Virus record (IMG/VR): IMGVR_UViG_3300042861_000484
Coordinates: 1 to 60,597 of that record
Source of the DNA: a virus
Taxonomy: Duplodnaviria; Caudoviricetes
Reading direction: 5' to 3' (one strand)
Length of the DNA: 60,597 nt
Shown here in pieces: positions 1 through 60,597 of the stretch. A program made the translations under genes and the position numbers. Numbering within the stretch: position 1 is the first letter of the stretch; each line of letters begins with the position of its first letter. A model generated the notes under the pieces. That model searched no databases. It worked only from the letters and a program-made list of their open reading frames with translations, and was not told where the DNA came from.

Positions 1-240
1 ATGGCAACCCTCATTCTTATGAAAGAGGCTCTGGAGAAAAAGATTCAGATTCCAGAACACGACACAGCTTTAAACAGAACAAAGCTGGAAAGTGTCAAAG
101 CAGCTATATTAGCGTTAAAACCAAAATTAGAATATGAGCCTGTCTCAGATCTACGAGGGTTGGAGGAACAATCTGCTTCCCCCAGCGAAATTGAAAGCCC
201 TCATCAAAGAAACCAGCAAGCAGAGATTGAGCATTTGTGA
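1..240 (+). CDS. hypothetical protein (possibly 5'-truncated)
   Basis: 79-aa ORF at window edge; N-terminal half looks helical, 3' half overlaps the next gene by about 100 nt. Confidence 0.35.
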   Translation: MATLILMKEALEKKIQIPEHDTALNRTKLESVKAAILALKPKLEYEPVSDLRGLEEQSASPSEIESPHQRNQQAEIEHL

Positions 241-409
241 CAATTGTCCTTATCATTCCAAGAATCATAAGACAAAACGACCAGATGCTCATTGTACAAA
301 TTGTGGATGCACCCTGGCAGCAAAAACAAAATGTCTCTCCTGTAGCTGTCCAATAAACAAGTGGAGTGCTGTGTTAACAAAAGAGCAGGAAGACGAAATG
401 ACAAAATGA
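134..409 (+). CDS. small Cys-rich metal-binding protein
   Basis: RLSICDNCPY...CTNCGCTLAAKTKCLSCSCPINKW, 8 Cys; ATGA overlap with next gene. Confidence 0.75.
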   Translation: MSLSQIYEGWRNNLLPPAKLKALIKETSKQRLSICDNCPYHSKNHKTKRPDAHCTNCGCTLAAKTKCLSCSCPINKWSAVLTKEQEDEMTK

Positions 410-669
410 AGAAAAATGACAACGAGGTGAAACTGAAAAAGATCCCTCTAAAAAGATTTATCGACACGCTTATTGATGTATATACATCAGGGGCAGATTA
501 TATAGATTTGATTGGGATAGCTGATGAGGAACAAGACTCCATCGGTATATCTGTAAGTAATGAATATATGAACGTTGACAGAGAACAATATTACGAGGAT
601 CTTTCAGAGAAAATATTTGAGAGGTCTAAGGGAAAATTGTCCGAAGAAGATTTTAACGAACTGACATAA
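406..669 (+). CDS. hypothetical acidic protein
   Basis: ATG at 406 overlaps upstream TGA (ATGA) and is preferred over the GTG at 361. Confidence 0.7.
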   Translation: MKKNDNEVKLKKIPLKRFIDTLIDVYTSGADYIDLIGIADEEQDSIGISVSNEYMNVDREQYYEDLSEKIFERSKGKLSEEDFNELT

Positions 670-673
670 ACCA

Positions 674-961
674 ATGAGTAGAAAACAAAGTGACTTTAGC
701 AAGCTGGTCAGCCTTCTCACAGAGCTGCATAAGTCCTATCCACATTATGGTGTAGGAAGACACCTCTCAACAGCTCTTTCCGATTATGGTGACATATGGG
801 GAATGACAGACAAAGAGTTTGCGTTTGCTCTTGAGAAATACAAGCTCCAATTAGAGATGGATGTCCCACATTCTGGGGATAGTGAGATTGATGAAATCAT
901 TAGACAAGGTCTTGATCTTGATAGCATTCTAAAAGAAGAAGATGATGGCGAAGAGTACTAA
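674..961 (+). CDS. hypothetical protein
   Basis: 95-aa ORF tightly packed in the operon, acidic C-terminus. Confidence 0.7.
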   Translation: MSRKQSDFSKLVSLLTELHKSYPHYGVGRHLSTALSDYGDIWGMTDKEFAFALEKYKLQLEMDVPHSGDSEIDEIIRQGLDLDSILKEEDDGEEY

Positions 962-1277
962 AACTACATATGTAAATGCTGAACTAGATTGGGCTGAAGA
1001 ACAGCTCAAGAGCTGGAAAGCATACGTGGATGCAAATCCATTACATGAACTAAAAGACAGGATTGAATGGAAACCTACAGCCAAAGGAGGCATGCTTCCT
1101 ATGGTGATTGCCTCTATTGAAGCACAGGGTAAGTTTATCCAAGAGACAATGAAGAACTATCTAGCTCTTCTTGAGGTGGTTGATAAGCTTCGTAAGATTG
1201 AAGAAGCTAAGGTGGAGGTAAGAGGTAAAGGAGAAATGTCAAGCATGGCTGAAGACTGGTTGAAGAACAGAGGATGA
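942..1277 (+). CDS. helical protein directly upstream of TerL; terminase small subunit candidate
   Basis: ATGA coupling to terL; about 110 aa, helical; function inferred from position only. Confidence 0.5.
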   Translation: MMAKSTKTTYVNAELDWAEEQLKSWKAYVDANPLHELKDRIEWKPTAKGGMLPMVIASIEAQGKFIQETMKNYLALLEVVDKLRKIEEAKVEVRGKGEMSSMAEDWLKNRG

Positions 1278-3298
1278 TAGAATTACAAAAAATTAGCTAC
1301 GATGACTGGTTTATAAACCAGAAGCGTATTCCTGACCGTGAGTCAGCAGAATACAAGCCCTTTTTTGAGTTTCATAAAGACCTGTGTTTGAATGGTGCTA
1401 TGATGGATGGGGTGTACATCAACCCATTTCTCTATTGGCATCTTAATATATGGCATACAGAAGTGGATGTAATTGATGAGCGTGGAAGAATCAGCCAGAA
1501 ATATGCCAATCCCTACCTACGTGATAATGAGTGGGTGGTAACCAACGAAATTGATAGAGCTCACCAAGAGAAACGAGGCTTAGTCATCCTAGGTATTAGA
1601 CGTTTTGCTAAGTCTGTAATTGAGGCTAGCTATATTGCTTGGGGAGCTACGTTTGATGAGAACTCCCAGAACATTATTGCTGGACTGAACGCACCCGATA
1701 TTAAGCTTATTACAGATAAGATTGACAAGGGATTGAACTTCCTACCAGAAGCTTGGAGATGGCAAAGGATTGAGGACAACTGGAAAAACCAAGTGACACT
1801 CGGTATCAGAACAAAGGCTGGAGAACGTATTCCCTTCTCCCAGATCCTTGTAAGAAACTTGGATGAGGGTAACAATGAAGAGGCTATCGCAGGTACAAAA
1901 CCACGTAAACTAATTATTGATGAGATTGGTAAAGGATCTTTCCTTAGAGGTTTCCAGGCAGCTGTGCCTGGTTTCACCACACCATTTGGATGGGGCTGCT
2001 CTCCTATTCTCACTGGTACTGGTGGTGATATGAAGAAGTTCTTGGATGCCAAGAGCTTAATGTTTGATGTGGACAATTTTAACTTCCTAACCTACAACAA
2101 TGAAAAGGATGAGAGACGTGTTCATGGCTTGTTTATTTCGTATAAGTATAGAATGGAAGCTAAGGAAGAAAGTACGCTTGGTAAATTTCTTCAACAGCCT
2201 GAAACAAGCGATCTTCACAACATTAAGATGTTGGTAAGTGATGAAGAGAAAGCATTAAACATCACAAACACAAACTTAGAAAGACTCAAGAAAGCTGGAG
2301 ATAGAATAGCATATCTAAAAGAGAAGATGTACTACCCATTAGAAGTGGATGACATCTTCCTGAACGAGGACACAAACATATTTGATATTGAGGCTGCTAA
2401 GCGTCAGAAGTTCAGACTCATGGAACAGGGCAAGACAGGCACCCCTGTTATTTTGTTTCATGATGGAGAAAAGCTCAGTCATGAGTTTACAGACAAACAG
2501 CCCATATCTAACTTCCCACTCAAAGCTACAGATCTGAAAGATGCTCCTGTAGTGATATACGAGTTTCCTGTTGAGAATCCTCCATATGGACTCTATGTAG
2601 CAGGAGTTGACCCTTACAGACAGGGTAAATCAGCATATAGCTCCTCTTTGGGAGCAGTTTATATTTATAAACGAATGCATGATTTGACAGGTGAGAAGTA
2701 CCAGGATATGTTCGTAGCTTCGTATGTAGCAAGACCTGATAAGAAAGAAACCTGGGAAGAACAGGCTAGATTGCTTATCAAGTATTACAATGCTAGAGCA
2801 CTTTGCGAGAACGATGATATTTCTTTTATTGAATACATGAAATCTAAAGGCGATGCACACTATCTGGAAAAGCAACCACAGTGGCTTATGGAAGTGGTAC
2901 CAAATACCACAGTTAAACGTGAGTATGGAGTACACCGTTCATCAGACAAGATCAGAGATTATCTTCACAACTGTCTGAAGAAATACATGGAGGAATCCAT
3001 TCTTATAGAAAGAGATGAGAATGGAGATATCACCAAGGAAGTGAGAGGTATCACCAAGATGTTTGATCCTGTCCTTCTTGAAGAGATTATTCAATATAAT
3101 GATGTAGACAACTTTGACCGCATCATTGCTGCAGAACTAGCTATTGCTCAGGCACTTAAGATGGACCCTATTCTTGGAAGAGTGGGAGGATCTGGAGATG
3201 ATAGAGTGGCTGCTCTGTTTAAGTCTAAACCAAAGAACCAACTGTTCACAGACTCTAGAGGATTATTTAACACGAAAAAACGTAAACTTTTTACATAA
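1274..3298 (+). CDS. terL: terminase large subunit
   Basis: Walker A-like GIRRFAKS, Walker B LIIDEIG, RNase H-like nuclease motifs YVAGVDPY, LCEND, NFDRIIA; precedes portal. Confidence 0.93.
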   Translation: MIELQKISYDDWFINQKRIPDRESAEYKPFFEFHKDLCLNGAMMDGVYINPFLYWHLNIWHTEVDVIDERGRISQKYANPYLRDNEWVVTNEIDRAHQEKRGLVILGIRRFAKSVIEASYIAWGATFDENSQNIIAGLNAPDIKLITDKIDKGLNFLPEAWRWQRIEDNWKNQVTLGIRTKAGERIPFSQILVRNLDEGNNEEAIAGTKPRKLIIDEIGKGSFLRGFQAAVPGFTTPFGWGCSPILTGTGGDMKKFLDAKSLMFDVDNFNFLTYNNEKDERRVHGLFISYKYRMEAKEESTLGKFLQQPETSDLHNIKMLVSDEEKALNITNTNLERLKKAGDRIAYLKEKMYYPLEVDDIFLNEDTNIFDIEAAKRQKFRLMEQGKTGTPVILFHDGEKLSHEFTDKQPISNFPLKATDLKDAPVVIYEFPVENPPYGLYVAGVDPYRQGKSAYSSSLGAVYIYKRMHDLTGEKYQDMFVASYVARPDKKETWEEQARLLIKYYNARALCENDDISFIEYMKSKGDAHYLEKQPQWLMEVVPNTTVKREYGVHRSSDKIRDYLHNCLKKYMEESILIERDENGDITKEVRGITKMFDPVLLEEIIQYNDVDNFDRIIAAELAIAQALKMDPILGRVGGSGDDRVAALFKSKPKNQLFTDSRGLFNTKKRKLFT

Positions 3299-5892
3299 TG
3301 GCTATCATTAGGTATACCAAAGATGCAACCATACGCTATGCGTATTTGAACATATTTCCTGATCAGTTCAAGACTGAGAAGGAGAAGATGGATGAGAGTT
3401 GGATTAAGAACACCATGGACTACTTTGCAAACAAGGCTTATGCTGAGTATGTAAAGAACCGTGATACATTTGTTAAGAACTATGACTTGGTAAAGGGCAT
3501 CCTGAGAATGGAAGACTTCTACCAAGAGCCTCAGGTGAAGAGCTTTACAGAAATGCTCACTACCAACCTAGAGCTTCCTGCATATGTGAAGATGTATTCC
3601 ATCATCACCACACCTCTGAATGAACTGATTGGTGAAATCTCTAAGAGACCTGACACATTCCGTGTTAAAGCTTTTGATGAAGATAGCAAGTCTGAAGAAC
3701 TAGAGTTTAAAACTGGCATTCTCCAGGAGTATGTCATGAACAAGGCTAAGGAGAAGATTCTTCTTCAAGCAGACATGGCTGGTCAGGAGATTGATGAAGA
3801 ACAGCTTCAGCAACTTACCATGGAGCAAGTGCAAGATGAGCTTGACAGCTACACATCTATTGCTGAGAAGTGGGCTAACCACGTACTCACATGTCAGAAA
3901 GCTGAGTTCAATCTGAAAGAAAAGTCTGAAGATGCTTTCAGAGATTTGTGTATTTCAGCAAGAGAATTCTATCACATCTATGAAGACAACTCTAAGCTTG
4001 GGTTCAATATCGAAGTGGCTAACCCAAAGAACACTTGGTTTCTTACAACTCCTGATCGTAAGTGGATCTCTGATCCTACAGGTAGAGCTCAGGGAGCCTA
4101 TGCAGCTGGTACAGTGCAAGTTATGGAGCTTTCAGAAATCATCGAAAGCATTCCTGATCTTACAAAAGAAGAGATTGATCACCTGCGTTCATCTCTTCAA
4201 GACTATGGTTTGATTAATGTTCGTGAGTCTAACCTGGGTAATCCTAACGTATCTCCTGGTATTGACTCAGTTACATATGATACATACGACCCATTGGTGC
4301 TTCAGACTAGAATGTTGATTGAATCTGAGATGAAGCAGAATAATGATGGTCTGCAAGACTTCTTAGGACTTACGTCCAATGTGTCTTCATTTGGATACAA
4401 GTATGTTGTGGTTCGTGCTTATTGGCTCTCCAAGAGAAAGATTGGTAAGCTCATTTACATAGATGAACTGGGTAATGAGCAATCTATGCTTGTAGATGAA
4501 AACTACAAGAGTGGTACTATTCCTACAGAAGAGTCTTTGGAATGGGGATGGGTGAACCAGTGGTATCAGGGAGTTAAGATAGGTCCAGACATCTATCATG
4601 TTAAACCGTTTAAACTTCTCAACTACTGTCCTATTATTGGTTTAACGCACGAGGTGAAGAACACGGAGGCTAAGTCTATTATTGACTTGATGAAGCCTTT
4701 CCAGGTGTTATACAATGTGTGCATGAACCAGCTTTACAAACTTCTTGAGAAAGAGGTGGGTAAGGTGTATTTGACATCCATCAGACACGTACCTGTTCCC
4801 AAGGATGGTGATGCCCAAGATGCACTGGATGTATGGGAAATGGAAGCTCGTAACAGGGGTGTTGTGTTTATTGATGACAGCCCTGAGAACTTAAAGAGTC
4901 CTTCTAGCTTCAACCAGTTTAGAGACATTGACCTCACGCGCACGCAGGAGATTCAATCTAGATATACACTGGCTCAACAACTAAAGAATGAGTGTTGGGA
5001 ACTGGTGGGTATGAGTAAGCAAAGACTTGGATCTATTTCAGCTAGTGAGTCTGCTACAGGGGTTAACACTGCTGTTCAACAATCATATTCTCAGACAGAG
5101 CCTCTGTTTGTGGCTCACGAATATATCATGGGTCAGCTCTATCAAGCTATTATCGATGCTGCTCTATATGTAGAGTCTAAGAAACCTCAGTCTACTCTTT
5201 CCTACATCACATCTGAAGGAGAGTCTGCTTTTGTTCAGGTGAATGGTACAGACTTAAAATTCCGTGATCTGAAGGTGTTCCTGACTAATAGACCTGACGA
5301 TACACAAATGTTCAATGAACTTCGTCAAATGGCACAGCCTTTGATGCAGAATGGTGGATCTATCTACGATGTTATCCAGCTGTACAGCACCAAGTCTATC
5401 AGAGAGATGAAGCGCATCTTCAAGACTCTGAAAGAGAAACAAGACGCTATGCAACAGCAGCAAATGCAAATGCAACAGCAACAGCTTGAGCAGCAGCAAC
5501 AACAATCGCAAGCTCAACTTGAGCAACAAGCTATGTTGGCTGAACAGAAGACAGCTAACGATAACTACCAGAAAGAACTCGATAGACTCAACAAGAAAGA
5601 GATTGCAATTATTTCTGCTACAGGATATGGTAATGTAGCTGCTGAAGATGCAAATCAAAATGCTATTCCTGATGTTCTTGAGCTAAGTAAAATATCTGGC
5701 GAAGAGTCTAAAGCAGCAAGAGAGTATCAGATGAAGATGCAAGAGATTCTGTCCAAGAACAAACAAGCTTCCGAAAAGCTGTCTCTTGAAAGAGAGAAGC
5801 TCCAGGTGGCTAGAGAAAATCAGGCTAATGATTTGGCTATTGCTAAAGAGAACGCTAAGGGTAGAGCTAAACAACCTAAATCTAAGAAATAA
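3298..5892 (+). CDS. portal protein (crAss-like)
   Basis: 864 aa directly after terL; GMSKQRLG...SESATG segment; Q-rich C-terminal coiled-coil barrel. Confidence 0.88.
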   Translation: MAIIRYTKDATIRYAYLNIFPDQFKTEKEKMDESWIKNTMDYFANKAYAEYVKNRDTFVKNYDLVKGILRMEDFYQEPQVKSFTEMLTTNLELPAYVKMYSIITTPLNELIGEISKRPDTFRVKAFDEDSKSEELEFKTGILQEYVMNKAKEKILLQADMAGQEIDEEQLQQLTMEQVQDELDSYTSIAEKWANHVLTCQKAEFNLKEKSEDAFRDLCISAREFYHIYEDNSKLGFNIEVANPKNTWFLTTPDRKWISDPTGRAQGAYAAGTVQVMELSEIIESIPDLTKEEIDHLRSSLQDYGLINVRESNLGNPNVSPGIDSVTYDTYDPLVLQTRMLIESEMKQNNDGLQDFLGLTSNVSSFGYKYVVVRAYWLSKRKIGKLIYIDELGNEQSMLVDENYKSGTIPTEESLEWGWVNQWYQGVKIGPDIYHVKPFKLLNYCPIIGLTHEVKNTEAKSIIDLMKPFQVLYNVCMNQLYKLLEKEVGKVYLTSIRHVPVPKDGDAQDALDVWEMEARNRGVVFIDDSPENLKSPSSFNQFRDIDLTRTQEIQSRYTLAQQLKNECWELVGMSKQRLGSISASESATGVNTAVQQSYSQTEPLFVAHEYIMGQLYQAIIDAALYVESKKPQSTLSYITSEGESAFVQVNGTDLKFRDLKVFLTNRPDDTQMFNELRQMAQPLMQNGGSIYDVIQLYSTKSIREMKRIFKTLKEKQDAMQQQQMQMQQQQLEQQQQQSQAQLEQQAMLAEQKTANDNYQKELDRLNKKEIAIISATGYGNVAAEDANQNAIPDVLELSKISGEESKAAREYQMKMQEILSKNKQASEKLSLEREKLQVARENQANDLAIAKENAKGRAKQPKSKK

Positions 5893-6422
5893 TGTTTGAT
5901 AGGCTCATAGACTTAATATCCAACTGGCTAGAAAAGATTGTCCCATTCTTCATTGTTATGGAGTATGAGGAGGCTGTTGTCTTGCGCTTTGGAAAGTTTC
6001 ATAAGGTGGCTAAGCCTGGCTTGCATTTTAGAATCCCTATTGTAGATGAGTTTATGACAAACCACGTTGTTGTCACTACACTCAGTCTTCCTCCACAGAG
6101 CTTGTATACAAAAGACAAGCAGAACATTGTGGTGAAGGGGGTAATCAAATATAGAATTGCTGACGTGCAGACTTTCCTTCTAGAGGTGTACGATGCTCAG
6201 GATGCTCTGTCTGACATGACACAATCCATCATCAAGAACGTAGTGATGGATAAGTCTTTGGAAGAATGCATCGATACTGAGATTGACAATCTTCTCTCTA
6301 AGAAAGCTAGGGTGGAAGCTAAGAAGTGGGGTGTTGAAATTCAACAAGTTACGCTCACAGACCTAGCTCCTATTCGTAGTTTTAGGCTAATAAATGACAC
6401 AGTGATAAACAAACTTGATTAG
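5892..6422 (+). CDS. SPFH/Band-7 (stomatin/HflK-like) domain protein
   Basis: EYEEAVVLRFGKFHKVAKPGLHFRIPIVD, QSLYTKDKQNIVVKGVIKYRI, KWGVEIQQVTLTD are hallmark SPFH segments. Confidence 0.85.
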   Translation: MFDRLIDLISNWLEKIVPFFIVMEYEEAVVLRFGKFHKVAKPGLHFRIPIVDEFMTNHVVVTTLSLPPQSLYTKDKQNIVVKGVIKYRIADVQTFLLEVYDAQDALSDMTQSIIKNVVMDKSLEECIDTEIDNLLSKKARVEAKKWGVEIQQVTLTDLAPIRSFRLINDTVINKLD

Positions 6423-6480
6423 AGCAAAAAACATTAATGCTATATTATCCTGAAAAATGGGCAATATAGTGCTCTAACTC

Positions 6481-6511
6481 TTTGTTATTCAATAGTCTTT
6501 ATATACTTTTA
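6481..6511 (+). promoter_or_regulatory. Bacteroidota-type sigma promoter for the scaffold/capsid operon
   Basis: TTTG (6481-6484) + 19 nt + TACTTTTA (6504-6511), one mismatch to TAnnTTTG; intergenic. Confidence 0.55.
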
Positions 6512-6541
6512 CATCCACAAACCAAATAAAAAGAACTACAT

Positions 6542-7822
6542 ATGGCTGAAAATTTGGACACCCCATCATTTGGGAACTTTAGTATTGAGAACACCATGGA
6601 AATGGGTGCTGGTAATGCTGAGCTTTTAAATGATCTCCTTTCCCCAGAAACCTCCACAGGCAATCCTGATGATATTCAAGAGATTGTAAAAGAGGTGAGT
6701 GACCCTGCTCCTGCCCCTAAGAAAGCTCCTGCTGGTAAAACAATTGGAGATGTTGTTGCTGAGGGTAAGGCTCCTGAGGAAGATACTTCTGCTAATCTTG
6801 AGAAGTTCCTGTTAGGAGATGATAAGGAAGAAGAAGAGGAAGAGGAAGAGGAAGTTATTACTCCTAAAGCAAAAGCTAAAACGGCTGCCCCTGCTGAAAC
6901 TAAAGAAGAAGAGGATGATGAAGAAGAAGCTCCTGAAGTGAGCAGATTCACAGCTCTGTCCAATGACCTATTCAAACTTGGTGTATTTACCAAGGATGAG
7001 GATGATGAAGATACCCCTATTGATACTCCTGAAGCTTTCTTGGAAAGATTCCAAGCTGAAAAAAGAAGAGGAGCTATAGAAGTGGTAAATAACTTTATTG
7101 GTCAGTTTGGTGAAGATTATCAACAAGCATTTGATGCCATCTTTGTAAAAGGTGTTAACCCGAAAGAATACTTCGGTACCTACAATCAAATCGCAAGCTT
7201 CTCTGATATGGATCTCTCTCAAGAGAACAATCAGGTGGCTGTAATCAGACAAGCTCTTGCAGATCAAGGCTTTGAGTCTGAAGATATTGATACAGAAGTA
7301 GAAAGACTGAAAAACTACGGTGATCTTGAAACGGTAGCCACCAAGCACCACAAAGTGCTTGTGAAGAAAGAAGCTCAGAAACTCCATCAAATGGAGGAGA
7401 AAGCACAGCAAGAGCTTCAACAGAAACAGGCTATCAAGAACCACTACGTACAAAACGTTCAGACTATTCTACAAGATAAAGTGAAGAGTAAGGAGTTTGA
7501 TGGCATCCCCATCAACCCAAAACTTGCTGGTGAACTACAAGACTTCCTTTTGGTAGACAAATACAAAACTGCTAATGGTGAAACATTAACAGATTTTGAT
7601 AGAGCTATCCTGGAACTAAAGAGACCTGAGAACCACGAAATGAAAGTGAAGGTTGCTCTGCTCATGAAGATCCTGGAAAAAGACCCCACTCTCTCTACCA
7701 TCCAAAAGACTGGTATCACCAAGAAATCCAACGAGTTGTTTGGTGAGGTTGCTAGACAAGTGGAAAAGAGTAGTGTGAAAGGAAGCAAATCCCAGCCTAA
7801 ATCCAATTCTTGGTTTTTATAA
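6542..7822 (+). CDS. acidic scaffold-like protein (crAss gene-77 position)
   Basis: very acidic disordered N-half with E/D runs, helical C-half; lies between portal and capsid gene. Confidence 0.7.
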   Translation: MAENLDTPSFGNFSIENTMEMGAGNAELLNDLLSPETSTGNPDDIQEIVKEVSDPAPAPKKAPAGKTIGDVVAEGKAPEEDTSANLEKFLLGDDKEEEEEEEEEVITPKAKAKTAAPAETKEEEDDEEEAPEVSRFTALSNDLFKLGVFTKDEDDEDTPIDTPEAFLERFQAEKRRGAIEVVNNFIGQFGEDYQQAFDAIFVKGVNPKEYFGTYNQIASFSDMDLSQENNQVAVIRQALADQGFESEDIDTEVERLKNYGDLETVATKHHKVLVKKEAQKLHQMEEKAQQELQQKQAIKNHYVQNVQTILQDKVKSKEFDGIPINPKLAGELQDFLLVDKYKTANGETLTDFDRAILELKRPENHEMKVKVALLMKILEKDPTLSTIQKTGITKKSNELFGEVARQVEKSSVKGSKSQPKSNSWFL

Positions 7823-7854
7823 TTTTCTCATAATAAATTTAAAAGGATAACAAA

Positions 7855-9408
7855 ATGGCAATTCAAACAATCCCAGGTTTAACTGGTTTTACCTATGCCC
7901 GCGTAGCCTCTATGGACAAGCGTGCTGTAGGTAAATTGACCGACGCTAACCACCTGGAATCATTCCACTCAACTGAGCCTGCAGACTATGACAAGAAGAT
8001 TATCTCCTTGTACACTCAGAGCTCACTGTACAGTAATGACTTCTTGGACATGATCAACAAGAGCACACCTTATTACATCGATAATAATAGTGATGCTTGG
8101 AAATGGCAAGTTCAGGTTCCTTACAAGTTCCCCAAAATCATCAATGTTCCTGATTCTACCCTGAATCTGAGCAAGCCTGGTATCGATGGTCAAGAGTTCT
8201 CTCTTGTTTTGGATACCAACGAGTTCTCTAAGAACGCTATCGTTTCTGTTGGTTCTCGTCAGTATGGTCCTCGCTTCTACGTTATTAAGGATCCCGTTCC
8301 TTGGAACATGGGCTTCCTGTATAGCTTCACCTTGGTGAGCGATAACCCCACTGTGGATTTCGTAAGTTCTACTTTCTTGCAAGTTGGTATCGAGCTTGAG
8401 CTGGTTGATGCTGCTATCGGTGAATTCGATCAGGATCTGCTGGGTCTTCCTCGCTTGGGTGAGAAGATCACTATGTTTGAATCTTTGGGTTCTGCATATG
8501 GTTTCGAGCACAAGATCACTGAGTGGGCTGATGACAAGATGATGAGAGATGCTTCTGGTAAGCCTCTGGATATCTTGGTATATGCTCCTCAGCGTAGAAA
8601 TCAACTTCCTTTGACTCGTAATGATGTTAAATGGGAGCCGTTTATTGAGTTCTGGATGCGTAAGTCTATGCTTGAGTTGAAAGTTAAGCGTATGATTTGG
8701 AGCAAGCCTGGTACTGTGAAGACTCATGGTAGCAAGCAAGAGCTGAAGCGTACATCTGCTGGTGTATATCACAGAATGCGTAACAACGGTAACCTGGTTC
8801 AATACAACCGTGGTGAGTTCTCTGCTAACCTGATTCGTTCAGTGTTTGGAGACCTGTTCTACAGACGTGTTGATGTTAAGGATCGTCGTGTTAAAATGTA
8901 TACAAACGAAGCTGGTTTTGACGTGTTCCAACAAGCTTTGAAGAATGACGCTTTGAACAGTGGTCTTACCTTCATGGCTGATAGCGGAAACCGTTACCTG
9001 CAGGGCGAAGGACAACACATCACTTACAACTTTGCATTCGATGCAATGGTTACTCGTGAGACTGGTCGTGTTGAACTGATCCACCTGAAGGAACTTGACC
9101 TGCCTCAAACTAACCTGGAATTTGGACAGAACAAGAAGTCTACCCCTGTATTCATGGTGTTTGACGTGTCTCCAATGTCTGATGGTTCTTTGGTTAACAA
9201 CATCCGTGAAGTTCGTATGAAGGGTGCACCTTCTATGACTTGGGGATATATCGATGGAACTCGCCACCACTTGGGCTTTGCTAAGTCTCAGGGTATGAGC
9301 TCTGCGAACAAATTCCCTGGTTACGAGATCTGGATGAAAGACCGTTGTGATGTATTCATCGAGGACCTGTCTCGCACAGTCTTGATTGAAGAGATCCCAC
9401 AGTTCTAA
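7855..9408 (+). CDS. major capsid protein (crAss-like HK97 fold)
   Basis: 517 aa, position after scaffold, highly biased codons (GCT, CGT, TTC, AAC), followed by structured intergenic region. Confidence 0.87.
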   Translation: MAIQTIPGLTGFTYARVASMDKRAVGKLTDANHLESFHSTEPADYDKKIISLYTQSSLYSNDFLDMINKSTPYYIDNNSDAWKWQVQVPYKFPKIINVPDSTLNLSKPGIDGQEFSLVLDTNEFSKNAIVSVGSRQYGPRFYVIKDPVPWNMGFLYSFTLVSDNPTVDFVSSTFLQVGIELELVDAAIGEFDQDLLGLPRLGEKITMFESLGSAYGFEHKITEWADDKMMRDASGKPLDILVYAPQRRNQLPLTRNDVKWEPFIEFWMRKSMLELKVKRMIWSKPGTVKTHGSKQELKRTSAGVYHRMRNNGNLVQYNRGEFSANLIRSVFGDLFYRRVDVKDRRVKMYTNEAGFDVFQQALKNDALNSGLTFMADSGNRYLQGEGQHITYNFAFDAMVTRETGRVELIHLKELDLPQTNLEFGQNKKSTPVFMVFDVSPMSDGSLVNNIREVRMKGAPSMTWGYIDGTRHHLGFAKSQGMSSANKFPGYEIWMKDRCDVFIEDLSRTVLIEEIPQF

Positions 9409-9438
9409 TACTGCTGCAGCTAAGCTGCGCCAAATACC

Positions 9439-9481
9439 GAGAGAAGAATGCCCCCCACCTCCAAGTGGGGGAGCTTCTCTC
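9439..9481 (+). other. strong stem-loop after the capsid gene
   Basis: GAGAGAAG/CTTCTCTC outer stem and CCCCCAC-CTCCAA-GTGGGGG inner stem; no U-tract. Confidence 0.6.
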
Positions 9482-9488
9482 AAATTAC

Positions 9489-9547
9489 AGAGTGATTGGG
9501 TTAGGGGATTCCTAATCGCTATCCCTTCGATGGGACTCACTCTGCCA
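9489..9547 (+). ncRNA. tRNA-like element lacking a D-arm
   Basis: 7-bp AGAGTGA/TCACTCT stem + G + CCA; GGTTAGG-GGATT-CCTAATC arm; TCCC-TTCGAT-GGGA T-like arm. Confidence 0.45.
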
Positions 9548-9577
9548 ATTTAAAACCAAATTAAATTTAACTACATC

Positions 9578-10546
9578 ATGGGTAAGATTGGAAAAATCTC
9601 TACGATTAAGAAAGAGTACAACAACTCTCAATTGCAGACAATGCAAGGCGGTCTTGCGATTAAAGGACTCACTAGAATTCCTGGTACAGGAGTTTTTAAG
9701 TATCCTTACAAAGAGCTAGATGGTAGATATAGAACAGGACTTGATCCTGAAGCTAACTACATCCGCAGAATCTCTGATCCTCTAGAAAGAGAACTGGAGG
9801 TTGAACGTGTAAAGAACCTTAGAGAGAAACTTGAAGTTGCTCTTGGGGGAATTGACCTGGGACCTCGTTCTAAGTTTTGGAACTATGGGCTCTCAACATC
9901 CTCAGATGATGCTCTCCACGTACAGCCTGTAAAGCTGGTAGATGGTGACAACTTCTTTGATCTTAGTATGCCTCTCCAAGAACTTGCATTCTCTTGGTTG
10001 CGTGTTCACCCCACAATTGCTTCTAGTTATCAAGCTTGGGAGCGTGGTGAATATCCTGCTGATATTCAGTTCTATGTAGCTGATGATGAAATTGAAAATG
10101 CTGTTCTGTTTAAGAAGAAGCAACTCATCAACAAGGCTATTGTCAAGTTTGATGCTATGACTCCTGAAAAGAAGAGAAAGGTAGCTCGCTTGCTTGGTTT
10201 GCCTGTTACAGAAGATACCAAAGAGGAAGCTGTATATAATCTAGTAGATAACGTCCTTAAACAAACTGAATTCAAGAATGGCAAATATCAAGGGCTGAAC
10301 CCTGTAGAGGTGTTCACTCGATTTGCAGATATGAAGGAAAACTTACTCCATATTAAAGACCTTGTAAAACAAGCCATCACACACTCAGTTTACAGACTGA
10401 AGGCTAATGGTAAGGTTTACGAAGGTGAGTTTGAAGTGGCAAAAGATGAGGATGATTTGGTAAAACATCTTGCCGATGATGATAATCAGGAAGATCTGAT
10501 TACCCTCGAACAAAAGTTGAAATCTAAAAAATTAGCTTCTGTATGA
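9578..10546 (+). CDS. conserved virion protein downstream of the capsid gene (crAss gene-75 position)
   Basis: 322 aa; synteny with the crAss capsid block. Confidence 0.7.
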   Translation: MGKIGKISTIKKEYNNSQLQTMQGGLAIKGLTRIPGTGVFKYPYKELDGRYRTGLDPEANYIRRISDPLERELEVERVKNLREKLEVALGGIDLGPRSKFWNYGLSTSSDDALHVQPVKLVDGDNFFDLSMPLQELAFSWLRVHPTIASSYQAWERGEYPADIQFYVADDEIENAVLFKKKQLINKAIVKFDAMTPEKKRKVARLLGLPVTEDTKEEAVYNLVDNVLKQTEFKNGKYQGLNPVEVFTRFADMKENLLHIKDLVKQAITHSVYRLKANGKVYEGEFEVAKDEDDLVKHLADDDNQEDLITLEQKLKSKKLASV

Positions 10547-11274
10547 TACCTGTAGATAGTTTATTATACAAGATCGACCAGCGACTAAATAAACTATCTA
10601 CTAATGATCATCAACAGATCCAATTGGAAGATAAGATCTTAGCTCTCAATGAGGCTCAGATCAAGCTGATCAAACAGAAGGTAGACGGTTTTAGTATGGT
10701 GAGCGGTCTTGGTTTGGACGCTTTTAAAAAGCGTTACGAAGACCTTCAGAGCTTGGTTATAACATATAACAACCAGCCTCTTACACTGTCTGTTAAGAAT
10801 GCTGAACTCAATCAGTGGTTTGCAAACATACATCAACTCACTCCAAAGTACATGTTCTATATTGATAGTTATGTACTGGCTGACAAGGGGAGATGTAAGG
10901 ATAGGAAGATTTGGATAAACAAGGATTTGGCAAAGCATGGAGATATTTCCCTGCTTCTGAACAACACCCATTACAAACCTTCCTTTGAGTATCAGGAAAC
11001 ATTCAACTTTCTGTCTTCAGATGAGATAAGTATTTTCACAGATGGTACGTTCACTCCAACTAAAATATACATCTCTTACATGAGATATCCTGTGTACATC
11101 GATAAGGCAGGATATGTTAAGTTTGATGGAACACCCTCTGTAGATCAAAACTGTGAGCTTGAAACCTATCTTGAAGATGAGCTTCTGGATCTGACAGTAC
11201 AAAACCTGGCTATGTACACTGAAAATCAATCTGCTGTACAAAGCTCAATAATGAGAATTCAAACAAACGAATAA
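10543..11274 (+). CDS. head-tail ring/adaptor protein (crAss gene-74 position)
   Basis: 243 aa; LNEAQ near N-terminus, YISYMRYP...CEL...EDELLD C-terminal pattern typical of crAss ring proteins; synteny. Confidence 0.7.
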   Translation: MIPVDSLLYKIDQRLNKLSTNDHQQIQLEDKILALNEAQIKLIKQKVDGFSMVSGLGLDAFKKRYEDLQSLVITYNNQPLTLSVKNAELNQWFANIHQLTPKYMFYIDSYVLADKGRCKDRKIWINKDLAKHGDISLLLNNTHYKPSFEYQETFNFLSSDEISIFTDGTFTPTKIYISYMRYPVYIDKAGYVKFDGTPSVDQNCELETYLEDELLDLTVQNLAMYTENQSAVQSSIMRIQTNE

Positions 11275-11301
11275 GTATTTTTAACCTTTAAATAAAAAAC
11301 A

Positions 11302-12468
11302 ATGGCTGATTTTTCTTTAACTACGGTCTTCGTGGTTCCTGTTGGTAGTGGTATTGCCAATAGCGGTTCTACTCAAGACCTCACAGCTGGTAAGGTGGGC
11401 TTCTTCAAGAATGACTACACTGTTGCCACTGCTGTAAACATTGCTGCTGCCCCCTACTTCTATGTAGCTCAAGGTAGAACAAACACTTATCTGCAAGGTT
11501 CTAAGCGTTCTGACAAGATCAAGGGTTGCCCTTCTGGTTCTGGTTGTAACTCTAACGTAACTGAGTTTTACAAGGTGGAAGGATGTCCTACCCCTGTAAC
11601 CCAGATTACAGACATTACAAGCTGGAATGTAAAGTGTGGTGACGTTGTTACTGTTACTTTGCGTGCTCACTCTAGCTACCTGGACACTCTGTACTTCAAT
11701 GGTTTCACTCGTAGTGTAACTGTACAGGCTCCTTGTTGCGATTGTGGTGCTGATCCTTGTGATAATGTTGATGTTCCTGCTTTGATTGACAGCATCATTC
11801 TGGCTTTTGAAAAGCAAGGTCCTGGCATCAACCCTGATAACATCACCTTCAGTGATTTCTATCAGTTCCAGCGTCTGGGTAACGATGCTTCTGCAATTCT
11901 GCGTATTACTGGTAAGCCTCTGACTAAATACGGACAACCGTGTGATGTTGCAGCTTTCCCTTATGAGTATGACAGAATGTGGTTCCGCACCTTCGTTATC
12001 CTGGGTCCTGCTACAACTGCTGACTTCATTGTTGCTGATGCTTGTAATGTAATCGCTACCCCTGTTATTGTGCAGCGTTCTTCTTATCCAACTGGTACTT
12101 CTGATGAGATTATCCAATTGGAGAAGAACTTCTACAGCTACCAAGCTGGTTACCTGAAGCACCTCTACAGAATGGTGGGTTACAACGAGAACTTTGAGAG
12201 CTGGGTATCTGCTGGTACTACCTACGATACTTTCTATATCAGATTCAATGAGTATGATAAGACTGTTTATCAGTGGGGAGACTATATCATGGAAGATAAC
12301 ATGGTAATCATCGCTGCTGAGGCTGGTTCTGCTGAAGCTACAAGCATCAACAGCATTCTTACTGCTGCTCTGGGTACTATCACTGGTGACAACACATGTA
12401 TCACAACTACATCTACTACCACCACTGTATGGCCCTCTACAACTACCACTTCTACCTTGATCCCGTAA
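11302..12468 (+). CDS. auxiliary capsid/decoration protein (crAss gene-73 position) with poly-Thr tail
   Basis: 388 aa, beta-rich, highly expressed codon bias, ends TTTSTTTTVWPSTTTTSTLIP. Confidence 0.7.
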   Translation: MADFSLTTVFVVPVGSGIANSGSTQDLTAGKVGFFKNDYTVATAVNIAAAPYFYVAQGRTNTYLQGSKRSDKIKGCPSGSGCNSNVTEFYKVEGCPTPVTQITDITSWNVKCGDVVTVTLRAHSSYLDTLYFNGFTRSVTVQAPCCDCGADPCDNVDVPALIDSIILAFEKQGPGINPDNITFSDFYQFQRLGNDASAILRITGKPLTKYGQPCDVAAFPYEYDRMWFRTFVILGPATTADFIVADACNVIATPVIVQRSSYPTGTSDEIIQLEKNFYSYQAGYLKHLYRMVGYNENFESWVSAGTTYDTFYIRFNEYDKTVYQWGDYIMEDNMVIIAAEAGSAEATSINSILTAALGTITGDNTCITTTSTTTTVWPSTTTTSTLIP

Positions 12469-12498
12469 TAGAGGAGTTGTAAATAATATCATATAACC

Positions 12499-12547
12499 TA
12501 AGCCAGAGGTGAGAGGATTAAAACTCAATCCTCTGGCTTATTTATTT
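12499..12547 (+). terminator. intrinsic terminator-like hairpin
   Basis: TAAGCCAGAGG...CCTCTGGCTTA stem followed by TTTATTT. Confidence 0.6.
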
Positions 12548-12554
12548 AAGAGTC

Positions 12555-13112
12555 ATGCCCACGTTAAACCTTGATATACTAGTTCTTCCTACATACAACA
12601 AGATGTTGTTGGGCGTTGCTGATGCATCCACATATGTCACCACTCCTGTAAATCCCACCATCGAAATCACTGTTCCATCTTTTGGAACTGTTGTTCTTCC
12701 TTTTACGGTGAATAATTACAACCTGTTTAATTCTGAGTCTCTTGGAATTACAGCAACTGGTGCTGCTCTTGTGCCCCTACCTGATGGAATATACAAGCTG
12801 AAATATTCTATTGATCCTGCTATTACTAACTATGTAGAAAAAACAATTCTACGTGTTGACCAACTTCAGGAGAGATTTGATGAGGCATTCATGAAGCTGG
12901 ATATGATGGAGTGCGATAAGGCTATCAAAACCCAATCAAAGGTGGATTTAAACACCATCTATTTCTTTATCCAAGGAGCAATTGCTGCTGCTAACAACTG
13001 TGCTCTTGATACAGCCACTACGCTGTATAATCAAGCACAGAAAATGCTGAATAACTTTGTGAAGAACAACTGTAATTGCTCTGGTAACAATTACGTAATA
13101 AACTTCTATTAA
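12555..13112 (+). CDS. virion structural protein (beta-sandwich plus helical C-domain)
   Basis: LPDGIYKLKYSI motif; located in the structural block. Confidence 0.65.
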   Translation: MPTLNLDILVLPTYNKMLLGVADASTYVTTPVNPTIEITVPSFGTVVLPFTVNNYNLFNSESLGITATGAALVPLPDGIYKLKYSIDPAITNYVEKTILRVDQLQERFDEAFMKLDMMECDKAIKTQSKVDLNTIYFFIQGAIAAANNCALDTATTLYNQAQKMLNNFVKNNCNCSGNNYVINFY

Positions 13113-13113
13113 T

Positions 13114-13254
13114 ATGGCAAGTTGCAGAAAATGTGGAGCAAAGTTTGGATGCGGATGTCAACTAATTAATGGATTATGCGCAGCTTGTCATGCTGCTGCA
13201 GCACAAGTAAAACAATCTTTTAAAAATGTTATATCCAAGATTGGTAAGCACTGA
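13114..13254 (+). CDS. 46-aa Cys-rich miniprotein (not in ORF track)
   Basis: MASCRKCGAKFGCGCQLINGLCAACHAAAAQVKQSFKNVISKIGKH*; starts 1 nt after upstream stop and fills the gap. Confidence 0.7.
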   Translation: MASCRKCGAKFGCGCQLINGLCAACHAAAAQVKQSFKNVISKIGKH

Positions 13255-13489
13255 TTGTTCAACAATCCCTGCTCTACTGCACGATATAGACCATAAGCTG
13301 AATGAATTAGGTGCTAACCTATACAACAATGTTGTATACATGTTAAACCAACCTGTTCCTGCTACAGCAATTATTGATCTCTTGAACTACAAGAGAATTC
13401 TTACATTCAAATGGTGTAACCCTGATTATGCTAGCAGTTACACCGTTGAGCAAATCGCTAGCAGAGTAAAAATTTTAAAATACAAATAA
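13226..13489 (+). CDS. hypothetical structural protein
   Basis: 87 aa; TAATG coupling to next gene. Confidence 0.65.
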   Translation: MLYPRLVSTDCSTIPALLHDIDHKLNELGANLYNNVVYMLNQPVPATAIIDLLNYKRILTFKWCNPDYASSYTVEQIASRVKILKYK

Positions 13490-14592
13490 TGAGCAACTGC
13501 AATAATTGTTATAACGGATGTGCTGAGATTGTTTCAGACCAGTGCGTTAAATATACAGGAGTTGACATTCCTGAGCTTGGTATTGAGAACGGTGATACAC
13601 TTGCACATGTAGAACAACAAATCACCACTTTCCTCGTTGGTACATTGGATGGTACAGGAATCAATTTAACTATTGATGAAGCTATCATTTGTAATCTGGT
13701 AAGTCAGTATCTCCCTGTATGTGCACCTTGTACAACTATATCAGTACTGGATGTTGTCACAGCCCTCATCAAGGCTGCTTGTGATCTTCAAGAACAAGTT
13801 GATGATATTGTTGCTGAGCTTGCTACACTGAACGCTAACTATGATGTTAGTTGTCTGAGTGGTGTTGTAGATTCTGATGATACGCATGATGTTCTCCAAG
13901 CTACAATTGATAAGGTTTGTCAGCTTGAAGTTGACCTAGCAGCTCTTGCTCTTGATCTAAGCACAAACTATGTAAAGCTGGCTGACCTGAATGGTCTGAT
14001 CGCTGCTTACATTGCAAGCACTGCTTCTTCAGGACAGCAGTACACCAAAATGGTTCCTTACACAGTTGTTGAATACTACGGTCCTCTCACCAACTTTGAT
14101 GCTGGTGGTGTAGGTCTTGCTGGTCTTGGTTGGGATAAAATCTACTTGTGCAATGGTGCAAATGGTACTCCTGATAAGCGTGGAAGACTGCCTGTAAGTG
14201 TTACAGCTGTTCCTGGTGGGGGTGCATATAATGCTGCTGTAGATCCTGGTATTGCTGGTAATCCCAACTATACACTGTCTATGATCACTGGTGCAAACAA
14301 TGTTGTTCTTGATACTACACAGATTCCTGCACACACGCACGCAGCCTCTGTAAACATTATAGATCCTGGACACACTCACACGCTTCCTAACGTATGGAAT
14401 GAGGATTATACAGGACACTTTGGAAGTGGTGGTAACTTTAACGAAGGACCCACAACAGACATTACAGGATCTTCTACAACAGGCCTCACTAATATTAATG
14501 TCACTGTGACAAATTCCTCTACAGGAGGTGGCTTGTCTCACAATAATATTCCCCCTGTTCTGGCTTGTTATTACATTATGTACATCCCATAA
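13489..14592 (+). CDS. fibre protein with Cys-rich N-terminus, coiled coil and tail-collar-like domain
   Basis: YLCNGANGTPDKRGRLPV, QIPAHTH, DPGHTH, HNNIPPVLACYYIMY match tail-collar/short-fibre patterns. Confidence 0.75.
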   Translation: MSNCNNCYNGCAEIVSDQCVKYTGVDIPELGIENGDTLAHVEQQITTFLVGTLDGTGINLTIDEAIICNLVSQYLPVCAPCTTISVLDVVTALIKAACDLQEQVDDIVAELATLNANYDVSCLSGVVDSDDTHDVLQATIDKVCQLEVDLAALALDLSTNYVKLADLNGLIAAYIASTASSGQQYTKMVPYTVVEYYGPLTNFDAGGVGLAGLGWDKIYLCNGANGTPDKRGRLPVSVTAVPGGGAYNAAVDPGIAGNPNYTLSMITGANNVVLDTTQIPAHTHAASVNIIDPGHTHTLPNVWNEDYTGHFGSGGNFNEGPTTDITGSSTTGLTNINVTVTNSSTGGGLSHNNIPPVLACYYIMYIP

Positions 14593-14603
14593 AACTAACT
14601 TAA

Positions 14604-14864
14604 ATGTCTTGTTTACCAACCAGTCCTTGTTTTACAGGAGGCAGTATTGTACCCTCAGGAACTAACTGTGGAGCAGATCCTTGTGACACCAAGCTGAAGA
14701 TTTCCAACTTAATTAAGTATGTAGGTCCCAATCTTCCTTGTACAGGCATTGACACTTGTGATGATCTTACAACCATCATCCAAAAACTAGAACTGGCTAT
14801 TTGTCAACTTACAACCACTACTACTAGTACTTCTACTACCTCTACTACTACCACAATCGCTTAA
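14604..14864 (+). CDS. small Cys-rich virion protein with poly-Thr tail
   Basis: KYVGPNLPCTGIDTCDDLTTIIQKL resembles KYTGVDIPELGIENGDTLAHVEQQI of the upstream gene; TTTTTSTSTTSTTTT end. Confidence 0.65.
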   Translation: MSCLPTSPCFTGGSIVPSGTNCGADPCDTKLKISNLIKYVGPNLPCTGIDTCDDLTTIIQKLELAICQLTTTTTSTSTTSTTTTIA

Positions 14865-14877
14865 GAATCAATAAGTT

Positions 14878-15534
14878 ATGGTTGTTACAATAACTCTAAC
14901 CACTGCTGGTGCTGACACAGGACCCTTCAATCTATACTCAGATGTTGATGGGTACACCTCAGCTTTTGAGGTGGGGGTGTCTAAAGCATCTCTCTTGGCT
15001 GGATATACTTCTTATGTAGCACCTAATGGTACAGCTATTGTCAGGGTGATGTCTGGCGGAGCTTGCACAAACTATATAGATCTTACACTGACTATATGTA
15101 CCACCACAACCACCACTACATTAGCTCCTGAGAATCTGATGATTTACTTGTCTTCTGAGAGTGGTAACGGTAATATTAATAATGCTGAGGTGTACTATTC
15201 AATTCAGCCTCCTCCTTTCTTGGGAACTCAGCCAGAACCTCTTGGTTTAACATGGACACAGTTGATAAATGGATTTACAATCCCTGAATGTCCTACAGCC
15301 CCATCATTAGCAGGTACAATAAGCATCCCTACTGGACAATACGCATATATTCAAGTGCGTACATCTGGAGGAGCAAATATTTATTTCATTGGTTACACCA
15401 ACTTCAATCCTTGTGTATCTGGTGTTGTGGGAAGCTTGTATACAGCTAGTTATGCACACAACTCCCCAGGAGCCACTACAAGTACTTACTACAGAGTGAA
15501 CAATCCTATAACAACACAACCCCATACTCCTTAA
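14878..15534 (+). CDS. two-domain beta-rich (Ig-like) decoration protein with poly-Thr linker
   Basis: ITLTTAGADTGPFNLY N-domain, CTTTTTTT linker, variable C-domain. Confidence 0.65.
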   Translation: MVVTITLTTAGADTGPFNLYSDVDGYTSAFEVGVSKASLLAGYTSYVAPNGTAIVRVMSGGACTNYIDLTLTICTTTTTTTLAPENLMIYLSSESGNGNINNAEVYYSIQPPPFLGTQPEPLGLTWTQLINGFTIPECPTAPSLAGTISIPTGQYAYIQVRTSGGANIYFIGYTNFNPCVSGVVGSLYTASYAHNSPGATTSTYYRVNNPITTQPHTP

Positions 15535-15590
15535 AAACCAATGAGTTATGGTGATATTAAAAACCCTGTTTTGTTGGTTTTACAGGGTAT

Positions 15591-15626
15591 CTCCTGGGGG
15601 TTTCTACCCCTGGGAGTTTTTGTTTT
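15591..15626 (+). terminator. intrinsic terminator
   Basis: CTCCTGGGGG-TTTCTA-CCCCTGGGAG stem followed by TTTTTGTTTT. Confidence 0.75.
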
Positions 15627-15668
15627 AACTAAGTTGGTTAGAACCAGTAACGGGCTTGGTTAAAATAA

Positions 15669-15701
15669 TTTGGAAAATATAAAATTTATTTCGTACCTTT
15701 A
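15669..15701 (+). promoter_or_regulatory. Bacteroidota-type promoter for the tail operon
   Basis: TTTG (15669-15672) + 21 nt + TACCTTTA (15694-15701), downstream of terminator. Confidence 0.55.
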
Positions 15702-15729
15702 CTCTAATTTTAACTAAAATCCACTTTGC

Positions 15730-16980
15730 ATGTCTGGAAATCAACACCTTTTGCAGCAGTTAGAACAGCTCCTGCGAATGAAAAGAAGTAGGAAGTTTTA
15801 CGCTGAAAGACTTGGAATTACAGAAATGGAGGTAGCAAATTTGCTAGAGGAATTAAGGAATGGTGAGGGGAAAACATCAGAAGCTGAATCAGGGAATTAT
15901 ATAAGTGAGCTAGAAGATACATTGGTAAGATTTGTTGAGGATGTATCTAAAGGAACTGGTGAGGTGGTATTCAACTCTAAAGAAGAAATCAAGAGTTTAG
16001 ATGAGTTGATTGAGAAGTGTAAGATTGATACTACTAAGTGGGAAATAACTAAATACGTCCAGAACTACTGGGGAAATGCTGAAGCTCCTCACTACCAAGT
16101 GAAAGCTTGGTTAGGAGTAAAAAAGAATGATCAGGTTTTCCAAGATAGTTTTATCTCATTTCTAGAGAACTATGAGCCAAGTGCTCCAACAGTTAAAGAA
16201 CCTCCATACGATGAGCTGAAAAGAGAAGGATGTCTTGTAATCAATAAACAAGATGCTCATTTCAACAAGCTCGATATTTATGGAGACAATGATATAGAAG
16301 CAAGATTTGACACATTTTTGCAGAAGTTAGAAATAATTCTTAACCAAGCAACTTTGTCCAATAACATTACTTATGCAACGTATGTTATAGGATCGGACGA
16401 ATTTAACAGTGAGTTCACTGGAACAACTACAAGAGGAACACCTCAACAGAACATTCTCTCCTACCACGAAAGCTTTCGCAAAATATGTGAACATGAGGTG
16501 AAAGCAATCAATCTTCTCTTAGAGAAGGTTACAGCATTAGAGGTAATATTTGTTTCTGGTAATCATGATGAGTTTGTGGGTTGGCACTTGGCTAGCTGGT
16601 TGCAAACTTATTTCAGAAACAATTTTAGAGTGCTCTTTGAGATATCTCCAAGATATAGAAAGTATGCAGAATTTGGTGGAACATTGATGATGTTCAATCA
16701 TGGTGATGCTCTAAAACCTGCAAAACTGGCTCATCTATTCCCAATGGAATACAAGCACAGTTGGTCAGAATATGAACATTTCTACATTTTTACAGGAGAT
16801 AAACACCACGAGATGAGCTTGGATTTCAATGGTATTAAGTTCTATCAACTCCCTGCTCTTTCTAAAGCAAAGAGTTCTTGGGATGATAAGAATGGGTATA
16901 CAGTGACCAAGGCTGAGTTAACAGTGTTCCTGATTGATTATGAAGATGGTATGACTAATATATTCAAACAGTATTTATAA
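15730..16980 (+). CDS. calcineurin-like metallophosphoesterase with N-terminal HTH-like segment
   Basis: DAH, GSD, SGNHD, NHGD, GDKHH motifs in canonical order; YAERLGITEMEV near N-terminus. Confidence 0.8.
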   Translation: MSGNQHLLQQLEQLLRMKRSRKFYAERLGITEMEVANLLEELRNGEGKTSEAESGNYISELEDTLVRFVEDVSKGTGEVVFNSKEEIKSLDELIEKCKIDTTKWEITKYVQNYWGNAEAPHYQVKAWLGVKKNDQVFQDSFISFLENYEPSAPTVKEPPYDELKREGCLVINKQDAHFNKLDIYGDNDIEARFDTFLQKLEIILNQATLSNNITYATYVIGSDEFNSEFTGTTTRGTPQQNILSYHESFRKICEHEVKAINLLLEKVTALEVIFVSGNHDEFVGWHLASWLQTYFRNNFRVLFEISPRYRKYAEFGGTLMMFNHGDALKPAKLAHLFPMEYKHSWSEYEHFYIFTGDKHHEMSLDFNGIKFYQLPALSKAKSSWDDKNGYTVTKAELTVFLIDYEDGMTNIFKQYL

Positions 16981-17708
16981 TGGCAACTTTAAGGAAATTG
17001 GTTTCTGATGTACGCTCTATGCACAAGCTTCTGTCTACAGATAGCTTAGTGACAGATAGAGCTATTGCATCTGAGATTAGAAATAACAGTCTCCTTTTAA
17101 TCAAAAGGGAAACCAACCTTAGAAAGCTGTGGGCTACATCAACCCTGTTCACCACTATCCCTTGTTTAGAGATGATAGAGGTGCCAATCTCTGAATGCTG
17201 TGGATATGTAGATCCTTGCTCTGTAGCAAGAAGTAAATTTAAGCTCCCTCGTATTTCTGAGGGCAACTACCAATATTTGATTCAGGGTGTTTGGTCTATT
17301 AATGCAATGGGGGGCACTGGTAAGAAGTTGAAGGAAATTACCATCAACCGTTACATCAATCTGCTCAAGCTTCCTATCATCAAGAAGGAATCCTATTATT
17401 GGATAGTGAATGATTATCTGTATGTGAGCGATCCTCTTCTCAAGGCTATTAGAATCGCTGCCTTATTTGAGAATGATGTACCTAACGAGGTGATGTATCC
17501 AGATAACGGATGTGGAGATTGTAAACCTAGTGATGATGATTGGTGCAAAAACCCTTTGGACAAAGAGTTTGCCCTTCCTGGATATCTAGAGAAACAAGTT
17601 CTTGAACTTACATCTCAAAAACTTCTGCAAACATATTTTAGGCTTGATACAGATATGACAGATGATGGAATAGATGGTCAAGCACCTAACGCTCCAAATA
17701 CTCGTTAA
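16980..17708 (+). CDS. tail ring/tubular-family structural protein
   Basis: 242 aa; position upstream of IHF-like and tail-tube genes in crAss tail block. Confidence 0.65.
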   Translation: MATLRKLVSDVRSMHKLLSTDSLVTDRAIASEIRNNSLLLIKRETNLRKLWATSTLFTTIPCLEMIEVPISECCGYVDPCSVARSKFKLPRISEGNYQYLIQGVWSINAMGGTGKKLKEITINRYINLLKLPIIKKESYYWIVNDYLYVSDPLLKAIRIAALFENDVPNEVMYPDNGCGDCKPSDDDWCKNPLDKEFALPGYLEKQVLELTSQKLLQTYFRLDTDMTDDGIDGQAPNAPNTR

Positions 17709-18184
17709 TGAGAGTCAAGATTGACTGGAGAAGTGCAAGTAAAGAAAACTACAATCAGTTCTGCAAGAAACACCCCTCAATAAAGCTAAGCTTTGATGAG
17801 TGGAGAAACATCATTTACTCTTTCACAGATGCTTATAAAGAGTACATCCTAGAAACAGGAGAAAGAGCAAAGCTTCCTTTTGGATTTGGAGAGTTTGCCA
17901 TAAACAAGAAAAAGAGAAGGAAGATCAAGGGTGTTGATGGGAAAGAGTTCATAAACCTCCCAATAGACTGGAAAAAAACTAAAGAGAAGGGTAAGGTAAT
18001 TTACAACTTTAACTACCACACAGAGGGTTATTTCTTTGGGTGGATGTGGTTTAAAGAAACAGCTAGGCTGAAACATCTGGAGCTTTGGTATTTCAAGCCC
18101 TCCAGAGTGACATCTAGACTGCTATCCCACTATTTAAAAACCAACGAAAAATATCAGCATCTATATTACGAATGGAAAAAATAA
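17708..18184 (+). CDS. IHF/HU-like DNA-binding protein (crAss type)
   Basis: ILETGERAKLPFGFGEFAINKKK core of HU/IHF fold; basic; conserved position before tail tube gene. Confidence 0.75.
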   Translation: MRVKIDWRSASKENYNQFCKKHPSIKLSFDEWRNIIYSFTDAYKEYILETGERAKLPFGFGEFAINKKKRRKIKGVDGKEFINLPIDWKKTKEKGKVIYNFNYHTEGYFFGWMWFKETARLKHLELWYFKPSRVTSRLLSHYLKTNEKYQHLYYEWKK

Positions 18185-18189
18185 GCTAA

Positions 18190-19146
18190 ATGTCCTACTA
18201 TTATAAATATAATTTCACATCTCCTGAGATAGTTTATTCCACCGTAAAGGAGGAACTGAAAAGCTATTTCGATACAGGAGCTGTGGATGATCTGATGTTT
18301 CCCACCTATCTGGACAAATGTCTCAGAAAGTTGGGTAGGGCTACTTATGTTATTTCTGAAGAAACTCTATATATCGAGGACTTTGAAGCTAGACTTCCTG
18401 ATAACTTCTTTGCTGTCAGAGAAGCTTGGATGTGCACATATGTAAGTGGATATCCCTATCAGTCAGCTAACTCTTTCTACTCCCAAGCTGTTGGTCAAAC
18501 CACCATTCAAGTGAGCCCTGTCACTGTTGGTGGTGATGTTTGTGGTGCATGTAATCAAGCAGCCTGTGTTGCATGTTCTGTATGTACACAACCATCCTGT
18601 AACTGCACCTGTCCTCTTGAGATAACTCAGGCTGTATATAAAACTAATAATCAGCTGAATATTGCTTACGAAAAGAAATATTTGCTGAAACCTGGAAACA
18701 TTTCTGTTAGAGCAGACTGTGCACTTGACTGTGCTAATTTCAACAGTTCTGCTGCTGACAGTTTTGATATTAGAGATAATAAGTTTGTAACCAACTTCAG
18801 AAATGGAGTTGTGCATCTGGTTTTCTATGCCACAGAATATGATGGTGGAGGAAACCAGCTGATCCCTGATAACTACCGTATCAGAGAGTACATTGAGGCT
18901 TTCATCAAATACAAGGTATTTGAGACCCTCACCAATCAGACCAATGATGAGACATTTAACCAACTTCAGACTAAGCTTGCTTACTACAAGCAATTGTCTG
19001 ATGAGGCATTCATCATGGCTGATATCGAGATCAAGAAGCAAGATGTATACGCTAAACAAAGAAGAATTGTACAGGATCTGAATAGATTCAACATGTACGA
19101 ACTTCCAAACAGAGTAAGCAGATATGGCTGGAGAAGAAACAACTAA
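18190..19146 (+). CDS. tail tubular protein (P22 gp4-like, crAss Ttub)
   Basis: position between IHF-like and stabilization genes; IEDFEARLPDNF and LIPDN motifs; Cys-rich insert. Confidence 0.7.
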   Translation: MSYYYKYNFTSPEIVYSTVKEELKSYFDTGAVDDLMFPTYLDKCLRKLGRATYVISEETLYIEDFEARLPDNFFAVREAWMCTYVSGYPYQSANSFYSQAVGQTTIQVSPVTVGGDVCGACNQAACVACSVCTQPSCNCTCPLEITQAVYKTNNQLNIAYEKKYLLKPGNISVRADCALDCANFNSSAADSFDIRDNKFVTNFRNGVVHLVFYATEYDGGGNQLIPDNYRIREYIEAFIKYKVFETLTNQTNDETFNQLQTKLAYYKQLSDEAFIMADIEIKKQDVYAKQRRIVQDLNRFNMYELPNRVSRYGWRRNN

Positions 19147-22100
19147 CCAGGGTAACATTAGGGCGGAGTATAACAACGCAACCACTGGCTTAAACTTAGA
19201 CCAGTCTGTTAATCAGATTCCTAAGGGTAAGCTCACGTATGCATTGAATGCTGCTGTAGAGAACTTTGACTCAAATTCTGTTAACTACCAGAATGAGCCA
19301 GGGAATGAGCTTTGCCTTAATTTTCCTGAGGGTTACCAACTGATTGGTGAACACTTTATTAATGAGAAGAGTAAACATGTATTCTTTCTTGCTAATCCTG
19401 AAACAGGAGATAGTGAGATTGGGTACATGGATAATAATGATTGTGTCTATCGCACTTACATCAATGCTAAGTGCTTGAATTTCAATATCAAGTATCCAAT
19501 TCACAAGGCTGTCCACAAACTTACTAATTGCACCACTGAGGTGTATTGGACAGATGGTTACAATCCCAGACGCTATCTAGATCTGGAGAATATTCCCTAC
19601 AAGCTCCAATCTGGAGCAAACCTTTGCGACCCCACTTTCACCAATGAGATTGATTGTAATCAGTTGAATGTTCAACCTGATTTCAACATTCCTCAATTGG
19701 ATGTAGTTGATGTTACCACTGGTGGAGACTTGCAAGCTGGTACATATCAGTTTGCTATTCAGTATTCTGACTCTGTAAGTCAGGGATACACCTCGTATTT
19801 CTCTGTTACAAATCCTACACCTATTGCTGATATAAGCATTACCACACCTAATTTTAATTATCAGGTGGGTAAGTCTATTAGAGTGAGGGTTAGTAATTTA
19901 GATATCACTGGGCTCTTTCAGTATTTTAACTTGGCAGTGATTAAGACCATCAACGGCATTACATCTGTAGAGCTGATTGGTACGTATTTCATTAGTGATA
20001 ATGAACAAGTGGTTACATACACTGGTCAGAATAAGTCAGACATTCGTCTATTGATTGATGATATTTTCAACAAGTATCCTTATTACGAGATTGCTCAGGA
20101 CATCACAGCAGTTCGTGATATTCTTGTTTGGGATAACCTCACATCCATTGACCGAGTTAACTATCAGCAGATTGCTAATCAAATTCAGCTTCAGTGGGAA
20201 ACTTGGAGAATTCCTAATACAGAAACCTACGCTGATGAGCTGAATGCCACAAACCTGCGTGGGTACCTGCGTGATGAGGTGTATGCATTTGAGATAGTGT
20301 TTCTCCTGAAGAATGGTAAGCAGACAGATGGTTTTCATATTCCTGGAAGAACAGCTACCACACTTGATGCATCTCCTGTTCCTAACACAAATGCTGACTT
20401 CATTGGTGATCCTGATTATACAGTAGGTACAATAGGATATAGTCCGTATTGGAAAATATATAATACAGCCACGCTTACAGGATTCTCTCCAGGATACTCT
20501 CCTGCAGCTGATTACAAAGGATCTTACCAGTATGGTGAGTTTGCGTATTGGGAGTCTGTAGAAAAATATCCATGTAACGAAGATCTTTGGGGAGACTTGG
20601 CTGATAAGCCTATCAGACACCACAAGTTCCCAGATGTACTTGTAAGTCCTATATTTGAGTCTGCTCTCTACTCATCACCTGGATCTATGGTGATGCAGAA
20701 GGATGCTGTGTTCCCAATTGGTGTAAGAATTGACACAGCCTACGTTGCAACATTGATTGCTAATTCCAATCTTACACAAGAGCAGAAAGATAGCATTGCT
20801 GGATTTAAGATTGTTCGTTCTGATAGAGGACCTGATAAGTCTATTGTAGCTAAGGGCATTCTCAGAAATGTCGGTAAATACACTAGAGAAGAGACTGACT
20901 ATTATTTCCCCAACTACCCTTATAACGACCTAAGACCAGATCCTTTCCTTCTTGATAAAAGTAACGCATATACAGCAAATACTGATGTTGCTGATTCTAT
21001 AAATGGTATTTGTAGAAACTACACCATCACTGCATATGAGAACGGTATAGTTGTAGAATATATTGATTGCTACATAAATGAGATAGAGACAACAGATGTT
21101 CTAAATGTTGGAGATTCTGTTTCTGTTTGTTCTCTCATAGAACCGAGAGTTAGAACAGGAGATGCAAAAAAGGTATGCATCATCTCCAATACATATAAGA
21201 TATACAAGGTTATCACACGTTTACCAACTGTTGGTAGAGATTTTCTATACATACCTCCAACAAATGGGATTATGCCTTGGGGATCTCCTGCCCCAGCACC
21301 ATACACCAACTGGTGTGATTTCTGTCAGAACAATCCAACAAATGTAGCTTGTAAAGATAGAGATGGTAATTTTCCAAGAGCACTGAATGAGGTGGTTCTT
21401 GCAACAACTGGTCCTGGAACATTTATTGTTTGGTCTCTGATCAAACCTTATTTTATTAATGGTACAAATAGTGGATATGAAATAGAAGAGGTTGATTCTG
21501 TAGGATTTGGTATTTGTAATCCTGCTCAACTCAATCCTTTTGTTGATAATGATTTGAAATACAGACAGATATTCAACTCTCCTGAGACATCCTTCGGACA
21601 ACCGTTCCTTGGAGATGTTCTTAGACTAGAGAATGTAATATTTGGTGCTGGTATTGCACACTTCACTAAGGTGAGAAACAATGCTCTTTACAGATTGATA
21701 AGTAAAGAGGCACAGCTAGATGCTCTTGGTTCTGCTTCTAGTATTGCAAGCATTACAACACCAACAGATGTTTCTGTATTATTTTCTGCATACCAGGCTT
21801 ACTTAACCATATATGCAAACGCTATTGTTAGAAGAAACTATGCGTATTCTTTCAACTCGATAGCTAGCTATGATTACAGTGCACCTATTGCTAACAACTT
21901 GGGAATCAAGCAAAGACCTCTTGATATTGCTCAATACCTGATTCCTGGTGTACAAAGTGTTGGAAGTGGCGAAGATCCTATCAACAACTTCCAAAGAGAG
22001 TCTTCTGTATATCTAAAGACTTCTGAGAGAAACATCACTACTACAAAGAGCTACGGTGTATACGAGCTATGTAAAACTGGTGGGTTTGTTCCATCTTTAG

Positions 22101-24793
22101 TATATTACACTGATATTATTACAGGAATTGGAACATTTGTAACAATTGCTTCTGTTGGGTGTGTTACAGTGAACTCTTTCACTACACCTGTAGCTGTTGC
22201 AAATATCTCTAATACAACAATTGCATTAACTAGTTCATCTACATTATCTTTCACAGGGCCTATAGATCCCCTTCTTTTCCCAAGCGATACGCCAAGCTTG
22301 TCTGGAACAGGACTGGTTGACAACTCTAGATTTGCTCTTGGGGATGGATCAAATCCTGCTGCAGATTGTAATGCTCCTGGAAAGAATGTTCCAATAAATG
22401 TTGTATCTTATTACGCTTCTATCAAGAACCTTTCTGTAGGTCAGTATGGACAGATCTACTCATACAACACAATTGATACAGGGTTCCAAAGAGATATCAC
22501 TCCTGTAACTGCCACAACATATGAAACTATATTTGGTGGAGATACATTCATCAGCAAGTTTGCATTCAAGACCAAGCTCCCATTCTTCTTTGACAATCGT
22601 GTAGGTGCTCCTGATGATAGTGACATTTTCTACGATGAGATTGGTAATGTAGCCTATCCAAAGTATTGGTTCTCAGCAAGATCTGTTCTTAGTAATGTTG
22701 AGGCTGCTGGTGTTATATTGAAAAACTTCATATCATTCAAGGCTCACAACCTTGATTGTCCTAATTCTCAGACTCCTGAAGATGCTCCTGGAAGAACTTA
22801 TTACGATGGGAAGATGTACCTTTTTGCTTATGGTATTCCATACTTCTATTGTGAGTCTTCTTATAATGTGGATTTGCGTCAAGCGTTTAATACAGAAGAA
22901 GGGGACTTCTGGCCGCATGTAAGTAATAGTATTCCTGATGATTGGGTGCAAGAGTCTAATGTGTCTATTGCTAATGACAACACCTACTATTATAATGTAA
23001 CTTATTCTAAGCAGAATAAGGAGAATGTGTTCACGCATCTGCCTAATGACTGGAGTAACATCTGTTACACAAACTATCCTTTCAGAGCAATCTATTCTGA
23101 TACACAAGAGACAGATCCAGACAACAGAGCTAATAACTGGTTGATTTACAAACCATTATCTTATTTTGACTTTCCTCAGAACTTTGGAAAGCTGGTAAGT
23201 CTTGATGGTATTCAGAACAAGGCTGTGTTGGCTAGATTTGAGAACAAGAGCTTGCTGTATAACACCATGCTCACTATCAATACAAGCAATCCACAAGCTG
23301 CATATCTGGGTAATGATCTTCTATTTAGATCTTCCCCTCCTGTTGACTTTGCAGAAACTGATCTTGGATATGTAGGATGTCAGCACAAGATGCTTCTGAA
23401 AATCCCTCAGGGACAAGTGACGGTTGATGCTAAAAGAGGACAGATATTTTTGATTAGTGGAAACGAAGCGGTTGATATGTCTGCTTTTGGATCTGGAATG
23501 AACAGGTTCTTTACAGACCATCTGGCTTTTGAAATCCTGAGATATTTCCCTAATGTAAATGTAGATAACCACTTTGATGGATTAGGACTACATGGTGTGT
23601 ACGACTCTAAGTATGACAGAGTGATCATCACCAAGCTTGACTATACACCAAAGAGAACAGATATTAAGTATGATCCTATAACACAGGAGTTCTACATTGA
23701 TAATGTGTACCCACAAAACTCAACTAGCACTACATCTTCTTCTACAAGTAGCACTAGTACAACATCTATTCCTGGAACAACTTCTACAACAACCACTGTA
23801 CCTCCAATTGTCACTCGTGAGGTGGTTTATCTGACAGATGAGGCATATTTCTGTAACAGAAGCTGGACCCTTTCATTCAACTTCAACACCAAGAGTTGGA
23901 TTAGTTTCCATAGCTACATTCCTAACTGGTATATTGCTGAAAACAACTTCTTCTATTCTGGATTGAACGATTGTTGTACAACACTTGAAGCACTTGTTGG
24001 TGAGCCTGGTTCTACTACCACCACTACAACAACAACAGCATTTGTGTGTACATGTAACACTTATGAGGTGAGCAACTTCACAGGGTTTACACAGCAATAC
24101 GACTTCTATGATTGCAACAATGTGTTACATCCTGCAGTGACCATCCTGGATGATGAAACCCAGCAGGTGTGTGTATGTAATGATAGAATTTATTACGCTG
24201 ACAGAGCATTGATTGTTAACCTGATTGCGGGTACATGTATCACCACCACAACTTCCACAACCACAACTGCTTATACAGGATGTGACCTAGTTGGAACAGC
24301 TTGTGAGGAAATCACTACCACTACAACAACAAGTAGCACATCAAGCACCACCACAACTACTACCACAATTGCCTGTGAGTGTCATGATGCTGAGATAACA
24401 GATGATGCTGGATATTTCTACTTCGATTGTAATGGAAACTATATAGCAGGTGGCGGGGCTTCTGGAGCTGTTGTTTGCTTCAATATCTATCAGCCATACA
24501 GTGCAAATCTTCTGGATCTTGGTATTTCTGGAACTTGCCTGTGCCCTGGACAAACAACCACTACAACAACTACTAGTACAAGCACTACGACTACCACCAC
24601 AACAGCTTTTGGTACAAACTGTACAACGTACCAGATTCAGCCTGTTGAGTCTATAAGCATTGAGTGGGAGGATTGTGGAACAGGAACACCGCTTTCTGGA
24701 ACTTATGTAAGCACTCAAAACATATGTGCTAACACTGGAACTCTTGGAATCACTGGTGGAACTGGTATCATCACTGTAATGGGTCCTTGTTAA
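19124..24793 (+). CDS. tail stabilization/muzzle protein, N-terminal major part, with Cys/Thr-rich appended modules
   Basis: GLNLDQS...YALNA start, YWTDGYNPRRY, YLRDEVYAFEI, FGGDTFI, SWTLSFNFNTKSWISFHSY propeller-type motifs; synteny. Confidence 0.8.
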   Translation: MAGEETTNQGNIRAEYNNATTGLNLDQSVNQIPKGKLTYALNAAVENFDSNSVNYQNEPGNELCLNFPEGYQLIGEHFINEKSKHVFFLANPETGDSEIGYMDNNDCVYRTYINAKCLNFNIKYPIHKAVHKLTNCTTEVYWTDGYNPRRYLDLENIPYKLQSGANLCDPTFTNEIDCNQLNVQPDFNIPQLDVVDVTTGGDLQAGTYQFAIQYSDSVSQGYTSYFSVTNPTPIADISITTPNFNYQVGKSIRVRVSNLDITGLFQYFNLAVIKTINGITSVELIGTYFISDNEQVVTYTGQNKSDIRLLIDDIFNKYPYYEIAQDITAVRDILVWDNLTSIDRVNYQQIANQIQLQWETWRIPNTETYADELNATNLRGYLRDEVYAFEIVFLLKNGKQTDGFHIPGRTATTLDASPVPNTNADFIGDPDYTVGTIGYSPYWKIYNTATLTGFSPGYSPAADYKGSYQYGEFAYWESVEKYPCNEDLWGDLADKPIRHHKFPDVLVSPIFESALYSSPGSMVMQKDAVFPIGVRIDTAYVATLIANSNLTQEQKDSIAGFKIVRSDRGPDKSIVAKGILRNVGKYTREETDYYFPNYPYNDLRPDPFLLDKSNAYTANTDVADSINGICRNYTITAYENGIVVEYIDCYINEIETTDVLNVGDSVSVCSLIEPRVRTGDAKKVCIISNTYKIYKVITRLPTVGRDFLYIPPTNGIMPWGSPAPAPYTNWCDFCQNNPTNVACKDRDGNFPRALNEVVLATTGPGTFIVWSLIKPYFINGTNSGYEIEEVDSVGFGICNPAQLNPFVDNDLKYRQIFNSPETSFGQPFLGDVLRLENVIFGAGIAHFTKVRNNALYRLISKEAQLDALGSASSIASITTPTDVSVLFSAYQAYLTIYANAIVRRNYAYSFNSIASYDYSAPIANNLGIKQRPLDIAQYLIPGVQSVGSGEDPINNFQRESSVYLKTSERNITTTKSYGVYELCKTGGFVPSLVYYTDIITGIGTFVTIASVGCVTVNSFTTPVAVANISNTTIALTSSSTLSFTGPIDPLLFPSDTPSLSGTGLVDNSRFALGDGSNPAADCNAPGKNVPINVVSYYASIKNLSVGQYGQIYSYNTIDTGFQRDITPVTATTYETIFGGDTFISKFAFKTKLPFFFDNRVGAPDDSDIFYDEIGNVAYPKYWFSARSVLSNVEAAGVILKNFISFKAHNLDCPNSQTPEDAPGRTYYDGKMYLFAYGIPYFYCESSYNVDLRQAFNTEEGDFWPHVSNSIPDDWVQESNVSIANDNTYYYNVTYSKQNKENVFTHLPNDWSNICYTNYPFRAIYSDTQETDPDNRANNWLIYKPLSYFDFPQNFGKLVSLDGIQNKAVLARFENKSLLYNTMLTINTSNPQAAYLGNDLLFRSSPPVDFAETDLGYVGCQHKMLLKIPQGQVTVDAKRGQIFLISGNEAVDMSAFGSGMNRFFTDHLAFEILRYFPNVNVDNHFDGLGLHGVYDSKYDRVIITKLDYTPKRTDIKYDPITQEFYIDNVYPQNSTSTTSSSTSSTSTTSIPGTTSTTTTVPPIVTREVVYLTDEAYFCNRSWTLSFNFNTKSWISFHSYIPNWYIAENNFFYSGLNDCCTTLEALVGEPGSTTTTTTTTAFVCTCNTYEVSNFTGFTQQYDFYDCNNVLHPAVTILDDETQQVCVCNDRIYYADRALIVNLIAGTCITTTTSTTTTAYTGCDLVGTACEEITTTTTTSSTSSTTTTTTTIACECHDAEITDDAGYFYFDCNGNYIAGGGASGAVVCFNIYQPYSANLLDLGISGTCLCPGQTTTTTTTSTSTTTTTTTAFGTNCTTYQIQPVESISIEWEDCGTGTPLSGTYVSTQNICANTGTLGITGGTGIITVMGPC

Positions 24794-24804
24794 ACGATAA
24801 TTAG

Positions 24805-25674
24805 ATGTCTAAAACAATAATCATAAAGCTTACAAAAGCCTCCCCTAGAGTGGGACCTTTCACCATCACTGATGATCGTGGGAATGTTCTTGCTACGGGT
24901 GTCACTTTGCAAGAGCTTATTGATGGGGTGGTTTATACAGTGGACGATGCTGTTAATGTGATTACTATTCAGTCTACAGGAAAATGCAAAACTAGTAGGT
25001 CATTTTCTGTAAATGTATTTATTTCACCCAACCAAATAACCAACTCAACATTCACCATATCTAGAAATGCGTGTCTGTGGAGACATCTGACCAACCCAGA
25101 AATATACAATTACTATTACGGAAATATTGAACCTTACATTATAGAATATCCGTTTGCTTATCAATATAACGATGAGATTCTTCAGAATGTAAAGGACTAT
25201 ACAAAGGCTTACAAATACTTTGCATCCACCACTGGTGTGTGGAATGATAATGCTAGAATTGAAACAGACGATAGATGGTTCAACAAGGCTGTTCTGTACA
25301 ATGGTCAGCAATCTACAGGTGTACTTGAGCTGGTTCCCAAACCTCTCAACAACCTGAGTAAATACCTGACCTATCCTATTTACAACACTGAAAGTAAGAC
25401 TATCACCTACACCAAGAGTGATAATTTCTATCAGTATAACACATTCTGGTCTTTGGTTAAGAGCAAGTCAGAACCTCTGTTTCTAACCACCTGTGAATCT
25501 CTGTCTATAGACAAGATTGTAAACCAGGCTAATATGGATTATGGCAAGAGATCCTTTAAAAAAGAACCTCTGAGAGCCAAAGAATTGAAGGTGAGGCACA
25601 TCCTTGACAATCGTTTTGATGCTCATCTTGTCAGCCAGTTTATTGTTACCCCTGCCCAGGTCAGCTATAAATAA
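24805..25674 (+). CDS. probable C-terminal part of the stabilization protein fused to an Ig-like N-domain
   Basis: N-domain similar to 14878 gene; LWRH...NYYYG...IIEYPF...FNKAVLYNGQQSTGVLEL continuation. Confidence 0.6.
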   Translation: MSKTIIIKLTKASPRVGPFTITDDRGNVLATGVTLQELIDGVVYTVDDAVNVITIQSTGKCKTSRSFSVNVFISPNQITNSTFTISRNACLWRHLTNPEIYNYYYGNIEPYIIEYPFAYQYNDEILQNVKDYTKAYKYFASTTGVWNDNARIETDDRWFNKAVLYNGQQSTGVLELVPKPLNNLSKYLTYPIYNTESKTITYTKSDNFYQYNTFWSLVKSKSEPLFLTTCESLSIDKIVNQANMDYGKRSFKKEPLRAKELKVRHILDNRFDAHLVSQFIVTPAQVSYK

Positions 25675-25680
25675 AAGATT

Positions 25681-26202
25681 ATGGAAATTTGGAAATCTAT
25701 ACCAAGTCTTAATAACTTATACGAAGCAAGTAATCTTGGTAGGATTAGATCTGCTAGTGGAAGGAATAAAGGTAAAGTTCTAAGAGAGTATATTAAGTGT
25801 CCTTCTAATATTAATTACAATTTAGTAGAAGTACACATAGATGGTAAAAAATGGGCAAAGAAAGTACATAGACTTGTGGCTGAAGTATTTTGTGAAAACC
25901 TTCAAGATCACCCAATTGTAATGCATTTAGATAATGATAGAAGAAACAACAAAGCAGATAACTTACAATGGGGTACTTTGAAAATGAATTCTCAACAAAT
26001 GATTAGAGAAGGAAGAGGAAACAAGTCAAAGGGTAGTTCTCATTATTTTTCAAAACTTACTGAAGATCAAGTAGTTGAAATAAGAAAAAAGTATATACCT
26101 AGAAAATATACATTGCAACAATTGGCTAAAGAATATAATGTAAGTTTTGCATTAATTGGACACGTTATAAAAAATAGAAACTGGAAACACGTAACTGTAT
26201 AA
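25681..26202 (+). mobile_element. free-standing NUMOD4-HNH homing endonuclease gene
   Basis: EIWKSIP..YEASNLGRIRS (NUMOD4), VHRLVAEVF..VMHLDNDRRNNKADNLQW (HNH), C-terminal HTH; AT-rich relative to neighbours. Confidence 0.9.
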
Positions 26203-26205
26203 ATA

Positions 26206-29200
26206 ATGGCAAAGAAACTCACCAAGGCTAAAGCTAGAGAAATTCTGCACGATAAGGAAGTGCACGGACAGCCTCTTACAGATAAGCAAAGGAGATTCTT
26301 TGGTGCTATTGCTGGAGGTGCTGAACCCTACAAGGCTGAGAATGGTATTGAGGGAACAATGGGAGGACTCACAGACAAAGGATTTAATTTCAATCCTGCA
26401 TGGGGTGGGGCTTGGAAGAATGGTGGTGAGCTATTACATGCTCAAAAAGGAGAAAAAGTATGTCCTCCAGGATTTGTAAATATTGATGGTAAATGCTTTG
26501 ATAGAGGAAGTAAAGAGTATAAAGATCTTTATGAAGAAGGAATAGGATATTTAGATAAAACAGGGACTCTTGTTTCTTCTAAAATGGAACTTCCTGAGGT
26601 GGTGGTAAAACCAGAATCAGTTTTAAATTTTTTAGACAAAACAATTGGCACTACTGGCGGAAGTTCAGCAAGATATGCATTTGATCAACTTGGTAAACAA
26701 TATGGATTTCCTGAAGTAAAGTCACAAAAAGAATACAAAAAGAACAATCCACTAAGTTTTTTTTCTTTACCTAAAGCAAAAGGACACTACTGGGACAATA
26801 CAATTTATGCTGATGATATTAAAAACTATCTGGCAGAGTTAGCTCATCATAATATGTTTAAGGAAAAAGGTAGAGTTAATCAAATTGGAAGATGGATAGG
26901 AAATGACTTAATTGATTATGTTACAGGAAATGACCCTTATAAAACAGAAGGAGATATAGAGTATGAAGCTCATAAAATAGTTGAACCGAAACTAAAAGAA
27001 GAATACATAAAACATAGAAACAAATATCTTTTAGATAAATATGGAATTTATGGTAGTTCTGGCATTGGTATTTATAAACAAGGTGGATGGCTAGATAAGT
27101 ATCAAGATGGTGGGAAATCTAATCAGGCTAGTGAAACAGAAATGATTCTGCCAGAAGTAGTTGTATCAAATAAAGAAAAGGTTTTAAGACATACTCCTAG
27201 TGCATCAGGTAATTATCAACTTACTAAAACAGTGACACCTTTTAAAACTAATAGACAAATAAGAAAAGGTGTTGAAGCTCCTCTTTATCCTAATGAGGTG
27301 AACTTTATTTCTAATTATGCTGGTGCTATAGGTAGTGTAGGTAGTGTTGATAGTTTACCATCAGCTGTTCCTTTTGAAGGTGAAAAACATTGGAATATTG
27401 ATAGATTTATAATGGACCCTGCTTTTAGTGAAGAATACCCTAATCTTAGAAGTGGTCAATCTAAAAAAGGTCTTAAGAAAAATGTTCTAGCTGACATGTA
27501 TAAATATTACATGTTACAAGGTCAGGATAAAGATGATGCATTTAGAAGTGCTAAACAGTTTATGAGACAAGAAATAAATCCTAGACTGAACAGCAAATAT
27601 TTCAAGGAAGCTTCTAGACTGACAGGTGTTCACAATCAACCTATTACAGAATTTGCTAATCAAAATCCATTTATAGACTTAAGAAATATAAATGAAGATG
27701 AGTCTCTTAGGTCAAATCCTTTTTATAAAGAATACTTTGAGAATCCTATTACAGAAAGAGAGATGAAACAGATATCTAAGTCCTATTTAAAGAACTTTAA
27801 GAAAATGTCTGGTAAGGAATCTAGAAAAAAGGTTAAGGAATGGATCAAAGAAGCGAATGCTCCAGAAGTTCGTTTTCAGCCTTCTGGTATTTCAATGGGT
27901 CAAGAAGACTATAGAGATGGCGGTAACTTAATGCCTCCTATGGCTGGTGCTGATCAGACTGTTCCTATGTACGCCATGGGAGGAAGTCTTCCTGGTTCTG
28001 TAGGATTCATGTATGCAAGAACAGCTGGAGCTGCTCCTTCAGAAGGTCCTTATGCTAAGAAAACTCTTCCTAGTGCTCAGAATGGAGCAGAAATGGCTTT
28101 CTATCAACAAGGGCTAGATTGGAAACCTAAGACTATTAGTAGGAACGGAGGATGGTTGGATAAGTTTGATGATGAGGTTCCTCAGGCTCAGACAGGATTT
28201 CTTACACAAAGATATTCCACTGGTCCTATGATGGGAGATTTGGCTACACAATCTGGAGTTCCTACACAGGGAGAGGTTGCTCGTCAGGATCAGCTTAGAA
28301 AAGAAGTAGAAGCTGCAAAACAGAAACAGGCTGCTAGGGCGCGTTACGAAGCTATGCCTAAAATAGGTCCTGCTAAACAACGTAATTATAGTGAACAAGT
28401 TCAGGCTGATGAGAGAAGAAGAAGATTAAATAAAGAATATATTGCTGACAAACCTCATTTAAGATTAGATAGTAAAGGAAATATCATTAATACAAATCCT
28501 GAACTTACCTTAGAAGGTCAATCAATACCATATACATCAGCTGCTAAAGCTGAAAAGTTTGCTAGGAGTTGGGAGACACCATTAGCTGTTGAAGGAGCTC
28601 TTAGCCTTGCTCCATTAGTTGGTAGAGGTGCTGTTGCAGCTAGTGAATATCTCACAACACAAACTCCTCTTAGAAATGCATACAAAATAAATCCTTGGGC
28701 ATTTAAACCAAAGTCTACATTAAATTATAGACAAGTAGGTGAAAAAGCGTTTGAAGACTTAGAAAGAACAGGACTTGTAAGAGGTGCTGGTGAAAACATT
28801 ATTACTGATCCTAATAAAAATTTACAACAAGTTCTTGATTACTATTCTGCTATTGAAAAAGGAACACCAAATATGTCTGGGGCTATGAATATAAAAGCCC
28901 CTTATTTTCAAAGAGGTAATTTATTTTATGATGTAAATTCTCCAGAAGCTAAATACTTGATAGAAACAACACAGAGTGGTACAGGAGTGTTTTCACCAGC
29001 CCAATCTGGATTTGTATTTAAGGGTGAGGGATTTTATCCATCAAATGCTCCTGGAGGAATTGGTGTTTTAAATCCTTCAGTATTTGATAGAGAACTTGCA
29101 AACTTTAATATTTATAAAAGAGATTGGTTAAGAGGGTATAAGCCTGTAAAATTTTCTAAACCTATATCAACAACATCTGTAGTTAGGGGTCCTATTCCAC

Positions 29201-29790
29201 CACCATATCCTGGAAATGTAATTAATGTTGGAGCATTAGGAAGAAATGTTGTTGGAGAAGAACTTCCTGAACGTCTTAAACCAATTTTAATGGATGAAAC
29301 AGGAGTTATAAGTATGGAAGATGCACTTATTAAACGTCTTCCTCCACCAGTACCAACAGCTGAAGAGTTAGCCTTATCTCAAAGACTTAAGGATAGAAAC
29401 AGACGTGTTATAGAAGCACTTAAAAATAGAAAACAAAAGAAAGAAGAAGGCGGTGAGATTGTGAAAGATAATGAGGGCTATTGGAATCCTCAGAACTGGG
29501 GAAAGCCTGTTGAAATTAGCTCTAACAAAATCACCATGGAAGGGGTGTTAGAACCCTTGCTTGGAGTGTCTGATACAGGAGATACTAAAATGATGTATCC
29601 TGGTAAGAACTATACATTTGATGGAACCAAGGTGGTGGAATATCCAAGAGAACATTTTAGAGCAGAGGATGGCAAAAGTGTAAATAGAGCTGACGAGTAT
29701 CCCTTGGAAAAACTAGACAACTTACTTAATTTTACCAACTATAATAAACCAAAAGCCAAGTCTGGTAAATGGCTTGAAAAATACAAATAA
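26206..29790 (+). CDS. mosaic virion cargo/polyvalent-like protein 1
   Basis: 1194 aa; repeated GGWLDK(Y/F), xxGG and AQxG motifs separating AT-rich cassettes. Confidence 0.7.
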   Translation: MAKKLTKAKAREILHDKEVHGQPLTDKQRRFFGAIAGGAEPYKAENGIEGTMGGLTDKGFNFNPAWGGAWKNGGELLHAQKGEKVCPPGFVNIDGKCFDRGSKEYKDLYEEGIGYLDKTGTLVSSKMELPEVVVKPESVLNFLDKTIGTTGGSSARYAFDQLGKQYGFPEVKSQKEYKKNNPLSFFSLPKAKGHYWDNTIYADDIKNYLAELAHHNMFKEKGRVNQIGRWIGNDLIDYVTGNDPYKTEGDIEYEAHKIVEPKLKEEYIKHRNKYLLDKYGIYGSSGIGIYKQGGWLDKYQDGGKSNQASETEMILPEVVVSNKEKVLRHTPSASGNYQLTKTVTPFKTNRQIRKGVEAPLYPNEVNFISNYAGAIGSVGSVDSLPSAVPFEGEKHWNIDRFIMDPAFSEEYPNLRSGQSKKGLKKNVLADMYKYYMLQGQDKDDAFRSAKQFMRQEINPRLNSKYFKEASRLTGVHNQPITEFANQNPFIDLRNINEDESLRSNPFYKEYFENPITEREMKQISKSYLKNFKKMSGKESRKKVKEWIKEANAPEVRFQPSGISMGQEDYRDGGNLMPPMAGADQTVPMYAMGGSLPGSVGFMYARTAGAAPSEGPYAKKTLPSAQNGAEMAFYQQGLDWKPKTISRNGGWLDKFDDEVPQAQTGFLTQRYSTGPMMGDLATQSGVPTQGEVARQDQLRKEVEAAKQKQAARARYEAMPKIGPAKQRNYSEQVQADERRRRLNKEYIADKPHLRLDSKGNIINTNPELTLEGQSIPYTSAAKAEKFARSWETPLAVEGALSLAPLVGRGAVAASEYLTTQTPLRNAYKINPWAFKPKSTLNYRQVGEKAFEDLERTGLVRGAGENIITDPNKNLQQVLDYYSAIEKGTPNMSGAMNIKAPYFQRGNLFYDVNSPEAKYLIETTQSGTGVFSPAQSGFVFKGEGFYPSNAPGGIGVLNPSVFDRELANFNIYKRDWLRGYKPVKFSKPISTTSVVRGPIPPPYPGNVINVGALGRNVVGEELPERLKPILMDETGVISMEDALIKRLPPPVPTAEELALSQRLKDRNRRVIEALKNRKQKKEEGGEIVKDNEGYWNPQNWGKPVEISSNKITMEGVLEPLLGVSDTGDTKMMYPGKNYTFDGTKVVEYPREHFRAEDGKSVNRADEYPLEKLDNLLNFTNYNKPKAKSGKWLEKYK

Positions 29791-29791
29791 T

Positions 29792-32700
29792 ATGAAAGCA
29801 CAAATGCTCAAAATCGCTGGTGTTAAGTCTGAGAAGGAATTCTACAAGAAGTTCCCTGATGAAGCATCATTTATGAAAGCTCATGGTAAAGAATTTAAAA
29901 AAGCCATGCGTGAAAATAAGGTGGATAAAGCTCAGGTAGGTACAAGAACTCTTCCTAGTGGAAGAGAGATGAGTCAACAGTTGATGACTGACTTTCCCCT
30001 TGCCCAAGCTCCTGACATCGATGCAATGATGAAACCTGTTAATGTTCCAGGTTCTGCGTTGAAAAGTAAGTCTGCTGTAGGTGGTGCCAAGGGTGTAGGT
30101 GCTACTTCATACATAGAGCCTGCATTGGATGTTATTCAAGGAGCATCAATGATTAAGGGTCAGAGACAAGCTGTTAGAAAAGCTAGACAAAATAAGGAGC
30201 TGACAGGTGTACAAGCTCAGGCTGCAGAGTCTGTTCCTGTACAACCCATTAATCGTCAATACATTAGACCCGAAGATGTTGTATATCAACCAGAACAAAT
30301 GTTCCCTTCTTATGGTGTAGGAACAAATGTACTTGCTGAAGATGGTGCTGTAATCAATCAGATTGGTGGTAACCCCACAGAGATCATGAACACCTTTGCT
30401 CCCAACACCATCTACTCAGATATGGGATATGAGCCCCTGAGTGATAGCAGTAAGGTGAAGCAGTTCAAAGCTGGAGGTGGTTTGAAAGCAGCACTTAATG
30501 ATGGGAACTTTGGTCAATTTATGGGTGGTGGCGGAGGAGATTTTCTTCAAACAATTGGTGGTGCTATTACTGGTGAGCCCGATGCTGGTTCAAAGATTGG
30601 TGGAGGAATTGGTCAGGCTGCTGGTATGGCTATTGGAGGTCCTGTTGGTGGAATGATTGGAAAGTTTGCAGGAACCTTGATTGGTGACATGGTTGATACA
30701 AGTGAGAAACAGATCAGAGAATATAACAAACAGTCTTCCGAAAATATGGGCAGAATCGCAGCTTCGCAAGCTGGTGTTCAGTTTCAAGATATGTTTGGTT
30801 TAAGACGTGGTGGTTTTGTTCCAAAAGCTCAAAATGGCAACCCTGCTCCACAAGGCGTGTGTTCTGTATTCGGTGTTCCTGTTATGGGACCAGGTAAAGG
30901 AAGCAGTGAGGTTGTTGTTCCTGGTGTAAGACCAGAAGAAGTGTATAATAAGTATTATGCAGCAACTACAAAAGAACAAAAGAAAAAATTAGAACCAATT
31001 TATAAAACGTTAGTAAGCGAAGGAAAAATTCCATCTACATTAAATTTTGCTGATTATATTGCTGCACAAAATGAAGCTGATGCTATAAATGATTTCTTTA
31101 CTAAAGATTATTGGTCAGAAAAATTCTTTGATCCTGCCAACCCTACTGTTCCAAAAGCTGATCTTGTGTCACAGGTTCCAACTCGTGTTCAGTTTTATAG
31201 AGCAATGGTTCCTAATATAGGAAGAAAAGAAGCAGGTAGAAGAAATTTAGAAGCGTTGGACATATTAAACTTGATGCCTGTAGAAGAAAGAAAAGCGTTA
31301 ATAGGAAGAGGATATCGAGCTCCTCAACAAGAGAACGGAGGACAAACCTCTGAGTATGAATGGGTTAGTCATACATGGCAGCCCCAGAAGATTGCTTTCT
31401 TTGGAGAGCATAAACTGACTGATTTGCTCAGACCACCAAAAGATGCAGACATGCTTAGAGCTGGTGGAGAGATTAGAAATCTCAGAGACAACTTCATTAG
31501 TGAGGATGAGAAGCTTCTCACAAACATGGCTCTTGGTGGACAACTTGAAACCACATGGGGTGGATATGCTGAGCCTATTTCTCATAATCCCTACATGCCC
31601 TCTACAGGACAAACAGTTATGTTCAGAGGTCAGTCTCATGATGAGAGTGATGGAAAAGGACGCACAGGTATTGGTGTAAAATATGGTGCCCCTGATTCTT
31701 ACACAGACTATGCTGAATACGGAACAAAGACTGATGCTGATGTAGAGGTGGAAAGAAATGAGCCTGCTGTAGAGCTTCCTAATGGGGATGGTGAGAACAG
31801 CATGGTAGTATATGGTAACCTGAAGATCCCTAATCAGTTCTTGAGTGAGATTGGTGATCCTAAAGCTAAGGGTAAGAAGTTCAAAACCTATGTAAAAGAT
31901 CTTGCTAAGAAAGAACAAAGACAAAACAAGATTATCGACAAAAGCTCTGAAAAGCTGGATAACCTAGATCCTAACTCACCATTTGACATGCTGAAGTTCA
32001 ACTCTTTAGCTGCAAATATTAAAGGTGCAAACATGAAGCTTAAGCAATACGCTGATTTCAAAACAAACGCAGCTGCTGTTCAGAACGCAATTAATGACAC
32101 AGCTGAAGAGATGGGACTCAATGCTGATAGTCTGGCTAAGGGTAAGGTGATGCAAGCCAAGAGAGGAGCTAATGTTCCTAAGGCTCAGGTTGGAAGAAGA
32201 CTGACAAGACTTGAAGCATTGGGATATGTTCCTAAAGGTCAAGCGCAAGATCCTACTACTAAGCTCTTTGGAGGTGTAACAATTCAGGATGTTGAAGCTC
32301 TGAAGAGGAGAAATCCTTGGTATGACTGGGCTGGTTTTGATCCTTCTAGCGATGCTGACGTTAGAGCTTTCCAGAAAGCATATAACAGAGAGGCAAAGAA
32401 ACTTGGCGTAAAAAGTGACATACAGGTGGATGGTGATCTTGGTCAACAGACAGTTAGTGCCAAAGCGTTGTATGATGAGGATAAATTAGGACCTTTGGAT
32501 TTGGGTAAGGCATACAAAGGATTCCCTGAACTTAAGCCTGTAGTTCCAAGACTTACAGGTCCTGCTCCAAATATTCTGAAAACTGTCACTCCTCCTGTTA
32601 AGAAAAACGACACTGCATTGATTAACAGCTTGTTAGGTCAAGCTATGCAATATCTCAGACCAACTGACATAGAGCAACTTGATCCAAACCAGCTGATTGG

Positions 32701-33313
32701 TGAGATGTTTGCTTTGTCTCAAAATCAGGTGGAACCCGTATGGGCTCAGAAACTCCAGCCTAGACTTGCCACCCCTATTGACATTTCTCTCCAAGATATT
32801 CTGAACGAGAACAGAGCTACTCTAAGAAGACAACAGCAAATGGTTGGATACAATCCTGCTGCTCAGTCTGCCTTTGCTGCTCAAGAATATGGAGCAAATC
32901 AGAGAGTGTTGGGTGAGCAATTCAGACTGAATCAGGCTGAGAAACAGCGTGTGTATGAGCAGAACAGAAATCTTCTCAACCAGTATGATTTGACTAATCT
33001 GGGTATTCTGGATAAGCAATACGAAAGACAAGCTAAGGCAGAGTCTATCACTGATGCTACCAAACTAGCTGCTCTTAATTCTATGGCTAGCAAAATTGCT
33101 CAGAACAAGTTGGATAACAGAACCTTACAAGTTTATGAGAACTTGTATAACTACCGCTACGATCCTAACTTCAGAGCTCAGAACTTCCAGCTTGCTCAGT
33201 TTTCTATCCCTACAGTGGGATCAACATCCACTAGCTCTTCTAAAACTGCAAAGAGTGGAAAGAAGGTTGAGGAAAGAAATAGCTCCATCGTAAAGGCTCT
33301 CAAGAACATCTAA
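29792..33313 (+). CDS. mosaic virion cargo/ejection protein 2
   Basis: ATG at 29792 just after upstream stop; glycine zipper, GQSHDE...EVERNE segment, PG-binding-like motif, repeated AQxG/xxGG. Confidence 0.7.
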   Translation: MKAQMLKIAGVKSEKEFYKKFPDEASFMKAHGKEFKKAMRENKVDKAQVGTRTLPSGREMSQQLMTDFPLAQAPDIDAMMKPVNVPGSALKSKSAVGGAKGVGATSYIEPALDVIQGASMIKGQRQAVRKARQNKELTGVQAQAAESVPVQPINRQYIRPEDVVYQPEQMFPSYGVGTNVLAEDGAVINQIGGNPTEIMNTFAPNTIYSDMGYEPLSDSSKVKQFKAGGGLKAALNDGNFGQFMGGGGGDFLQTIGGAITGEPDAGSKIGGGIGQAAGMAIGGPVGGMIGKFAGTLIGDMVDTSEKQIREYNKQSSENMGRIAASQAGVQFQDMFGLRRGGFVPKAQNGNPAPQGVCSVFGVPVMGPGKGSSEVVVPGVRPEEVYNKYYAATTKEQKKKLEPIYKTLVSEGKIPSTLNFADYIAAQNEADAINDFFTKDYWSEKFFDPANPTVPKADLVSQVPTRVQFYRAMVPNIGRKEAGRRNLEALDILNLMPVEERKALIGRGYRAPQQENGGQTSEYEWVSHTWQPQKIAFFGEHKLTDLLRPPKDADMLRAGGEIRNLRDNFISEDEKLLTNMALGGQLETTWGGYAEPISHNPYMPSTGQTVMFRGQSHDESDGKGRTGIGVKYGAPDSYTDYAEYGTKTDADVEVERNEPAVELPNGDGENSMVVYGNLKIPNQFLSEIGDPKAKGKKFKTYVKDLAKKEQRQNKIIDKSSEKLDNLDPNSPFDMLKFNSLAANIKGANMKLKQYADFKTNAAAVQNAINDTAEEMGLNADSLAKGKVMQAKRGANVPKAQVGRRLTRLEALGYVPKGQAQDPTTKLFGGVTIQDVEALKRRNPWYDWAGFDPSSDADVRAFQKAYNREAKKLGVKSDIQVDGDLGQQTVSAKALYDEDKLGPLDLGKAYKGFPELKPVVPRLTGPAPNILKTVTPPVKKNDTALINSLLGQAMQYLRPTDIEQLDPNQLIGEMFALSQNQVEPVWAQKLQPRLATPIDISLQDILNENRATLRRQQQMVGYNPAAQSAFAAQEYGANQRVLGEQFRLNQAEKQRVYEQNRNLLNQYDLTNLGILDKQYERQAKAESITDATKLAALNSMASKIAQNKLDNRTLQVYENLYNYRYDPNFRAQNFQLAQFSIPTVGSTSTSSSKTAKSGKKVEERNSSIVKALKNI

Positions 33314-33354
33314 CTGATTCAATTATAGCAAATTACCAAAATCTATTATCGCTC

Positions 33355-33385
33355 TTGGTAGTTTTAATTTTTACATTTACATTTG
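33355..33385 (+). promoter_or_regulatory. Bacteroidota-type promoter for the RNA polymerase gene block
   Basis: TTG (33355-33357) + 20 nt + TACATTTG (33378-33385), exact TAnnTTTG. Confidence 0.7.
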
Positions 33386-33400
33386 CTAACTTAATCTCCC

Positions 33401-35773
33401 ATGGCTTCATTTACCGATCAAATACCGCAATTTAACCCCTACATCCAGCAGCTTCCCATAGAAGCTATGGTGAAGGTGGGTATGGAAAAGCAGAGACGCT
33501 ATGATGAGGGTGTGCAAAAGATCCAGACTAGCATAGATAATGTTGCTGGTTTAGATGTTTCAAAACCTCTTCATAAGCAATATTTGCAGTCCAAACTCAA
33601 CGAGCTGGGAAATAATCTGAGAACGGTTGCTGCTGGTGACTTCTCTAACTTCCAACTAGTTAATTCTGTGGGAGGCATGGTGAATCAGGTTACCAAAGAT
33701 CCTGTTATTCAAAACGCCATATCTTCTACAAAATGGCTGAGAGATCAACAAGCTATTCAGACAAAGGCTAAACAAGAAGGAAAATCTTCTGTCCAGAACG
33801 ATGATGATTTTGAACAGAAGGTGAACTCTTGGATAAACGATGGTGATGTAAATAGTGTGTTTAGAGGGGACTTTGTCCAGTATAGAAATATGGATGAGAA
33901 GCTCAGAAAGGTGTATGAAAAGCTAAAAGAAGAAAAGAATTCTGCAGATATTCCTTGGAAAACAGATGATAGAGGTAACGTTCTTTTTTTCAAAAAGGAT
34001 TCTAATGGAAGAGTGGTGAGTGCTTCTACTGACCCATCCAGTGGAGGTGAGAAGGAACTTGACATATCAATGAGGCGAATCAAAACATCTGGTATAACAG
34101 CTCAGAGGATTTTGAATAACTTCATGAGTAGTCTTACAGAAGATGACAAGCGTCAGTTAATGATTGATGCAAAGTATCATTATAAAGGGATGACAAAAGA
34201 CACACTCAAGTCTGACCTTTACACTGCTGTAAACAACCAGAAAAAAATACTACATGATAGTATTGTAGAAATGGCTGTTGAGCTTCAGAACAATGATAAG
34301 CTCACTCCTCAAGAAAGAGCTCAGTATGAAGCTGCTATAGTTGATGGAAATGCTAAACTTAGTGATGGTACATTTGAAAGAATGTATGCTCAAGGGTCGT
34401 CTAGCATAGATGGGATTGGTAATATTGAAGAATACAAGTATAAAGTTTACACAGAGAAAACTCTTACAAATCTAGCCCAAGATTTACAAATACTCAATCG
34501 CGAAGAGCAAATTGTAAACAATCCTATCTACCAAGCTCTCTTTAATCAGAAGAAATTTGAATTTCAGGTTAAGAGTACAGAAGCTAGACTTAACATGCAA
34601 GCTAAAGGATTGGCTCTTCGTGAAAGAGCTCAGATGCTTGCTGAAGAAAAATGGATGGTTGAGTTAGGAGAAAAAAGAAAGAAGCAACAAAAAGAAGAGG
34701 AAAAAGATAACCCTATGACATATGATATCATAGGAGATGCTAGTATGTTTCGAGTTAACTCAGAAACACTTAAATCAGATGCAAGAAGCGAAATGCTTCT
34801 TAATGTTGGGAAACTAGATAATGACTACGGTAATAGACTCTATCCTAATTTAAAAGGAAATCAAAGAAAGTCTGCTCTTGAGAAACTCTATTTTGACTAT
34901 CTTGAGAACCCAACAAAGCTCACTAATAGTGATGCTCTTGAATATATCAAAAAGAGAAAAGCAGCAGAGACACAATATGACGATGCTTCCAAACTTGGAA
35001 CATCCGCTTCAAAGTATGCAGATGAAGAGCTTGCTAAACTTGGAACTATTTCTAGAGAGGAGGCTGATAAAAAACGTGGTGAGTTTGAAGCTGATTACAT
35101 CTCTAAAAGACTTGCTAGAGAAACTGGTGGTGTCTATGCAGGGCTTGATCCTGAAGGAGAATATACAGAAAAAGAACTAAGATCAATTATTGGAAATAAA
35201 CTTGGACAGCTTAGATCTGGTGAAAAGTTAGGCACAGGAGCTGTTGCTTCTGAAGATGGTTTGACAGCTATGTTCACAAATATTAAAAAGACTGCCCCTG
35301 TTTTAAGCAGAAATCCAGATGGATCTGGGTCCCTTTCAATTAGTATTGTTTCTGGAGAAGGTTCCAAGAAAACAACTATAAAACAAGTTATACCACTTTC
35401 TGCTCAAGAAATGTTTATGCACTTCCCCAGATTTGCACCAAAAAGTGCGTTTGGTGAAATGAAGAAGAGTTCATTCTATTCAGGAACAACAAATTCATTT
35501 GGAGATAGAAATGCTGGTGGTGCTCGTATTTTTGGATTTGATATTCCAGGATTGAGTGGAACAAATTTTGAAACAACAACAAGACTTGATGTAGAAGGGC
35601 ACAAAGATAATACTGGTGGTGCGTTTGATACATATAAATTAATAATGTACAGTCTTCATAACGGTGCTTGGAAACCAGGAGAAGTTACCAATTATGTCGG
35701 TGAAAATGAAATCCTTAGATTTATAAGACAGATCGGTCCTGGTACTGTAAAAGCATTTAATCAAAAAAATTAA
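33401..35773 (+). CDS. ejected virion protein preceding the RNA polymerase
   Basis: 790 aa, helical; FNPYIQQLP N-terminus; first of three large consecutive genes as in crAss-like phages. Confidence 0.65.
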   Translation: MASFTDQIPQFNPYIQQLPIEAMVKVGMEKQRRYDEGVQKIQTSIDNVAGLDVSKPLHKQYLQSKLNELGNNLRTVAAGDFSNFQLVNSVGGMVNQVTKDPVIQNAISSTKWLRDQQAIQTKAKQEGKSSVQNDDDFEQKVNSWINDGDVNSVFRGDFVQYRNMDEKLRKVYEKLKEEKNSADIPWKTDDRGNVLFFKKDSNGRVVSASTDPSSGGEKELDISMRRIKTSGITAQRILNNFMSSLTEDDKRQLMIDAKYHYKGMTKDTLKSDLYTAVNNQKKILHDSIVEMAVELQNNDKLTPQERAQYEAAIVDGNAKLSDGTFERMYAQGSSSIDGIGNIEEYKYKVYTEKTLTNLAQDLQILNREEQIVNNPIYQALFNQKKFEFQVKSTEARLNMQAKGLALRERAQMLAEEKWMVELGEKRKKQQKEEEKDNPMTYDIIGDASMFRVNSETLKSDARSEMLLNVGKLDNDYGNRLYPNLKGNQRKSALEKLYFDYLENPTKLTNSDALEYIKKRKAAETQYDDASKLGTSASKYADEELAKLGTISREEADKKRGEFEADYISKRLARETGGVYAGLDPEGEYTEKELRSIIGNKLGQLRSGEKLGTGAVASEDGLTAMFTNIKKTAPVLSRNPDGSGSLSISIVSGEGSKKTTIKQVIPLSAQEMFMHFPRFAPKSAFGEMKKSSFYSGTTNSFGDRNAGGARIFGFDIPGLSGTNFETTTRLDVEGHKDNTGGAFDTYKLIMYSLHNGAWKPGEVTNYVGENEILRFIRQIGPGTVKAFNQKN

Positions 35774-35779
35774 TAAGGC

Positions 35780-38700
35780 ATGCCTCTTTTTGATGAAGAA
35801 TTGCTGAATAATCTTCGCAAGCCTGGAAACCTTCCGAGCTTAAACTCGTATGCAAGTTCCCCATATTCTGGGAACTATGAATACAGTTTTACCCCTCCTA
35901 GTGTTCCTTCCATGTTTGGAGGTTATGCTGATCGCTCGCAAAAAGAGGGAGGCATCACCTTAGAGGAAATGAAAAAAGCTACGCCAACATTCAATTTTGG
36001 ATTTGGTGCTGCTCCTCGTTTTGTCTCACAGCAAGAATTAAATGAAGCTGCTAACAGATATGGTTTTTTTAAAAGAGGTGTTGATTTAGAAGATATTGCT
36101 GCACAAAGACAATCCCCACTTTCAAGATTTGCAAATGGTATTATAAAAGGACTTGGAACAGCAGGAGGTACGTTCATTTCTGGATTTGGAACAATTCCAC
36201 ATGCAATTGATGCTTTTAGAAAGGGTTCCAACTTCATGGATGAAATCTCATCTCAATATGATTGGCAAAAAGATATTAGCGAAAACATTAAGCAATTTGA
36301 AGATCTTCTTCCTAACTATGTTGATAAATGGGAACGTGACCATCCTTTTGGTGGAGTGATTCCTTTTACAAGAGGATCTGCTAACTTCTGGGGAGATGGT
36401 GTATTCAAGAACCTGGGATATGGTGTTGGTGCTATTACCAATGCTCTTGTAACAGATGCAGCTCTTGTTGCAACTGGTCAAGGTCTTGCTGCTGCTCCTC
36501 TTATTGGAGCACAATTAACTAAGCTCGGAGCTGGTGTAACAAGCATGCTTGGTAGAGCTTCTGTACATTTAGGTAAGTTGGCAGCAGGCACAACAAAAAT
36601 GGATGAAGCTCTTGCTGTAGCTAGACAAGCTGGTGGTACAGCTGAACAACTGGCAACTGTAAGAGGACTTGCTTATGCTGCTGCAGGAACAAAAATTACT
36701 AGCGGATCAAGGTGGATGCTTGGTGTATTTAACTCAGCCCAAGCAGAAGCTACGATGGAAGCTGCTGATGGAGAACTTACAATTACTAATCATTTAATTG
36801 ATCAATATAAAAGACAACATAACGGTGATGCGCCTGTTGGTGCTGATTTAGAGGAGATTAAAAGAATAGCTGGTGATGCTAGGAATGTAAGATATGGCAT
36901 CAATATGGCACTTCTTGTTCCTTCTAACGCTTTTCAGTTTGGAAGTTTATTCAAAGGATTTTTTGCTCCTGCTGCTACAAGAGCATTAGCAAAAGGTGTT
37001 GCCACTGATGTTGGTAAGGTGAAGCTTGCTCAAGGATCTTTGGATGTATTTGAAAAGCAAGCTGTAACAGGACTTGCTCCAAAAGCTTGGAATTTTGTAA
37101 AGCCCACTCTGAAGAACATGTTTGCTGAAGGTGTTTATGAAGAGGGTGGACAGTTTGCTGCTGAGAAGGGTACGTTTGATTATTACACTAGAAAATATAA
37201 AAATCTCAAGGAGAACGGCAATCTTGAAAACTGGAGAACTGTTAATGAGATTATGACCTCTGGTATTGAGGGAATTGCAGAGCAGTTCACTAGCACAGAA
37301 GGTTTGAAGAGTATGCTTATTGGTTCCATCTCTGCTGTTATTCAGGGGGGTGTGGCTAATAAGATTCAAACAAAGATGGGTGCTCCCACAGAAGATCAGC
37401 GTTTGCAGAGTGCAATCAATATACTTAATAGATATGGATTGACAGGAATGTTGCAGAATCAGTATTCTGATACATTAAATGCTGCTGGTATTGCTAAAGA
37501 GATGGATGAGGCTGTAGCTTCTGGTAATGTGTTCAAATACAAGAACTTGAAGAACGACATGTTCTTCAACTTGGTTAACTCTCGTGCAATCAATGGGTTG
37601 CATGATGTTACCGTTGAACAGCTGAAGATGTTGAAAGATCTGGATGAGACTGAGTTCCAGAAGACCTTTGGAATGGACTTGAATGAAACAAACCAGAAGA
37701 CTGTTGCTGGTTATGTTGATGCGTTGATTGACAAGGCTAATCAGATGAACAAGTCAATCACCGCTATTAATGATACATTCAAGAATCCTTATACAAGATA
37801 TGATGATCCTCAAACTCAAGAAGAAGTCCTTCAGACATTCAGACACGATACAGTAAATGAATGGAAGACTAACCTAGCCTACTATTCCGCAACAATTGAT
37901 GATGTTAATGGTAGACTAAACAACATTGCTACTAGTGTATCAGAAATCAGTCCTCTGGTTGATACTAGTGTTCTCTCTACACTCACTAATCCTGAGAAGG
38001 TAAATGAGCTTGCTGAAACATATGAGGAACAAGCTATTCAGCTGAAAAAGACTATCAATGAATTCACTTCTCCTGAGGATAGAAAAAGAATAAACAATCA
38101 GGTGAAGGCTCTGCGTACAGCAGCTGAGAAGATTAAGATGGCTGCTGCTAACAAAGACATGACTCTTGATACCTTTGGTAAGCTTCTTAATTTTGAACTT
38201 TCTGGAAGAGAAAACTTAGATGCTGCTATTGTTCCCACTGATAAAAGATTTGATCTTTATAAGTATGGCTTTGATATCAATGCTTTAGAAACTCGTAGAC
38301 AACAGGGACTTGAATCATTTGATAAGCTTGCTTCTGAAGAAGGATTTAATAAATTCTTTGAACAAGCTGAGGAGATTAGAGATGAGGAATATGACTCTAC
38401 AGAGGAAGAAGAAGCTGAAGAGTCTGAGGTTACCACTCCTGAAGTTAAAGCAGCTGAGTTTAAAAACAAAGCTGGTGAAACAGAACTTCCTGAGGCAGAT
38501 AGAGAGTATTCTATTGCTCAGTTGAACAAAGCTAAGATTGAGAAGATTGCTGATGATAGATATCAAGTGACCTCTCCTACAGGAGAACTATCGTTCTATG
38601 AAACAAAAGCAGAGGCTGATGCAGCTGCTGATGTTATGAATGAGGAGCTCGAAGGATTGGAAAAGATTAAGGTGCTTGGTGTTAATGAAGATGGTACAAT

Positions 38701-41700
38701 TAAGGTGGAGGATGCCACTGGTAATATCCAGAACATCGATCCTAGATTGATGACAGGATATGAGAGAATCGAGACAGCCTCTGAGAAGATTGAAAAGAAC
38801 AAAGAGCAGATTGAGAAAGAACAAGCTGCCACTGAACTGAATTCTGGAAATGTGGCATCTGTTCCTGCAGAGGAAGGTGCTGTTATATCTGAAGGAAAGC
38901 TGAAAGATTACAGACAGCTTTTCATATCTGGAATTACAGAGTCTGAGGATTACAATGATCCTACACAGTCTGCTCCTCATGTTAAGCGTTCTAGAGAGTT
39001 CCTGAATAATGCTAAGAACTTCAAAAATAGAAACAAGCTTGCTACTATTCTTGTAACTCCTAACCAAGAGGTGACTCTTGGCTTGAGTGGTCTCATGGAG
39101 CTGTCCTATGGAACAAATGATAAGTCTGGTGCTACAGATGTTGAAAATGGATTTGTAGCTCAGGTGTTTGTTGAGCAAGATGGCGGAAAGCTCTACTTTG
39201 TAGATAAAGATGGTAAGCGTGTTGGTGAGGTTGGTAAACCTGTTGATATTCAACAAGTTGTATTCCAAACCATGCCCACTACAGATCTATTCTATAGAAC
39301 AAAAGATAAGAACGAAAAACCTAAACCTAGATATAGAGAAAATCAAAAAGCTGAAGCTGAAGCTGCTTCAAAAGCTTGGGGAATGAAAAGAGCTGAGCTG
39401 TTTGCTGCTCCAGCATTCCCTGTAAAGGCATATCAATTCACCATATCCAGAGGGGTTAGACGTGAGAATAAGGTGGATGGTAAATATGAAAGAAATCCTG
39501 TAGGAGGAATATTGATTCCTGAGGATAGGATTGCAACCACACAGGGTCTTCTCAAGATCTCTGAAGGAACTGTTTCACACAATGGTGTCTCTATTACAAT
39601 CCCTAAGGGTCTCACCGTATTACAATATGGTGATACACTGGATATTATAAACAATAATAAGTTTGGAAGAAAGAAGGCTAAGGCTATCTATGAGGTGCTG
39701 AAAGCTTTTGCTGAGGATATTAGAAAGCAATCTGAGGCTGGTAAGTCTATTAAGTTCAATAGAAACTATACCACCTTCCTAGAGAATGTTCTGTATTGGA
39801 GAAAGACTCCTGATACAAAGGGTAATCAAATTTATGTTGATGCCTCTAACATTTTCTTGGGTGGATTCAGATTCCCAATTGCTGATATAGCCACTCTTGA
39901 GGGTGAGATTGTAGATCAGCTTTCTGAAACCTACCATAACATCAATGGTAAAACTCTGAAGGATAAGTTCACAGAACCCTTCTATGAGTATACAGTGGAT
40001 GAGAATGGTAATCTAACTGAGAAGGAGTGGAGAAACTACCAGTCCTATCTGCTCAGCTCTGAAGGAAGATCAGCACAGGAGACTCCTCTTGTAACAAATG
40101 CTGCCAAGCCTACAGCAGAACTCCCATATTCCTTCAAGCAGAAATATGCTACATTAAACGATTTTGAACTTCCTGTTGTACAGGCTCCTAAAGTTGAGGC
40201 TAAGCCTGGTGTTCCAATGATTGGGGAGTTTGCAATGGATGGTACAACTGTTCACACATTCAATGGTTTCACCAGTGGTCCTGTAGAATTTACAGGAACT
40301 GTTGATGCTAATGGTAATGTTTCTGTAAATATCCAGGTTAATAAAACAATTAAAGAGGTTACTGATAATAAGAAGGTTGTCAATGGACCTGTTGTTGAAG
40401 GTCTGAAAGCTGCAAATCAATTTGATCCAACAGCTGAGGAAGAGCAGCTTGTTGTAACATATGTTGGTCTAAAGCTTATTGGTGAGCTCAACAAACTCAA
40501 GGAAGCCCAACAACAAGAAGCTCCTACAGCTCCCACACCAACAACTCCTGTTTCTACAGATGCTAAAGCTGATATAGAAAGAAGAAGACAGGAAGCATTA
40601 ACACTTAAATCAGAAACTAATAGTAATGGATATGAAGAAGGTGAGCGTATAGAAGAAAAAGAAGGTAAAAGAGATTTTTTCAAATACTATAGTTATTTTT
40701 ATGAGCATCCTATAGATGAAAATAATTTTGAAACTATAAAAGCAAGTACTAAAGAAGAATTATTTGATAAAATCAATGCTAAGTATGATGCAGAACTAGC
40801 TGTTTTAGAAGGAGCTAAACCTGCTGCTGCACCAGCTTCACCAGCAGTGAACAAGACAGTGTTCAGAATACTGGAGCAAGCGTTCTATGAGGGTAATGGT
40901 AAACGCTATGATGTTATTACAGATGCGCAGTTGCAAAGCATGTCTGCTGCAACCAAAACCTATCTGCTCAATCTTTATGAGCAGTTAAAAGCTTATAACG
41001 ATACGTTCAAGCGACTGGGTAAGGTGTTGGACCCTCAGACCAACAAAGAAATTACTACTGAGAGTGATAAGATTAAATACGTTACCTCTGCTTATTTCAG
41101 TGGATCTGGAAGACCTGGTAAGCTAGGATCTTCTGTAAGCATGACCTTTCCAGACCTGGTACTACCTGTACCTTCTGCAGAAGTGATCGCTGACTTTAAT
41201 TCTATCCTTGGTGCAAAGATCACCAACGAGCAGATGTCTGCTTTAGGAGTTTCAAAACAAGACACGTATAATCCTAATGATACAGGAGCTCCTGCTGATG
41301 AATATCAGAGAGTGGCTGAAACTGAGGCTGGTGAGGAAAGACTTACAGATGCTGAAATTGCACTGTTCAAAGCTTGGGCTAAGGAGAATGTTCCTGGTAT
41401 TCCTTTTGAAATACTTGACAATCTGGTTAATACATATGACAACCAGAAAGCATGGGGTGTGTTTGAAGATGGGGTGGCTAAGTTCTACAGAGGTGCTCTG
41501 AAAGGAACTCCTTATCACGAGGTGTTTGAGGGCATCTGGAAAGGATTCCTCACGCCTGAACAAAGACAAGCTATCCTTGATGAGTTCAGAGCTAAGAGTG
41601 GTAAGTTCAAAGACAGAGCTTCTGGCAAGATGTTATTCTATGAAGAGGCTACAGATCAGCAAGCTAAGGAAAGAATTGCTGATGACTTTGCTGCCTTCAG

Positions 41701-44700
41701 AACAGGTAAGATTGCTGCTAAGTCTCTGGGTCAGAAGATATTAGAGTTCTTCAAACAAATCATTGAGTTCTTCAAGAGCTTTGTTAGAAAGCCTTCTATG
41801 AAGGATCAGTTATTCAAAGCTATTGATTCTGGCAAGTTCAAAGAGGCTAAGCTTCCTGCTGATATCAAGTCTTCAAGACCTGAGTATCAACGTATTGCAG
41901 GACTTTCTGAAACTCAAGTGTTTGACTTTGTTCAAGATATGACAGCTCGTGCTGCCAACTATATCTTTGGTGGAAATAAAGAATCTCTTTATGAGCTGAG
42001 AGATGTCACTGGTAAAGAGGTGTTTGATAAGATTAAAGAGGCATACGCTTCTCCACAGGAAAGAAAATACCAGCAGCTTGGCGAAGAGAGATTTAACCAA
42101 TTGGTTAAGAGAACAAAACAATCTCTTCGTACACTTGGTATCAACTTCAATGAGGAGGATAGAATAGATATTAATGATGAAAATACATCTAGAACTGATT
42201 ATGCTCCTGAGCCTTTCAGTGTAGACTGGAAGAAGAGTTCTCCATTTGCTATTAAGTTTGTACTTGCTACACTCCCTAAGACAAAACCTACCAATCAGCA
42301 GAACTCCACATCACTGTCTCTTCCTGAGAGAGTTCTCTCTATGGCTAGTGGTGTTAAGGGATACATGCTTGTGAATTTCAACAGGGCGTTTGCTACTGTT
42401 TTGGGTAAGATGTCCAACACTAGCAGCACTGAAAAAGCTGCTGAGAAGATGGCTGATTTGGCTAAGCTGGATGCTGACTATGTACGTTTCTTCCAACGTG
42501 TAGGTGGTGATCTTAACACTGGCACATTCAATTTCTCTAATTTCAAAGATGCTGACTGGAGACTGTTTGTAAACTTCATGCAAACATTCACTAGACAGAA
42601 ACCTGATGCCCTGATTCAATACATCAAGGGTAATGAGGTGTACACTGCCCCAGCTAACCAATACACAGCTGCTGGTCAAGTAGAAAGACAGTGGTTGGAG
42701 AACATGAAAGTTGTTTCTACTAATGCTGATGCAGCCATTAGATACAACAGACCAAACAAAACATACGAGGCTAATCCTGCAGAATTCCCTGAGAAGACCC
42801 CCAAGCTCCCTGAAGAAATGGTGAAGTTTCTAGGAAGCATTGGAATTATATTCCCTCTTGAAGCATACGTTACACTAAAGTCTAATAAGCAGGATGACTT
42901 TGCAAGAGCTGTTTCCTCTATCTATACATACTTGCAGAAGGCAAGAAACATATCAGAGGTTACAGCAGACAAGCTTGGTATTGGTGGTCCTCTGAAGACT
43001 CTCACAAATCTGTATGTAAGTGCTACAAATCCCAATCAGGATAGCACCTATTTTGGTGTTGAGGGTCAGAGAATCCAGTCTGTAACAGATGATAATGCTG
43101 CTTCTCTGTTTGAGAACGAGTTTAACGAGGCTGGTTCTCTTGATCAGTTGCGTCAATCAAGACCTGAGCTGAACGATGTGTTTTCTAAAAGTAGTGTTAT
43201 TCTGAAGAAGGATGGAAGATTCTATAATGCTGATGGTGAATTAGTTAGAAACATTAAGGTTTCTTACATCCAAGGAACAAAGCTTAGAGATAGCAACAAA
43301 GGTGTAGCTACTAGCAAACTCACTATTGGAAAACGACTCACTCAGGAGATCAACCAGAATATCAATGGTAACTATTACATCTTGGTTCCTGGTGATGGTT
43401 CTACAGAATGGATGATGAACTTGGGTAACCATGTTTCATTTGCTGATGTAGAAGGTGGCAGAGCTTGGAACAAGATCTATACCATCTTCAAGGGCTACCT
43501 GAAAGATGAGGTGGCTTTAGCACTGGATGCTGATAACAGAAAGCAGATAAAGAACATTGGCAATAAAGCCAAAGAACTTCGCTTCTTCAAGGAAATACTT
43601 TCTGAAAAGACCCTCAAAGAGATCAATCAACTGATTGTCACTGGAGCTACAGAAAGCAGAATTTCTGAATATATTGATAATAACATATCTGACATCAATG
43701 CTGCTGTTAAAGAGTTTATTGAAAACACAGTAAATGAAACTAGAGCTAACTTAGAGTCTAGTAATCAGGTGGCTATGGTGAAGGAAGACCAGTTCACTTA
43801 TGCAGAACTGGATAGCACATTTGCCACATCTGAAGGTATCAGAAAGTTCAGAATGAGCAATGATGATGTGAACAATCTTGTTACATTCCTGAATGCTAAC
43901 TATATCATCAACAACATTGAGTTCCACAAAATCCTGTTTGGTGACCCCTATCAGTTTGCTATCAAGAATGGTAAATTGGATGAGACCAAGCGTATCAAAT
44001 CATTCCTCTCTCCCAGACGTAGAACAATTGATAGTCCTGAGTTCAATACATTCCTAAATGATGAGTATAATAAGTCTGGGGATGTACAGCTTCTGCCAAC
44101 TGATCTTGGATATCATGAGAACAAGTCTTACACCAAGACAGCTACTCTCTCTGATATTGAGTTTGGTACAAGTCTCTATCCCAAGGTGAATGAGGCAGAT
44201 GCTGCTTCTTTGATCATGGACAACACCTATCGTGAGGTGAAACTCAAGAATGGTCAGTGGAGTAAGGAAGCTGAAAACTGGCATCAATGGCAAATGGCTT
44301 ACATGAGAAGAGCCATGGATAAGAAAGGTGCATGGTCTTACGAAGGTAGAGAAGCTTTGCAAAAGGCTGATAATGAACTGCTTAGCAAACCTGAACCTAC
44401 ATTTGTTACAGAGGTGCTTAAGCCTATTGTATCTGGTGTTAAGAATAATGAGAACAAAATTGATATTGTTCTTGACAAGTTCTCTCAGATGCCTTTGTAT
44501 TATAAGTCTATTGAAGGCACAAACCTAGAGAAGCTCTACATCAAGATGATGGAGGAGAAGGTTGGCTATGTGGTTATGGAGTCTGGTAGAAAGGCTGGAG
44601 CTACAGCTCTCAACAAGTTCTACAATGAGGATGGATCATTCAATGAGAATCCTTTTGTAGGAACAATTGATGTTGCTTGGAAGTCTTATGGCATCCAGGT

Positions 44701-47700
44701 GGAGAACAGCTTTGAGAATCCCAAAGAGCAAACTCGTGGTAGCCAGTTAACAAAATTGTTTAGTCTTGACTTCTTTAATAATGGTGAAGCTAGCAACGAG
44801 GCTAGAGCTGAATTCAATAAGAATAAGGAGATTCTCAAGCAAATGCATGAGAATGGCTACAACCAAATCCTGAAGAAGCTGGGTATTGAAGACCTGGGAT
44901 ATGCATTCAATGTTGTAGACAAGGTGGCTATTCAAGAAACCCTTGAGTATGAACTACTTAGAAGAGAGCTCAATGAGAATGCAATTGACACAATTCAGTT
45001 GGATGAGAATGGTGAATTTAGAATTCCGTTTGAAGCATCTCCTGCATATCAACAGATTAAGAACGTTCTCTATTCTATTGTAAACAAACAGCTCACTAGT
45101 CCCAAGATGAATGGTGGTCCCAAGGTGCAGGTTCCTGTCACTGGTTGGGAGAAGGGAAATAGAGATCCTAAAGGTGCAAACCCTGCACTGAAGTTCTATA
45201 CTAAGGAAGATCCTTACATGGAGGTATATCTTCCCCACTGGTTCAGAAATAAGTTCAATAAGAACAAGTTCCCCACAGATGAATCTATCCTAAACTATCT
45301 AAACAAGACTGATGAGGGTAAGAAGATCCTGACAGGAATTGGTTTCCGTATTCCTACACAGTCTATGTCCTCTGTTGAGGTGTTTCGTGTGAAAGGGTTC
45401 CTGCCTCAGAGCATGGGTGATACAATTATTGTTCCTTCAGAGATTACAGCAAAGGCTGGTTCTGACTTTGATATAGACAAGATGAACACCTATTTGAGAT
45501 CTGTCTATGTAGACAAGAGTGGTGATGTTCGTCTGGTTAAATATAGAGGTTCTGAAGAAGCTACCAGAGAGTTCTATGCTGGTGTATTTGATGAGGTATT
45601 GGCTGGTAAGAAGGTAAAGAAAGATGATCTATTTGAAGCTCTTCAGATTCGTAAATACGGACTGGATGATTCAAAAGGTCTTGTAGATAGATATGGTAAT
45701 CTTTTGGATACACTGCTGTCTGAGGTGGAGAATGAATCTGAACTTGAAGCAAAGCTTGAAGAGGAGCTTCTCAAACTTGGGGATGAAAATCTGCAAGCTG
45801 CTCTGAAGGACAGATTTATAGATGAGATGTACAAGCGTTCTTTGGAGAATGAGTATTACGACTCTCTGGAAAGAATGATCACACTTCCTGAGAACTTTGA
45901 TCGTCTGGTGTCTCCTGTAGATGATGCTGGTCTTGCTAAAGCTGCTGCTGAGCTAGACACTCTTAGAAATGAGGATGAGTCTCAAATCAAGAACAGATTG
46001 CTCAACAGAAGCTACATGACCAACCTCAGACATGCTTTTGTAACAGCTAAGAAATGGGTGGGTATTGCTGCGGTAAATATTACAGGTCAATCACTTACAC
46101 AGAAAACTGAAACATATATTGACCCTGCTAGATTTGAGCTGGTTAATGCTATTGATAAGAAATGGTTGGGTGATGGCACAATTGCTCTTCCTCACAACAC
46201 TGTAACTGTTGATGGTAAAACATATGTTTCCATCTCTGGAAAGATGACTGCTGATAATAAGAGCTTCATCTCTGACAGGCTCTCTGGATATGCTACAGCA
46301 TTTGTGGATGTGGCAAAAGATCCATACATTATGAAGATTATCAAGTCTGACTTGGTAACTAGTACATTCATGTTCTTGGAGAGAATTGGTATTGGAAAGA
46401 ACACAGTGTTGTTTATGAATCAGCCAATTATTACAGAATACCTGAAATACTTGGATGCAAAGGATGCTAAGTTCCTGTTTAACACTGATGATGTTGCAGC
46501 AGTCTTGAATAAGTTCCCAGCCACTAGAGATAGTGTTAAGGAAGCTAAGATAGACGTAGCTAAACTCAAGGATAACATCAAAGACTATTCTGAAGGTAAG
46601 CTTGGTGATGAAAGAAATGCTGAACAACAGAGGATCTTGATGGAGTTTTTGAAATATGCTAAGATGGCTGATTATAGTTTCAAGCTCACACAGGCTACAA
46701 ACTATGACACCACCAAGTTCAAGAATAGCGATTCTTTCTACAAGAAGACTAGCAGAACTGCTATGGCTAGAGAAACAAACATCTTCTCTTCTGTAGACAA
46801 GGTGTTGGAAAACTCATTCATAGGAGACCAGGCTGATCTGTTGAACAGATCGATGGTTGGTATGGGTGCTATATTGAAGCTTGAGCAGGATGACTATAGA
46901 TACATCATCAACCAGGTACTTGCTCCTTACAGTGAGCAGATGTACATGAGTGCTGATGATTTTGATAGAGTGGCTAACAAGCTCAAGGCTTCTTTCCTAG
47001 ACTTCATCATCCAGACCAAAACTGGATTGAATTCTGAAATTAGAGAACTGGCTGTTGATCTTAGAACATCTGTAGCAAGACAGCTTGCTGAGGCACAGAA
47101 GAATTTTCCTAACGTTAAGATTCTCAATGACTTAACTGTATCTACCTCAGATAAATTAGAAGGTGGTGCAAAGACTGTTACATTGAAAGCAAACCCCAAG
47201 GATGCTTTTGATGAGAACACTTACATTGAGATGATGAGAGAGTTAAGAGATAATCCTGAGACTAGAAATCTGTATTACGATATAGTGTCACTTTCTATTC
47301 TCCAGGGATCATATCAGTCTGCTGTATCTATCAAGAACATCATTCCTGTAGAGGATTATGCTGCTGCAATTTCTGAGACAATCAATACTCTTTCCAACTC
47401 CCCAGAGCTTGAGATCTTCTCTAAAGAGGCATGGTTCCAAAAGAACAACTGGAAAGATGATGCTGTTGTTCCTCCAGTGACACCAAAATTCTTCCTGGCT
47501 TCTGAGAGTCCTATAGATGTTATAGAGGTGGGGGATGATCTTGTGGATGTATATCAGTATTATTCTGAGCTGTTCCCAAGTATTGAGCCTTTGAAAATCC
47601 AATCTACAGATAGAAGAGTGTTGCTTCTCAGTGAGAAGTTTAACGCTAAGCATGTTGGCTATGATGTTGTAAAGGTGCCTAGAGTGATCACAATGAAGGG

Positions 47701-48190
47701 TGGAGAGATGGTTGATATTGTCACTGGTAGAAACATCACCCCTGCAGAAAGAGTGAGAAGAATAGCTTCTGGAGAGTCTGGTTTGAACGATGTGTTTGGT
47801 TATCAGAAGGTTAGATATGGTAATGGAGAACCTGTAGTTACAGAAAAGGGTCAGCATGTATACAAGCTTATCAATCTGTATGGTGATGGATCTCTGGTTT
47901 CTGAATACTACAATGATGGCAGACCTTCTGTAATTGATAATGGTACAGTGAAGATTAGCGATAACATTTCTAATGATACATTAATTGAGTACTTTGCTCC
48001 TAGAATTGAAGAAAGAATCGTATCTTCGGCACCAGAAGTAGCTAGCACTACAAAGATATCCACACCATCAGGCAAGCTGAAACTTAAGGATGGTAACGAA
48101 TACAACATCAGTGATATTAATGCTGAGCTATTAGAGAGCATAGGTTACAAACCAAAAGAAATCGGTAAACTGTTAAAATCAATCTGTTAA
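35780..48190 (+). CDS. giant virion RNA polymerase polyprotein (double-psi beta-barrel) with hydrophobic N-region and zincin-like domain
   Basis: GFRIPTQ and AGSDFDIDK catalytic DxDxD (45464-45478); YHEVFE zincin-like motif; 4136 aa. Confidence 0.9.
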   Translation: MPLFDEELLNNLRKPGNLPSLNSYASSPYSGNYEYSFTPPSVPSMFGGYADRSQKEGGITLEEMKKATPTFNFGFGAAPRFVSQQELNEAANRYGFFKRGVDLEDIAAQRQSPLSRFANGIIKGLGTAGGTFISGFGTIPHAIDAFRKGSNFMDEISSQYDWQKDISENIKQFEDLLPNYVDKWERDHPFGGVIPFTRGSANFWGDGVFKNLGYGVGAITNALVTDAALVATGQGLAAAPLIGAQLTKLGAGVTSMLGRASVHLGKLAAGTTKMDEALAVARQAGGTAEQLATVRGLAYAAAGTKITSGSRWMLGVFNSAQAEATMEAADGELTITNHLIDQYKRQHNGDAPVGADLEEIKRIAGDARNVRYGINMALLVPSNAFQFGSLFKGFFAPAATRALAKGVATDVGKVKLAQGSLDVFEKQAVTGLAPKAWNFVKPTLKNMFAEGVYEEGGQFAAEKGTFDYYTRKYKNLKENGNLENWRTVNEIMTSGIEGIAEQFTSTEGLKSMLIGSISAVIQGGVANKIQTKMGAPTEDQRLQSAINILNRYGLTGMLQNQYSDTLNAAGIAKEMDEAVASGNVFKYKNLKNDMFFNLVNSRAINGLHDVTVEQLKMLKDLDETEFQKTFGMDLNETNQKTVAGYVDALIDKANQMNKSITAINDTFKNPYTRYDDPQTQEEVLQTFRHDTVNEWKTNLAYYSATIDDVNGRLNNIATSVSEISPLVDTSVLSTLTNPEKVNELAETYEEQAIQLKKTINEFTSPEDRKRINNQVKALRTAAEKIKMAAANKDMTLDTFGKLLNFELSGRENLDAAIVPTDKRFDLYKYGFDINALETRRQQGLESFDKLASEEGFNKFFEQAEEIRDEEYDSTEEEEAEESEVTTPEVKAAEFKNKAGETELPEADREYSIAQLNKAKIEKIADDRYQVTSPTGELSFYETKAEADAAADVMNEELEGLEKIKVLGVNEDGTIKVEDATGNIQNIDPRLMTGYERIETASEKIEKNKEQIEKEQAATELNSGNVASVPAEEGAVISEGKLKDYRQLFISGITESEDYNDPTQSAPHVKRSREFLNNAKNFKNRNKLATILVTPNQEVTLGLSGLMELSYGTNDKSGATDVENGFVAQVFVEQDGGKLYFVDKDGKRVGEVGKPVDIQQVVFQTMPTTDLFYRTKDKNEKPKPRYRENQKAEAEAASKAWGMKRAELFAAPAFPVKAYQFTISRGVRRENKVDGKYERNPVGGILIPEDRIATTQGLLKISEGTVSHNGVSITIPKGLTVLQYGDTLDIINNNKFGRKKAKAIYEVLKAFAEDIRKQSEAGKSIKFNRNYTTFLENVLYWRKTPDTKGNQIYVDASNIFLGGFRFPIADIATLEGEIVDQLSETYHNINGKTLKDKFTEPFYEYTVDENGNLTEKEWRNYQSYLLSSEGRSAQETPLVTNAAKPTAELPYSFKQKYATLNDFELPVVQAPKVEAKPGVPMIGEFAMDGTTVHTFNGFTSGPVEFTGTVDANGNVSVNIQVNKTIKEVTDNKKVVNGPVVEGLKAANQFDPTAEEEQLVVTYVGLKLIGELNKLKEAQQQEAPTAPTPTTPVSTDAKADIERRRQEALTLKSETNSNGYEEGERIEEKEGKRDFFKYYSYFYEHPIDENNFETIKASTKEELFDKINAKYDAELAVLEGAKPAAAPASPAVNKTVFRILEQAFYEGNGKRYDVITDAQLQSMSAATKTYLLNLYEQLKAYNDTFKRLGKVLDPQTNKEITTESDKIKYVTSAYFSGSGRPGKLGSSVSMTFPDLVLPVPSAEVIADFNSILGAKITNEQMSALGVSKQDTYNPNDTGAPADEYQRVAETEAGEERLTDAEIALFKAWAKENVPGIPFEILDNLVNTYDNQKAWGVFEDGVAKFYRGALKGTPYHEVFEGIWKGFLTPEQRQAILDEFRAKSGKFKDRASGKMLFYEEATDQQAKERIADDFAAFRTGKIAAKSLGQKILEFFKQIIEFFKSFVRKPSMKDQLFKAIDSGKFKEAKLPADIKSSRPEYQRIAGLSETQVFDFVQDMTARAANYIFGGNKESLYELRDVTGKEVFDKIKEAYASPQERKYQQLGEERFNQLVKRTKQSLRTLGINFNEEDRIDINDENTSRTDYAPEPFSVDWKKSSPFAIKFVLATLPKTKPTNQQNSTSLSLPERVLSMASGVKGYMLVNFNRAFATVLGKMSNTSSTEKAAEKMADLAKLDADYVRFFQRVGGDLNTGTFNFSNFKDADWRLFVNFMQTFTRQKPDALIQYIKGNEVYTAPANQYTAAGQVERQWLENMKVVSTNADAAIRYNRPNKTYEANPAEFPEKTPKLPEEMVKFLGSIGIIFPLEAYVTLKSNKQDDFARAVSSIYTYLQKARNISEVTADKLGIGGPLKTLTNLYVSATNPNQDSTYFGVEGQRIQSVTDDNAASLFENEFNEAGSLDQLRQSRPELNDVFSKSSVILKKDGRFYNADGELVRNIKVSYIQGTKLRDSNKGVATSKLTIGKRLTQEINQNINGNYYILVPGDGSTEWMMNLGNHVSFADVEGGRAWNKIYTIFKGYLKDEVALALDADNRKQIKNIGNKAKELRFFKEILSEKTLKEINQLIVTGATESRISEYIDNNISDINAAVKEFIENTVNETRANLESSNQVAMVKEDQFTYAELDSTFATSEGIRKFRMSNDDVNNLVTFLNANYIINNIEFHKILFGDPYQFAIKNGKLDETKRIKSFLSPRRRTIDSPEFNTFLNDEYNKSGDVQLLPTDLGYHENKSYTKTATLSDIEFGTSLYPKVNEADAASLIMDNTYREVKLKNGQWSKEAENWHQWQMAYMRRAMDKKGAWSYEGREALQKADNELLSKPEPTFVTEVLKPIVSGVKNNENKIDIVLDKFSQMPLYYKSIEGTNLEKLYIKMMEEKVGYVVMESGRKAGATALNKFYNEDGSFNENPFVGTIDVAWKSYGIQVENSFENPKEQTRGSQLTKLFSLDFFNNGEASNEARAEFNKNKEILKQMHENGYNQILKKLGIEDLGYAFNVVDKVAIQETLEYELLRRELNENAIDTIQLDENGEFRIPFEASPAYQQIKNVLYSIVNKQLTSPKMNGGPKVQVPVTGWEKGNRDPKGANPALKFYTKEDPYMEVYLPHWFRNKFNKNKFPTDESILNYLNKTDEGKKILTGIGFRIPTQSMSSVEVFRVKGFLPQSMGDTIIVPSEITAKAGSDFDIDKMNTYLRSVYVDKSGDVRLVKYRGSEEATREFYAGVFDEVLAGKKVKKDDLFEALQIRKYGLDDSKGLVDRYGNLLDTLLSEVENESELEAKLEEELLKLGDENLQAALKDRFIDEMYKRSLENEYYDSLERMITLPENFDRLVSPVDDAGLAKAAAELDTLRNEDESQIKNRLLNRSYMTNLRHAFVTAKKWVGIAAVNITGQSLTQKTETYIDPARFELVNAIDKKWLGDGTIALPHNTVTVDGKTYVSISGKMTADNKSFISDRLSGYATAFVDVAKDPYIMKIIKSDLVTSTFMFLERIGIGKNTVLFMNQPIITEYLKYLDAKDAKFLFNTDDVAAVLNKFPATRDSVKEAKIDVAKLKDNIKDYSEGKLGDERNAEQQRILMEFLKYAKMADYSFKLTQATNYDTTKFKNSDSFYKKTSRTAMARETNIFSSVDKVLENSFIGDQADLLNRSMVGMGAILKLEQDDYRYIINQVLAPYSEQMYMSADDFDRVANKLKASFLDFIIQTKTGLNSEIRELAVDLRTSVARQLAEAQKNFPNVKILNDLTVSTSDKLEGGAKTVTLKANPKDAFDENTYIEMMRELRDNPETRNLYYDIVSLSILQGSYQSAVSIKNIIPVEDYAAAISETINTLSNSPELEIFSKEAWFQKNNWKDDAVVPPVTPKFFLASESPIDVIEVGDDLVDVYQYYSELFPSIEPLKIQSTDRRVLLLSEKFNAKHVGYDVVKVPRVITMKGGEMVDIVTGRNITPAERVRRIASGESGLNDVFGYQKVRYGNGEPVVTEKGQHVYKLINLYGDGSLVSEYYNDGRPSVIDNGTVKISDNISNDTLIEYFAPRIEERIVSSAPEVASTTKISTPSGKLKLKDGNEYNISDINAELLESIGYKPKEIGKLLKSIC

Positions 48191-51100
48191 TGGCAACTTG
48201 TCCAAATATCAATCTTGACTCTTGGAAGAACCTTGTGGCAACTAGAGGTGAGGATGTAGCCTATTATCTGTGGGATAAGTTTGATGGCAATGTCCCTGAT
48301 AGTGAAAGTAGAGAGTCTATTGTAAAGTCTGGATTGAAGGCAGTGAATGCTCTTCAGTCTGACAAGGCTACTCAGCTTTTCAACACTCTTGCTAAGAACA
48401 AGGTGACAGGTGATACATTCTGGAATAAGATACAACAGGATCTTGGCATTCCAAAGGATCAAGTGGAACTATTAAAGTCTTTTGACACCACCAATCGTGA
48501 GGAGCTGGTTACCAACATGTTAGCTAATTATAGCTTTGCTATTGAGATTAATGTTGCCAAAGACAGTTATAGAGAACCTTCACAAAATTATTTTAGAGAT
48601 CCTGAGACAGGAGAAGAGTTTGGTTTACAGGAAGATTTTGGAGGAAGTGGATATTACTCTAATTTAACAGTTCCAGGAGGAACCAACTATACAGAGAATG
48701 AAATAGCTACACCAGCTATTACACCAAATATAAAAGGACATGCTCAGTTTGCTACAGACCAAGGTATTGGATGGTTTAGAAGTGATGAGGCTAGTTTTAT
48801 TAAACAAGCTATGTCTATTCAAAATAAAGAAAAAGATTTTGAATTTGCAGGAAGTAAATATACTCAGGAATATTCTTTAGCTAAAGGATTCGTACATAAA
48901 AAAGATGGAAATATAATATCAGAAGAAGAATATAGAAAAGCTAAATATGCAACTCCTAAAACCCGTAGAATACTAGAAGTACAATCTGACTTGTTTCAGA
49001 AGGGTAGGGATAGACAAGATTTAGCAGATATAAATAAATTTAAACCTTTAGGTTTAACAAAAGAAGAGGCTATAAAAGCAGGTAAACCTGAAAATGATTT
49101 CCTTCAACTCCTAAACCAAGGATCTAACTGGGTGACATTCTTTGTTAAGTCTATCATCCAGGACTCTGCTAAGAAGGGATATAACAAGGTGCTGTTCCCT
49201 AAAGGAGATACAGCTAGTAAGATTGAGGGACATACTACTTTAGAACAATTTAGGAGACAGAAGGAAAATAGGATAAAGGAACTTGATGAGATTATAGAAA
49301 AGAATAAAAACCTTGAGATTATTGAAGTTGTTGATTCCACAGGAAAGTATTATAGACTTCGTCAGAAAGATACAAAAACGGAAATGGTTGGTTCATATAG
49401 AACCATGGAGAGTGCAGAAACAGCTATTAGTGAAAAAATATTTATCAAAGAAAGAGATCAGCTTAAACAAGAACTTGAAAGAGTAGAGAGAGAAGGATTT
49501 GGTGCTCTCAAGCCTATCTTTAACTTCTATGAAACCACTGTAGCCAATGTTCTGAAGAAGCAGGGATACAGTCCTAAGGTGGTAACAGATGAATATGGTA
49601 ATCAGTGGAATGAGATAAGTATTGTTCCTGAAAGAGAAGCGCAACCTATCCTTTTGCAGAAAAAAGGAACAGCTACTGCAACAGCCTCTCCCAAAGTGCT
49701 AAAAATTGTAAAGCAGTTTATCAAAGACATTGGTGTTGATATTAAAGCTGTTAAGAATATTGTAGTGGATGGACAAAAAATGGATGCTGATGGAGCAGCC
49801 ATGGTTATGCAGAAGCTCATTCAGGTGGTAGAGGGTAAAGAGGCTCAAGCTCTTCCTGAGGAAGCAATGCACTTTGTTGTTGAAATTATCAAGCAAACCA
49901 ATCCCAAGCTCTATCAGCAGCTTCTCAAGGAGATCAATGGTACAAAGACTCTGTCTGAAGTATTTGCTCAATATGGCACTGATCCTAATTACCAAACCAA
50001 GGAAGGTAAGCCTGATGTATTAAAGCTGAAAGAAGAGGCTATTGCCAAGGTGCTTGCACAAACTATTATTAAACAAGCAGAAGGATCTATTGAAACCACT
50101 GAGACCAAGTCTAAGATTCAACAGTGGTGGGATGATATTCTCCAGTGGATCAAGAACCTGTTTGCAAGAAGTGGGTTTGATCAGGTGGCTATGGATATTA
50201 TGGCTGGTAAGTTTGAAGGCACTGCTGAAGACATCAGAGTTGCTGAAGATAGAGTGTTTTTCCAACTTAGCCCTCAGGGTAGGGTGATTAACAAGCTGAA
50301 AGAAATCAGTTCCAAGATTGAGAAAAAAGAGGATGGTTATTATATAGATGGTAAGAAGATTGGTCGAAGAGTGACAGATTTGGTGAATGATTGGTATGAG
50401 AGAAGATTCAGAGATAGAGATCTTACCAAGAGTGATTACCAAAAGGCTGTGGATGATTTAAAAGCTGAGAAGGGTACAGCTGGTCACAAGGATATAGAGT
50501 ATATTCTTAGTATTCTGGTAGATGAGAACGGTAAGCTGAAAGAAACTCCTTCAGACGATAGTGGATATCAGTCTAGACTTGATCGTGACAATAGAGACAT
50601 GTATGAGCTTCTCAAAGCAAACATGATTGAGCGTCTTAATTCCTTTCCCAAGGGCACAGTGTTTCTATCTGAAACTACAGTGTATGATGCTAAGCGTGGG
50701 ATTGCTGGTACTATTGACTTCTTAGCTATTGATCCTGATGGCAACACAAGTGTGCTTGACTGGAAGTTCATGGACATCAATATTGATAAGTATCAAGAGA
50801 TTCCTTGGTATAAGGTGGGTTCTTGGCGTACACAGATGGAGCAATACAAACAAATATTGCAACAGGTGTACGGTATTCAGAATCAGAACTTTAAGCAAAC
50901 CAGAATGATTCCCATTCAGGCTATGTATTCTAAAGGAAATGCCAAAGAAGACATTCTCCCTAAGCTCATGGGTATCAAGATTGGTGATGTGAATGTGAAG
51001 AACATTACAGAAGACTTCTTAATTCCTGTTGGTCTGGAAGCAGAGAAAACAGGAAACCCTGATGTAGATAGAAAGATTGCTGAGCTAAACACTTTGTATA

Positions 51101-54100
51101 AAAAGATATCTGAGAAGAAAGCACTTCCTTCAGAAAGACTTAGTAAGAATGAGCAGCTGAATGAGCTCTTCAAAGCAATCAGACACTTGCAAATGAAAAC
51201 AAATGTTGAGCCTCTGATCCGTCAGGCTAAGATTTTCAACAAGCAGGTGGAAAAAACTGTTGCTGTATTTGCAGAAAAATATGAAGGAAAAGATCCTAAG
51301 TCATTCACAGAGAAGGAGTTAAATGATTATGCTGATGATCTGATGGTTATGGAAGATGCTCTTGAGACATATGCATCGATGTACTCTGATCTTGAAAGTA
51401 TTTTTGAGGGCACTCTTTCGGAGAAAGATGAAAAGCTTCAGCTTGATTTGAGAACAGCTTCTGATACTGCTGGGCGTTTGCGTAGAAAGGTGGGAGATAC
51501 ATTAGGTAAGTTTACAGAAGATATCATTGCTAAAAGTGTTGGTGTAGATAACTTGTTGCTCCCTGAGAAAGTGATTAAAGGAATCACTAGACAGTTCTCT
51601 TCCACTGCCACCTTACAAGTTAAATCAATTGGTGTTCTCTATAGAAAAGCAAATGCTGCATTTGCCAAGGCTGGATTTGAGACATCCAATGAGGTGAATA
51701 AACTTGCAGCTCTTAAGAAAGCTTATGATGCTTGGGCATCTGGCAAGGGGCTTTCAAAGAAACAATACTTCAATATCATCAAGAAGAAAGATAAGAACGA
51801 GCTGATTGATGAGTTCAATCCTGAGTTCTACAAGACTCTCAAAAAGAAGATTGAAGAGAAAGACTTTAACTGGATCAGAGAGAACATTGATGTAGCAGCT
51901 TACAATGAGTTTCTCAGAGAGAAGCAAAAAGAGGAGTTTGAAAGAATTGAGAACAAGGTGAGAATTGGTACAGATGAGGAGATTGCTAAGGAAATATCTA
52001 ACGAGAAAAGAAACATCCAAAATCTGTTTAACACCTCTACAGCAGAATCTCCAGGATGGCTTTTGTATGATTTTGTGAACAAGTTCCCGAAGAGACAAAC
52101 CTGGGAATCTAAGGAGTGGAAAGAACTCAACAAGGCTGAGAACAAACCTGCTAAAGATTTCTATAATTACATTAGAGAAAAGAACGAAGAATACAGACAG
52201 ATTGGATATATCAATGCTCGTCAGGCTAGAGTGTTCCTGCCATTTGTGAGAAAGAACATGATGGAGAGACTTATTACAGGAGGCAGTATAAATGCGGTGG
52301 AGCAAATGATGAGAGACATCTCTATTGATGAGGGAGACATAGGGTTTGGTCAAACTGACCCACAAACAGGTAGACCTATTAGTACTATTCCCAGATACTT
52401 TACAAAAGAGGTGGAAGGAGAAATGAGTACAGATCTCTTCCGTACAATGGGACTGTACAACCAGTTTGCAACTAAGTATAAATACCTATCTGATATTGAA
52501 GATCAGGTGAGAGCTCTTGTTGCTATAGAAAGAAACAAGAAAGCAATCAGAACATCTTTCTTTGGAAAGAGTAAGTATGTAGATGGAAAGCTTGACTATG
52601 TTGATCACAATGATGATAATGCTCAGCTTGTAGAGGACATGATGAATGCTATTGTATACGGTCAGAAGTTTTTGGATAGTGAGAACTTTGACATGGCTCT
52701 TGGTACAATGGGCAAATTAGGAGAAAGATTAAATGAGAAGATTGGTAGAAAGATATTCCCAGAAAACTTAAGTGGTAGACAGCTTAGCTTAAACAAGATT
52801 GTCAATCAACTTAACAACACCTTTCAAATTACCACGCTTGGTTTCAACCCTCTTTCAGCAACCTCTAACTTGTTTGGTGGTAATGCTCAAGCTTTGATCA
52901 ATGCTGGTAAGTATTTCACAAAAGCAGACTATGCTTCTACAGAGGCAATCATTCTGATGAACAAGTTTGGCTTTGCTGACAAGAAGAAGATGATTGCTCT
53001 TGCTCAATATTTCCTTCCATTCACAGATGACTATAACAGAGAGTATATCAATAAGTTATCTCTGAATAAGCTTAGTCAGGAGTCTCTTCAGGACTTCTTG
53101 ATGGTAATGATGAGAAATTCTGACTTGAACGTTCAAACAATGAACTTCTACAGCTTCCTCAAAAACTCTATTGTTCTTGATGGCAAAGTGATTAATGCTA
53201 GAGAATATCTCAGAGAGCAACCCAAATACGCTGATAGATATAAGGGTAGTGCTGCTGAAAGAAAAGCTCTGGAGCAAGAGTTTGAAAAAGATGTAGAAAA
53301 GCTTGTTGAGGAAAAGGGTGTAATCAAGCTTGCTAAACTCGAAGATGGTGTAATTGAAATCCCTGGTGTTGAGAGATCTTCTGAAAGCGTAATTGAGCTT
53401 AGAAGAAAGGTACAACAGCTCAGCAAGGATGCAATGGGTAACCTATCTGAGGATGACCTTAGAAAGATTAACATGACCATATATGGTAAGTCTTTCATGG
53501 TGTTCAAGAACTGGATTCCTCGTCTGGTGGATGTTCGTATTGGTAACCTGAAATACAACTGGGCATCAGATGGTTATGAGTGGGGAAGATCTAGAATGGT
53601 ATTCAGAGTGTTGTCTGAAGACCTGGTTGGAGCAATTGGAAACCTTAGAGGAATCCTTGTAGCTAATGATAGAGGTGTGAACTTCATGAGAGAGCTCTAC
53701 GAGAAAAAGAAATCAGAATATGAAACAGATACAGGTAAAACTCTTGAGATGGATGAGAATGAGTTTCTTGATCTGGTTAGACAGAATACAAAAAGTGCTG
53801 CATTAGACTTATTGTTCTACGCTGCTCTTTGGGCTTTGTATGCAGGAATTAAGGCAAATATGCCAGACGATGATGAAGATGAAGCAACTAAGAACCAGTG
53901 GAGATATGCTCTAAAGGCTGTAGATAAATTAAGAGATGAGATTGGATACTTCTATGATCCTAGCAGTGCGATAAAAGGATTCACAAGAGGACTTTTCCCA
54001 TCACTTAGTCTTCTGGATAATGCCACTAAAACTGTTAAGAACTTCATGTTGGAGAACTACTACATAGCTGTTGGTGACGAGGAACTGGAAGAAAAGAACT

Positions 54101-54228
54101 TTGTAATTAAGTATGCTATGAAATCTGTTCCTTTTACGAACCAGGCATCTAGTTGGTTACCAATGTTTTATCCTGAGCTTGCTAAAGACTTAGGACTTAG
54201 AGTGCAATCTAAATATGGATTCAGATAA
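48190..54228 (+). CDS. large ejected protein with PD-(D/E)xK nuclease and degenerate zincin domains
   Basis: GTAGH...IAGTIDFLAIDPDGNTSVLDWKF; LPEEAMHF; RRILEVQSDLFQ; TAATG-coupled to RNAP gene. Confidence 0.75.
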   Translation: MATCPNINLDSWKNLVATRGEDVAYYLWDKFDGNVPDSESRESIVKSGLKAVNALQSDKATQLFNTLAKNKVTGDTFWNKIQQDLGIPKDQVELLKSFDTTNREELVTNMLANYSFAIEINVAKDSYREPSQNYFRDPETGEEFGLQEDFGGSGYYSNLTVPGGTNYTENEIATPAITPNIKGHAQFATDQGIGWFRSDEASFIKQAMSIQNKEKDFEFAGSKYTQEYSLAKGFVHKKDGNIISEEEYRKAKYATPKTRRILEVQSDLFQKGRDRQDLADINKFKPLGLTKEEAIKAGKPENDFLQLLNQGSNWVTFFVKSIIQDSAKKGYNKVLFPKGDTASKIEGHTTLEQFRRQKENRIKELDEIIEKNKNLEIIEVVDSTGKYYRLRQKDTKTEMVGSYRTMESAETAISEKIFIKERDQLKQELERVEREGFGALKPIFNFYETTVANVLKKQGYSPKVVTDEYGNQWNEISIVPEREAQPILLQKKGTATATASPKVLKIVKQFIKDIGVDIKAVKNIVVDGQKMDADGAAMVMQKLIQVVEGKEAQALPEEAMHFVVEIIKQTNPKLYQQLLKEINGTKTLSEVFAQYGTDPNYQTKEGKPDVLKLKEEAIAKVLAQTIIKQAEGSIETTETKSKIQQWWDDILQWIKNLFARSGFDQVAMDIMAGKFEGTAEDIRVAEDRVFFQLSPQGRVINKLKEISSKIEKKEDGYYIDGKKIGRRVTDLVNDWYERRFRDRDLTKSDYQKAVDDLKAEKGTAGHKDIEYILSILVDENGKLKETPSDDSGYQSRLDRDNRDMYELLKANMIERLNSFPKGTVFLSETTVYDAKRGIAGTIDFLAIDPDGNTSVLDWKFMDINIDKYQEIPWYKVGSWRTQMEQYKQILQQVYGIQNQNFKQTRMIPIQAMYSKGNAKEDILPKLMGIKIGDVNVKNITEDFLIPVGLEAEKTGNPDVDRKIAELNTLYKKISEKKALPSERLSKNEQLNELFKAIRHLQMKTNVEPLIRQAKIFNKQVEKTVAVFAEKYEGKDPKSFTEKELNDYADDLMVMEDALETYASMYSDLESIFEGTLSEKDEKLQLDLRTASDTAGRLRRKVGDTLGKFTEDIIAKSVGVDNLLLPEKVIKGITRQFSSTATLQVKSIGVLYRKANAAFAKAGFETSNEVNKLAALKKAYDAWASGKGLSKKQYFNIIKKKDKNELIDEFNPEFYKTLKKKIEEKDFNWIRENIDVAAYNEFLREKQKEEFERIENKVRIGTDEEIAKEISNEKRNIQNLFNTSTAESPGWLLYDFVNKFPKRQTWESKEWKELNKAENKPAKDFYNYIREKNEEYRQIGYINARQARVFLPFVRKNMMERLITGGSINAVEQMMRDISIDEGDIGFGQTDPQTGRPISTIPRYFTKEVEGEMSTDLFRTMGLYNQFATKYKYLSDIEDQVRALVAIERNKKAIRTSFFGKSKYVDGKLDYVDHNDDNAQLVEDMMNAIVYGQKFLDSENFDMALGTMGKLGERLNEKIGRKIFPENLSGRQLSLNKIVNQLNNTFQITTLGFNPLSATSNLFGGNAQALINAGKYFTKADYASTEAIILMNKFGFADKKKMIALAQYFLPFTDDYNREYINKLSLNKLSQESLQDFLMVMMRNSDLNVQTMNFYSFLKNSIVLDGKVINAREYLREQPKYADRYKGSAAERKALEQEFEKDVEKLVEEKGVIKLAKLEDGVIEIPGVERSSESVIELRRKVQQLSKDAMGNLSEDDLRKINMTIYGKSFMVFKNWIPRLVDVRIGNLKYNWASDGYEWGRSRMVFRVLSEDLVGAIGNLRGILVANDRGVNFMRELYEKKKSEYETDTGKTLEMDENEFLDLVRQNTKSAALDLLFYAALWALYAGIKANMPDDDEDEATKNQWRYALKAVDKLRDEIGYFYDPSSAIKGFTRGLFPSLSLLDNATKTVKNFMLENYYIAVGDEELEEKNFVIKYAMKSVPFTNQASSWLPMFYPELAKDLGLRVQSKYGFR

Positions 54229-54230
54229 TT

Positions 54231-54536
54231 ATGGCAAACGTAACTTACCAAGGAATAGTGTCTACAACAGGAAGTACAAAGATCACTTGTACAGGACTGT
54301 CACTTGTTATACACAGCATTATTATAAACAATGCAAGTTCAAACTATGTGCTTACGTTTAATAGATTTGTTTTTGATCCTATAACGGTATCATTGATTCC
54401 CATCTATGAACTTACACTCGATGCTGGTGATACTATTAGGGATACAGAAGAGTATGTTCTAAATAATAGTGACTACATCCAGCTCATTTCTGATGTTCCT
54501 GGAACAACCTATTCTATTACAGCAACAGCGAGCTAA
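54231..54536 (+). CDS. small beta-rich structural protein
   Basis: 101 aa immediately before tail fibre. Confidence 0.6.
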   Translation: MANVTYQGIVSTTGSTKITCTGLSLVIHSIIINNASSNYVLTFNRFVFDPITVSLIPIYELTLDAGDTIRDTEEYVLNNSDYIQLISDVPGTTYSITATAS

Positions 54537-57500
54537 ATGCTACAGAAGTTAAATAATCAAGGATATACATTCACAGATAATGGAAGAGTGATAGTTGTGG
54601 ATAAGTATGGGGCTGTAAAAAGGCTCACCAACTTATCTCTTACAACTATAGGCACCACTGGTCCTGCTACATTAATTGGGAATGTTCTTAATATTCCTGA
54701 TTATACAGAGACTTATTTTGGAACTGTTACATCTGTAGGGCTAACAATGCCTGCAGCATTTAGTGTTGCAAACAGCCCTATTACAACAGCTGGTACAATA
54801 AATGTCACAGCTGCTGGTCTGGTTAGTCAGTATATTAGAGGGGATGGTACACTTGCTGACTTTCCAGGATCTACAGGTGGTGGATCTTCAGTGGCTTATT
54901 ATCTAAATGGTAGTATTAACCAAGGAACCTTTGGAGGAACCACATACTACCAGATGAGTAGGACATCTATCACAGGAACAGGTACAAACTTCTCTATAGC
55001 AGCAAATGGATACATAGCTAGCTTTATAACAGATGTTGCTGACCCGTCTTTGATTAGTATTCCTTCTGGTAGTTGGAATATTCAGTTTTACATGAATGCT
55101 GACTCAGCTGGAGGGTCTCCTAGTTTCTATGTAGAGCTCTATAAGTATGATGGTGTAAGTTTTACATTGATTTCTTCTGGATCTGCCTCTCCAGAAGCAA
55201 TCACTGGTGGAGCTAGTGTAGACTTATATTACACATCTATATCTGTACCCACAACAGCTCTCACTGTTACAGACAGACTGGCTGTAAGAGTGTACGTAAA
55301 TAATAGTGGTAAAACCATCACATTTCGTACAGAAGGTACCAACCTTGCAGAAATAGTTACAACATTTACAACAGGTCTTACAGCCCTTAACGGACTCACT
55401 GCACAGGTACAATATTTCACAACAGGAACTTCTGGTACAGATTTCACCATTTCATCTGCTCTAGCTACACATACATTCAATCTTCCTGTAGCATCTGCTC
55501 TGAATACAGGAAAGCTTAGCAATACAGACTGGGTAACATTTAATGCGAAGCAGAATGCTATCACATTAACTACAACAGGTAACTCAGGCTCTTCCACTTT
55601 AGTAGGTTCTACATTAAACGTACCTACATACACCTTGTCAGGTCTTGGTGGAGTTTCAGGTTCAGGTACTACTAACTATCTTCCTAAGTGGACAGGTTCT
55701 ACTGCATTGGGGAACTCACAGATATTTGATAATGGAACGAGTGTAGGGATTGGTACTGCGACTCCGAGTGCAAGTTATCCTGTAACATTGTATAACCCAA
55801 CAAGTGCATTTTTAGTTTTTAATAATAATGGCGGTTCTAATACATTTGGTGGGTTTAGATTTCAGATTGCAGGTAATGACAGATACACGTTTGCATACGA
55901 TGGTAATAATGGAAATTTCATTGTAAGTAGATTTAACTCAAGTGGAGTATATCAAGGTAATAATATAACTGCTTTTAACTCTACTGGAAATGTTGTAATA
56001 GCTGGTAGTGGTAGTGCAACAGACGCAGGCTATCGTCTCGATGTGTCGGGAACTTTCCGTTCTACCTTAGATGCCAACATAAACGGATTGACAGTAGGTA
56101 AAGGAGGGGGAAGTGTTGCTAATAATACGGTTGTGGGAAGTGGTGCATTAGTAGCTAATACAACTGGGGATTTCAACGTAGCAATCGGAACAAATGCTAT
56201 GGCTGCGAATGTAACAGGAGGTCAAAATGTATCAGTTGGTAGAGCATCTATGCAATCTGCAACTCCCACTTTAAGTGTAGCCATAGGAACAAATGCAATG
56301 CTTTCTGCTGGTTCAGGTACATTGAATGTAGCAGTAGGTCAAGATGCGTTAAGGACATCAAGTGCATCAAGTAGAACTACCGCAATCGGTTCAAGTTCTG
56401 CATACAATACAAGTGGGAATTTCAATACTGCAATCGGTAACGAGGCTCTATATTCAAATACGAGTGGGGTGAATCAGGTTGCATTGGGTATGCGTTCTTT
56501 ATACTTTGCAACAGGTGGCAACAACATCGGTATCGGATATAATGGTGGTTATGACATCACTACTGGTACATACAACACAATAATCGGAACAGGCTCAGCA
56601 GGTAACGGTATCACCACAGGCTCCTACAACACTATCATAGGTTCACAAATCACAGGTCTTTCCTCTTCCCTCTCCAATACAATCATATTAGCAGATGGAC
56701 AAGGGAATCAGAGGTTATACATAAACAATAGCGGAAACGTAGGTATAGGTACTACTTCCCCAAGTGCAAGACTGCACGTTGTTAATTCAACACAAAATAC
56801 TGCACAAGCACTATTTACTGGTTCATCAAGTCCATTTATTCTAACAGGAACTTGGGCTACATACGGTCAACATTTCTCATCATTAGCAACATTTATTGGT
56901 AATAATGCTTACCCATCAGATGTGGGTAATAATAGTTGGACAAGGATAGGTGCAGCAGGTAGTTTGGTTGGATGGATAAATATAGGTGAGGCAGGAATGT
57001 TTTTTGCTAGTGGTATTAATGCTGCGTCTGGTGGTTCTCGTGGAGATTCTAAAATGGCATTATTCCCAACTGGCAATCTCGGAATCGGAGTAGGAGTCAC
57101 AGACGCAGGCTACAAGTTAGATGTCAACGGAACTACTCGTATAAGCGGAACAGAATTGCGTTTGGATAATGGAACAACGGGAACAATCAACCTTTATTCT
57201 AATACTCCAACAATCAACTTTTTTAGTGGTGGTGGATATACTTTCGGAAGGTCAGGAACTACAATGAATTTGAATAGTGCAGGTTCTATAAATATGCAAA
57301 TTGGTGGTAATGATGCTTATGCTATAAGTTCTGCAAATGGACATATTTGGAGAAGTGCAATAAGTGGCGGTGCTGCATTGGGAAGATTGACAACAGGTGG
57401 GAATTTAATCGTGGGCGGAATAACAGATGCAGGATATCGAGTAGATGTTCAGGGAACTTCGAGATTTACTGGAACTGCATTATTCACTGGCAATATAGGA

Positions 57501-58316
57501 GGCAATTCTTGGAACTTTGATAGTGGTAATGGAAGGTGGGTATTCGGAACATCAACAAACCAGTTGAGTAGATATTTTACACTTATTAACATTTGGTCAA
57601 CTACGGCTGCTACTCTTGCGGTGAGAAACATAGCTTCTCAAACTGCTAATTCTTTGCAAATTGAAAATAGCGGTGGTACAGTACAAAGTGCATTTTTTTC
57701 TGATGGTTCTTTAGGAATTAAAACTAACGTAAATGCTGGATACGCATTAGATGTCAACGGTACTGCGAGAATGAGTGATGTAACAACATTTACTAAATCT
57801 ACAAACTATGGTGAAATAAGGATTACAGGTGGTGCGAGTGATTATATGTCAATTTATGCATCTGGGTTAAGAGCATATACAATCGGATATTCAGGTAGTG
57901 GCTCAAACTTAACATTTATTCAAGGCAGAATATATTTTCATAATCAATCGAATGCTTATTATGCTGGCGTAAACAATGGGGGGACTTGGTTTTTTGGTAC
58001 AGCTTGGGCAAATACAAATACCACAAGAATGGATATTACAGCATTAGGTTCTTATGCTGCTATATTTAGAAATACAAGTGGTACTGAAATTTTTAGCATA
58101 GAAAATAGTGGAACTATTGCAATAGGAACTGCCACACCAAACGCATCTGCTTTGTTGGATGTGTCAAGCACCACAAAAGGATTTCTACCTCCGAGAATGA
58201 CAACAACACAAAAGAATGCCATCACAAGTCCAGCAGCAGGTCTTGTTGTATATGATACAACATTGAACAAACTATGCGTTTATACTACCGCTTGGGAAAC
58301 AATAACAAGTGTATAA
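54537..58316 (+). CDS. tail fibre/receptor-binding protein with YadA-head-like repeats
   Basis: G/T/S/N-rich; NTAIGNEALYSNTSG-type 14-mer repeats; VGIGT motifs; 4x (D/N)AGYxLDVxGT; PRMTTTQKNAITSPAAGLVVYDT end. Confidence 0.85.
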   Translation: MLQKLNNQGYTFTDNGRVIVVDKYGAVKRLTNLSLTTIGTTGPATLIGNVLNIPDYTETYFGTVTSVGLTMPAAFSVANSPITTAGTINVTAAGLVSQYIRGDGTLADFPGSTGGGSSVAYYLNGSINQGTFGGTTYYQMSRTSITGTGTNFSIAANGYIASFITDVADPSLISIPSGSWNIQFYMNADSAGGSPSFYVELYKYDGVSFTLISSGSASPEAITGGASVDLYYTSISVPTTALTVTDRLAVRVYVNNSGKTITFRTEGTNLAEIVTTFTTGLTALNGLTAQVQYFTTGTSGTDFTISSALATHTFNLPVASALNTGKLSNTDWVTFNAKQNAITLTTTGNSGSSTLVGSTLNVPTYTLSGLGGVSGSGTTNYLPKWTGSTALGNSQIFDNGTSVGIGTATPSASYPVTLYNPTSAFLVFNNNGGSNTFGGFRFQIAGNDRYTFAYDGNNGNFIVSRFNSSGVYQGNNITAFNSTGNVVIAGSGSATDAGYRLDVSGTFRSTLDANINGLTVGKGGGSVANNTVVGSGALVANTTGDFNVAIGTNAMAANVTGGQNVSVGRASMQSATPTLSVAIGTNAMLSAGSGTLNVAVGQDALRTSSASSRTTAIGSSSAYNTSGNFNTAIGNEALYSNTSGVNQVALGMRSLYFATGGNNIGIGYNGGYDITTGTYNTIIGTGSAGNGITTGSYNTIIGSQITGLSSSLSNTIILADGQGNQRLYINNSGNVGIGTTSPSARLHVVNSTQNTAQALFTGSSSPFILTGTWATYGQHFSSLATFIGNNAYPSDVGNNSWTRIGAAGSLVGWINIGEAGMFFASGINAASGGSRGDSKMALFPTGNLGIGVGVTDAGYKLDVNGTTRISGTELRLDNGTTGTINLYSNTPTINFFSGGGYTFGRSGTTMNLNSAGSINMQIGGNDAYAISSANGHIWRSAISGGAALGRLTTGGNLIVGGITDAGYRVDVQGTSRFTGTALFTGNIGGNSWNFDSGNGRWVFGTSTNQLSRYFTLINIWSTTAATLAVRNIASQTANSLQIENSGGTVQSAFFSDGSLGIKTNVNAGYALDVNGTARMSDVTTFTKSTNYGEIRITGGASDYMSIYASGLRAYTIGYSGSGSNLTFIQGRIYFHNQSNAYYAGVNNGGTWFFGTAWANTNTTRMDITALGSYAAIFRNTSGTEIFSIENSGTIAIGTATPNASALLDVSSTTKGFLPPRMTTTQKNAITSPAAGLVVYDTTLNKLCVYTTAWETITSV

Positions 58317-58336
58317 TCTCTTAAAATAAAAACAAA

Positions 58337-58621
58337 ATGAAAACAATTGAATCGGTTAATGTATGGGTAAATGGGGAACAAAAAGCTGCAAATCAATTTA
58401 ATTTGCGTATTATTGCAGACGATTTGAGTAGTTCTGCAACGTTCTATTATGAGCTTATTGATCAAACCGTTGATCCTGAGGGAAACATAACGAACACTGT
58501 TCTAACCAATGGTAATTCTTCTCTTAGTGGGGCAGAGTATGATAGTTGGGATGAGAGCAGTGATGTGAATAATGAGGCTTATGTTTTGATTGCAGCTAAA
58601 CTCAATCTTACACTTATTTAA
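58337..58621 (+). CDS. fibre-associated hypothetical protein (possible assembly chaperone)
   Basis: 94 aa acidic ORF following the fibre gene. Confidence 0.65.
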   Translation: MKTIESVNVWVNGEQKAANQFNLRIIADDLSSSATFYYELIDQTVDPEGNITNTVLTNGNSSLSGAEYDSWDESSDVNNEAYVLIAAKLNLTLI

Positions 58622-58645
58622 TAAACAATTAAAAACCAATCAGTT

Positions 58646-58792
58646 ATGACAGAAAAACAAGCAATTGATGTAATCAAACAAGTTATCGACCTAGCTATTC
58701 AGCGTGGAAACTTCCAAAATGCTGAGACAGTAAGTATTGCTCTTCAGGCATACCAAACTCTTGTTGATAAGTTTGGTGAGGAGAAAAAATAA
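58646..58792 (+). CDS. 48-aa helical protein (not in ORF track)
   Basis: MTEKQAIDVIKQVIDLAIQRGNFQNAETVSIALQAYQTLVDKFGEEKK*; preceded by AAAAACCAATCAGTT. Confidence 0.65.
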   Translation: MTEKQAIDVIKQVIDLAIQRGNFQNAETVSIALQAYQTLVDKFGEEKK

Positions 58793-58793
58793 A

Positions 58794-58825
58794 TTTGGAT
58801 AATTCGTTTCATTATCCTATATTTG
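58794..58825 (+). promoter_or_regulatory. Bacteroidota-type promoter with palindromic spacer
   Basis: TTTG + 20 nt + TATATTTG exact; spacer holds GGATAAT-N7-ATTATCC. Confidence 0.75.
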
Positions 58826-58949
58826 CCACCAAACTGTTATCTTAGGGATATCCTATAGATAACTAATTGATTTTCAATTACATAGCACACTTATCCCAGT
58901 TCGGAAGGGAGGGGTGTGCTATTATTTTATAAACACATCCCATGTAACA

Positions 58950-59267
58950 ATGGAACAATTTTTTGAAGAATCTGTAAAACAGGAACTTAAGAGCATGGAT
59001 CAACGTCTGTACGATCTAGAGGAGAAGATGAACTCCATAGATAATAAGCTCACACAGGTTATTGAAGCTATCATGGGTAATCCACTCACCAAAGCTGGTG
59101 GGGTGGTTAATAGCATTGAGCTTCTTGAGAAGAAGATCAAAGGATTGGAAGAGAAAGTGGAGAAGCAAGAGGAGTTTAAAAAGAAGCTCACATGGACAGT
59201 GGGTTTAATTTTAGCTGCTGCTATGATTATCCAATACCTTCTGGACCTTTATTCGCACATTAAGTAA
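58950..59267 (+). CDS. coiled-coil protein with C-terminal transmembrane helix (holin/XhlA-like candidate)
   Basis: ATG at 58950 preferred because the GTG at 58914 lies in a hairpin; heptads then WTVGLILAAAMIIQYLL. Confidence 0.6.
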   Translation: MEQFFEESVKQELKSMDQRLYDLEEKMNSIDNKLTQVIEAIMGNPLTKAGGVVNSIELLEKKIKGLEEKVEKQEEFKKKLTWTVGLILAAAMIIQYLLDLYSHIK

Positions 59268-59277
59268 CCACACATAT

Positions 59278-59913
59278 ATGCCATACAAAAAGAAGACCTA
59301 CTTCCAAAAAAACTACCTGAGTCTTATCACACTGGCACTCTTAGCAATTGTGCTTCTCCAGAGATGTGAGCCTGGCAAGCCTTCTGAAGCACCTACAATT
59401 ATTAGAGACACCACATGGATCATTAAAGATTGCACCATCAACAGCAAACCTCAGATCATCAAGACTATCCCTGTTGATGTATCCCATGATACAATCATTA
59501 ACAACTACCTTCCTGATACCAACTATGATAGATTACTCGCTCAGTATCAAGAAGTTGTAAATAAATTCCTTTCCACAAACCTCTATTCTGATAGTGTTAG
59601 AATTGACACTATTGGATATGTGAAGGTGACAGACACTATTAGCCAGAACATGCTTCTCAAGCGTGGCTATAGGATTAATGTCAAATATCCCATCATAACA
59701 GAAACGATTATTAAGCCTGCTCCTAAGGTGAATCAGCTGTATGTGGGGGGTGGTCTTGAGGGAAATAAAACTAACTTAGTTAACCAAATTAATGCTGGGC
59801 TCTTGTTTAAGAACAAGAAAGATCAGATCTTTGGGTTGAATGCTGGCTTAACCGCTGATGGTCAACCGAATGTGGGCATAAGCAGCTTTTGGAAAATAAC
59901 CCTTAAAAAATAA
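59278..59913 (+). CDS. membrane-anchored/lipoprotein-like protein, spanin-like candidate
   Basis: basic N-terminus + LITLALLAIVLLQRC; IRDTT, HDTI, DSV, DTI repeats; beta-rich C-terminus. Confidence 0.55.
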   Translation: MPYKKKTYFQKNYLSLITLALLAIVLLQRCEPGKPSEAPTIIRDTTWIIKDCTINSKPQIIKTIPVDVSHDTIINNYLPDTNYDRLLAQYQEVVNKFLSTNLYSDSVRIDTIGYVKVTDTISQNMLLKRGYRINVKYPIITETIIKPAPKVNQLYVGGGLEGNKTNLVNQINAGLLFKNKKDQIFGLNAGLTADGQPNVGISSFWKITLKK

Positions 59914-59917
59914 ACCA

Positions 59918-60307
59918 ATGTTAGATTCAACACAAGTTGTACTGTCTCCTACATGGAAACAGTCTTTAGAATTTGCCTCTGAAAGAGGTGATCATTTGAC
60001 CTGGGTGATTATTGGAATCATCCTTTTACTAGGCTTTGTTGCTGTCCTTTTAGGAGCAGGAACTAATGCTAGCTGGTTCCCCAAGATTGGAGCTTTTAGC
60101 AATGTTCTTCTGTTTATTCTTCTGGTGGGAGGATTAGCCTCCTTCTTCTGGCAACCTAGTCAAATCAGATGGAACAATGACAAGGTGCTGGAGAAATCCC
60201 ATGTAGATCAGATCATCAAGGATTCTGGATCTGTTAAACCCATTTGGGACAGTCTCAGAAAGAACTGCTTAATTGTTGGAGGACCTTACGATTGCTACCA
60301 GAAATGA
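59918..60307 (+). CDS. two-TM membrane protein
   Basis: WVIIGIILLLGFVAVLLG and VLLFILLVGGLASFFW. Confidence 0.65.
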   Translation: MLDSTQVVLSPTWKQSLEFASERGDHLTWVIIGIILLLGFVAVLLGAGTNASWFPKIGAFSNVLLFILLVGGLASFFWQPSQIRWNNDKVLEKSHVDQIIKDSGSVKPIWDSLRKNCLIVGGPYDCYQK

Positions 60308-60597
60308 TATTCTCAGCAGCATTTCTAATTCTGGCAGCAGCGTGTAACGCTCTGATGGATAGTGTAGAATATGAAACTGCATTTGAGAAGTCTATATTCT
60401 CTAAGCTCAATCCCAAATGGTGGTGTAAATCAATCAGTTGGGAGTATGTCAAGTTTCTGCCTCTCACTAAATACAGACCAGACGCTTGGCATTTAGCCAA
60501 GAGCTCAATGGTGATATTCATTGTTCTGGCAATTATAGCAGCTGTTCCAGTGTCTTCCAAACTCCCGCATTTTGTAGTGCTAGGGCTCATTTGGAAC
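60304..60597 (+). CDS. membrane protein, 3'-truncated by window end
   Basis: ATGA overlap; MIFSAAFLILAAACNALMD...DAWHLAKSSMVIFIVLAIIAAV..., open to the end. Confidence 0.65.
   Translation, partial: MIFSAAFLILAAACNALMDSVEYETAFEKSIFSKLNPKWWCKSISWEYVKFLPLTKYRPDAWHLAKSSMVIFIVLAIIAAVPVSSKLPHFVVLGLIWN

Follow-up and report, generated by a model that had tools for sequence, protein, structure and literature searches.

A conserved three-way-junction RNA between the major capsid gene and the next gene of uncultured crAss-like phages

Our comparative data indicate that the spacer downstream of the major capsid gene in the window (the whole 60,597-nucleotide stretch of viral DNA analysed here) encodes a three-way-junction RNA, and that this junction is a real RNA structure under selection on the gene strand. 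The element is no tRNA, and that it ends in CCA is coincidental. We consider it probable that the junction serves the late transcript as a punctuation element for processing or stability.

The source phage is an uncultured crAss-like phage whose capsid family is abundant, with at least 599 matches in IMG/VR. A DNA search among named phages matched nothing, and the best protein match among them, and the only one, was to a Leptolyngbya phage at 26.5%; there is thus no cultured model. Metagenome-assembled genome (MAG) bins give a weak hint of Sediminibacterium and other Bacteroidota as hosts.

The junction and its surroundings

The capsid gene, the spacer and the next gene contain the following features:

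7855 to 9408, + strand: major capsid protein gene, 517 aa, crAss-type (Pfam PF23898 Crass_capsid, E 4.7e-27; phrog_11589, major head protein)
9413 to 9430, + strand: small first spacer hairpin predicted by RNAfold of 9409-9577; its sequence and presence vary, and relatives have other hairpins
9439 to 9481, + strand: long G+C-rich hairpin predicted by RNAfold; at its base, purines prevail on the 5' side and pyrimidines on the 3' side, and the tip is variable
9487 to 9545, + strand: three-way-junction RNA element, the whole match to covariance model R1 (65.9 bits, E 1.1e-14)
9488 to 9495, + strand: helix 1, 5' strand, partner 9537-9544; 8 bp here, 7-8 bp in most relatives
9496 to 9521, + strand: arm 2, core stem 9499-9505 with 9511-9517, loop 9506-9510
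G9498-C9519 and T9496-A9521, + strand: arm 2 extension, spanning the invariant bulged G9518
9522 to 9535, + strand: arm 3, stem 9522-9525 with 9532-9535, six-base loop 9526-9531 (UUCGAU)
9537 to 9544, + strand: helix 1, 3' strand, partner 9488-9495, from the spacer fold and an end-anchored count
9545 to 9547, + strand: the "CCA" of a preliminary description; the first C alone is conserved, the remainder being a lineage-specific accident
9552 to 9577, + strand: A-rich unstructured leader (AAACCAAAU ... ACUACAU), extending to the ATG of the next gene and conserved in nearly all relatives
9578 to 10546, + strand: next gene, 322 aa (phrog_16383, unknown function, E 8.7e-08; no Pfam family)

The preliminary description had proposed a tRNA-like element of 59 bases at 9489-9547, and its letters match the sequence. 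The three stems that it claimed form the RNAfold minimum-energy fold; for the window's copy, the three-way junction is both the minimum-energy and the centroid structure (-20.9 kcal/mol). Taken by itself, the fold of the window's sequence does not stand out from chance (z -1.84): 11 of 200 shuffles were equally stable. Searched with filters off, model R1 had its sole match in the 60.6 kb at the junction, and the runner-up reached 11.7 bits at E = 1.

The absence of a D arm and of a U33/R37 context was correctly described, while other details of the proposed shape need revision. The outer stem, given as 7 bp, is present, but in a fold of the whole spacer it comprises 8 pairs, C9488-G9544 to A9495-T9537. 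The supposed discriminator, G9544, pairs with C9488; among 50 distinct sequences, 48 retain this C-G pair and a T-A double change occurs once, so we count G9544 as paired. The linkers written as TTG and GCTA are not wholly single-stranded, part of them being paired (G9498-C9519). The short T-loop-like arm exists and its loop opens with UUC, but this loop has 6 bases and a T loop has 7. The loop of the central arm is not anticodon-like.

The long hairpin at 9439-9481 is retained with altered tips in relatives, including those without the junction, and no U tract follows it. We found no + strand terminator consensus in 9409-9577, the sole site lying on the - strand at 9472-9451. The leader also precedes gene 6542, there behind a conserved -33/-7 promoter-like pair; no such pair lies upstream of the leader at 9552-9577. 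The lack of a + strand terminator and of a promoter-like pair before the leader fits co-transcription. In relatives, the leader is duplicated behind inserted HNH cassettes, whose small ORF is an HNH endonuclease according to PHROGs and matched nothing in Pfam. When tRNA or HNH cassettes insert downstream, the junction remains on the capsid side.

Assembled contigs of four RNA runs (X1-X4) were compared with 8800-10300 at 88% likeness, and none of them lay over 9463-9513. Capsid contigs end at 9394 (X2) and 9415 (X3), and an X3 contig of the next gene starts 8 bases ahead of its ATG; these are contig ends and not RNA ends. In X4, one contig leads from the capsid gene into 9553 and beyond; the spacer that it crosses is of similar length but could not be aligned. 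Because the spacer is the most variable part of the locus and contigs cannot reveal RNA ends, we regard these contigs as neutral on processing, and the difference in depth between capsid and next-gene contigs was unusable.

Conservation and covariation of the three helices

Model R1 found one copy of the junction, on the gene strand, in the spacers of all 57 distinct relatives, and the complete genomes G001 and G003 contain one each. The position is constant, between the capsid hairpins and the leader, and the junction is also present in phages with capsid identity down to 58-64%. Its pattern was not matched in relatives reached through a 51%-identical capsid (P0122), and four distinct spacers (L155, L158, the L165/L166 version and the L167 version) contain neither junction nor tRNA. 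When each of 50 distinct sequences was folded singly, 48 reached the identical fold independently; fold energies among relatives range from -17 to -29 kcal/mol.

All three helices covary across relatives, and compensating changes keep the stems of the preliminary description in well over a hundred of them. In a model-search alignment (A3), 87.3% of cells pair compared to 67.2 +/- 0.9 in shuffles, a level that 0 of 500 shuffles reached, and pairing drops to 40-57% when the partners are slid by 1-3 columns. Double changes occur in 15 of 18 pairs. In both model-search alignments (A2 and A3), the 3' strand of helix 1 is off by one column in 16 of 50 rows, so the 76% pairing of helix 1 obtained from them and its absence from the RNAalifold consensus understate this helix. 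Owing to this shift, helix 1 was counted from the sequence ends instead; its positions 1-7 are then paired in 49, 50, 50, 50, 50, 50 and 47 of the 50 distinct sequences. Uninterrupted, helix 1 spans 7 bp in 24 of the 50 sequences and 8 bp in 15. Its A-G-A / U-C-U core is invariant and its inner pairs covary, with position 5 being GC in 37 sequences and TA in 13 and position 6 being TA in 24, GC in 14 and AT in 9.

The core of arm 2 shows double changes in all 7 pairs and has 93.9% of its cells paired. Its extension pair G9498-C9519 is GC in 47, AU in 3 and unpaired in none of 50 sequences, and the bulged G9518 never varies among relatives. Arm 2 is 7-10 bp long in the main lineage and 3-4 bp in mini forms (4-11 pairs were also counted), with loops of 3-6 bases whose sequence is not conserved. 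Arm 3 shows double changes in 4 of 4 pairs, with 95% of cells paired. Among 125 distinct elements there are 106 different arm 2 sequences and 46 different arm 3 stems, and the arm 3 loops are UUCGAU (42), UUCGGU (31), UUCAAU (31), UUUGAU (7), UUCGCU (6) and others (8). Between helix 1 and arm 2 lie 0-3 bases, mostly paired into arm 2; 0-3 bases are also possible between helix 1 and arm 3, which bears on their stacking to about 12 bp. The summed length of helix 1 and arm 3, from a descriptor biased to long pairings, is 12 bp in 43, 11 in 21, 10 in 13, 13 in 9, 9 in 6 and 15 in 2 of 94 matches. Junction descriptors matched in 94 and 114 of 126 distinct spacers, with some matches misplaced, and were used for length and loop tallies alone. 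Presence or absence of the junction was judged by model R1 and inspection, and two RNAfold-based junction finders, in which the inner part was folded, were discarded as too noisy.

In 42 of 50 sequences the + strand folds more stably than its complement, and G-U pairs make up 99 of 1050 predicted pairs. Given this strand asymmetry and these G-U pairs, we read the element as an RNA of the gene strand and reject an element acting at the DNA level. Compensatory changes in three helices, together with conservation down to 58-64% capsid identity, show purifying selection on the fold.

Relation to tRNAs and to tRNA genes in the same slot

The junction has some features in common with tRNA (RF00005): its closing helix measures 7-8 bp, a short stem capped by a UUC-led loop adjoins the 3' strand of this helix, and it lies in line with tRNA genes. 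But it fails the family model and the structural hallmarks of tRNA save acceptor-stem length. The Rfam tRNA model did not match 9300-9700 at E up to 10 or the junctions of six loci at E up to 1, whereas it confirmed both true slot tRNAs tested (L208, 60.2 bits; L085, 55.7 bits). The remainder of Rfam 15, at E up to 10, gave chance-level matches alone: RNase MRP reached 12.1 bits where the threshold is 50, and for snoRNA models E exceeded 1. ARAGORN, proposed earlier as a check of the tRNA likeness, called no tRNA in the window and, in bacterial mode, none of 126 elements; its permissive mitochondrial mode called 17 of the 126 with inconsistent identities and left the window's copy uncalled.

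The same holds for the individual parts. There is no cloverleaf with a D arm, the three helices alone being present, and arm 2 is not a 5-bp anticodon stem with a 7-base loop containing U33 and a purine at 37. A T arm has a 5-bp stem, G53-C61 and a 7-base UUCRANY loop; arm 3 has a 6-base loop on a stem of 3-5 bp, its closing pair is C-G in 39, G-C in 8 and U-G in 3 of 50 sequences, and although UUC is conserved, an A stands at the fifth base of the loop in just about two-thirds of the 125 distinct elements. Helix 1 has the length of a 7-bp acceptor stem and, in most versions, an unpaired C after it. The CCA that had been read as a tRNA-like end follows helix 1 in 2 of 94 descriptor matches, CAA (57) and CTA (17) being the commonest, and GC-AAAT or GC-TAAT stands at the 3' end of helix 1 in nearly all relatives. 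Mitochondrial tRNAs that lack the D arm, for example metazoan tRNA-Ser(AGY), decode and have an anticodon stem of 5 bp with a 7-base loop. Like them, the junction is three-armed, with an acceptor stem, a T-like arm and a central arm between the two; it differs in that 4-11 bp make up its central arm, whose loops of 3-6 bases have no fixed sequence. The idea of a tRNA mimic survives only in part: a real, selected RNA with a 7-8 bp closing helix and a UUC-led loop occupies a tRNA slot, but CCA and discriminator are unconserved and tRNA detectors reject it.

Relatives with a tRNA in this slot were gathered with a T-arm-plus-leader pattern scan, which yielded 71 contigs. ARAGORN placed a tRNA in the slot in 69 of them: tRNA-Met or tRNA-Thr in 68 contigs (65 Met-CAT, 3 Thr-CGT) and, in the remaining one, a pseudo-tRNA whose anticodon loop has 6 bases. 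The cloverleaf with a 6-base anticodon loop in L084 was unrecognised by Rfam. An R1 match lies directly upstream of the slot tRNA in 48 of the 71 contigs, and folding adds 8 distinct versions; the tRNA is usually 6 nt downstream of the junction. The complete genome G004 (117.6 kb) lacks the junction and has no tRNA other than the one in the slot, and in L085/L086 a tRNA takes the place of the junction. Lineages thus occur in four states: junction only, junction plus tRNA, tRNA only and neither.

The junction therefore sits where real tRNAs occur at mRNA borders, as t-elements do. For a real RNA structure in a tRNA slot, the most economical interpretation is a processing signal that resembles tRNA. 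The tRNAs beside the junction are diverse and evidently old, and the junction keeps its compensatory changes next to them, so it is more than a stand-in for a tRNA cleavage site.

Possible functions at the capsid border

Within the wider punctuation claim, we tentatively propose that the junction may act as a tRNA-like signal for punctuation or stability, at which RNase P, RNase Z, both or a related nuclease would part the capsid mRNA from the next cistron. It would be a cis-encoded structured RNA within the late capsid transcript that marks the border between the two cistrons. Helix 1 (7-8 bp) on arm 3 (3-5 bp, UUC-led loop) would form a minihelix of 11-12 bp resembling the acceptor/T-arm half of tRNA, which host tRNA-maturation nucleases might recognise. 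RNase P would cut 5' of C9488, and RNase Z or an RNase E-type enzyme directly after C9545. The capsid mRNA would be left with the stable hairpin 9439-9481 at its end, and the downstream mRNA would start a few bases ahead of the AAACCAAAU leader, resembling the promoter-made leader of gene 6542, so that the capsid and downstream messages would be free to differ in lifetime. In a large sub-lineage, the junction and the tRNA-Met 6 nt downstream would form a two-unit array. The sequences of tRNA acceptor stems are not conserved; that of helix 1 is, as would be expected if a partner that reads sequence were involved and not just RNase P, and the conserved A-G-A/U-C-U core, bulged G and UUC..U loop likewise imply an additional partner of this kind.

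Rejection by tRNA detectors, the 6-base loop, the C-G closing pair and the lack of a conserved CCA count against the processing reading. So do the four distinct spacers that do without junction or tRNA, the origin of the 12-bp sum in a descriptor favouring long pairings, and the retention of the junction beside a real tRNA, where a pure cleavage signal should be redundant. It is possible, though we are doubtful, that host RNase P and RNase Z excise a non-decoding, tRNA-derived mini-RNA, alone or with tRNA-Met, and that the product of about 57 nt persists and binds a specific protein. In this reading, a double-stranded DNA phage would punctuate its late polycistronic transcript by means of an acceptor/T-like minihelix that bears a single free arm. 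The small RNA would be stable, and a host or phage protein would bind it, the bulged G and the UUC..U loop being its invariant marks; its excision would uncouple the lifetime of capsid mRNA from that of the downstream messages.

Several known systems resemble the junction in part. RNase III sites among the late genes of phage T7 are single irregular hairpins that separate messages and leave protective 3' hairpins; like the junction they are structured spacers in a polycistronic phage transcript, but the junction is branched and adjoins a tRNA slot. The phage P1/P7 C4 RNA precursor is reportedly a non-tRNA RNase P substrate. C4 and many bacterial model substrates reportedly need a 3' RCCA, which the junction does not have. 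Non-tRNA RNase P substrates usually imitate parts of tRNA (PMC4919922), and the MALAT1 and MEN-beta 3'-end modules imitate, as the junction may, the parts read by RNase P and RNase Z and serve to make RNA ends. Cleavage of these modules and of C4 is experimental, that of the junction a prediction. A further parallel is offered by the t-elements of plant mitochondria. RNase P and Z process these elements, as they do tRNAs located at the ends of mRNAs, and t-elements are thought to direct the cuts of both enzymes (PMC1920247). There, too, a non-decoding tRNA-like fold with an acceptor-like stem and a T-arm-like hairpin lies at mRNA borders, in the kinds of places that real tRNAs use. The t-elements have a GGTTCRANYCC T-arm motif, a near-cloverleaf shape and experimentally mapped ends, whereas the junction has a 6-base loop, a mostly C-G closing pair, no D-arm equivalent, a conserved helix 1 sequence, a bacterial virus as carrier and predicted ends.

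A possible but somewhat unlikely alternative is a stability or processing element of the capsid mRNA 3' region that is protein-binding or nuclease-specific and unrelated to tRNA enzymes. A host or phage factor specific for sequence and structure would read three conserved features, namely the UUC..U loop, the bulged G and the A-G-A/U-C-U base of the helix; candidates are an RNase III-like, Cas6/Csy4-like or RegB-like endonuclease, or a protein acting as an exonuclease roadblock. Invariant bases spread over helix, bulge and loop favour this alternative, as do the negative tRNA membership tests, the retention of the junction next to a real tRNA and its staying capsid-side upon downstream tRNA or HNH insertion. 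The base of hairpin 9439-9481 is likewise purine-rich/pyrimidine-rich and conserved, and this similarity suggests a single factor for both structures. However, the hairpin by itself would already stop 3' exonucleases, and the settlement of tRNAs at the slot, the 7-8 bp of helix 1 and the peak of the sum at 12 bp are left unexplained. We give little credence to a translational operator or enhancer in the 5' UTR of the next gene (9578-10546). The junction does lie 25-35 nt ahead of the ATG in most relatives, with a conserved leader between, but in many the two are set apart, by a tRNA of about 80 nt or by an HNH gene of 350-500 nt that brings a second leader of its own, gene 6542 has the same leader and no junction, and four distinct spacers have no junction at all. 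A transcription terminator, attenuator or antiterminator would suit the location after the most highly needed late gene, beside a strong hairpin; it is improbable given that neither structure is followed by a U tract, that the spacer has no + strand consensus and that a branched junction is the wrong shape, and L158, which has no junction, carries an ordinary hairpin and U run in its stead.

In another reading, the junction would be excised and work in trans as a small RNA that decoys defences directed at tRNA, or host factors that bind it. The partial acceptor/T-arm likeness, the compact stable fold and the tandem with tRNA would agree with this role; its accumulation is purely hypothetical and CCA, D arm and elbow are all missing, making such a decoy very unlikely. 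The anticodon-nuclease decoy of the preliminary description fares no better, since the central arm varies (4-11 pairs, loops of 3-6 bases) and its equivalent of the anticodon arm offers no conserved loop length or sequence for such nucleases. Spacers between phage genes are a frequent setting for small ribozymes, and a small, conserved, branched intergenic RNA with few invariant bases could belong to a new self-cleaving class, but Rfam ribozyme families went unmatched even at E up to 10 and the junction has almost no unpaired bases to form an active site, and we hold this to be highly improbable. Least credible is a functionless, decaying tRNA pseudogene: the tRNA slot is occupied and the L084 cloverleaf with its 6-base anticodon loop is lost to Rfam, but compensatory changes in three helices, a fold kept to 58-64% capsid identity and the lack of any likeness to adjoining tRNAs beyond TTCGA speak against it. 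Two further candidates were rejected: a riboswitch, for which the junction offers almost no unpaired bases as a pocket, and a phi29-like packaging RNA, which it resembles in shape only; a terminase-sized large ORF lies upstream in the phage.

Structured RNAs of uncultured phages are almost unexplored, and the accessible portions of the literature on structured RNAs of crAss-like phages and Crassvirales and on phage tRNA punctuation do not describe this element. Its comparative support, from 125 distinct versions, is unusually clean, and it lies after the capsid gene, at the border where the phage most needs a change in expression level. The four spacer states constitute a natural experiment through which post-transcriptional tuning of late-gene stoichiometry becomes directly testable, and the tandem or alternative layout with tRNA-Met bears on the placement of lone phage tRNA genes. 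If tRNA enzymes cut the junction, tRNA punctuation would be extended from organelles to phages; if they do not, the junction would represent a new protein-recognised RNA motif. Were it excised as a mini-RNA, it would be a bacterial-virus counterpart of mitochondrial t-elements and mascRNA.

The RNA junction downstream of the capsid gene

The window is a 60.6-kb fragment of an uncultured virus, with an estimated completeness of about half, and every large ORF of the region lies on the + strand. The spacer between the capsid gene and the next gene (9409-9577, 169 bases) contains a three-armed RNA, referred to here as the junction.

7855-9408, + strand: crAss-type major capsid protein gene (Pfam PF23898, E 4.7e-27; phrog_11589)
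9413-9430, + strand: small hairpin, from the fold of the spacer
9439-9481, + strand: long G+C-rich hairpin, from the fold of the spacer
9487-9545, + strand: junction (match to covariance model R1, 65.9 bits, E 1e-14)
9578-10546, + strand: next gene (PHROG match, function not assigned)
35780-48190, + strand: giant ORF of 4136 aa (ORF only)
48190-54228, + strand: giant ORF of 2012 aa (ORF only)

The entire spacer folds at -58.6 kcal/mol (z -5.57), with none of 200 shuffles as stable, and a consensus scan found no + strand terminator consensus in it. The RNA data consulted, all assembled contigs, leave this variable spacer uncovered. A preliminary description had placed a D-armless, CCA-ending tRNA-like element of 59 bases at 9489-9547. 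The sequence reads as stated, and the three-stem structure is both the minimum-energy and the centroid fold of the 59 bases (-20.9 kcal/mol), a fold that alone is not significant (z -1.84; 11 of 200 shuffles equally stable).

We searched IMG/VR with the capsid, obtained at least 599 matches and used the best 80 loci, whose capsids are 96-100% identical and whose spacers are only 68-98% identical to that of the window. Together with the window these gave 57 distinct spacers; their elements were aligned (alignment A1), and the 57 aligned elements were used to build R1, which has 59 positions and 18 pairs. With filters off, R1 has a single match in the window, at 9487-9545, the next best scoring 11.7 bits (E = 1), and it finds one match in each of the 57 sources, on the gene strand and always after the capsid gene (36.7-75.9 bits). 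Standard pairs fill 87.3% of pair cells compared to 67.2 +/- 0.9% in shuffles (0 of 500 reach 87.3%), and sliding the 3' partners by one to three columns drops them to 40-57%. Both sides change in 15 of the 18 pairs, and all seven pairs of arm 2 and all four of arm 3 covary. In 16 of 50 rows of the returned alignment the helix-1 3' strand is displaced by one column, so this helix was counted from both ends: positions 1-7 are paired in 49, 50, 50, 50, 50, 50 and 47 of 50 distinct sequences, and the inner three covary (TA in 24, GC in 14 and AT in 9 at position 6, for instance). Covariation among relatives is present in all three helices. Folded individually, 48 of the 50 sequences form a two-hairpin junction with the same outer closing pair; in 42 of the 50 the gene strand folds more stably than the complementary strand, and G-U accounts for 99 of 1050 predicted pairs. 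Judged by these comparisons, we show the junction to be a selected, single-copy, gene-strand RNA at the border between the capsid gene and the next gene.

The comparison also revised the details of the structure. The 7-bp outer stem is present but has eight pairs in spacer context, starting at C9488-G9544; the G read as a discriminator is paired with C9488, a position at which 48 of the 50 distinct sequences have C-G and one has T-A, changed on both sides. CCA is not a conserved ending: 2 of 94 descriptor hits have it after helix 1, CAA (57) and CTA (17) being the usual triplets, and it is an accident of the window's lineage. Most of the supposed linker bases are paired: at G9498-C9519, 47 of 50 sequences have G-C, the other 3 have A-U, and none leaves it unpaired. 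The junction is thus tight, 0-3 bases being free between one helix and the next. The G9498-C9519 pair spans an invariant bulge, G9518, and two more pairs often form. Little or no variation is seen in helix 1 at its A-G-A/U-C-U core, at G9498, G9518 and C9519, or in the six-base arm-3 loop at its U, U, C and final U.

Breadth of the junction and tRNA genes in its slot

R1 matches 65 of the 80 loci recovered with an 83%-identical capsid as the query. Among the other 15 are eight 'mini' junctions (arm 2 of 4 bp), two variant junctions, two loci with no junction (L155 and L158), and three in which a tRNA or tRNA-like gene takes its place (L084-L086). The L158 spacer is 72 nt long, with a capsid hairpin and then a U run, an ordinary terminator shape that the window spacer lacks. 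Of the 52 loci obtained with a 64%-identical capsid (representative search), 43 match R1 at E up to 0.1. L163, with a capsid 63% identical to the window's, is R1-positive; mini junctions with a UUCGAU loop occur in L164 (capsid 58%) and L168 (64%), L162 has a reduced form, and L165-L167 (71-72%) have no junction. Among complete genomes that have terminal repeats, G001 and G003 each contain one junction. A descriptor scan of all collected spacers gave 125 distinct junction sequences, which together contain 29 strands of helix 1, 46 stems of arm 3 and 106 sequences of arm 2; their arm-3 loops are UUCGAU (42), UUCGGU (31), UUCAAU (31), UUUGAU (7), UUCGCU (6) and others (8).

DNA and protein searches found no cultured close relative of this phage. 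Eleven MAG contigs carry this capsid (L315-L325; one is 112 kb), in MAGs named Sediminibacterium (2), Cytophagales (2), Kapaibacterium (2, placed in Bacteroidota on our own reading), 'uncultured Bacteroidetes' (1), Aquiluna, Tissierellales, Gudongella and Clostridium. These titles, mostly Bacteroidota (6 of 11), weakly hint at a Bacteroidota host.

In L085 and L086, ARAGORN places a tRNA-Met(CAT) exactly in the stretch that separates the capsid hairpin from the leader of the next gene, without a junction. L084 has at this site, also without a junction, a cloverleaf (L084:3224-3294) with well-formed acceptor, D and T arms and a 6-base anticodon loop, labelled 'tRNA-???' by ARAGORN; it has no Rfam tRNA match at E up to 1 and may be a tRNA in decay or else a tRNA-like element that does not decode. 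The slot tRNA-Met is the only tRNA of G004, the complete genome of L085 (117.6 kb, terminal repeats), in which R1 finds no junction; no tRNA was found in the complete genomes G001 and G002. L208 contains both a junction and a tRNA-Met(CAT) (3228-3302), 5-6 nt apart.

A pattern combining a T-arm motif and the leader retrieved 71 contigs, which are uninformative on tRNA frequency since they were chosen for having a tRNA. In 64 the end of the capsid gene can be seen upstream, ARAGORN finds a tRNA at the pattern site in 69 (65 Met-CAT, 3 Thr-CGT, 1 L084 type), and R1 matches directly upstream of the tRNA in 48. Among 51 distinct regions upstream of the tRNA, 35 have an R1 match and 8 more a junction by folding; the remaining eight comprise L283 (both arms formed in the minimum-energy fold, outer helix not closed), two loci that are truncated, a single false hit, one of the L084 type, two in which an HNH gene lies upstream, and one more. 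Where both are present the tRNA begins 6 nt past helix 1. Rfam confirms two tested slot tRNAs (60.2 and 55.7 bits), and because the slot tRNAs fall into several diverged sequence types, they are old residents. Our data show that the slot downstream of the capsid gene is a tRNA slot, with tRNAs in or beside the junction's place.

A tRNA-Met(CAT) lies 6 nt downstream of a junction in L208 and 64 further contigs (L244-L314). Read by eye, the commonest tRNA-Met type appears to have unpaired C1/A72 and A73, which are features of bacterial initiator tRNAs. L266, L270 and L304 have the backbone of L255/L259 with anticodon CGT.

The leader and inserted HNH genes

A leader made up of the last 25-30 bases ahead of the ATG (AAACCAAAU ... 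ACUACAU) is conserved among relatives, and the same leader precedes genes 6542 and 9578. Upstream of gene 6542, 41 distinct relatives share TTTG, about 19 nt, TA(C/T)TTTTAC and, 6-9 nt on, the leader.

6436-6448: conserved AATGCTATATTAT motif upstream of the boxes, 5' side of a hairpin
6481-6484: TTTG box before gene 6542, promoter-like pair
6504-6512: second box, TA(C/T)TTTTAC, promoter-like pair
from 6519: leader of gene 6542

We take these boxes to resemble the Bacteroidota -33/-7 promoter. No such pair precedes the leader of gene 9578, which begins 4-7 bases past the 3' end of the junction. A cut just after the junction would leave the downstream message with a 5' end close to that of a primary transcript.

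In some relatives, HNH endonuclease ORFs are inserted downstream of the junction and ahead of the next gene (L070:4737-5045; same slot in L083, L176, L181, L197, L202, L212 and L226). These ORFs encode 102-151 aa and match phrog_2255 (E 8e-23) but nothing in Pfam. They use the original leader, start and first codons (MGK/MGR...), a second leader copy lies 3' of them and the junction remains upstream. Since these insertions came with the leader copied, the interval is a hot spot for cassette insertion.

Possible functions of the junction

No Rfam family matches the junction (even E up to 10 yields nothing above chance), ARAGORN detects no tRNA anywhere in the window, and the Rfam tRNA model does not recognise those relatives' junctions that were tested. 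We reasoned that helix 1 and arm 3 could stack into 11-12 bp; their summed length is 12 bp in 43, 11 bp in 21 and 10 bp in 13 of 94 descriptor hits, from a descriptor that favours long pairings. Nucleases of tRNA maturation recognise the t-elements of plant mitochondria (PMC1920247) as well as further tRNA-like substrates (PMC4919922), and such nucleases could likewise read the stack of the junction. Processing by RNase P and/or RNase Z is accordingly our leading reading, and we hold it tentatively because of the points against a simple tRNA mimic: only acceptor-stem length fits a tRNA and every other tRNA test failed, the T-arm-like loop has six bases with A as the fifth in only about two-thirds of elements, the pair that closes it is C-G in most cases, the sequence of helix 1 is conserved, and the junction is kept beside a real tRNA, although a signal for cleavage alone would be superfluous there. 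The observation of the preliminary description is thus partly confirmed and its interpretation partly supported; the decoy for anticodon nucleases that it had suggested is disfavoured, since arm 2 has no conserved loop.

Action of another sequence- and structure-specific nuclease, or of a binding protein, on capsid mRNA stability is a somewhat less likely alternative, and we give little weight to a translational operator, a trans-acting decoy, a terminator or antiterminator, a new ribozyme or a dead pseudogene. A literature search of titles and abstracts found no published description of such an element. The junction is best filed with tRNA-like or t-element-like punctuation elements; alternatively, it may be a new protein-recognised phage RNA motif.

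Follow-up and report, generated by a model that had tools for sequence, protein, structure and literature searches.

Two neighbouring genes in the cargo block of a crAss-like phage encode long mosaic proteins, here termed P1 and P2, in which cassettes of foreign composition are joined to conserved parts at fixed peptide seams. The seams are marked by short recurring motifs, homology between relatives breaks off at these motifs, and cassettes are exchanged, inserted or deleted between them. We put the probability at roughly 0.6 that P1 and P2 are virion cargo proteins with passengers exchangeable at the seams, the WLxKY word being an uncut docking handle and the xxGG and AQxG words hinges. Synteny and the similarity of P2 to the crAss001 cargo protein C1 suggest that both proteins are probably carried in the particle and injected. 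The window, i.e., the whole stretch of DNA analysed, comprises 60,597 nt, and the phage's relatives point to an environmental member of the Bacteroidota as its probable host.

Results

P1 and P2 Lie in a Conserved Cargo Block behind the Muzzle Gene

The features of the region are as follows:
19124-24793, muzzle gene (PF25731, E 1e-39), just upstream of the cargo block
24805..25674, + strand, conserved gene for a 289-aa virion protein, constant in relatives as the neighbour on the left of P1
25681..26202, + strand, HNH/NUMOD4 homing endonuclease gene (phrog_59, PF07463, PF13392), between the 289-aa gene and P1
26206..29790, + strand, P1, a 1194-aa modular cargo protein with a conserved backbone and three cassettes
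29792..33313, + strand, P2, a 1173-aa cargo protein resembling crAss001 C1 (gp45)

An earlier note, made from the letters of the window alone, had called these crAss-like cargo genes, in agreement with the position of both in the cargo block downstream of the muzzle gene, with the 289-aa gene and the HNH insert between. The order of a 288-aa gene, P1, P2, a gene of ~880 aa and a giant gene was kept in most of 79 loci, and an ORF of 287 to 310 aa stood ahead of the orthologue of P1 at nearly all loci compared. The 289-aa protein matched the C-terminal end (positions 1584 to 1781 of 1783) of phrog_15100, a family of long virion proteins of the muzzle type. A single base separated the P1 stop from the P2 start in the window and most loci, and any ORF found between the two genes was a homing endonuclease. 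Genes of this type flank P1 in the window and at least six loci; a close relative (L001) lacks the HNH/NUMOD4 gene, and its flanks there are 96 to 99% identical. In crAss001, cargo genes likewise lie directly behind the muzzle gene, in the order gp44, gp45, gp46, gp47, and gp45 (C1) and gp46 (C2) are described as cargo proteins in the available text of Bayfield et al. 2023 (PMC10172136). However, crAss001 has no counterpart of P1.

P1 Is a Small Carrier Interrupted by Three Foreign Cassettes

P1 is built from the following parts:
26206..26432, + strand, N-terminal constant block: helical leader (aa 1-42), KAENG, then IEGTMGG..AWGG..KNGG
26433..27075, + strand, cassette A (aa 77-290), GC3 0.145, without nucleotide homology to L001
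27082..27114, + strand, internal seam GGWLDKYQDGG (aa 293-303), located where pLDDT is <50
27118..27915, + strand, cassette B (aa 305-570), GC3 0.188, without nucleotide homology to L001
27916..28198, + strand, middle constant block: YRDGG, YAMGG-SLPG..MYAR, SAQNG, RNGGWLDKF, QAQTG
28199..29442, + strand, cassette C (aa 665-1079), GC3 0.133, nucleotide homology to L001 continuing to 28282
29443..29790, + strand, C-terminal module: EEGG, beta domain (aa 1085-1150), NFTNYNKP, terminal KSGKWLEKYK

The conserved backbone of P1 amounts to ~200 aa, into which three cassettes are inserted. Among homologues, aa 1-85, 572-660, and 1075-1194 were constant and the remainder variable, with orthologue length ranging from 204 to 1605 aa. 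The N-terminal block was common to ~99 to 115 of 169 homologues and the middle block, whose positions are nearly invariant, to as many as 148, while a profile of the C-terminal module matched at least 4185 representatives. Both ends of the carrier were confidently modelled (pLDDT 80-92 for aa 1-40 and 77-96 for the C-terminal module, predicted model). Comparison with L001 placed the edges of the constant parts on motifs. Nucleotide identity reached 90.8% in the middle block, beginning exactly behind the xDGG word, and 96.5% in the C-terminal module from the EEGG word onward, and L001 carries a 612-nt insert exactly behind the KAQxG word of the N-terminal block.

Among homologues, the three cassettes assort independently of one another. 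Cassette A occurred in ~25 of the 169, independent of the other two, and the cassette B family comprised 22 proteins in which its start ranged from position 1 to position 1140. Part of cassette C was matched by shorter proteins of 261 to 272 aa, which need not be complete stand-alone genes because many short library proteins end at contig ends. Across the family, 531 intermotif segments of at least 100 aa, taken from 170 proteins, fell into 212 clusters when reciprocal coverage of 70% was required (single linkage had chained 384 members into one cluster).

Composition followed the same borders. The AT-rich shift that the earlier note had seen in these segments was borne out by GC3, which was 0.145, 0.188, and 0.133 in cassettes A to C and 0.178 in that of P2 (range 0.133 to 0.188), compared with 0.28 to 0.37 in the constant blocks and 0.27 to 0.48 in seven other genes. 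The same note had proposed swappable segments, and such exchange, insertion, and deletion was evident in relatives, with breakpoints falling on motifs. Between the window and L001, six of seven homology breakpoints lay ≤13 nt from a motif. Across 56 loci, 250 of 599 breakpoints (41.7%; null 10.6%) were ≤6 nt and 341 (56.9%; null 18.4%) ≤15 nt from a motif, although the 599 are not independent events and some merely mark the ends of conserved blocks. Gene boundaries gave no support for a mimic of cleavage through gene fission at motifs: L025 splits P1 into two ORFs away from a seam, and L053 is apparently frameshifted.

The Seams Are Specific Words under Selection at the Peptide Level

All motifs previously listed were present at the given places in P1 and P2, and their description as ~20 xxGG/AQxG motifs held for the specific words but not for a general excess of GG. 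In 5000 shuffles of each protein, the four AQxG words of P1 (0.32 expected) were never equalled, and the three in P2 exceeded the 0.71 expected (p 0.04); W[LI][DE]K[YF] occurred three times in P1 against an expectation of 0.001. Plain GG was not enriched in P1 (12 observed, 9.8 expected, p 0.27), and the excess in P2 (19 observed, 9.9 expected) came from a single Gly-rich stretch, aa 228-290. Outside P1 and P2, the remaining 23 ORFs in the window held one AQxG and no WLDKY-type word. Across 169 P1-family proteins, AQxG occurred at 2.96 per 1000 aa, compared with 0.12 to 0.33 for the control words G.QA, QA.G, AN.G, AQ.A, and AQ.S. The motif set is (K/N)(N/D)GGWL(D/N/S)K(Y/F), (V/I/L)P(S/K)AQ(N/D)G, and particular conserved xxGG positions.

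The WLDKY word was found in 619 copies in 298 proteins, at both ends as well as internally. The whole word was kept in 272 C-terminal copies, 238 of which are followed by exactly one residue, and in 78 N-terminal copies, 56 of which have a three-residue prefix. GG stood directly before 217 of 269 internal copies, in contrast to 4 of the 78 N-terminal copies. In the predicted P1 model, the motifs sit in stretches with pLDDT <50. Synonymous sites differ among 62 GGWLDK[YF] copies, and hence selection acts on the peptide.

P2 Resembles the Cargo Protein C1 of crAss001

Three parts of P2 were distinguished:
29792..29941, + strand, N-terminal leader with 20 invariant columns in aa 1-37 (46 orthologues), then KAQVG (A38-Q-x-G41)
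30833..31323, + strand, cassette (aa 348-511) between FVPKAQNG and QQENGG, GC3 0.178
31520..31891, + strand, domain like the portal-bound domain of gp45 (aa 577-700), beginning with ALGGQLETTWGG

P2 starts at the ATG at 29792, and every orthologue begins MK..(I/M)LKIAGVK; the same leader was found on other proteins in the distant loci L077-L079. The P2 cassette has no nucleotide homology to L001, and many orthologues are insert-free, with DGG followed 0 to 7 residues on by a conserved W.SH.WQP word. This distance, measured in 16 of 46 P2 rows, was 0 to 7 aa in 12 and 182 to 199 aa in the window, L001, and L002.

In a profile comparison of moderate strength, P2 aa 577-700 (pLDDT 71-93, predicted model) matched gp45 residues 422-505 with a probability of 72.6% (hhalign; E 3.2e-5, 84 columns, 35% identity). 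According to the available text on crAss001, gp45 residues 425-552 were resolved on the portal wing (PMC10172136), and residues 425-435, the opening of this ordered, portal-bound segment, read AFGGWLNTQGG. Among the 33 P2 orthologues listed, 30 keep a comparable (M/L)GG.L.T.WGG word and three have R for W. Judging from this one moderate match and a nine-residue resemblance, P2 resembles C1 and would be its counterpart carrying one insert. P1 showed no similarity to gp45 (profile comparison probability 1.7%), and comparison of gp46 with P2 and with the 790-aa protein likewise found none. Unlike P1, gp45 has no WLxKY word fitting the search pattern and only two AQxG words.

Enzyme Domains Occupy the Slots in Homologues

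In homologues, the domains found between motifs included ART-PolyVal, ADPrib_exo_Tox, SLT, GNAT, His_Phos_1, YkuD, and SET, although in scans of 64 and 50 family members only 5 and 4, respectively, had a Pfam domain of any kind. The four cassettes of the window had no match in Pfam, NCBIfam, or PDB sequences, so the label of effector is an extrapolation for them and they are best viewed as candidates. Searches with the full proteins were similarly sparse. NCBIfam returned nothing for P1 and only a weak, subthreshold PdsO match for P2, and phmmer of both against PDB sequences gave no match below E 0.29. Foldseek against the PDB found no match at E ≤ 0.001 for either model, and a wide VIA-align search with the P2 model gave only helical-hairpin matches at the background level (Z ~8); these searches are uninformative on folds because both models are long and of low confidence (mean pLDDT 49 and 55). 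ESM Atlas features for cassette C peaked at the noise level (top score 0.79). Among GenBank phages, tblastn detected only Cellulophaga phages (P2 aa 795-1021) and one Leptolyngbya phage (P1 beta domain). Complex prediction of the portal (864 aa, without alignment) with P1 aa 1075-1194 scored 0.00 and is neutral on binding.

Discussion

A Docking Handle with Hinges Is the Proposed Reading of the Seams

We propose that the P1 carrier of ~200 aa, consisting of a helical leader at the N terminus, flexible linkers rich in Gly, Ala, and Gln, a beta domain of ~65 aa in the C-terminal part, and a terminal WLxKY, would receive its three foreign cassettes at fixed seams, while P2 would take one such insert. 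Since cassettes are exchanged by recombination among related phages, the family would act as a carrier with several slots for diverse passengers, including enzyme domains. Passengers may travel inside the particle and enter the host by ejection, before or together with the DNA. WL(D/N/S)K(Y/F) would remain uncut and act as a handle by which the thread-like protein is anchored at a recurring site inside the particle, on the portal or the interior of the tail, a docking role that we infer, and the flanking xxGG and P-x-AQ-x-G would be hinges, the sole places that tolerate insertions.

Of the two roles that the earlier note had suggested for the motifs, protease cleavage and capsid loading, a loading role is plausible. 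The motifs could instead be cut. P1 and P2 would then be polyproteins from which a phage or host protease, acting at xxGG, AQxG, or WLDKYx, frees effectors in the capsid or the host, and the placement of the motifs in predicted disordered linkers, with modules starting directly behind GG or AQxG, fits such a scheme. So does the single residue after WLDKY at 238 of 272 natural C-termini, which is like a processed end, and built-in peptidase processing is proposed for polyvalent proteins in the available text of PMC5512222. We nevertheless consider cleavage unlikely. A Pfam scan covering 91 of the 104 ORFs in the 99%-complete relative G002 detected no protease family (the scan left out five ORFs crossing boundaries of retrieved pieces and eight small overlapping ones), Peptidase_C48 was found in none of five near-complete relatives, and HExxH is absent from the five cargo-block proteins of the window; a novel protease or one of the host could still act. 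Terminal WLDKY copies are kept whole, which would be purposeless for a mere cut site, the similar word of gp45 lies inside an ordered, continuous segment, and the main text of the crAss001 paper (PMC10172136) has no words beginning "proteol" or "cleav". Hence a docking handle with a Gly-Gly hinge is favoured over cleavage.

Somewhat less probable again is that the words are remnants of a floppy carrier, i.e., hinges or spacers that nothing recognises and where insertions are merely tolerated. Plain GG at chance frequency in P1, the low pLDDT of the linkers, and the P2 insert at a single DGG hinge, insert-free in many orthologues, are all compatible with this; however, the five-residue aromatic word W-L-D-K-Y is kept in its 619 copies at both ends with fixed overhangs, and AQxG occurs at 10 to 25 times the rate of control words. 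The earlier note had further taken the motif DNA as a recombination joint, and a dedicated site for site-specific or microhomology-guided cassette exchange would explain why breakpoints cluster on motifs, with the homing endonuclease genes flanking P1 as a possible source of double-strand breaks. In that form the idea was not supported, and it appears very improbable to us: synonymous codons vary freely in the 62 copies, copies within one gene are not homogenised (DNA likeness 0.80, compared with 0.84 between genes), the junctions of the window have no long direct repeats and share only a few bases, and no recombinase gene lies beside P1 or P2. A better fit is exchange via conserved blocks of 230 to 350 nt, with subsequent selection for joints that stay in frame at the seams.

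Crassviruses rank among the most abundant phages, and to our knowledge almost nothing has been reported on their injected proteins besides the RNA polymerase. The small carrier described above delimits a family of at least 4185 representative clusters in which modules are swapped at fixed seams among relatives, and approximately nine in ten scanned members have no recognisable domain. Should the seams serve as an address for packaging or ejection, they would offer a bioinformatic handle for harvesting injected effectors, including candidate counterdefence proteins, and a route by which selected proteins could be loaded into phage particles, using laboratory phage-host pairs. More speculatively, the WLxKY word, the AQxG/xxGG seams, and both N-terminal leaders might serve a large crassvirus lineage as a general address-and-slot code, whereby any polypeptide between two seams is threaded into the particle, retained at a repeated site in its interior, and injected; the thousands of cassettes, mostly unknown, would then represent a natural library of injected anti-host effectors.

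Relation to Known Modular Delivery Systems

Our literature search found no paper describing the seam motif or modular Crassvirales cargo, and modular cassette exchange is absent from the descriptions available in PMC10172136 and the review PMC10136315. The P1 family is akin to polyvalent proteins, described in the available text of Iyer, Burroughs, Anand, de Souza, and Aravind 2017 (PMC5512222) as large proteins, encoded by phages and conjugative elements, in which variable effector domains are strung together and which are believed to travel into the recipient along with DNA. The ART-PolyVal domain from that study occurs in members of the P1 family, as do SLT and other enzymes, and relatives of P1 vary in architecture, with delivery alongside DNA suggested by the cargo-block position only; the main text of PMC5512222 contains no words beginning "crass" or "linker". 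Unlike polyvalent proteins, the P1 family has a small fixed carrier whose slots are marked by a short peptide also present at both protein ends, and no peptidase domain was found in the cargo proteins of the window or in the 91 of 104 G002 ORFs scanned.

The internal proteins of phage T4 are addressed to the capsid interior for injection by a short capsid targeting sequence shared by otherwise unrelated proteins. This tag is N-terminal only and is removed by the prohead protease. In contrast, the WLxKY word occurs at either end as well as internally, and the scanned 91 of 104 G002 ORFs yielded no prohead protease family. The polymorphic toxins CdiA (VENN) and Rhs combine a conserved delivery part with variable passengers exchanged at a conserved peptide border, and the effector classes of type VI secretion (T6SS) with marker domains (RIX, WHIX), as far as the available text describes them, likewise join a conserved delivery part to highly variable passengers. 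No immunity-like small gene lies between P1 and P2 in the window and most loci. Whereas these toxin and effector systems have one variable C-terminal toxin, an immunity gene, and bacterial secretion, P1 and P2 have several internal slots and predicted delivery by the phage particle.

Genome Setting of the Candidate Cargo Genes

This 60.6-kb window represents a crAss-like phage's structural half, with genes for the terminase, portal, major head protein, and virion proteins of the ring type. The region around the candidate cargo genes P1 and P2 is arranged as follows:

19124-24793, muzzle protein, 1889 aa (PF25731, E 1e-39)
24805-25674, 289-aa ORF after the muzzle gene, matching the C-terminus of a family of long muzzle-type proteins
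25681-26202, HNH/NUMOD4 homing endonuclease between the 289-aa ORF and P1 (family scan)
26206-29790 (+), P1, 1194 aa, modular candidate cargo protein
29792-33313 (+), P2, 1173 aa, similar to crAss001 cargo protein C1 (gp45)
downstream of P2, in order, a 790-aa, a 4136-aa, and a 2012-aa protein

The crAss001 gene order is muzzle gp44, cargo C1 gp45, cargo C2 gp46, and giant gp47. The muzzle-type virion protein appears split in the window, the 1889-aa ORF resembling the N-terminal part of phrog_15100 plus PF25731, and the separate ORF (24805-25674) resembling phrog_15100 positions 1584-1781 of 1783; this split form was kept in nearly all related loci. The 4136-aa protein (35780-48190) had no Pfam or PHROG match and contains DFDID at residue 3229; crAss-like virion RNA polymerases carry a DxDxD word of this kind. 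Directly after the portal gene, a 176-aa gene (5892-6422) encodes an SPFH/Band 7 protein, whose orthologue in G002, a 99%-complete relative, matched PF01145 (E 3e-24); the window's own protein gave sub-threshold HflK/HflC matches. Bacterial HflK/HflC-type proteins, as named in NCBIfam, modulate the FtsH protease. Another G002 protein, 1337 aa long, combines SprB repeats with a beta-helix region (L200 10434-14444) and, together with Cellulophaga matches and one 'Cytophagia bacterium' label, suggests Bacteroidota hosts.

Cassettes Are Exchanged at Motif Boundaries

The earlier note proposed that motifs in P1 and P2 delimit swappable cassettes, and comparison with relatives supported this reading: inter-motif segments were exchanged and homology broke at the motifs. 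Against the close relative L001, 91-99% identical over shared parts, homology stopped or restarted at 26345/26346, 26432, 27916, 28282, 29443, 30832, and 31324, and six of these seven breakpoints lay within 13 nt of KAENG, KNGG, YRDGG, EEGG, AQNG, or ENGG. At the P1 joint KAENG/IEGTMGG, L001 carries a cassette of ~200 aa. Other joints were visible at the protein level, namely YRDGG/NLMPP in the window vs FADGG/NLQPP in L001, KKEEGG/EIVKD vs FEDGG/VVKD, and VPKAQ/NG vs VPKAQ/PG. Across 56 loci, alignments of at least 85% identity gave 599 clustered endpoints, which are non-independent events, with 250 within 6 nt of a motif (41.7%, null 10.6%) and 341 within 15 nt (56.9%, null 18.4%). In P2, many orthologues were insert-free, with ..FM(Q/E)DGG followed a few residues on by a conserved W.SH.WQP word; among the 16 of 46 rows that were measurable, the insert was 0-7 aa in 12, 128 aa in L049, and 182-199 aa in the window, L001, and L002.

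A search of IMG/VR with P2 as the query returned 79 loci that share this gene order, in which the gene flanked by a conserved 288-aa ORF and P2 encoded 204 to 1605 aa. The P1 protein search yielded 191 homologues at very low E-values, with the best local alignment spanning only 5-54% of P1. Mapping all local alignments delimited constant blocks (aa 1-85, 572-660, and 1075-1194) separated by variable stretches, and cassettes A (aa 77-290), B (aa 305-570), and C (aa 665-1079) were combined differently from homologue to homologue. The family consensus reduced to a backbone of ~200 aa, in agreement with the smallest orthologue (204 aa). WLDKY-type words occurred 135 times in 52 distinct P1 orthologues, at the extreme C-terminus, at internal joints, and behind an N-terminal opening that took one of three forms (a leader reading MAKKLT..FFGAIAGG, a CxC..CxxC that resembles a zinc ribbon, or a leaderless 'MAKWLDKY'), and were followed by xxGG or (DAP)xAQNG. 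Among 1.84 billion proteins, a profile of the C-terminal module recovered 4185 representatives at E <= 0.001, of which 2750 reached <= 1e-10 and 765 reached <= 1e-30; 128 of 131 new top hits, 139 to 1711 aa long, ended in a WLDKY-type word.

In three more distant phages (L077, L078, and L079, around 6001), the P2-type leader (..LKIAGVKSEKEFYKKFP..) stands at the start of proteins that are dissimilar in other respects, and the preceding gene still ends WLDNY, WLNKYN, or WLSKY; the P1 end and the P2 leader are thus the most persistent feature pair. In the cultured cyanophage Leptolyngbya phage Lbo-JY46 (PP438436, L206 4031-13972), a 1654-aa gene precedes one for a 495-aa protein, whose first 80 residues resemble the beta domain of P1 (45% identity, E 8e-9); further downstream lies a 484-aa protein that opens ..LPKAQIG and has an EEGG word. 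Lbo-JY46 may be a crAss-like relative with cargo modules as separate genes.

Motif Enrichment and Possible Roles

Every motif listed in the earlier note was found in P1 or P2. By shuffling, AQxG was enriched in P1 (4 observed vs 0.32 expected; 0 of 5000 shuffles reached 4) and in P2 (3 vs 0.71, p 0.04), as was W[LI][DE]K[YF] in P1 (3 vs 0.001). Plain GG was not enriched in P1 (12 vs 9.8 expected), and its excess in P2 was traced to one Gly-rich stretch. The remaining 23 ORFs of the window contained one AQxG in total and no WLDKY-type word; in G002, P1 and P2 held 12 AQxG, compared with one in the other 102 ORFs. The AT-rich shift ascribed to inter-motif segments was likewise borne out, GC3 being 0.13-0.19 in four cassette segments vs 0.28-0.37 in constant blocks and 0.27-0.48 in seven other genes.

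The motifs had been cast as protease cleavage or capsid-loading tags. No protease family was detected across 91 of the 104 ORFs of G002, no Peptidase_C48 in five relatives, and no HExxH in the cargo proteins of the window; a protease, if one acts, may be novel or come from the host. A census of 619 WLDKY-type words in 298 proteins bears on cleavage. Exactly one residue followed 238 of the 272 C-terminal words, a tail that would also fit a mimic of a processed end, and three residues preceded 56 of the 78 N-terminal words. GG stood before 217 of 269 internal and 200 of 272 C-terminal words and before only 4 of 78 N-terminal ones, while xxGG or AQxG followed 218 of the 269 internal words. Hence WLDKY was always kept whole, with glycines mainly where another module adjoins, a positional pattern that fits WLDKY as a handle flanked by hinges. 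AlphaFold placed the motifs in predicted low-confidence linkers, and confident structure was confined to the leaders, the C-terminal beta domain, and a number of helices.

The closest known systems are the crAss001 cargo proteins and polyvalent proteins (Iyer et al. 2017). The main text on the latter (PMC5512222) has no word starting 'crass' or 'linker', and a Crassvirales review (PMC10136315) none starting 'mosaic' or 'protease'. Literature searches for the motif letters and for the concept returned no description.

Selection on the Peptide Rather than the Motif DNA

That motif DNA itself serves as a recombination joint was unsupported as stated. The 62 copies of GGWLDK[YF] varied at synonymous positions, copies were no closer within a gene (likeness 0.80) than between genes (0.84), and cassette junctions had only a few bases in common. 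These features argue that the peptide is the target of selection and that, on nucleotide comparison, its DNA does not act as a dedicated site of recombination. Cassettes are probably exchanged through the conserved blocks, and further breaks may come from homing endonucleases, whose genes adjoin P1 in the window and in at least six loci.

The relatives' ORFs beside P1 (207, 233-234, and 215 aa) appear endonuclease-like from sequence only and differ from the window's HNH/NUMOD4 ORF. They lie between P1 and P2 in L021, L022, and L060, and between the 288-aa gene and P1 in L027, L061, and L076, where the inserted ORF ends ..ISYK like the upstream 288-aa gene, as if the gene end had been duplicated. 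The HNH/NUMOD4 ORF (25681-26202) is missing from the near-identical L001.

P2 Resembles the Portal-Wing Segment of gp45

The profile built from 46 P2 orthologues matched gp45, pairing P2 aa 577-698 to its residues 422-505 (probability 72.6%, E 3.2e-5). This match falls within residues 425-552, which PMC10172136 describes as resolved on the portal wing of crAss001. The segment opens with AFGGWLNTQGG, and (M/L)GG.L.T.WGG occupied the equivalent place in 30 of the 33 P2 orthologues printed, with R replacing W in three. P1 GGWLDKYxxGG resembles the gp45 word, and this short likeness among P1, P2, and gp45 may be taken as a lead rather than proof.

Elsewhere in P2, aa 797-1021 (window 32183-32860) matched phrog_36695. 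It also matched genes labelled 'structural protein' in two Cellulophaga phages that are not crAss-like, phi17:2 and phi4:1 (29% identity, E 5e-9). The region had no Pfam match and looks by eye like a peptidoglycan-binding repeat.

Cassette Content

The window's own cassettes had no match in Pfam, NCBIfam, or PDB sequences. Inter-motif domains in homologues included His_Phos_1, ADPrib_exo_Tox, ART-PolyVal, YkuD, SET, SLT, GNAT, DUF3597, and DUF5872, with Pfam hits rare among the homologues scanned (4 of 50 proteins in one scan, 5 of 64 in another). Inter-motif segments of 100 aa or longer (531, drawn from 170 proteins) formed 212 clusters, 143 of them singletons.
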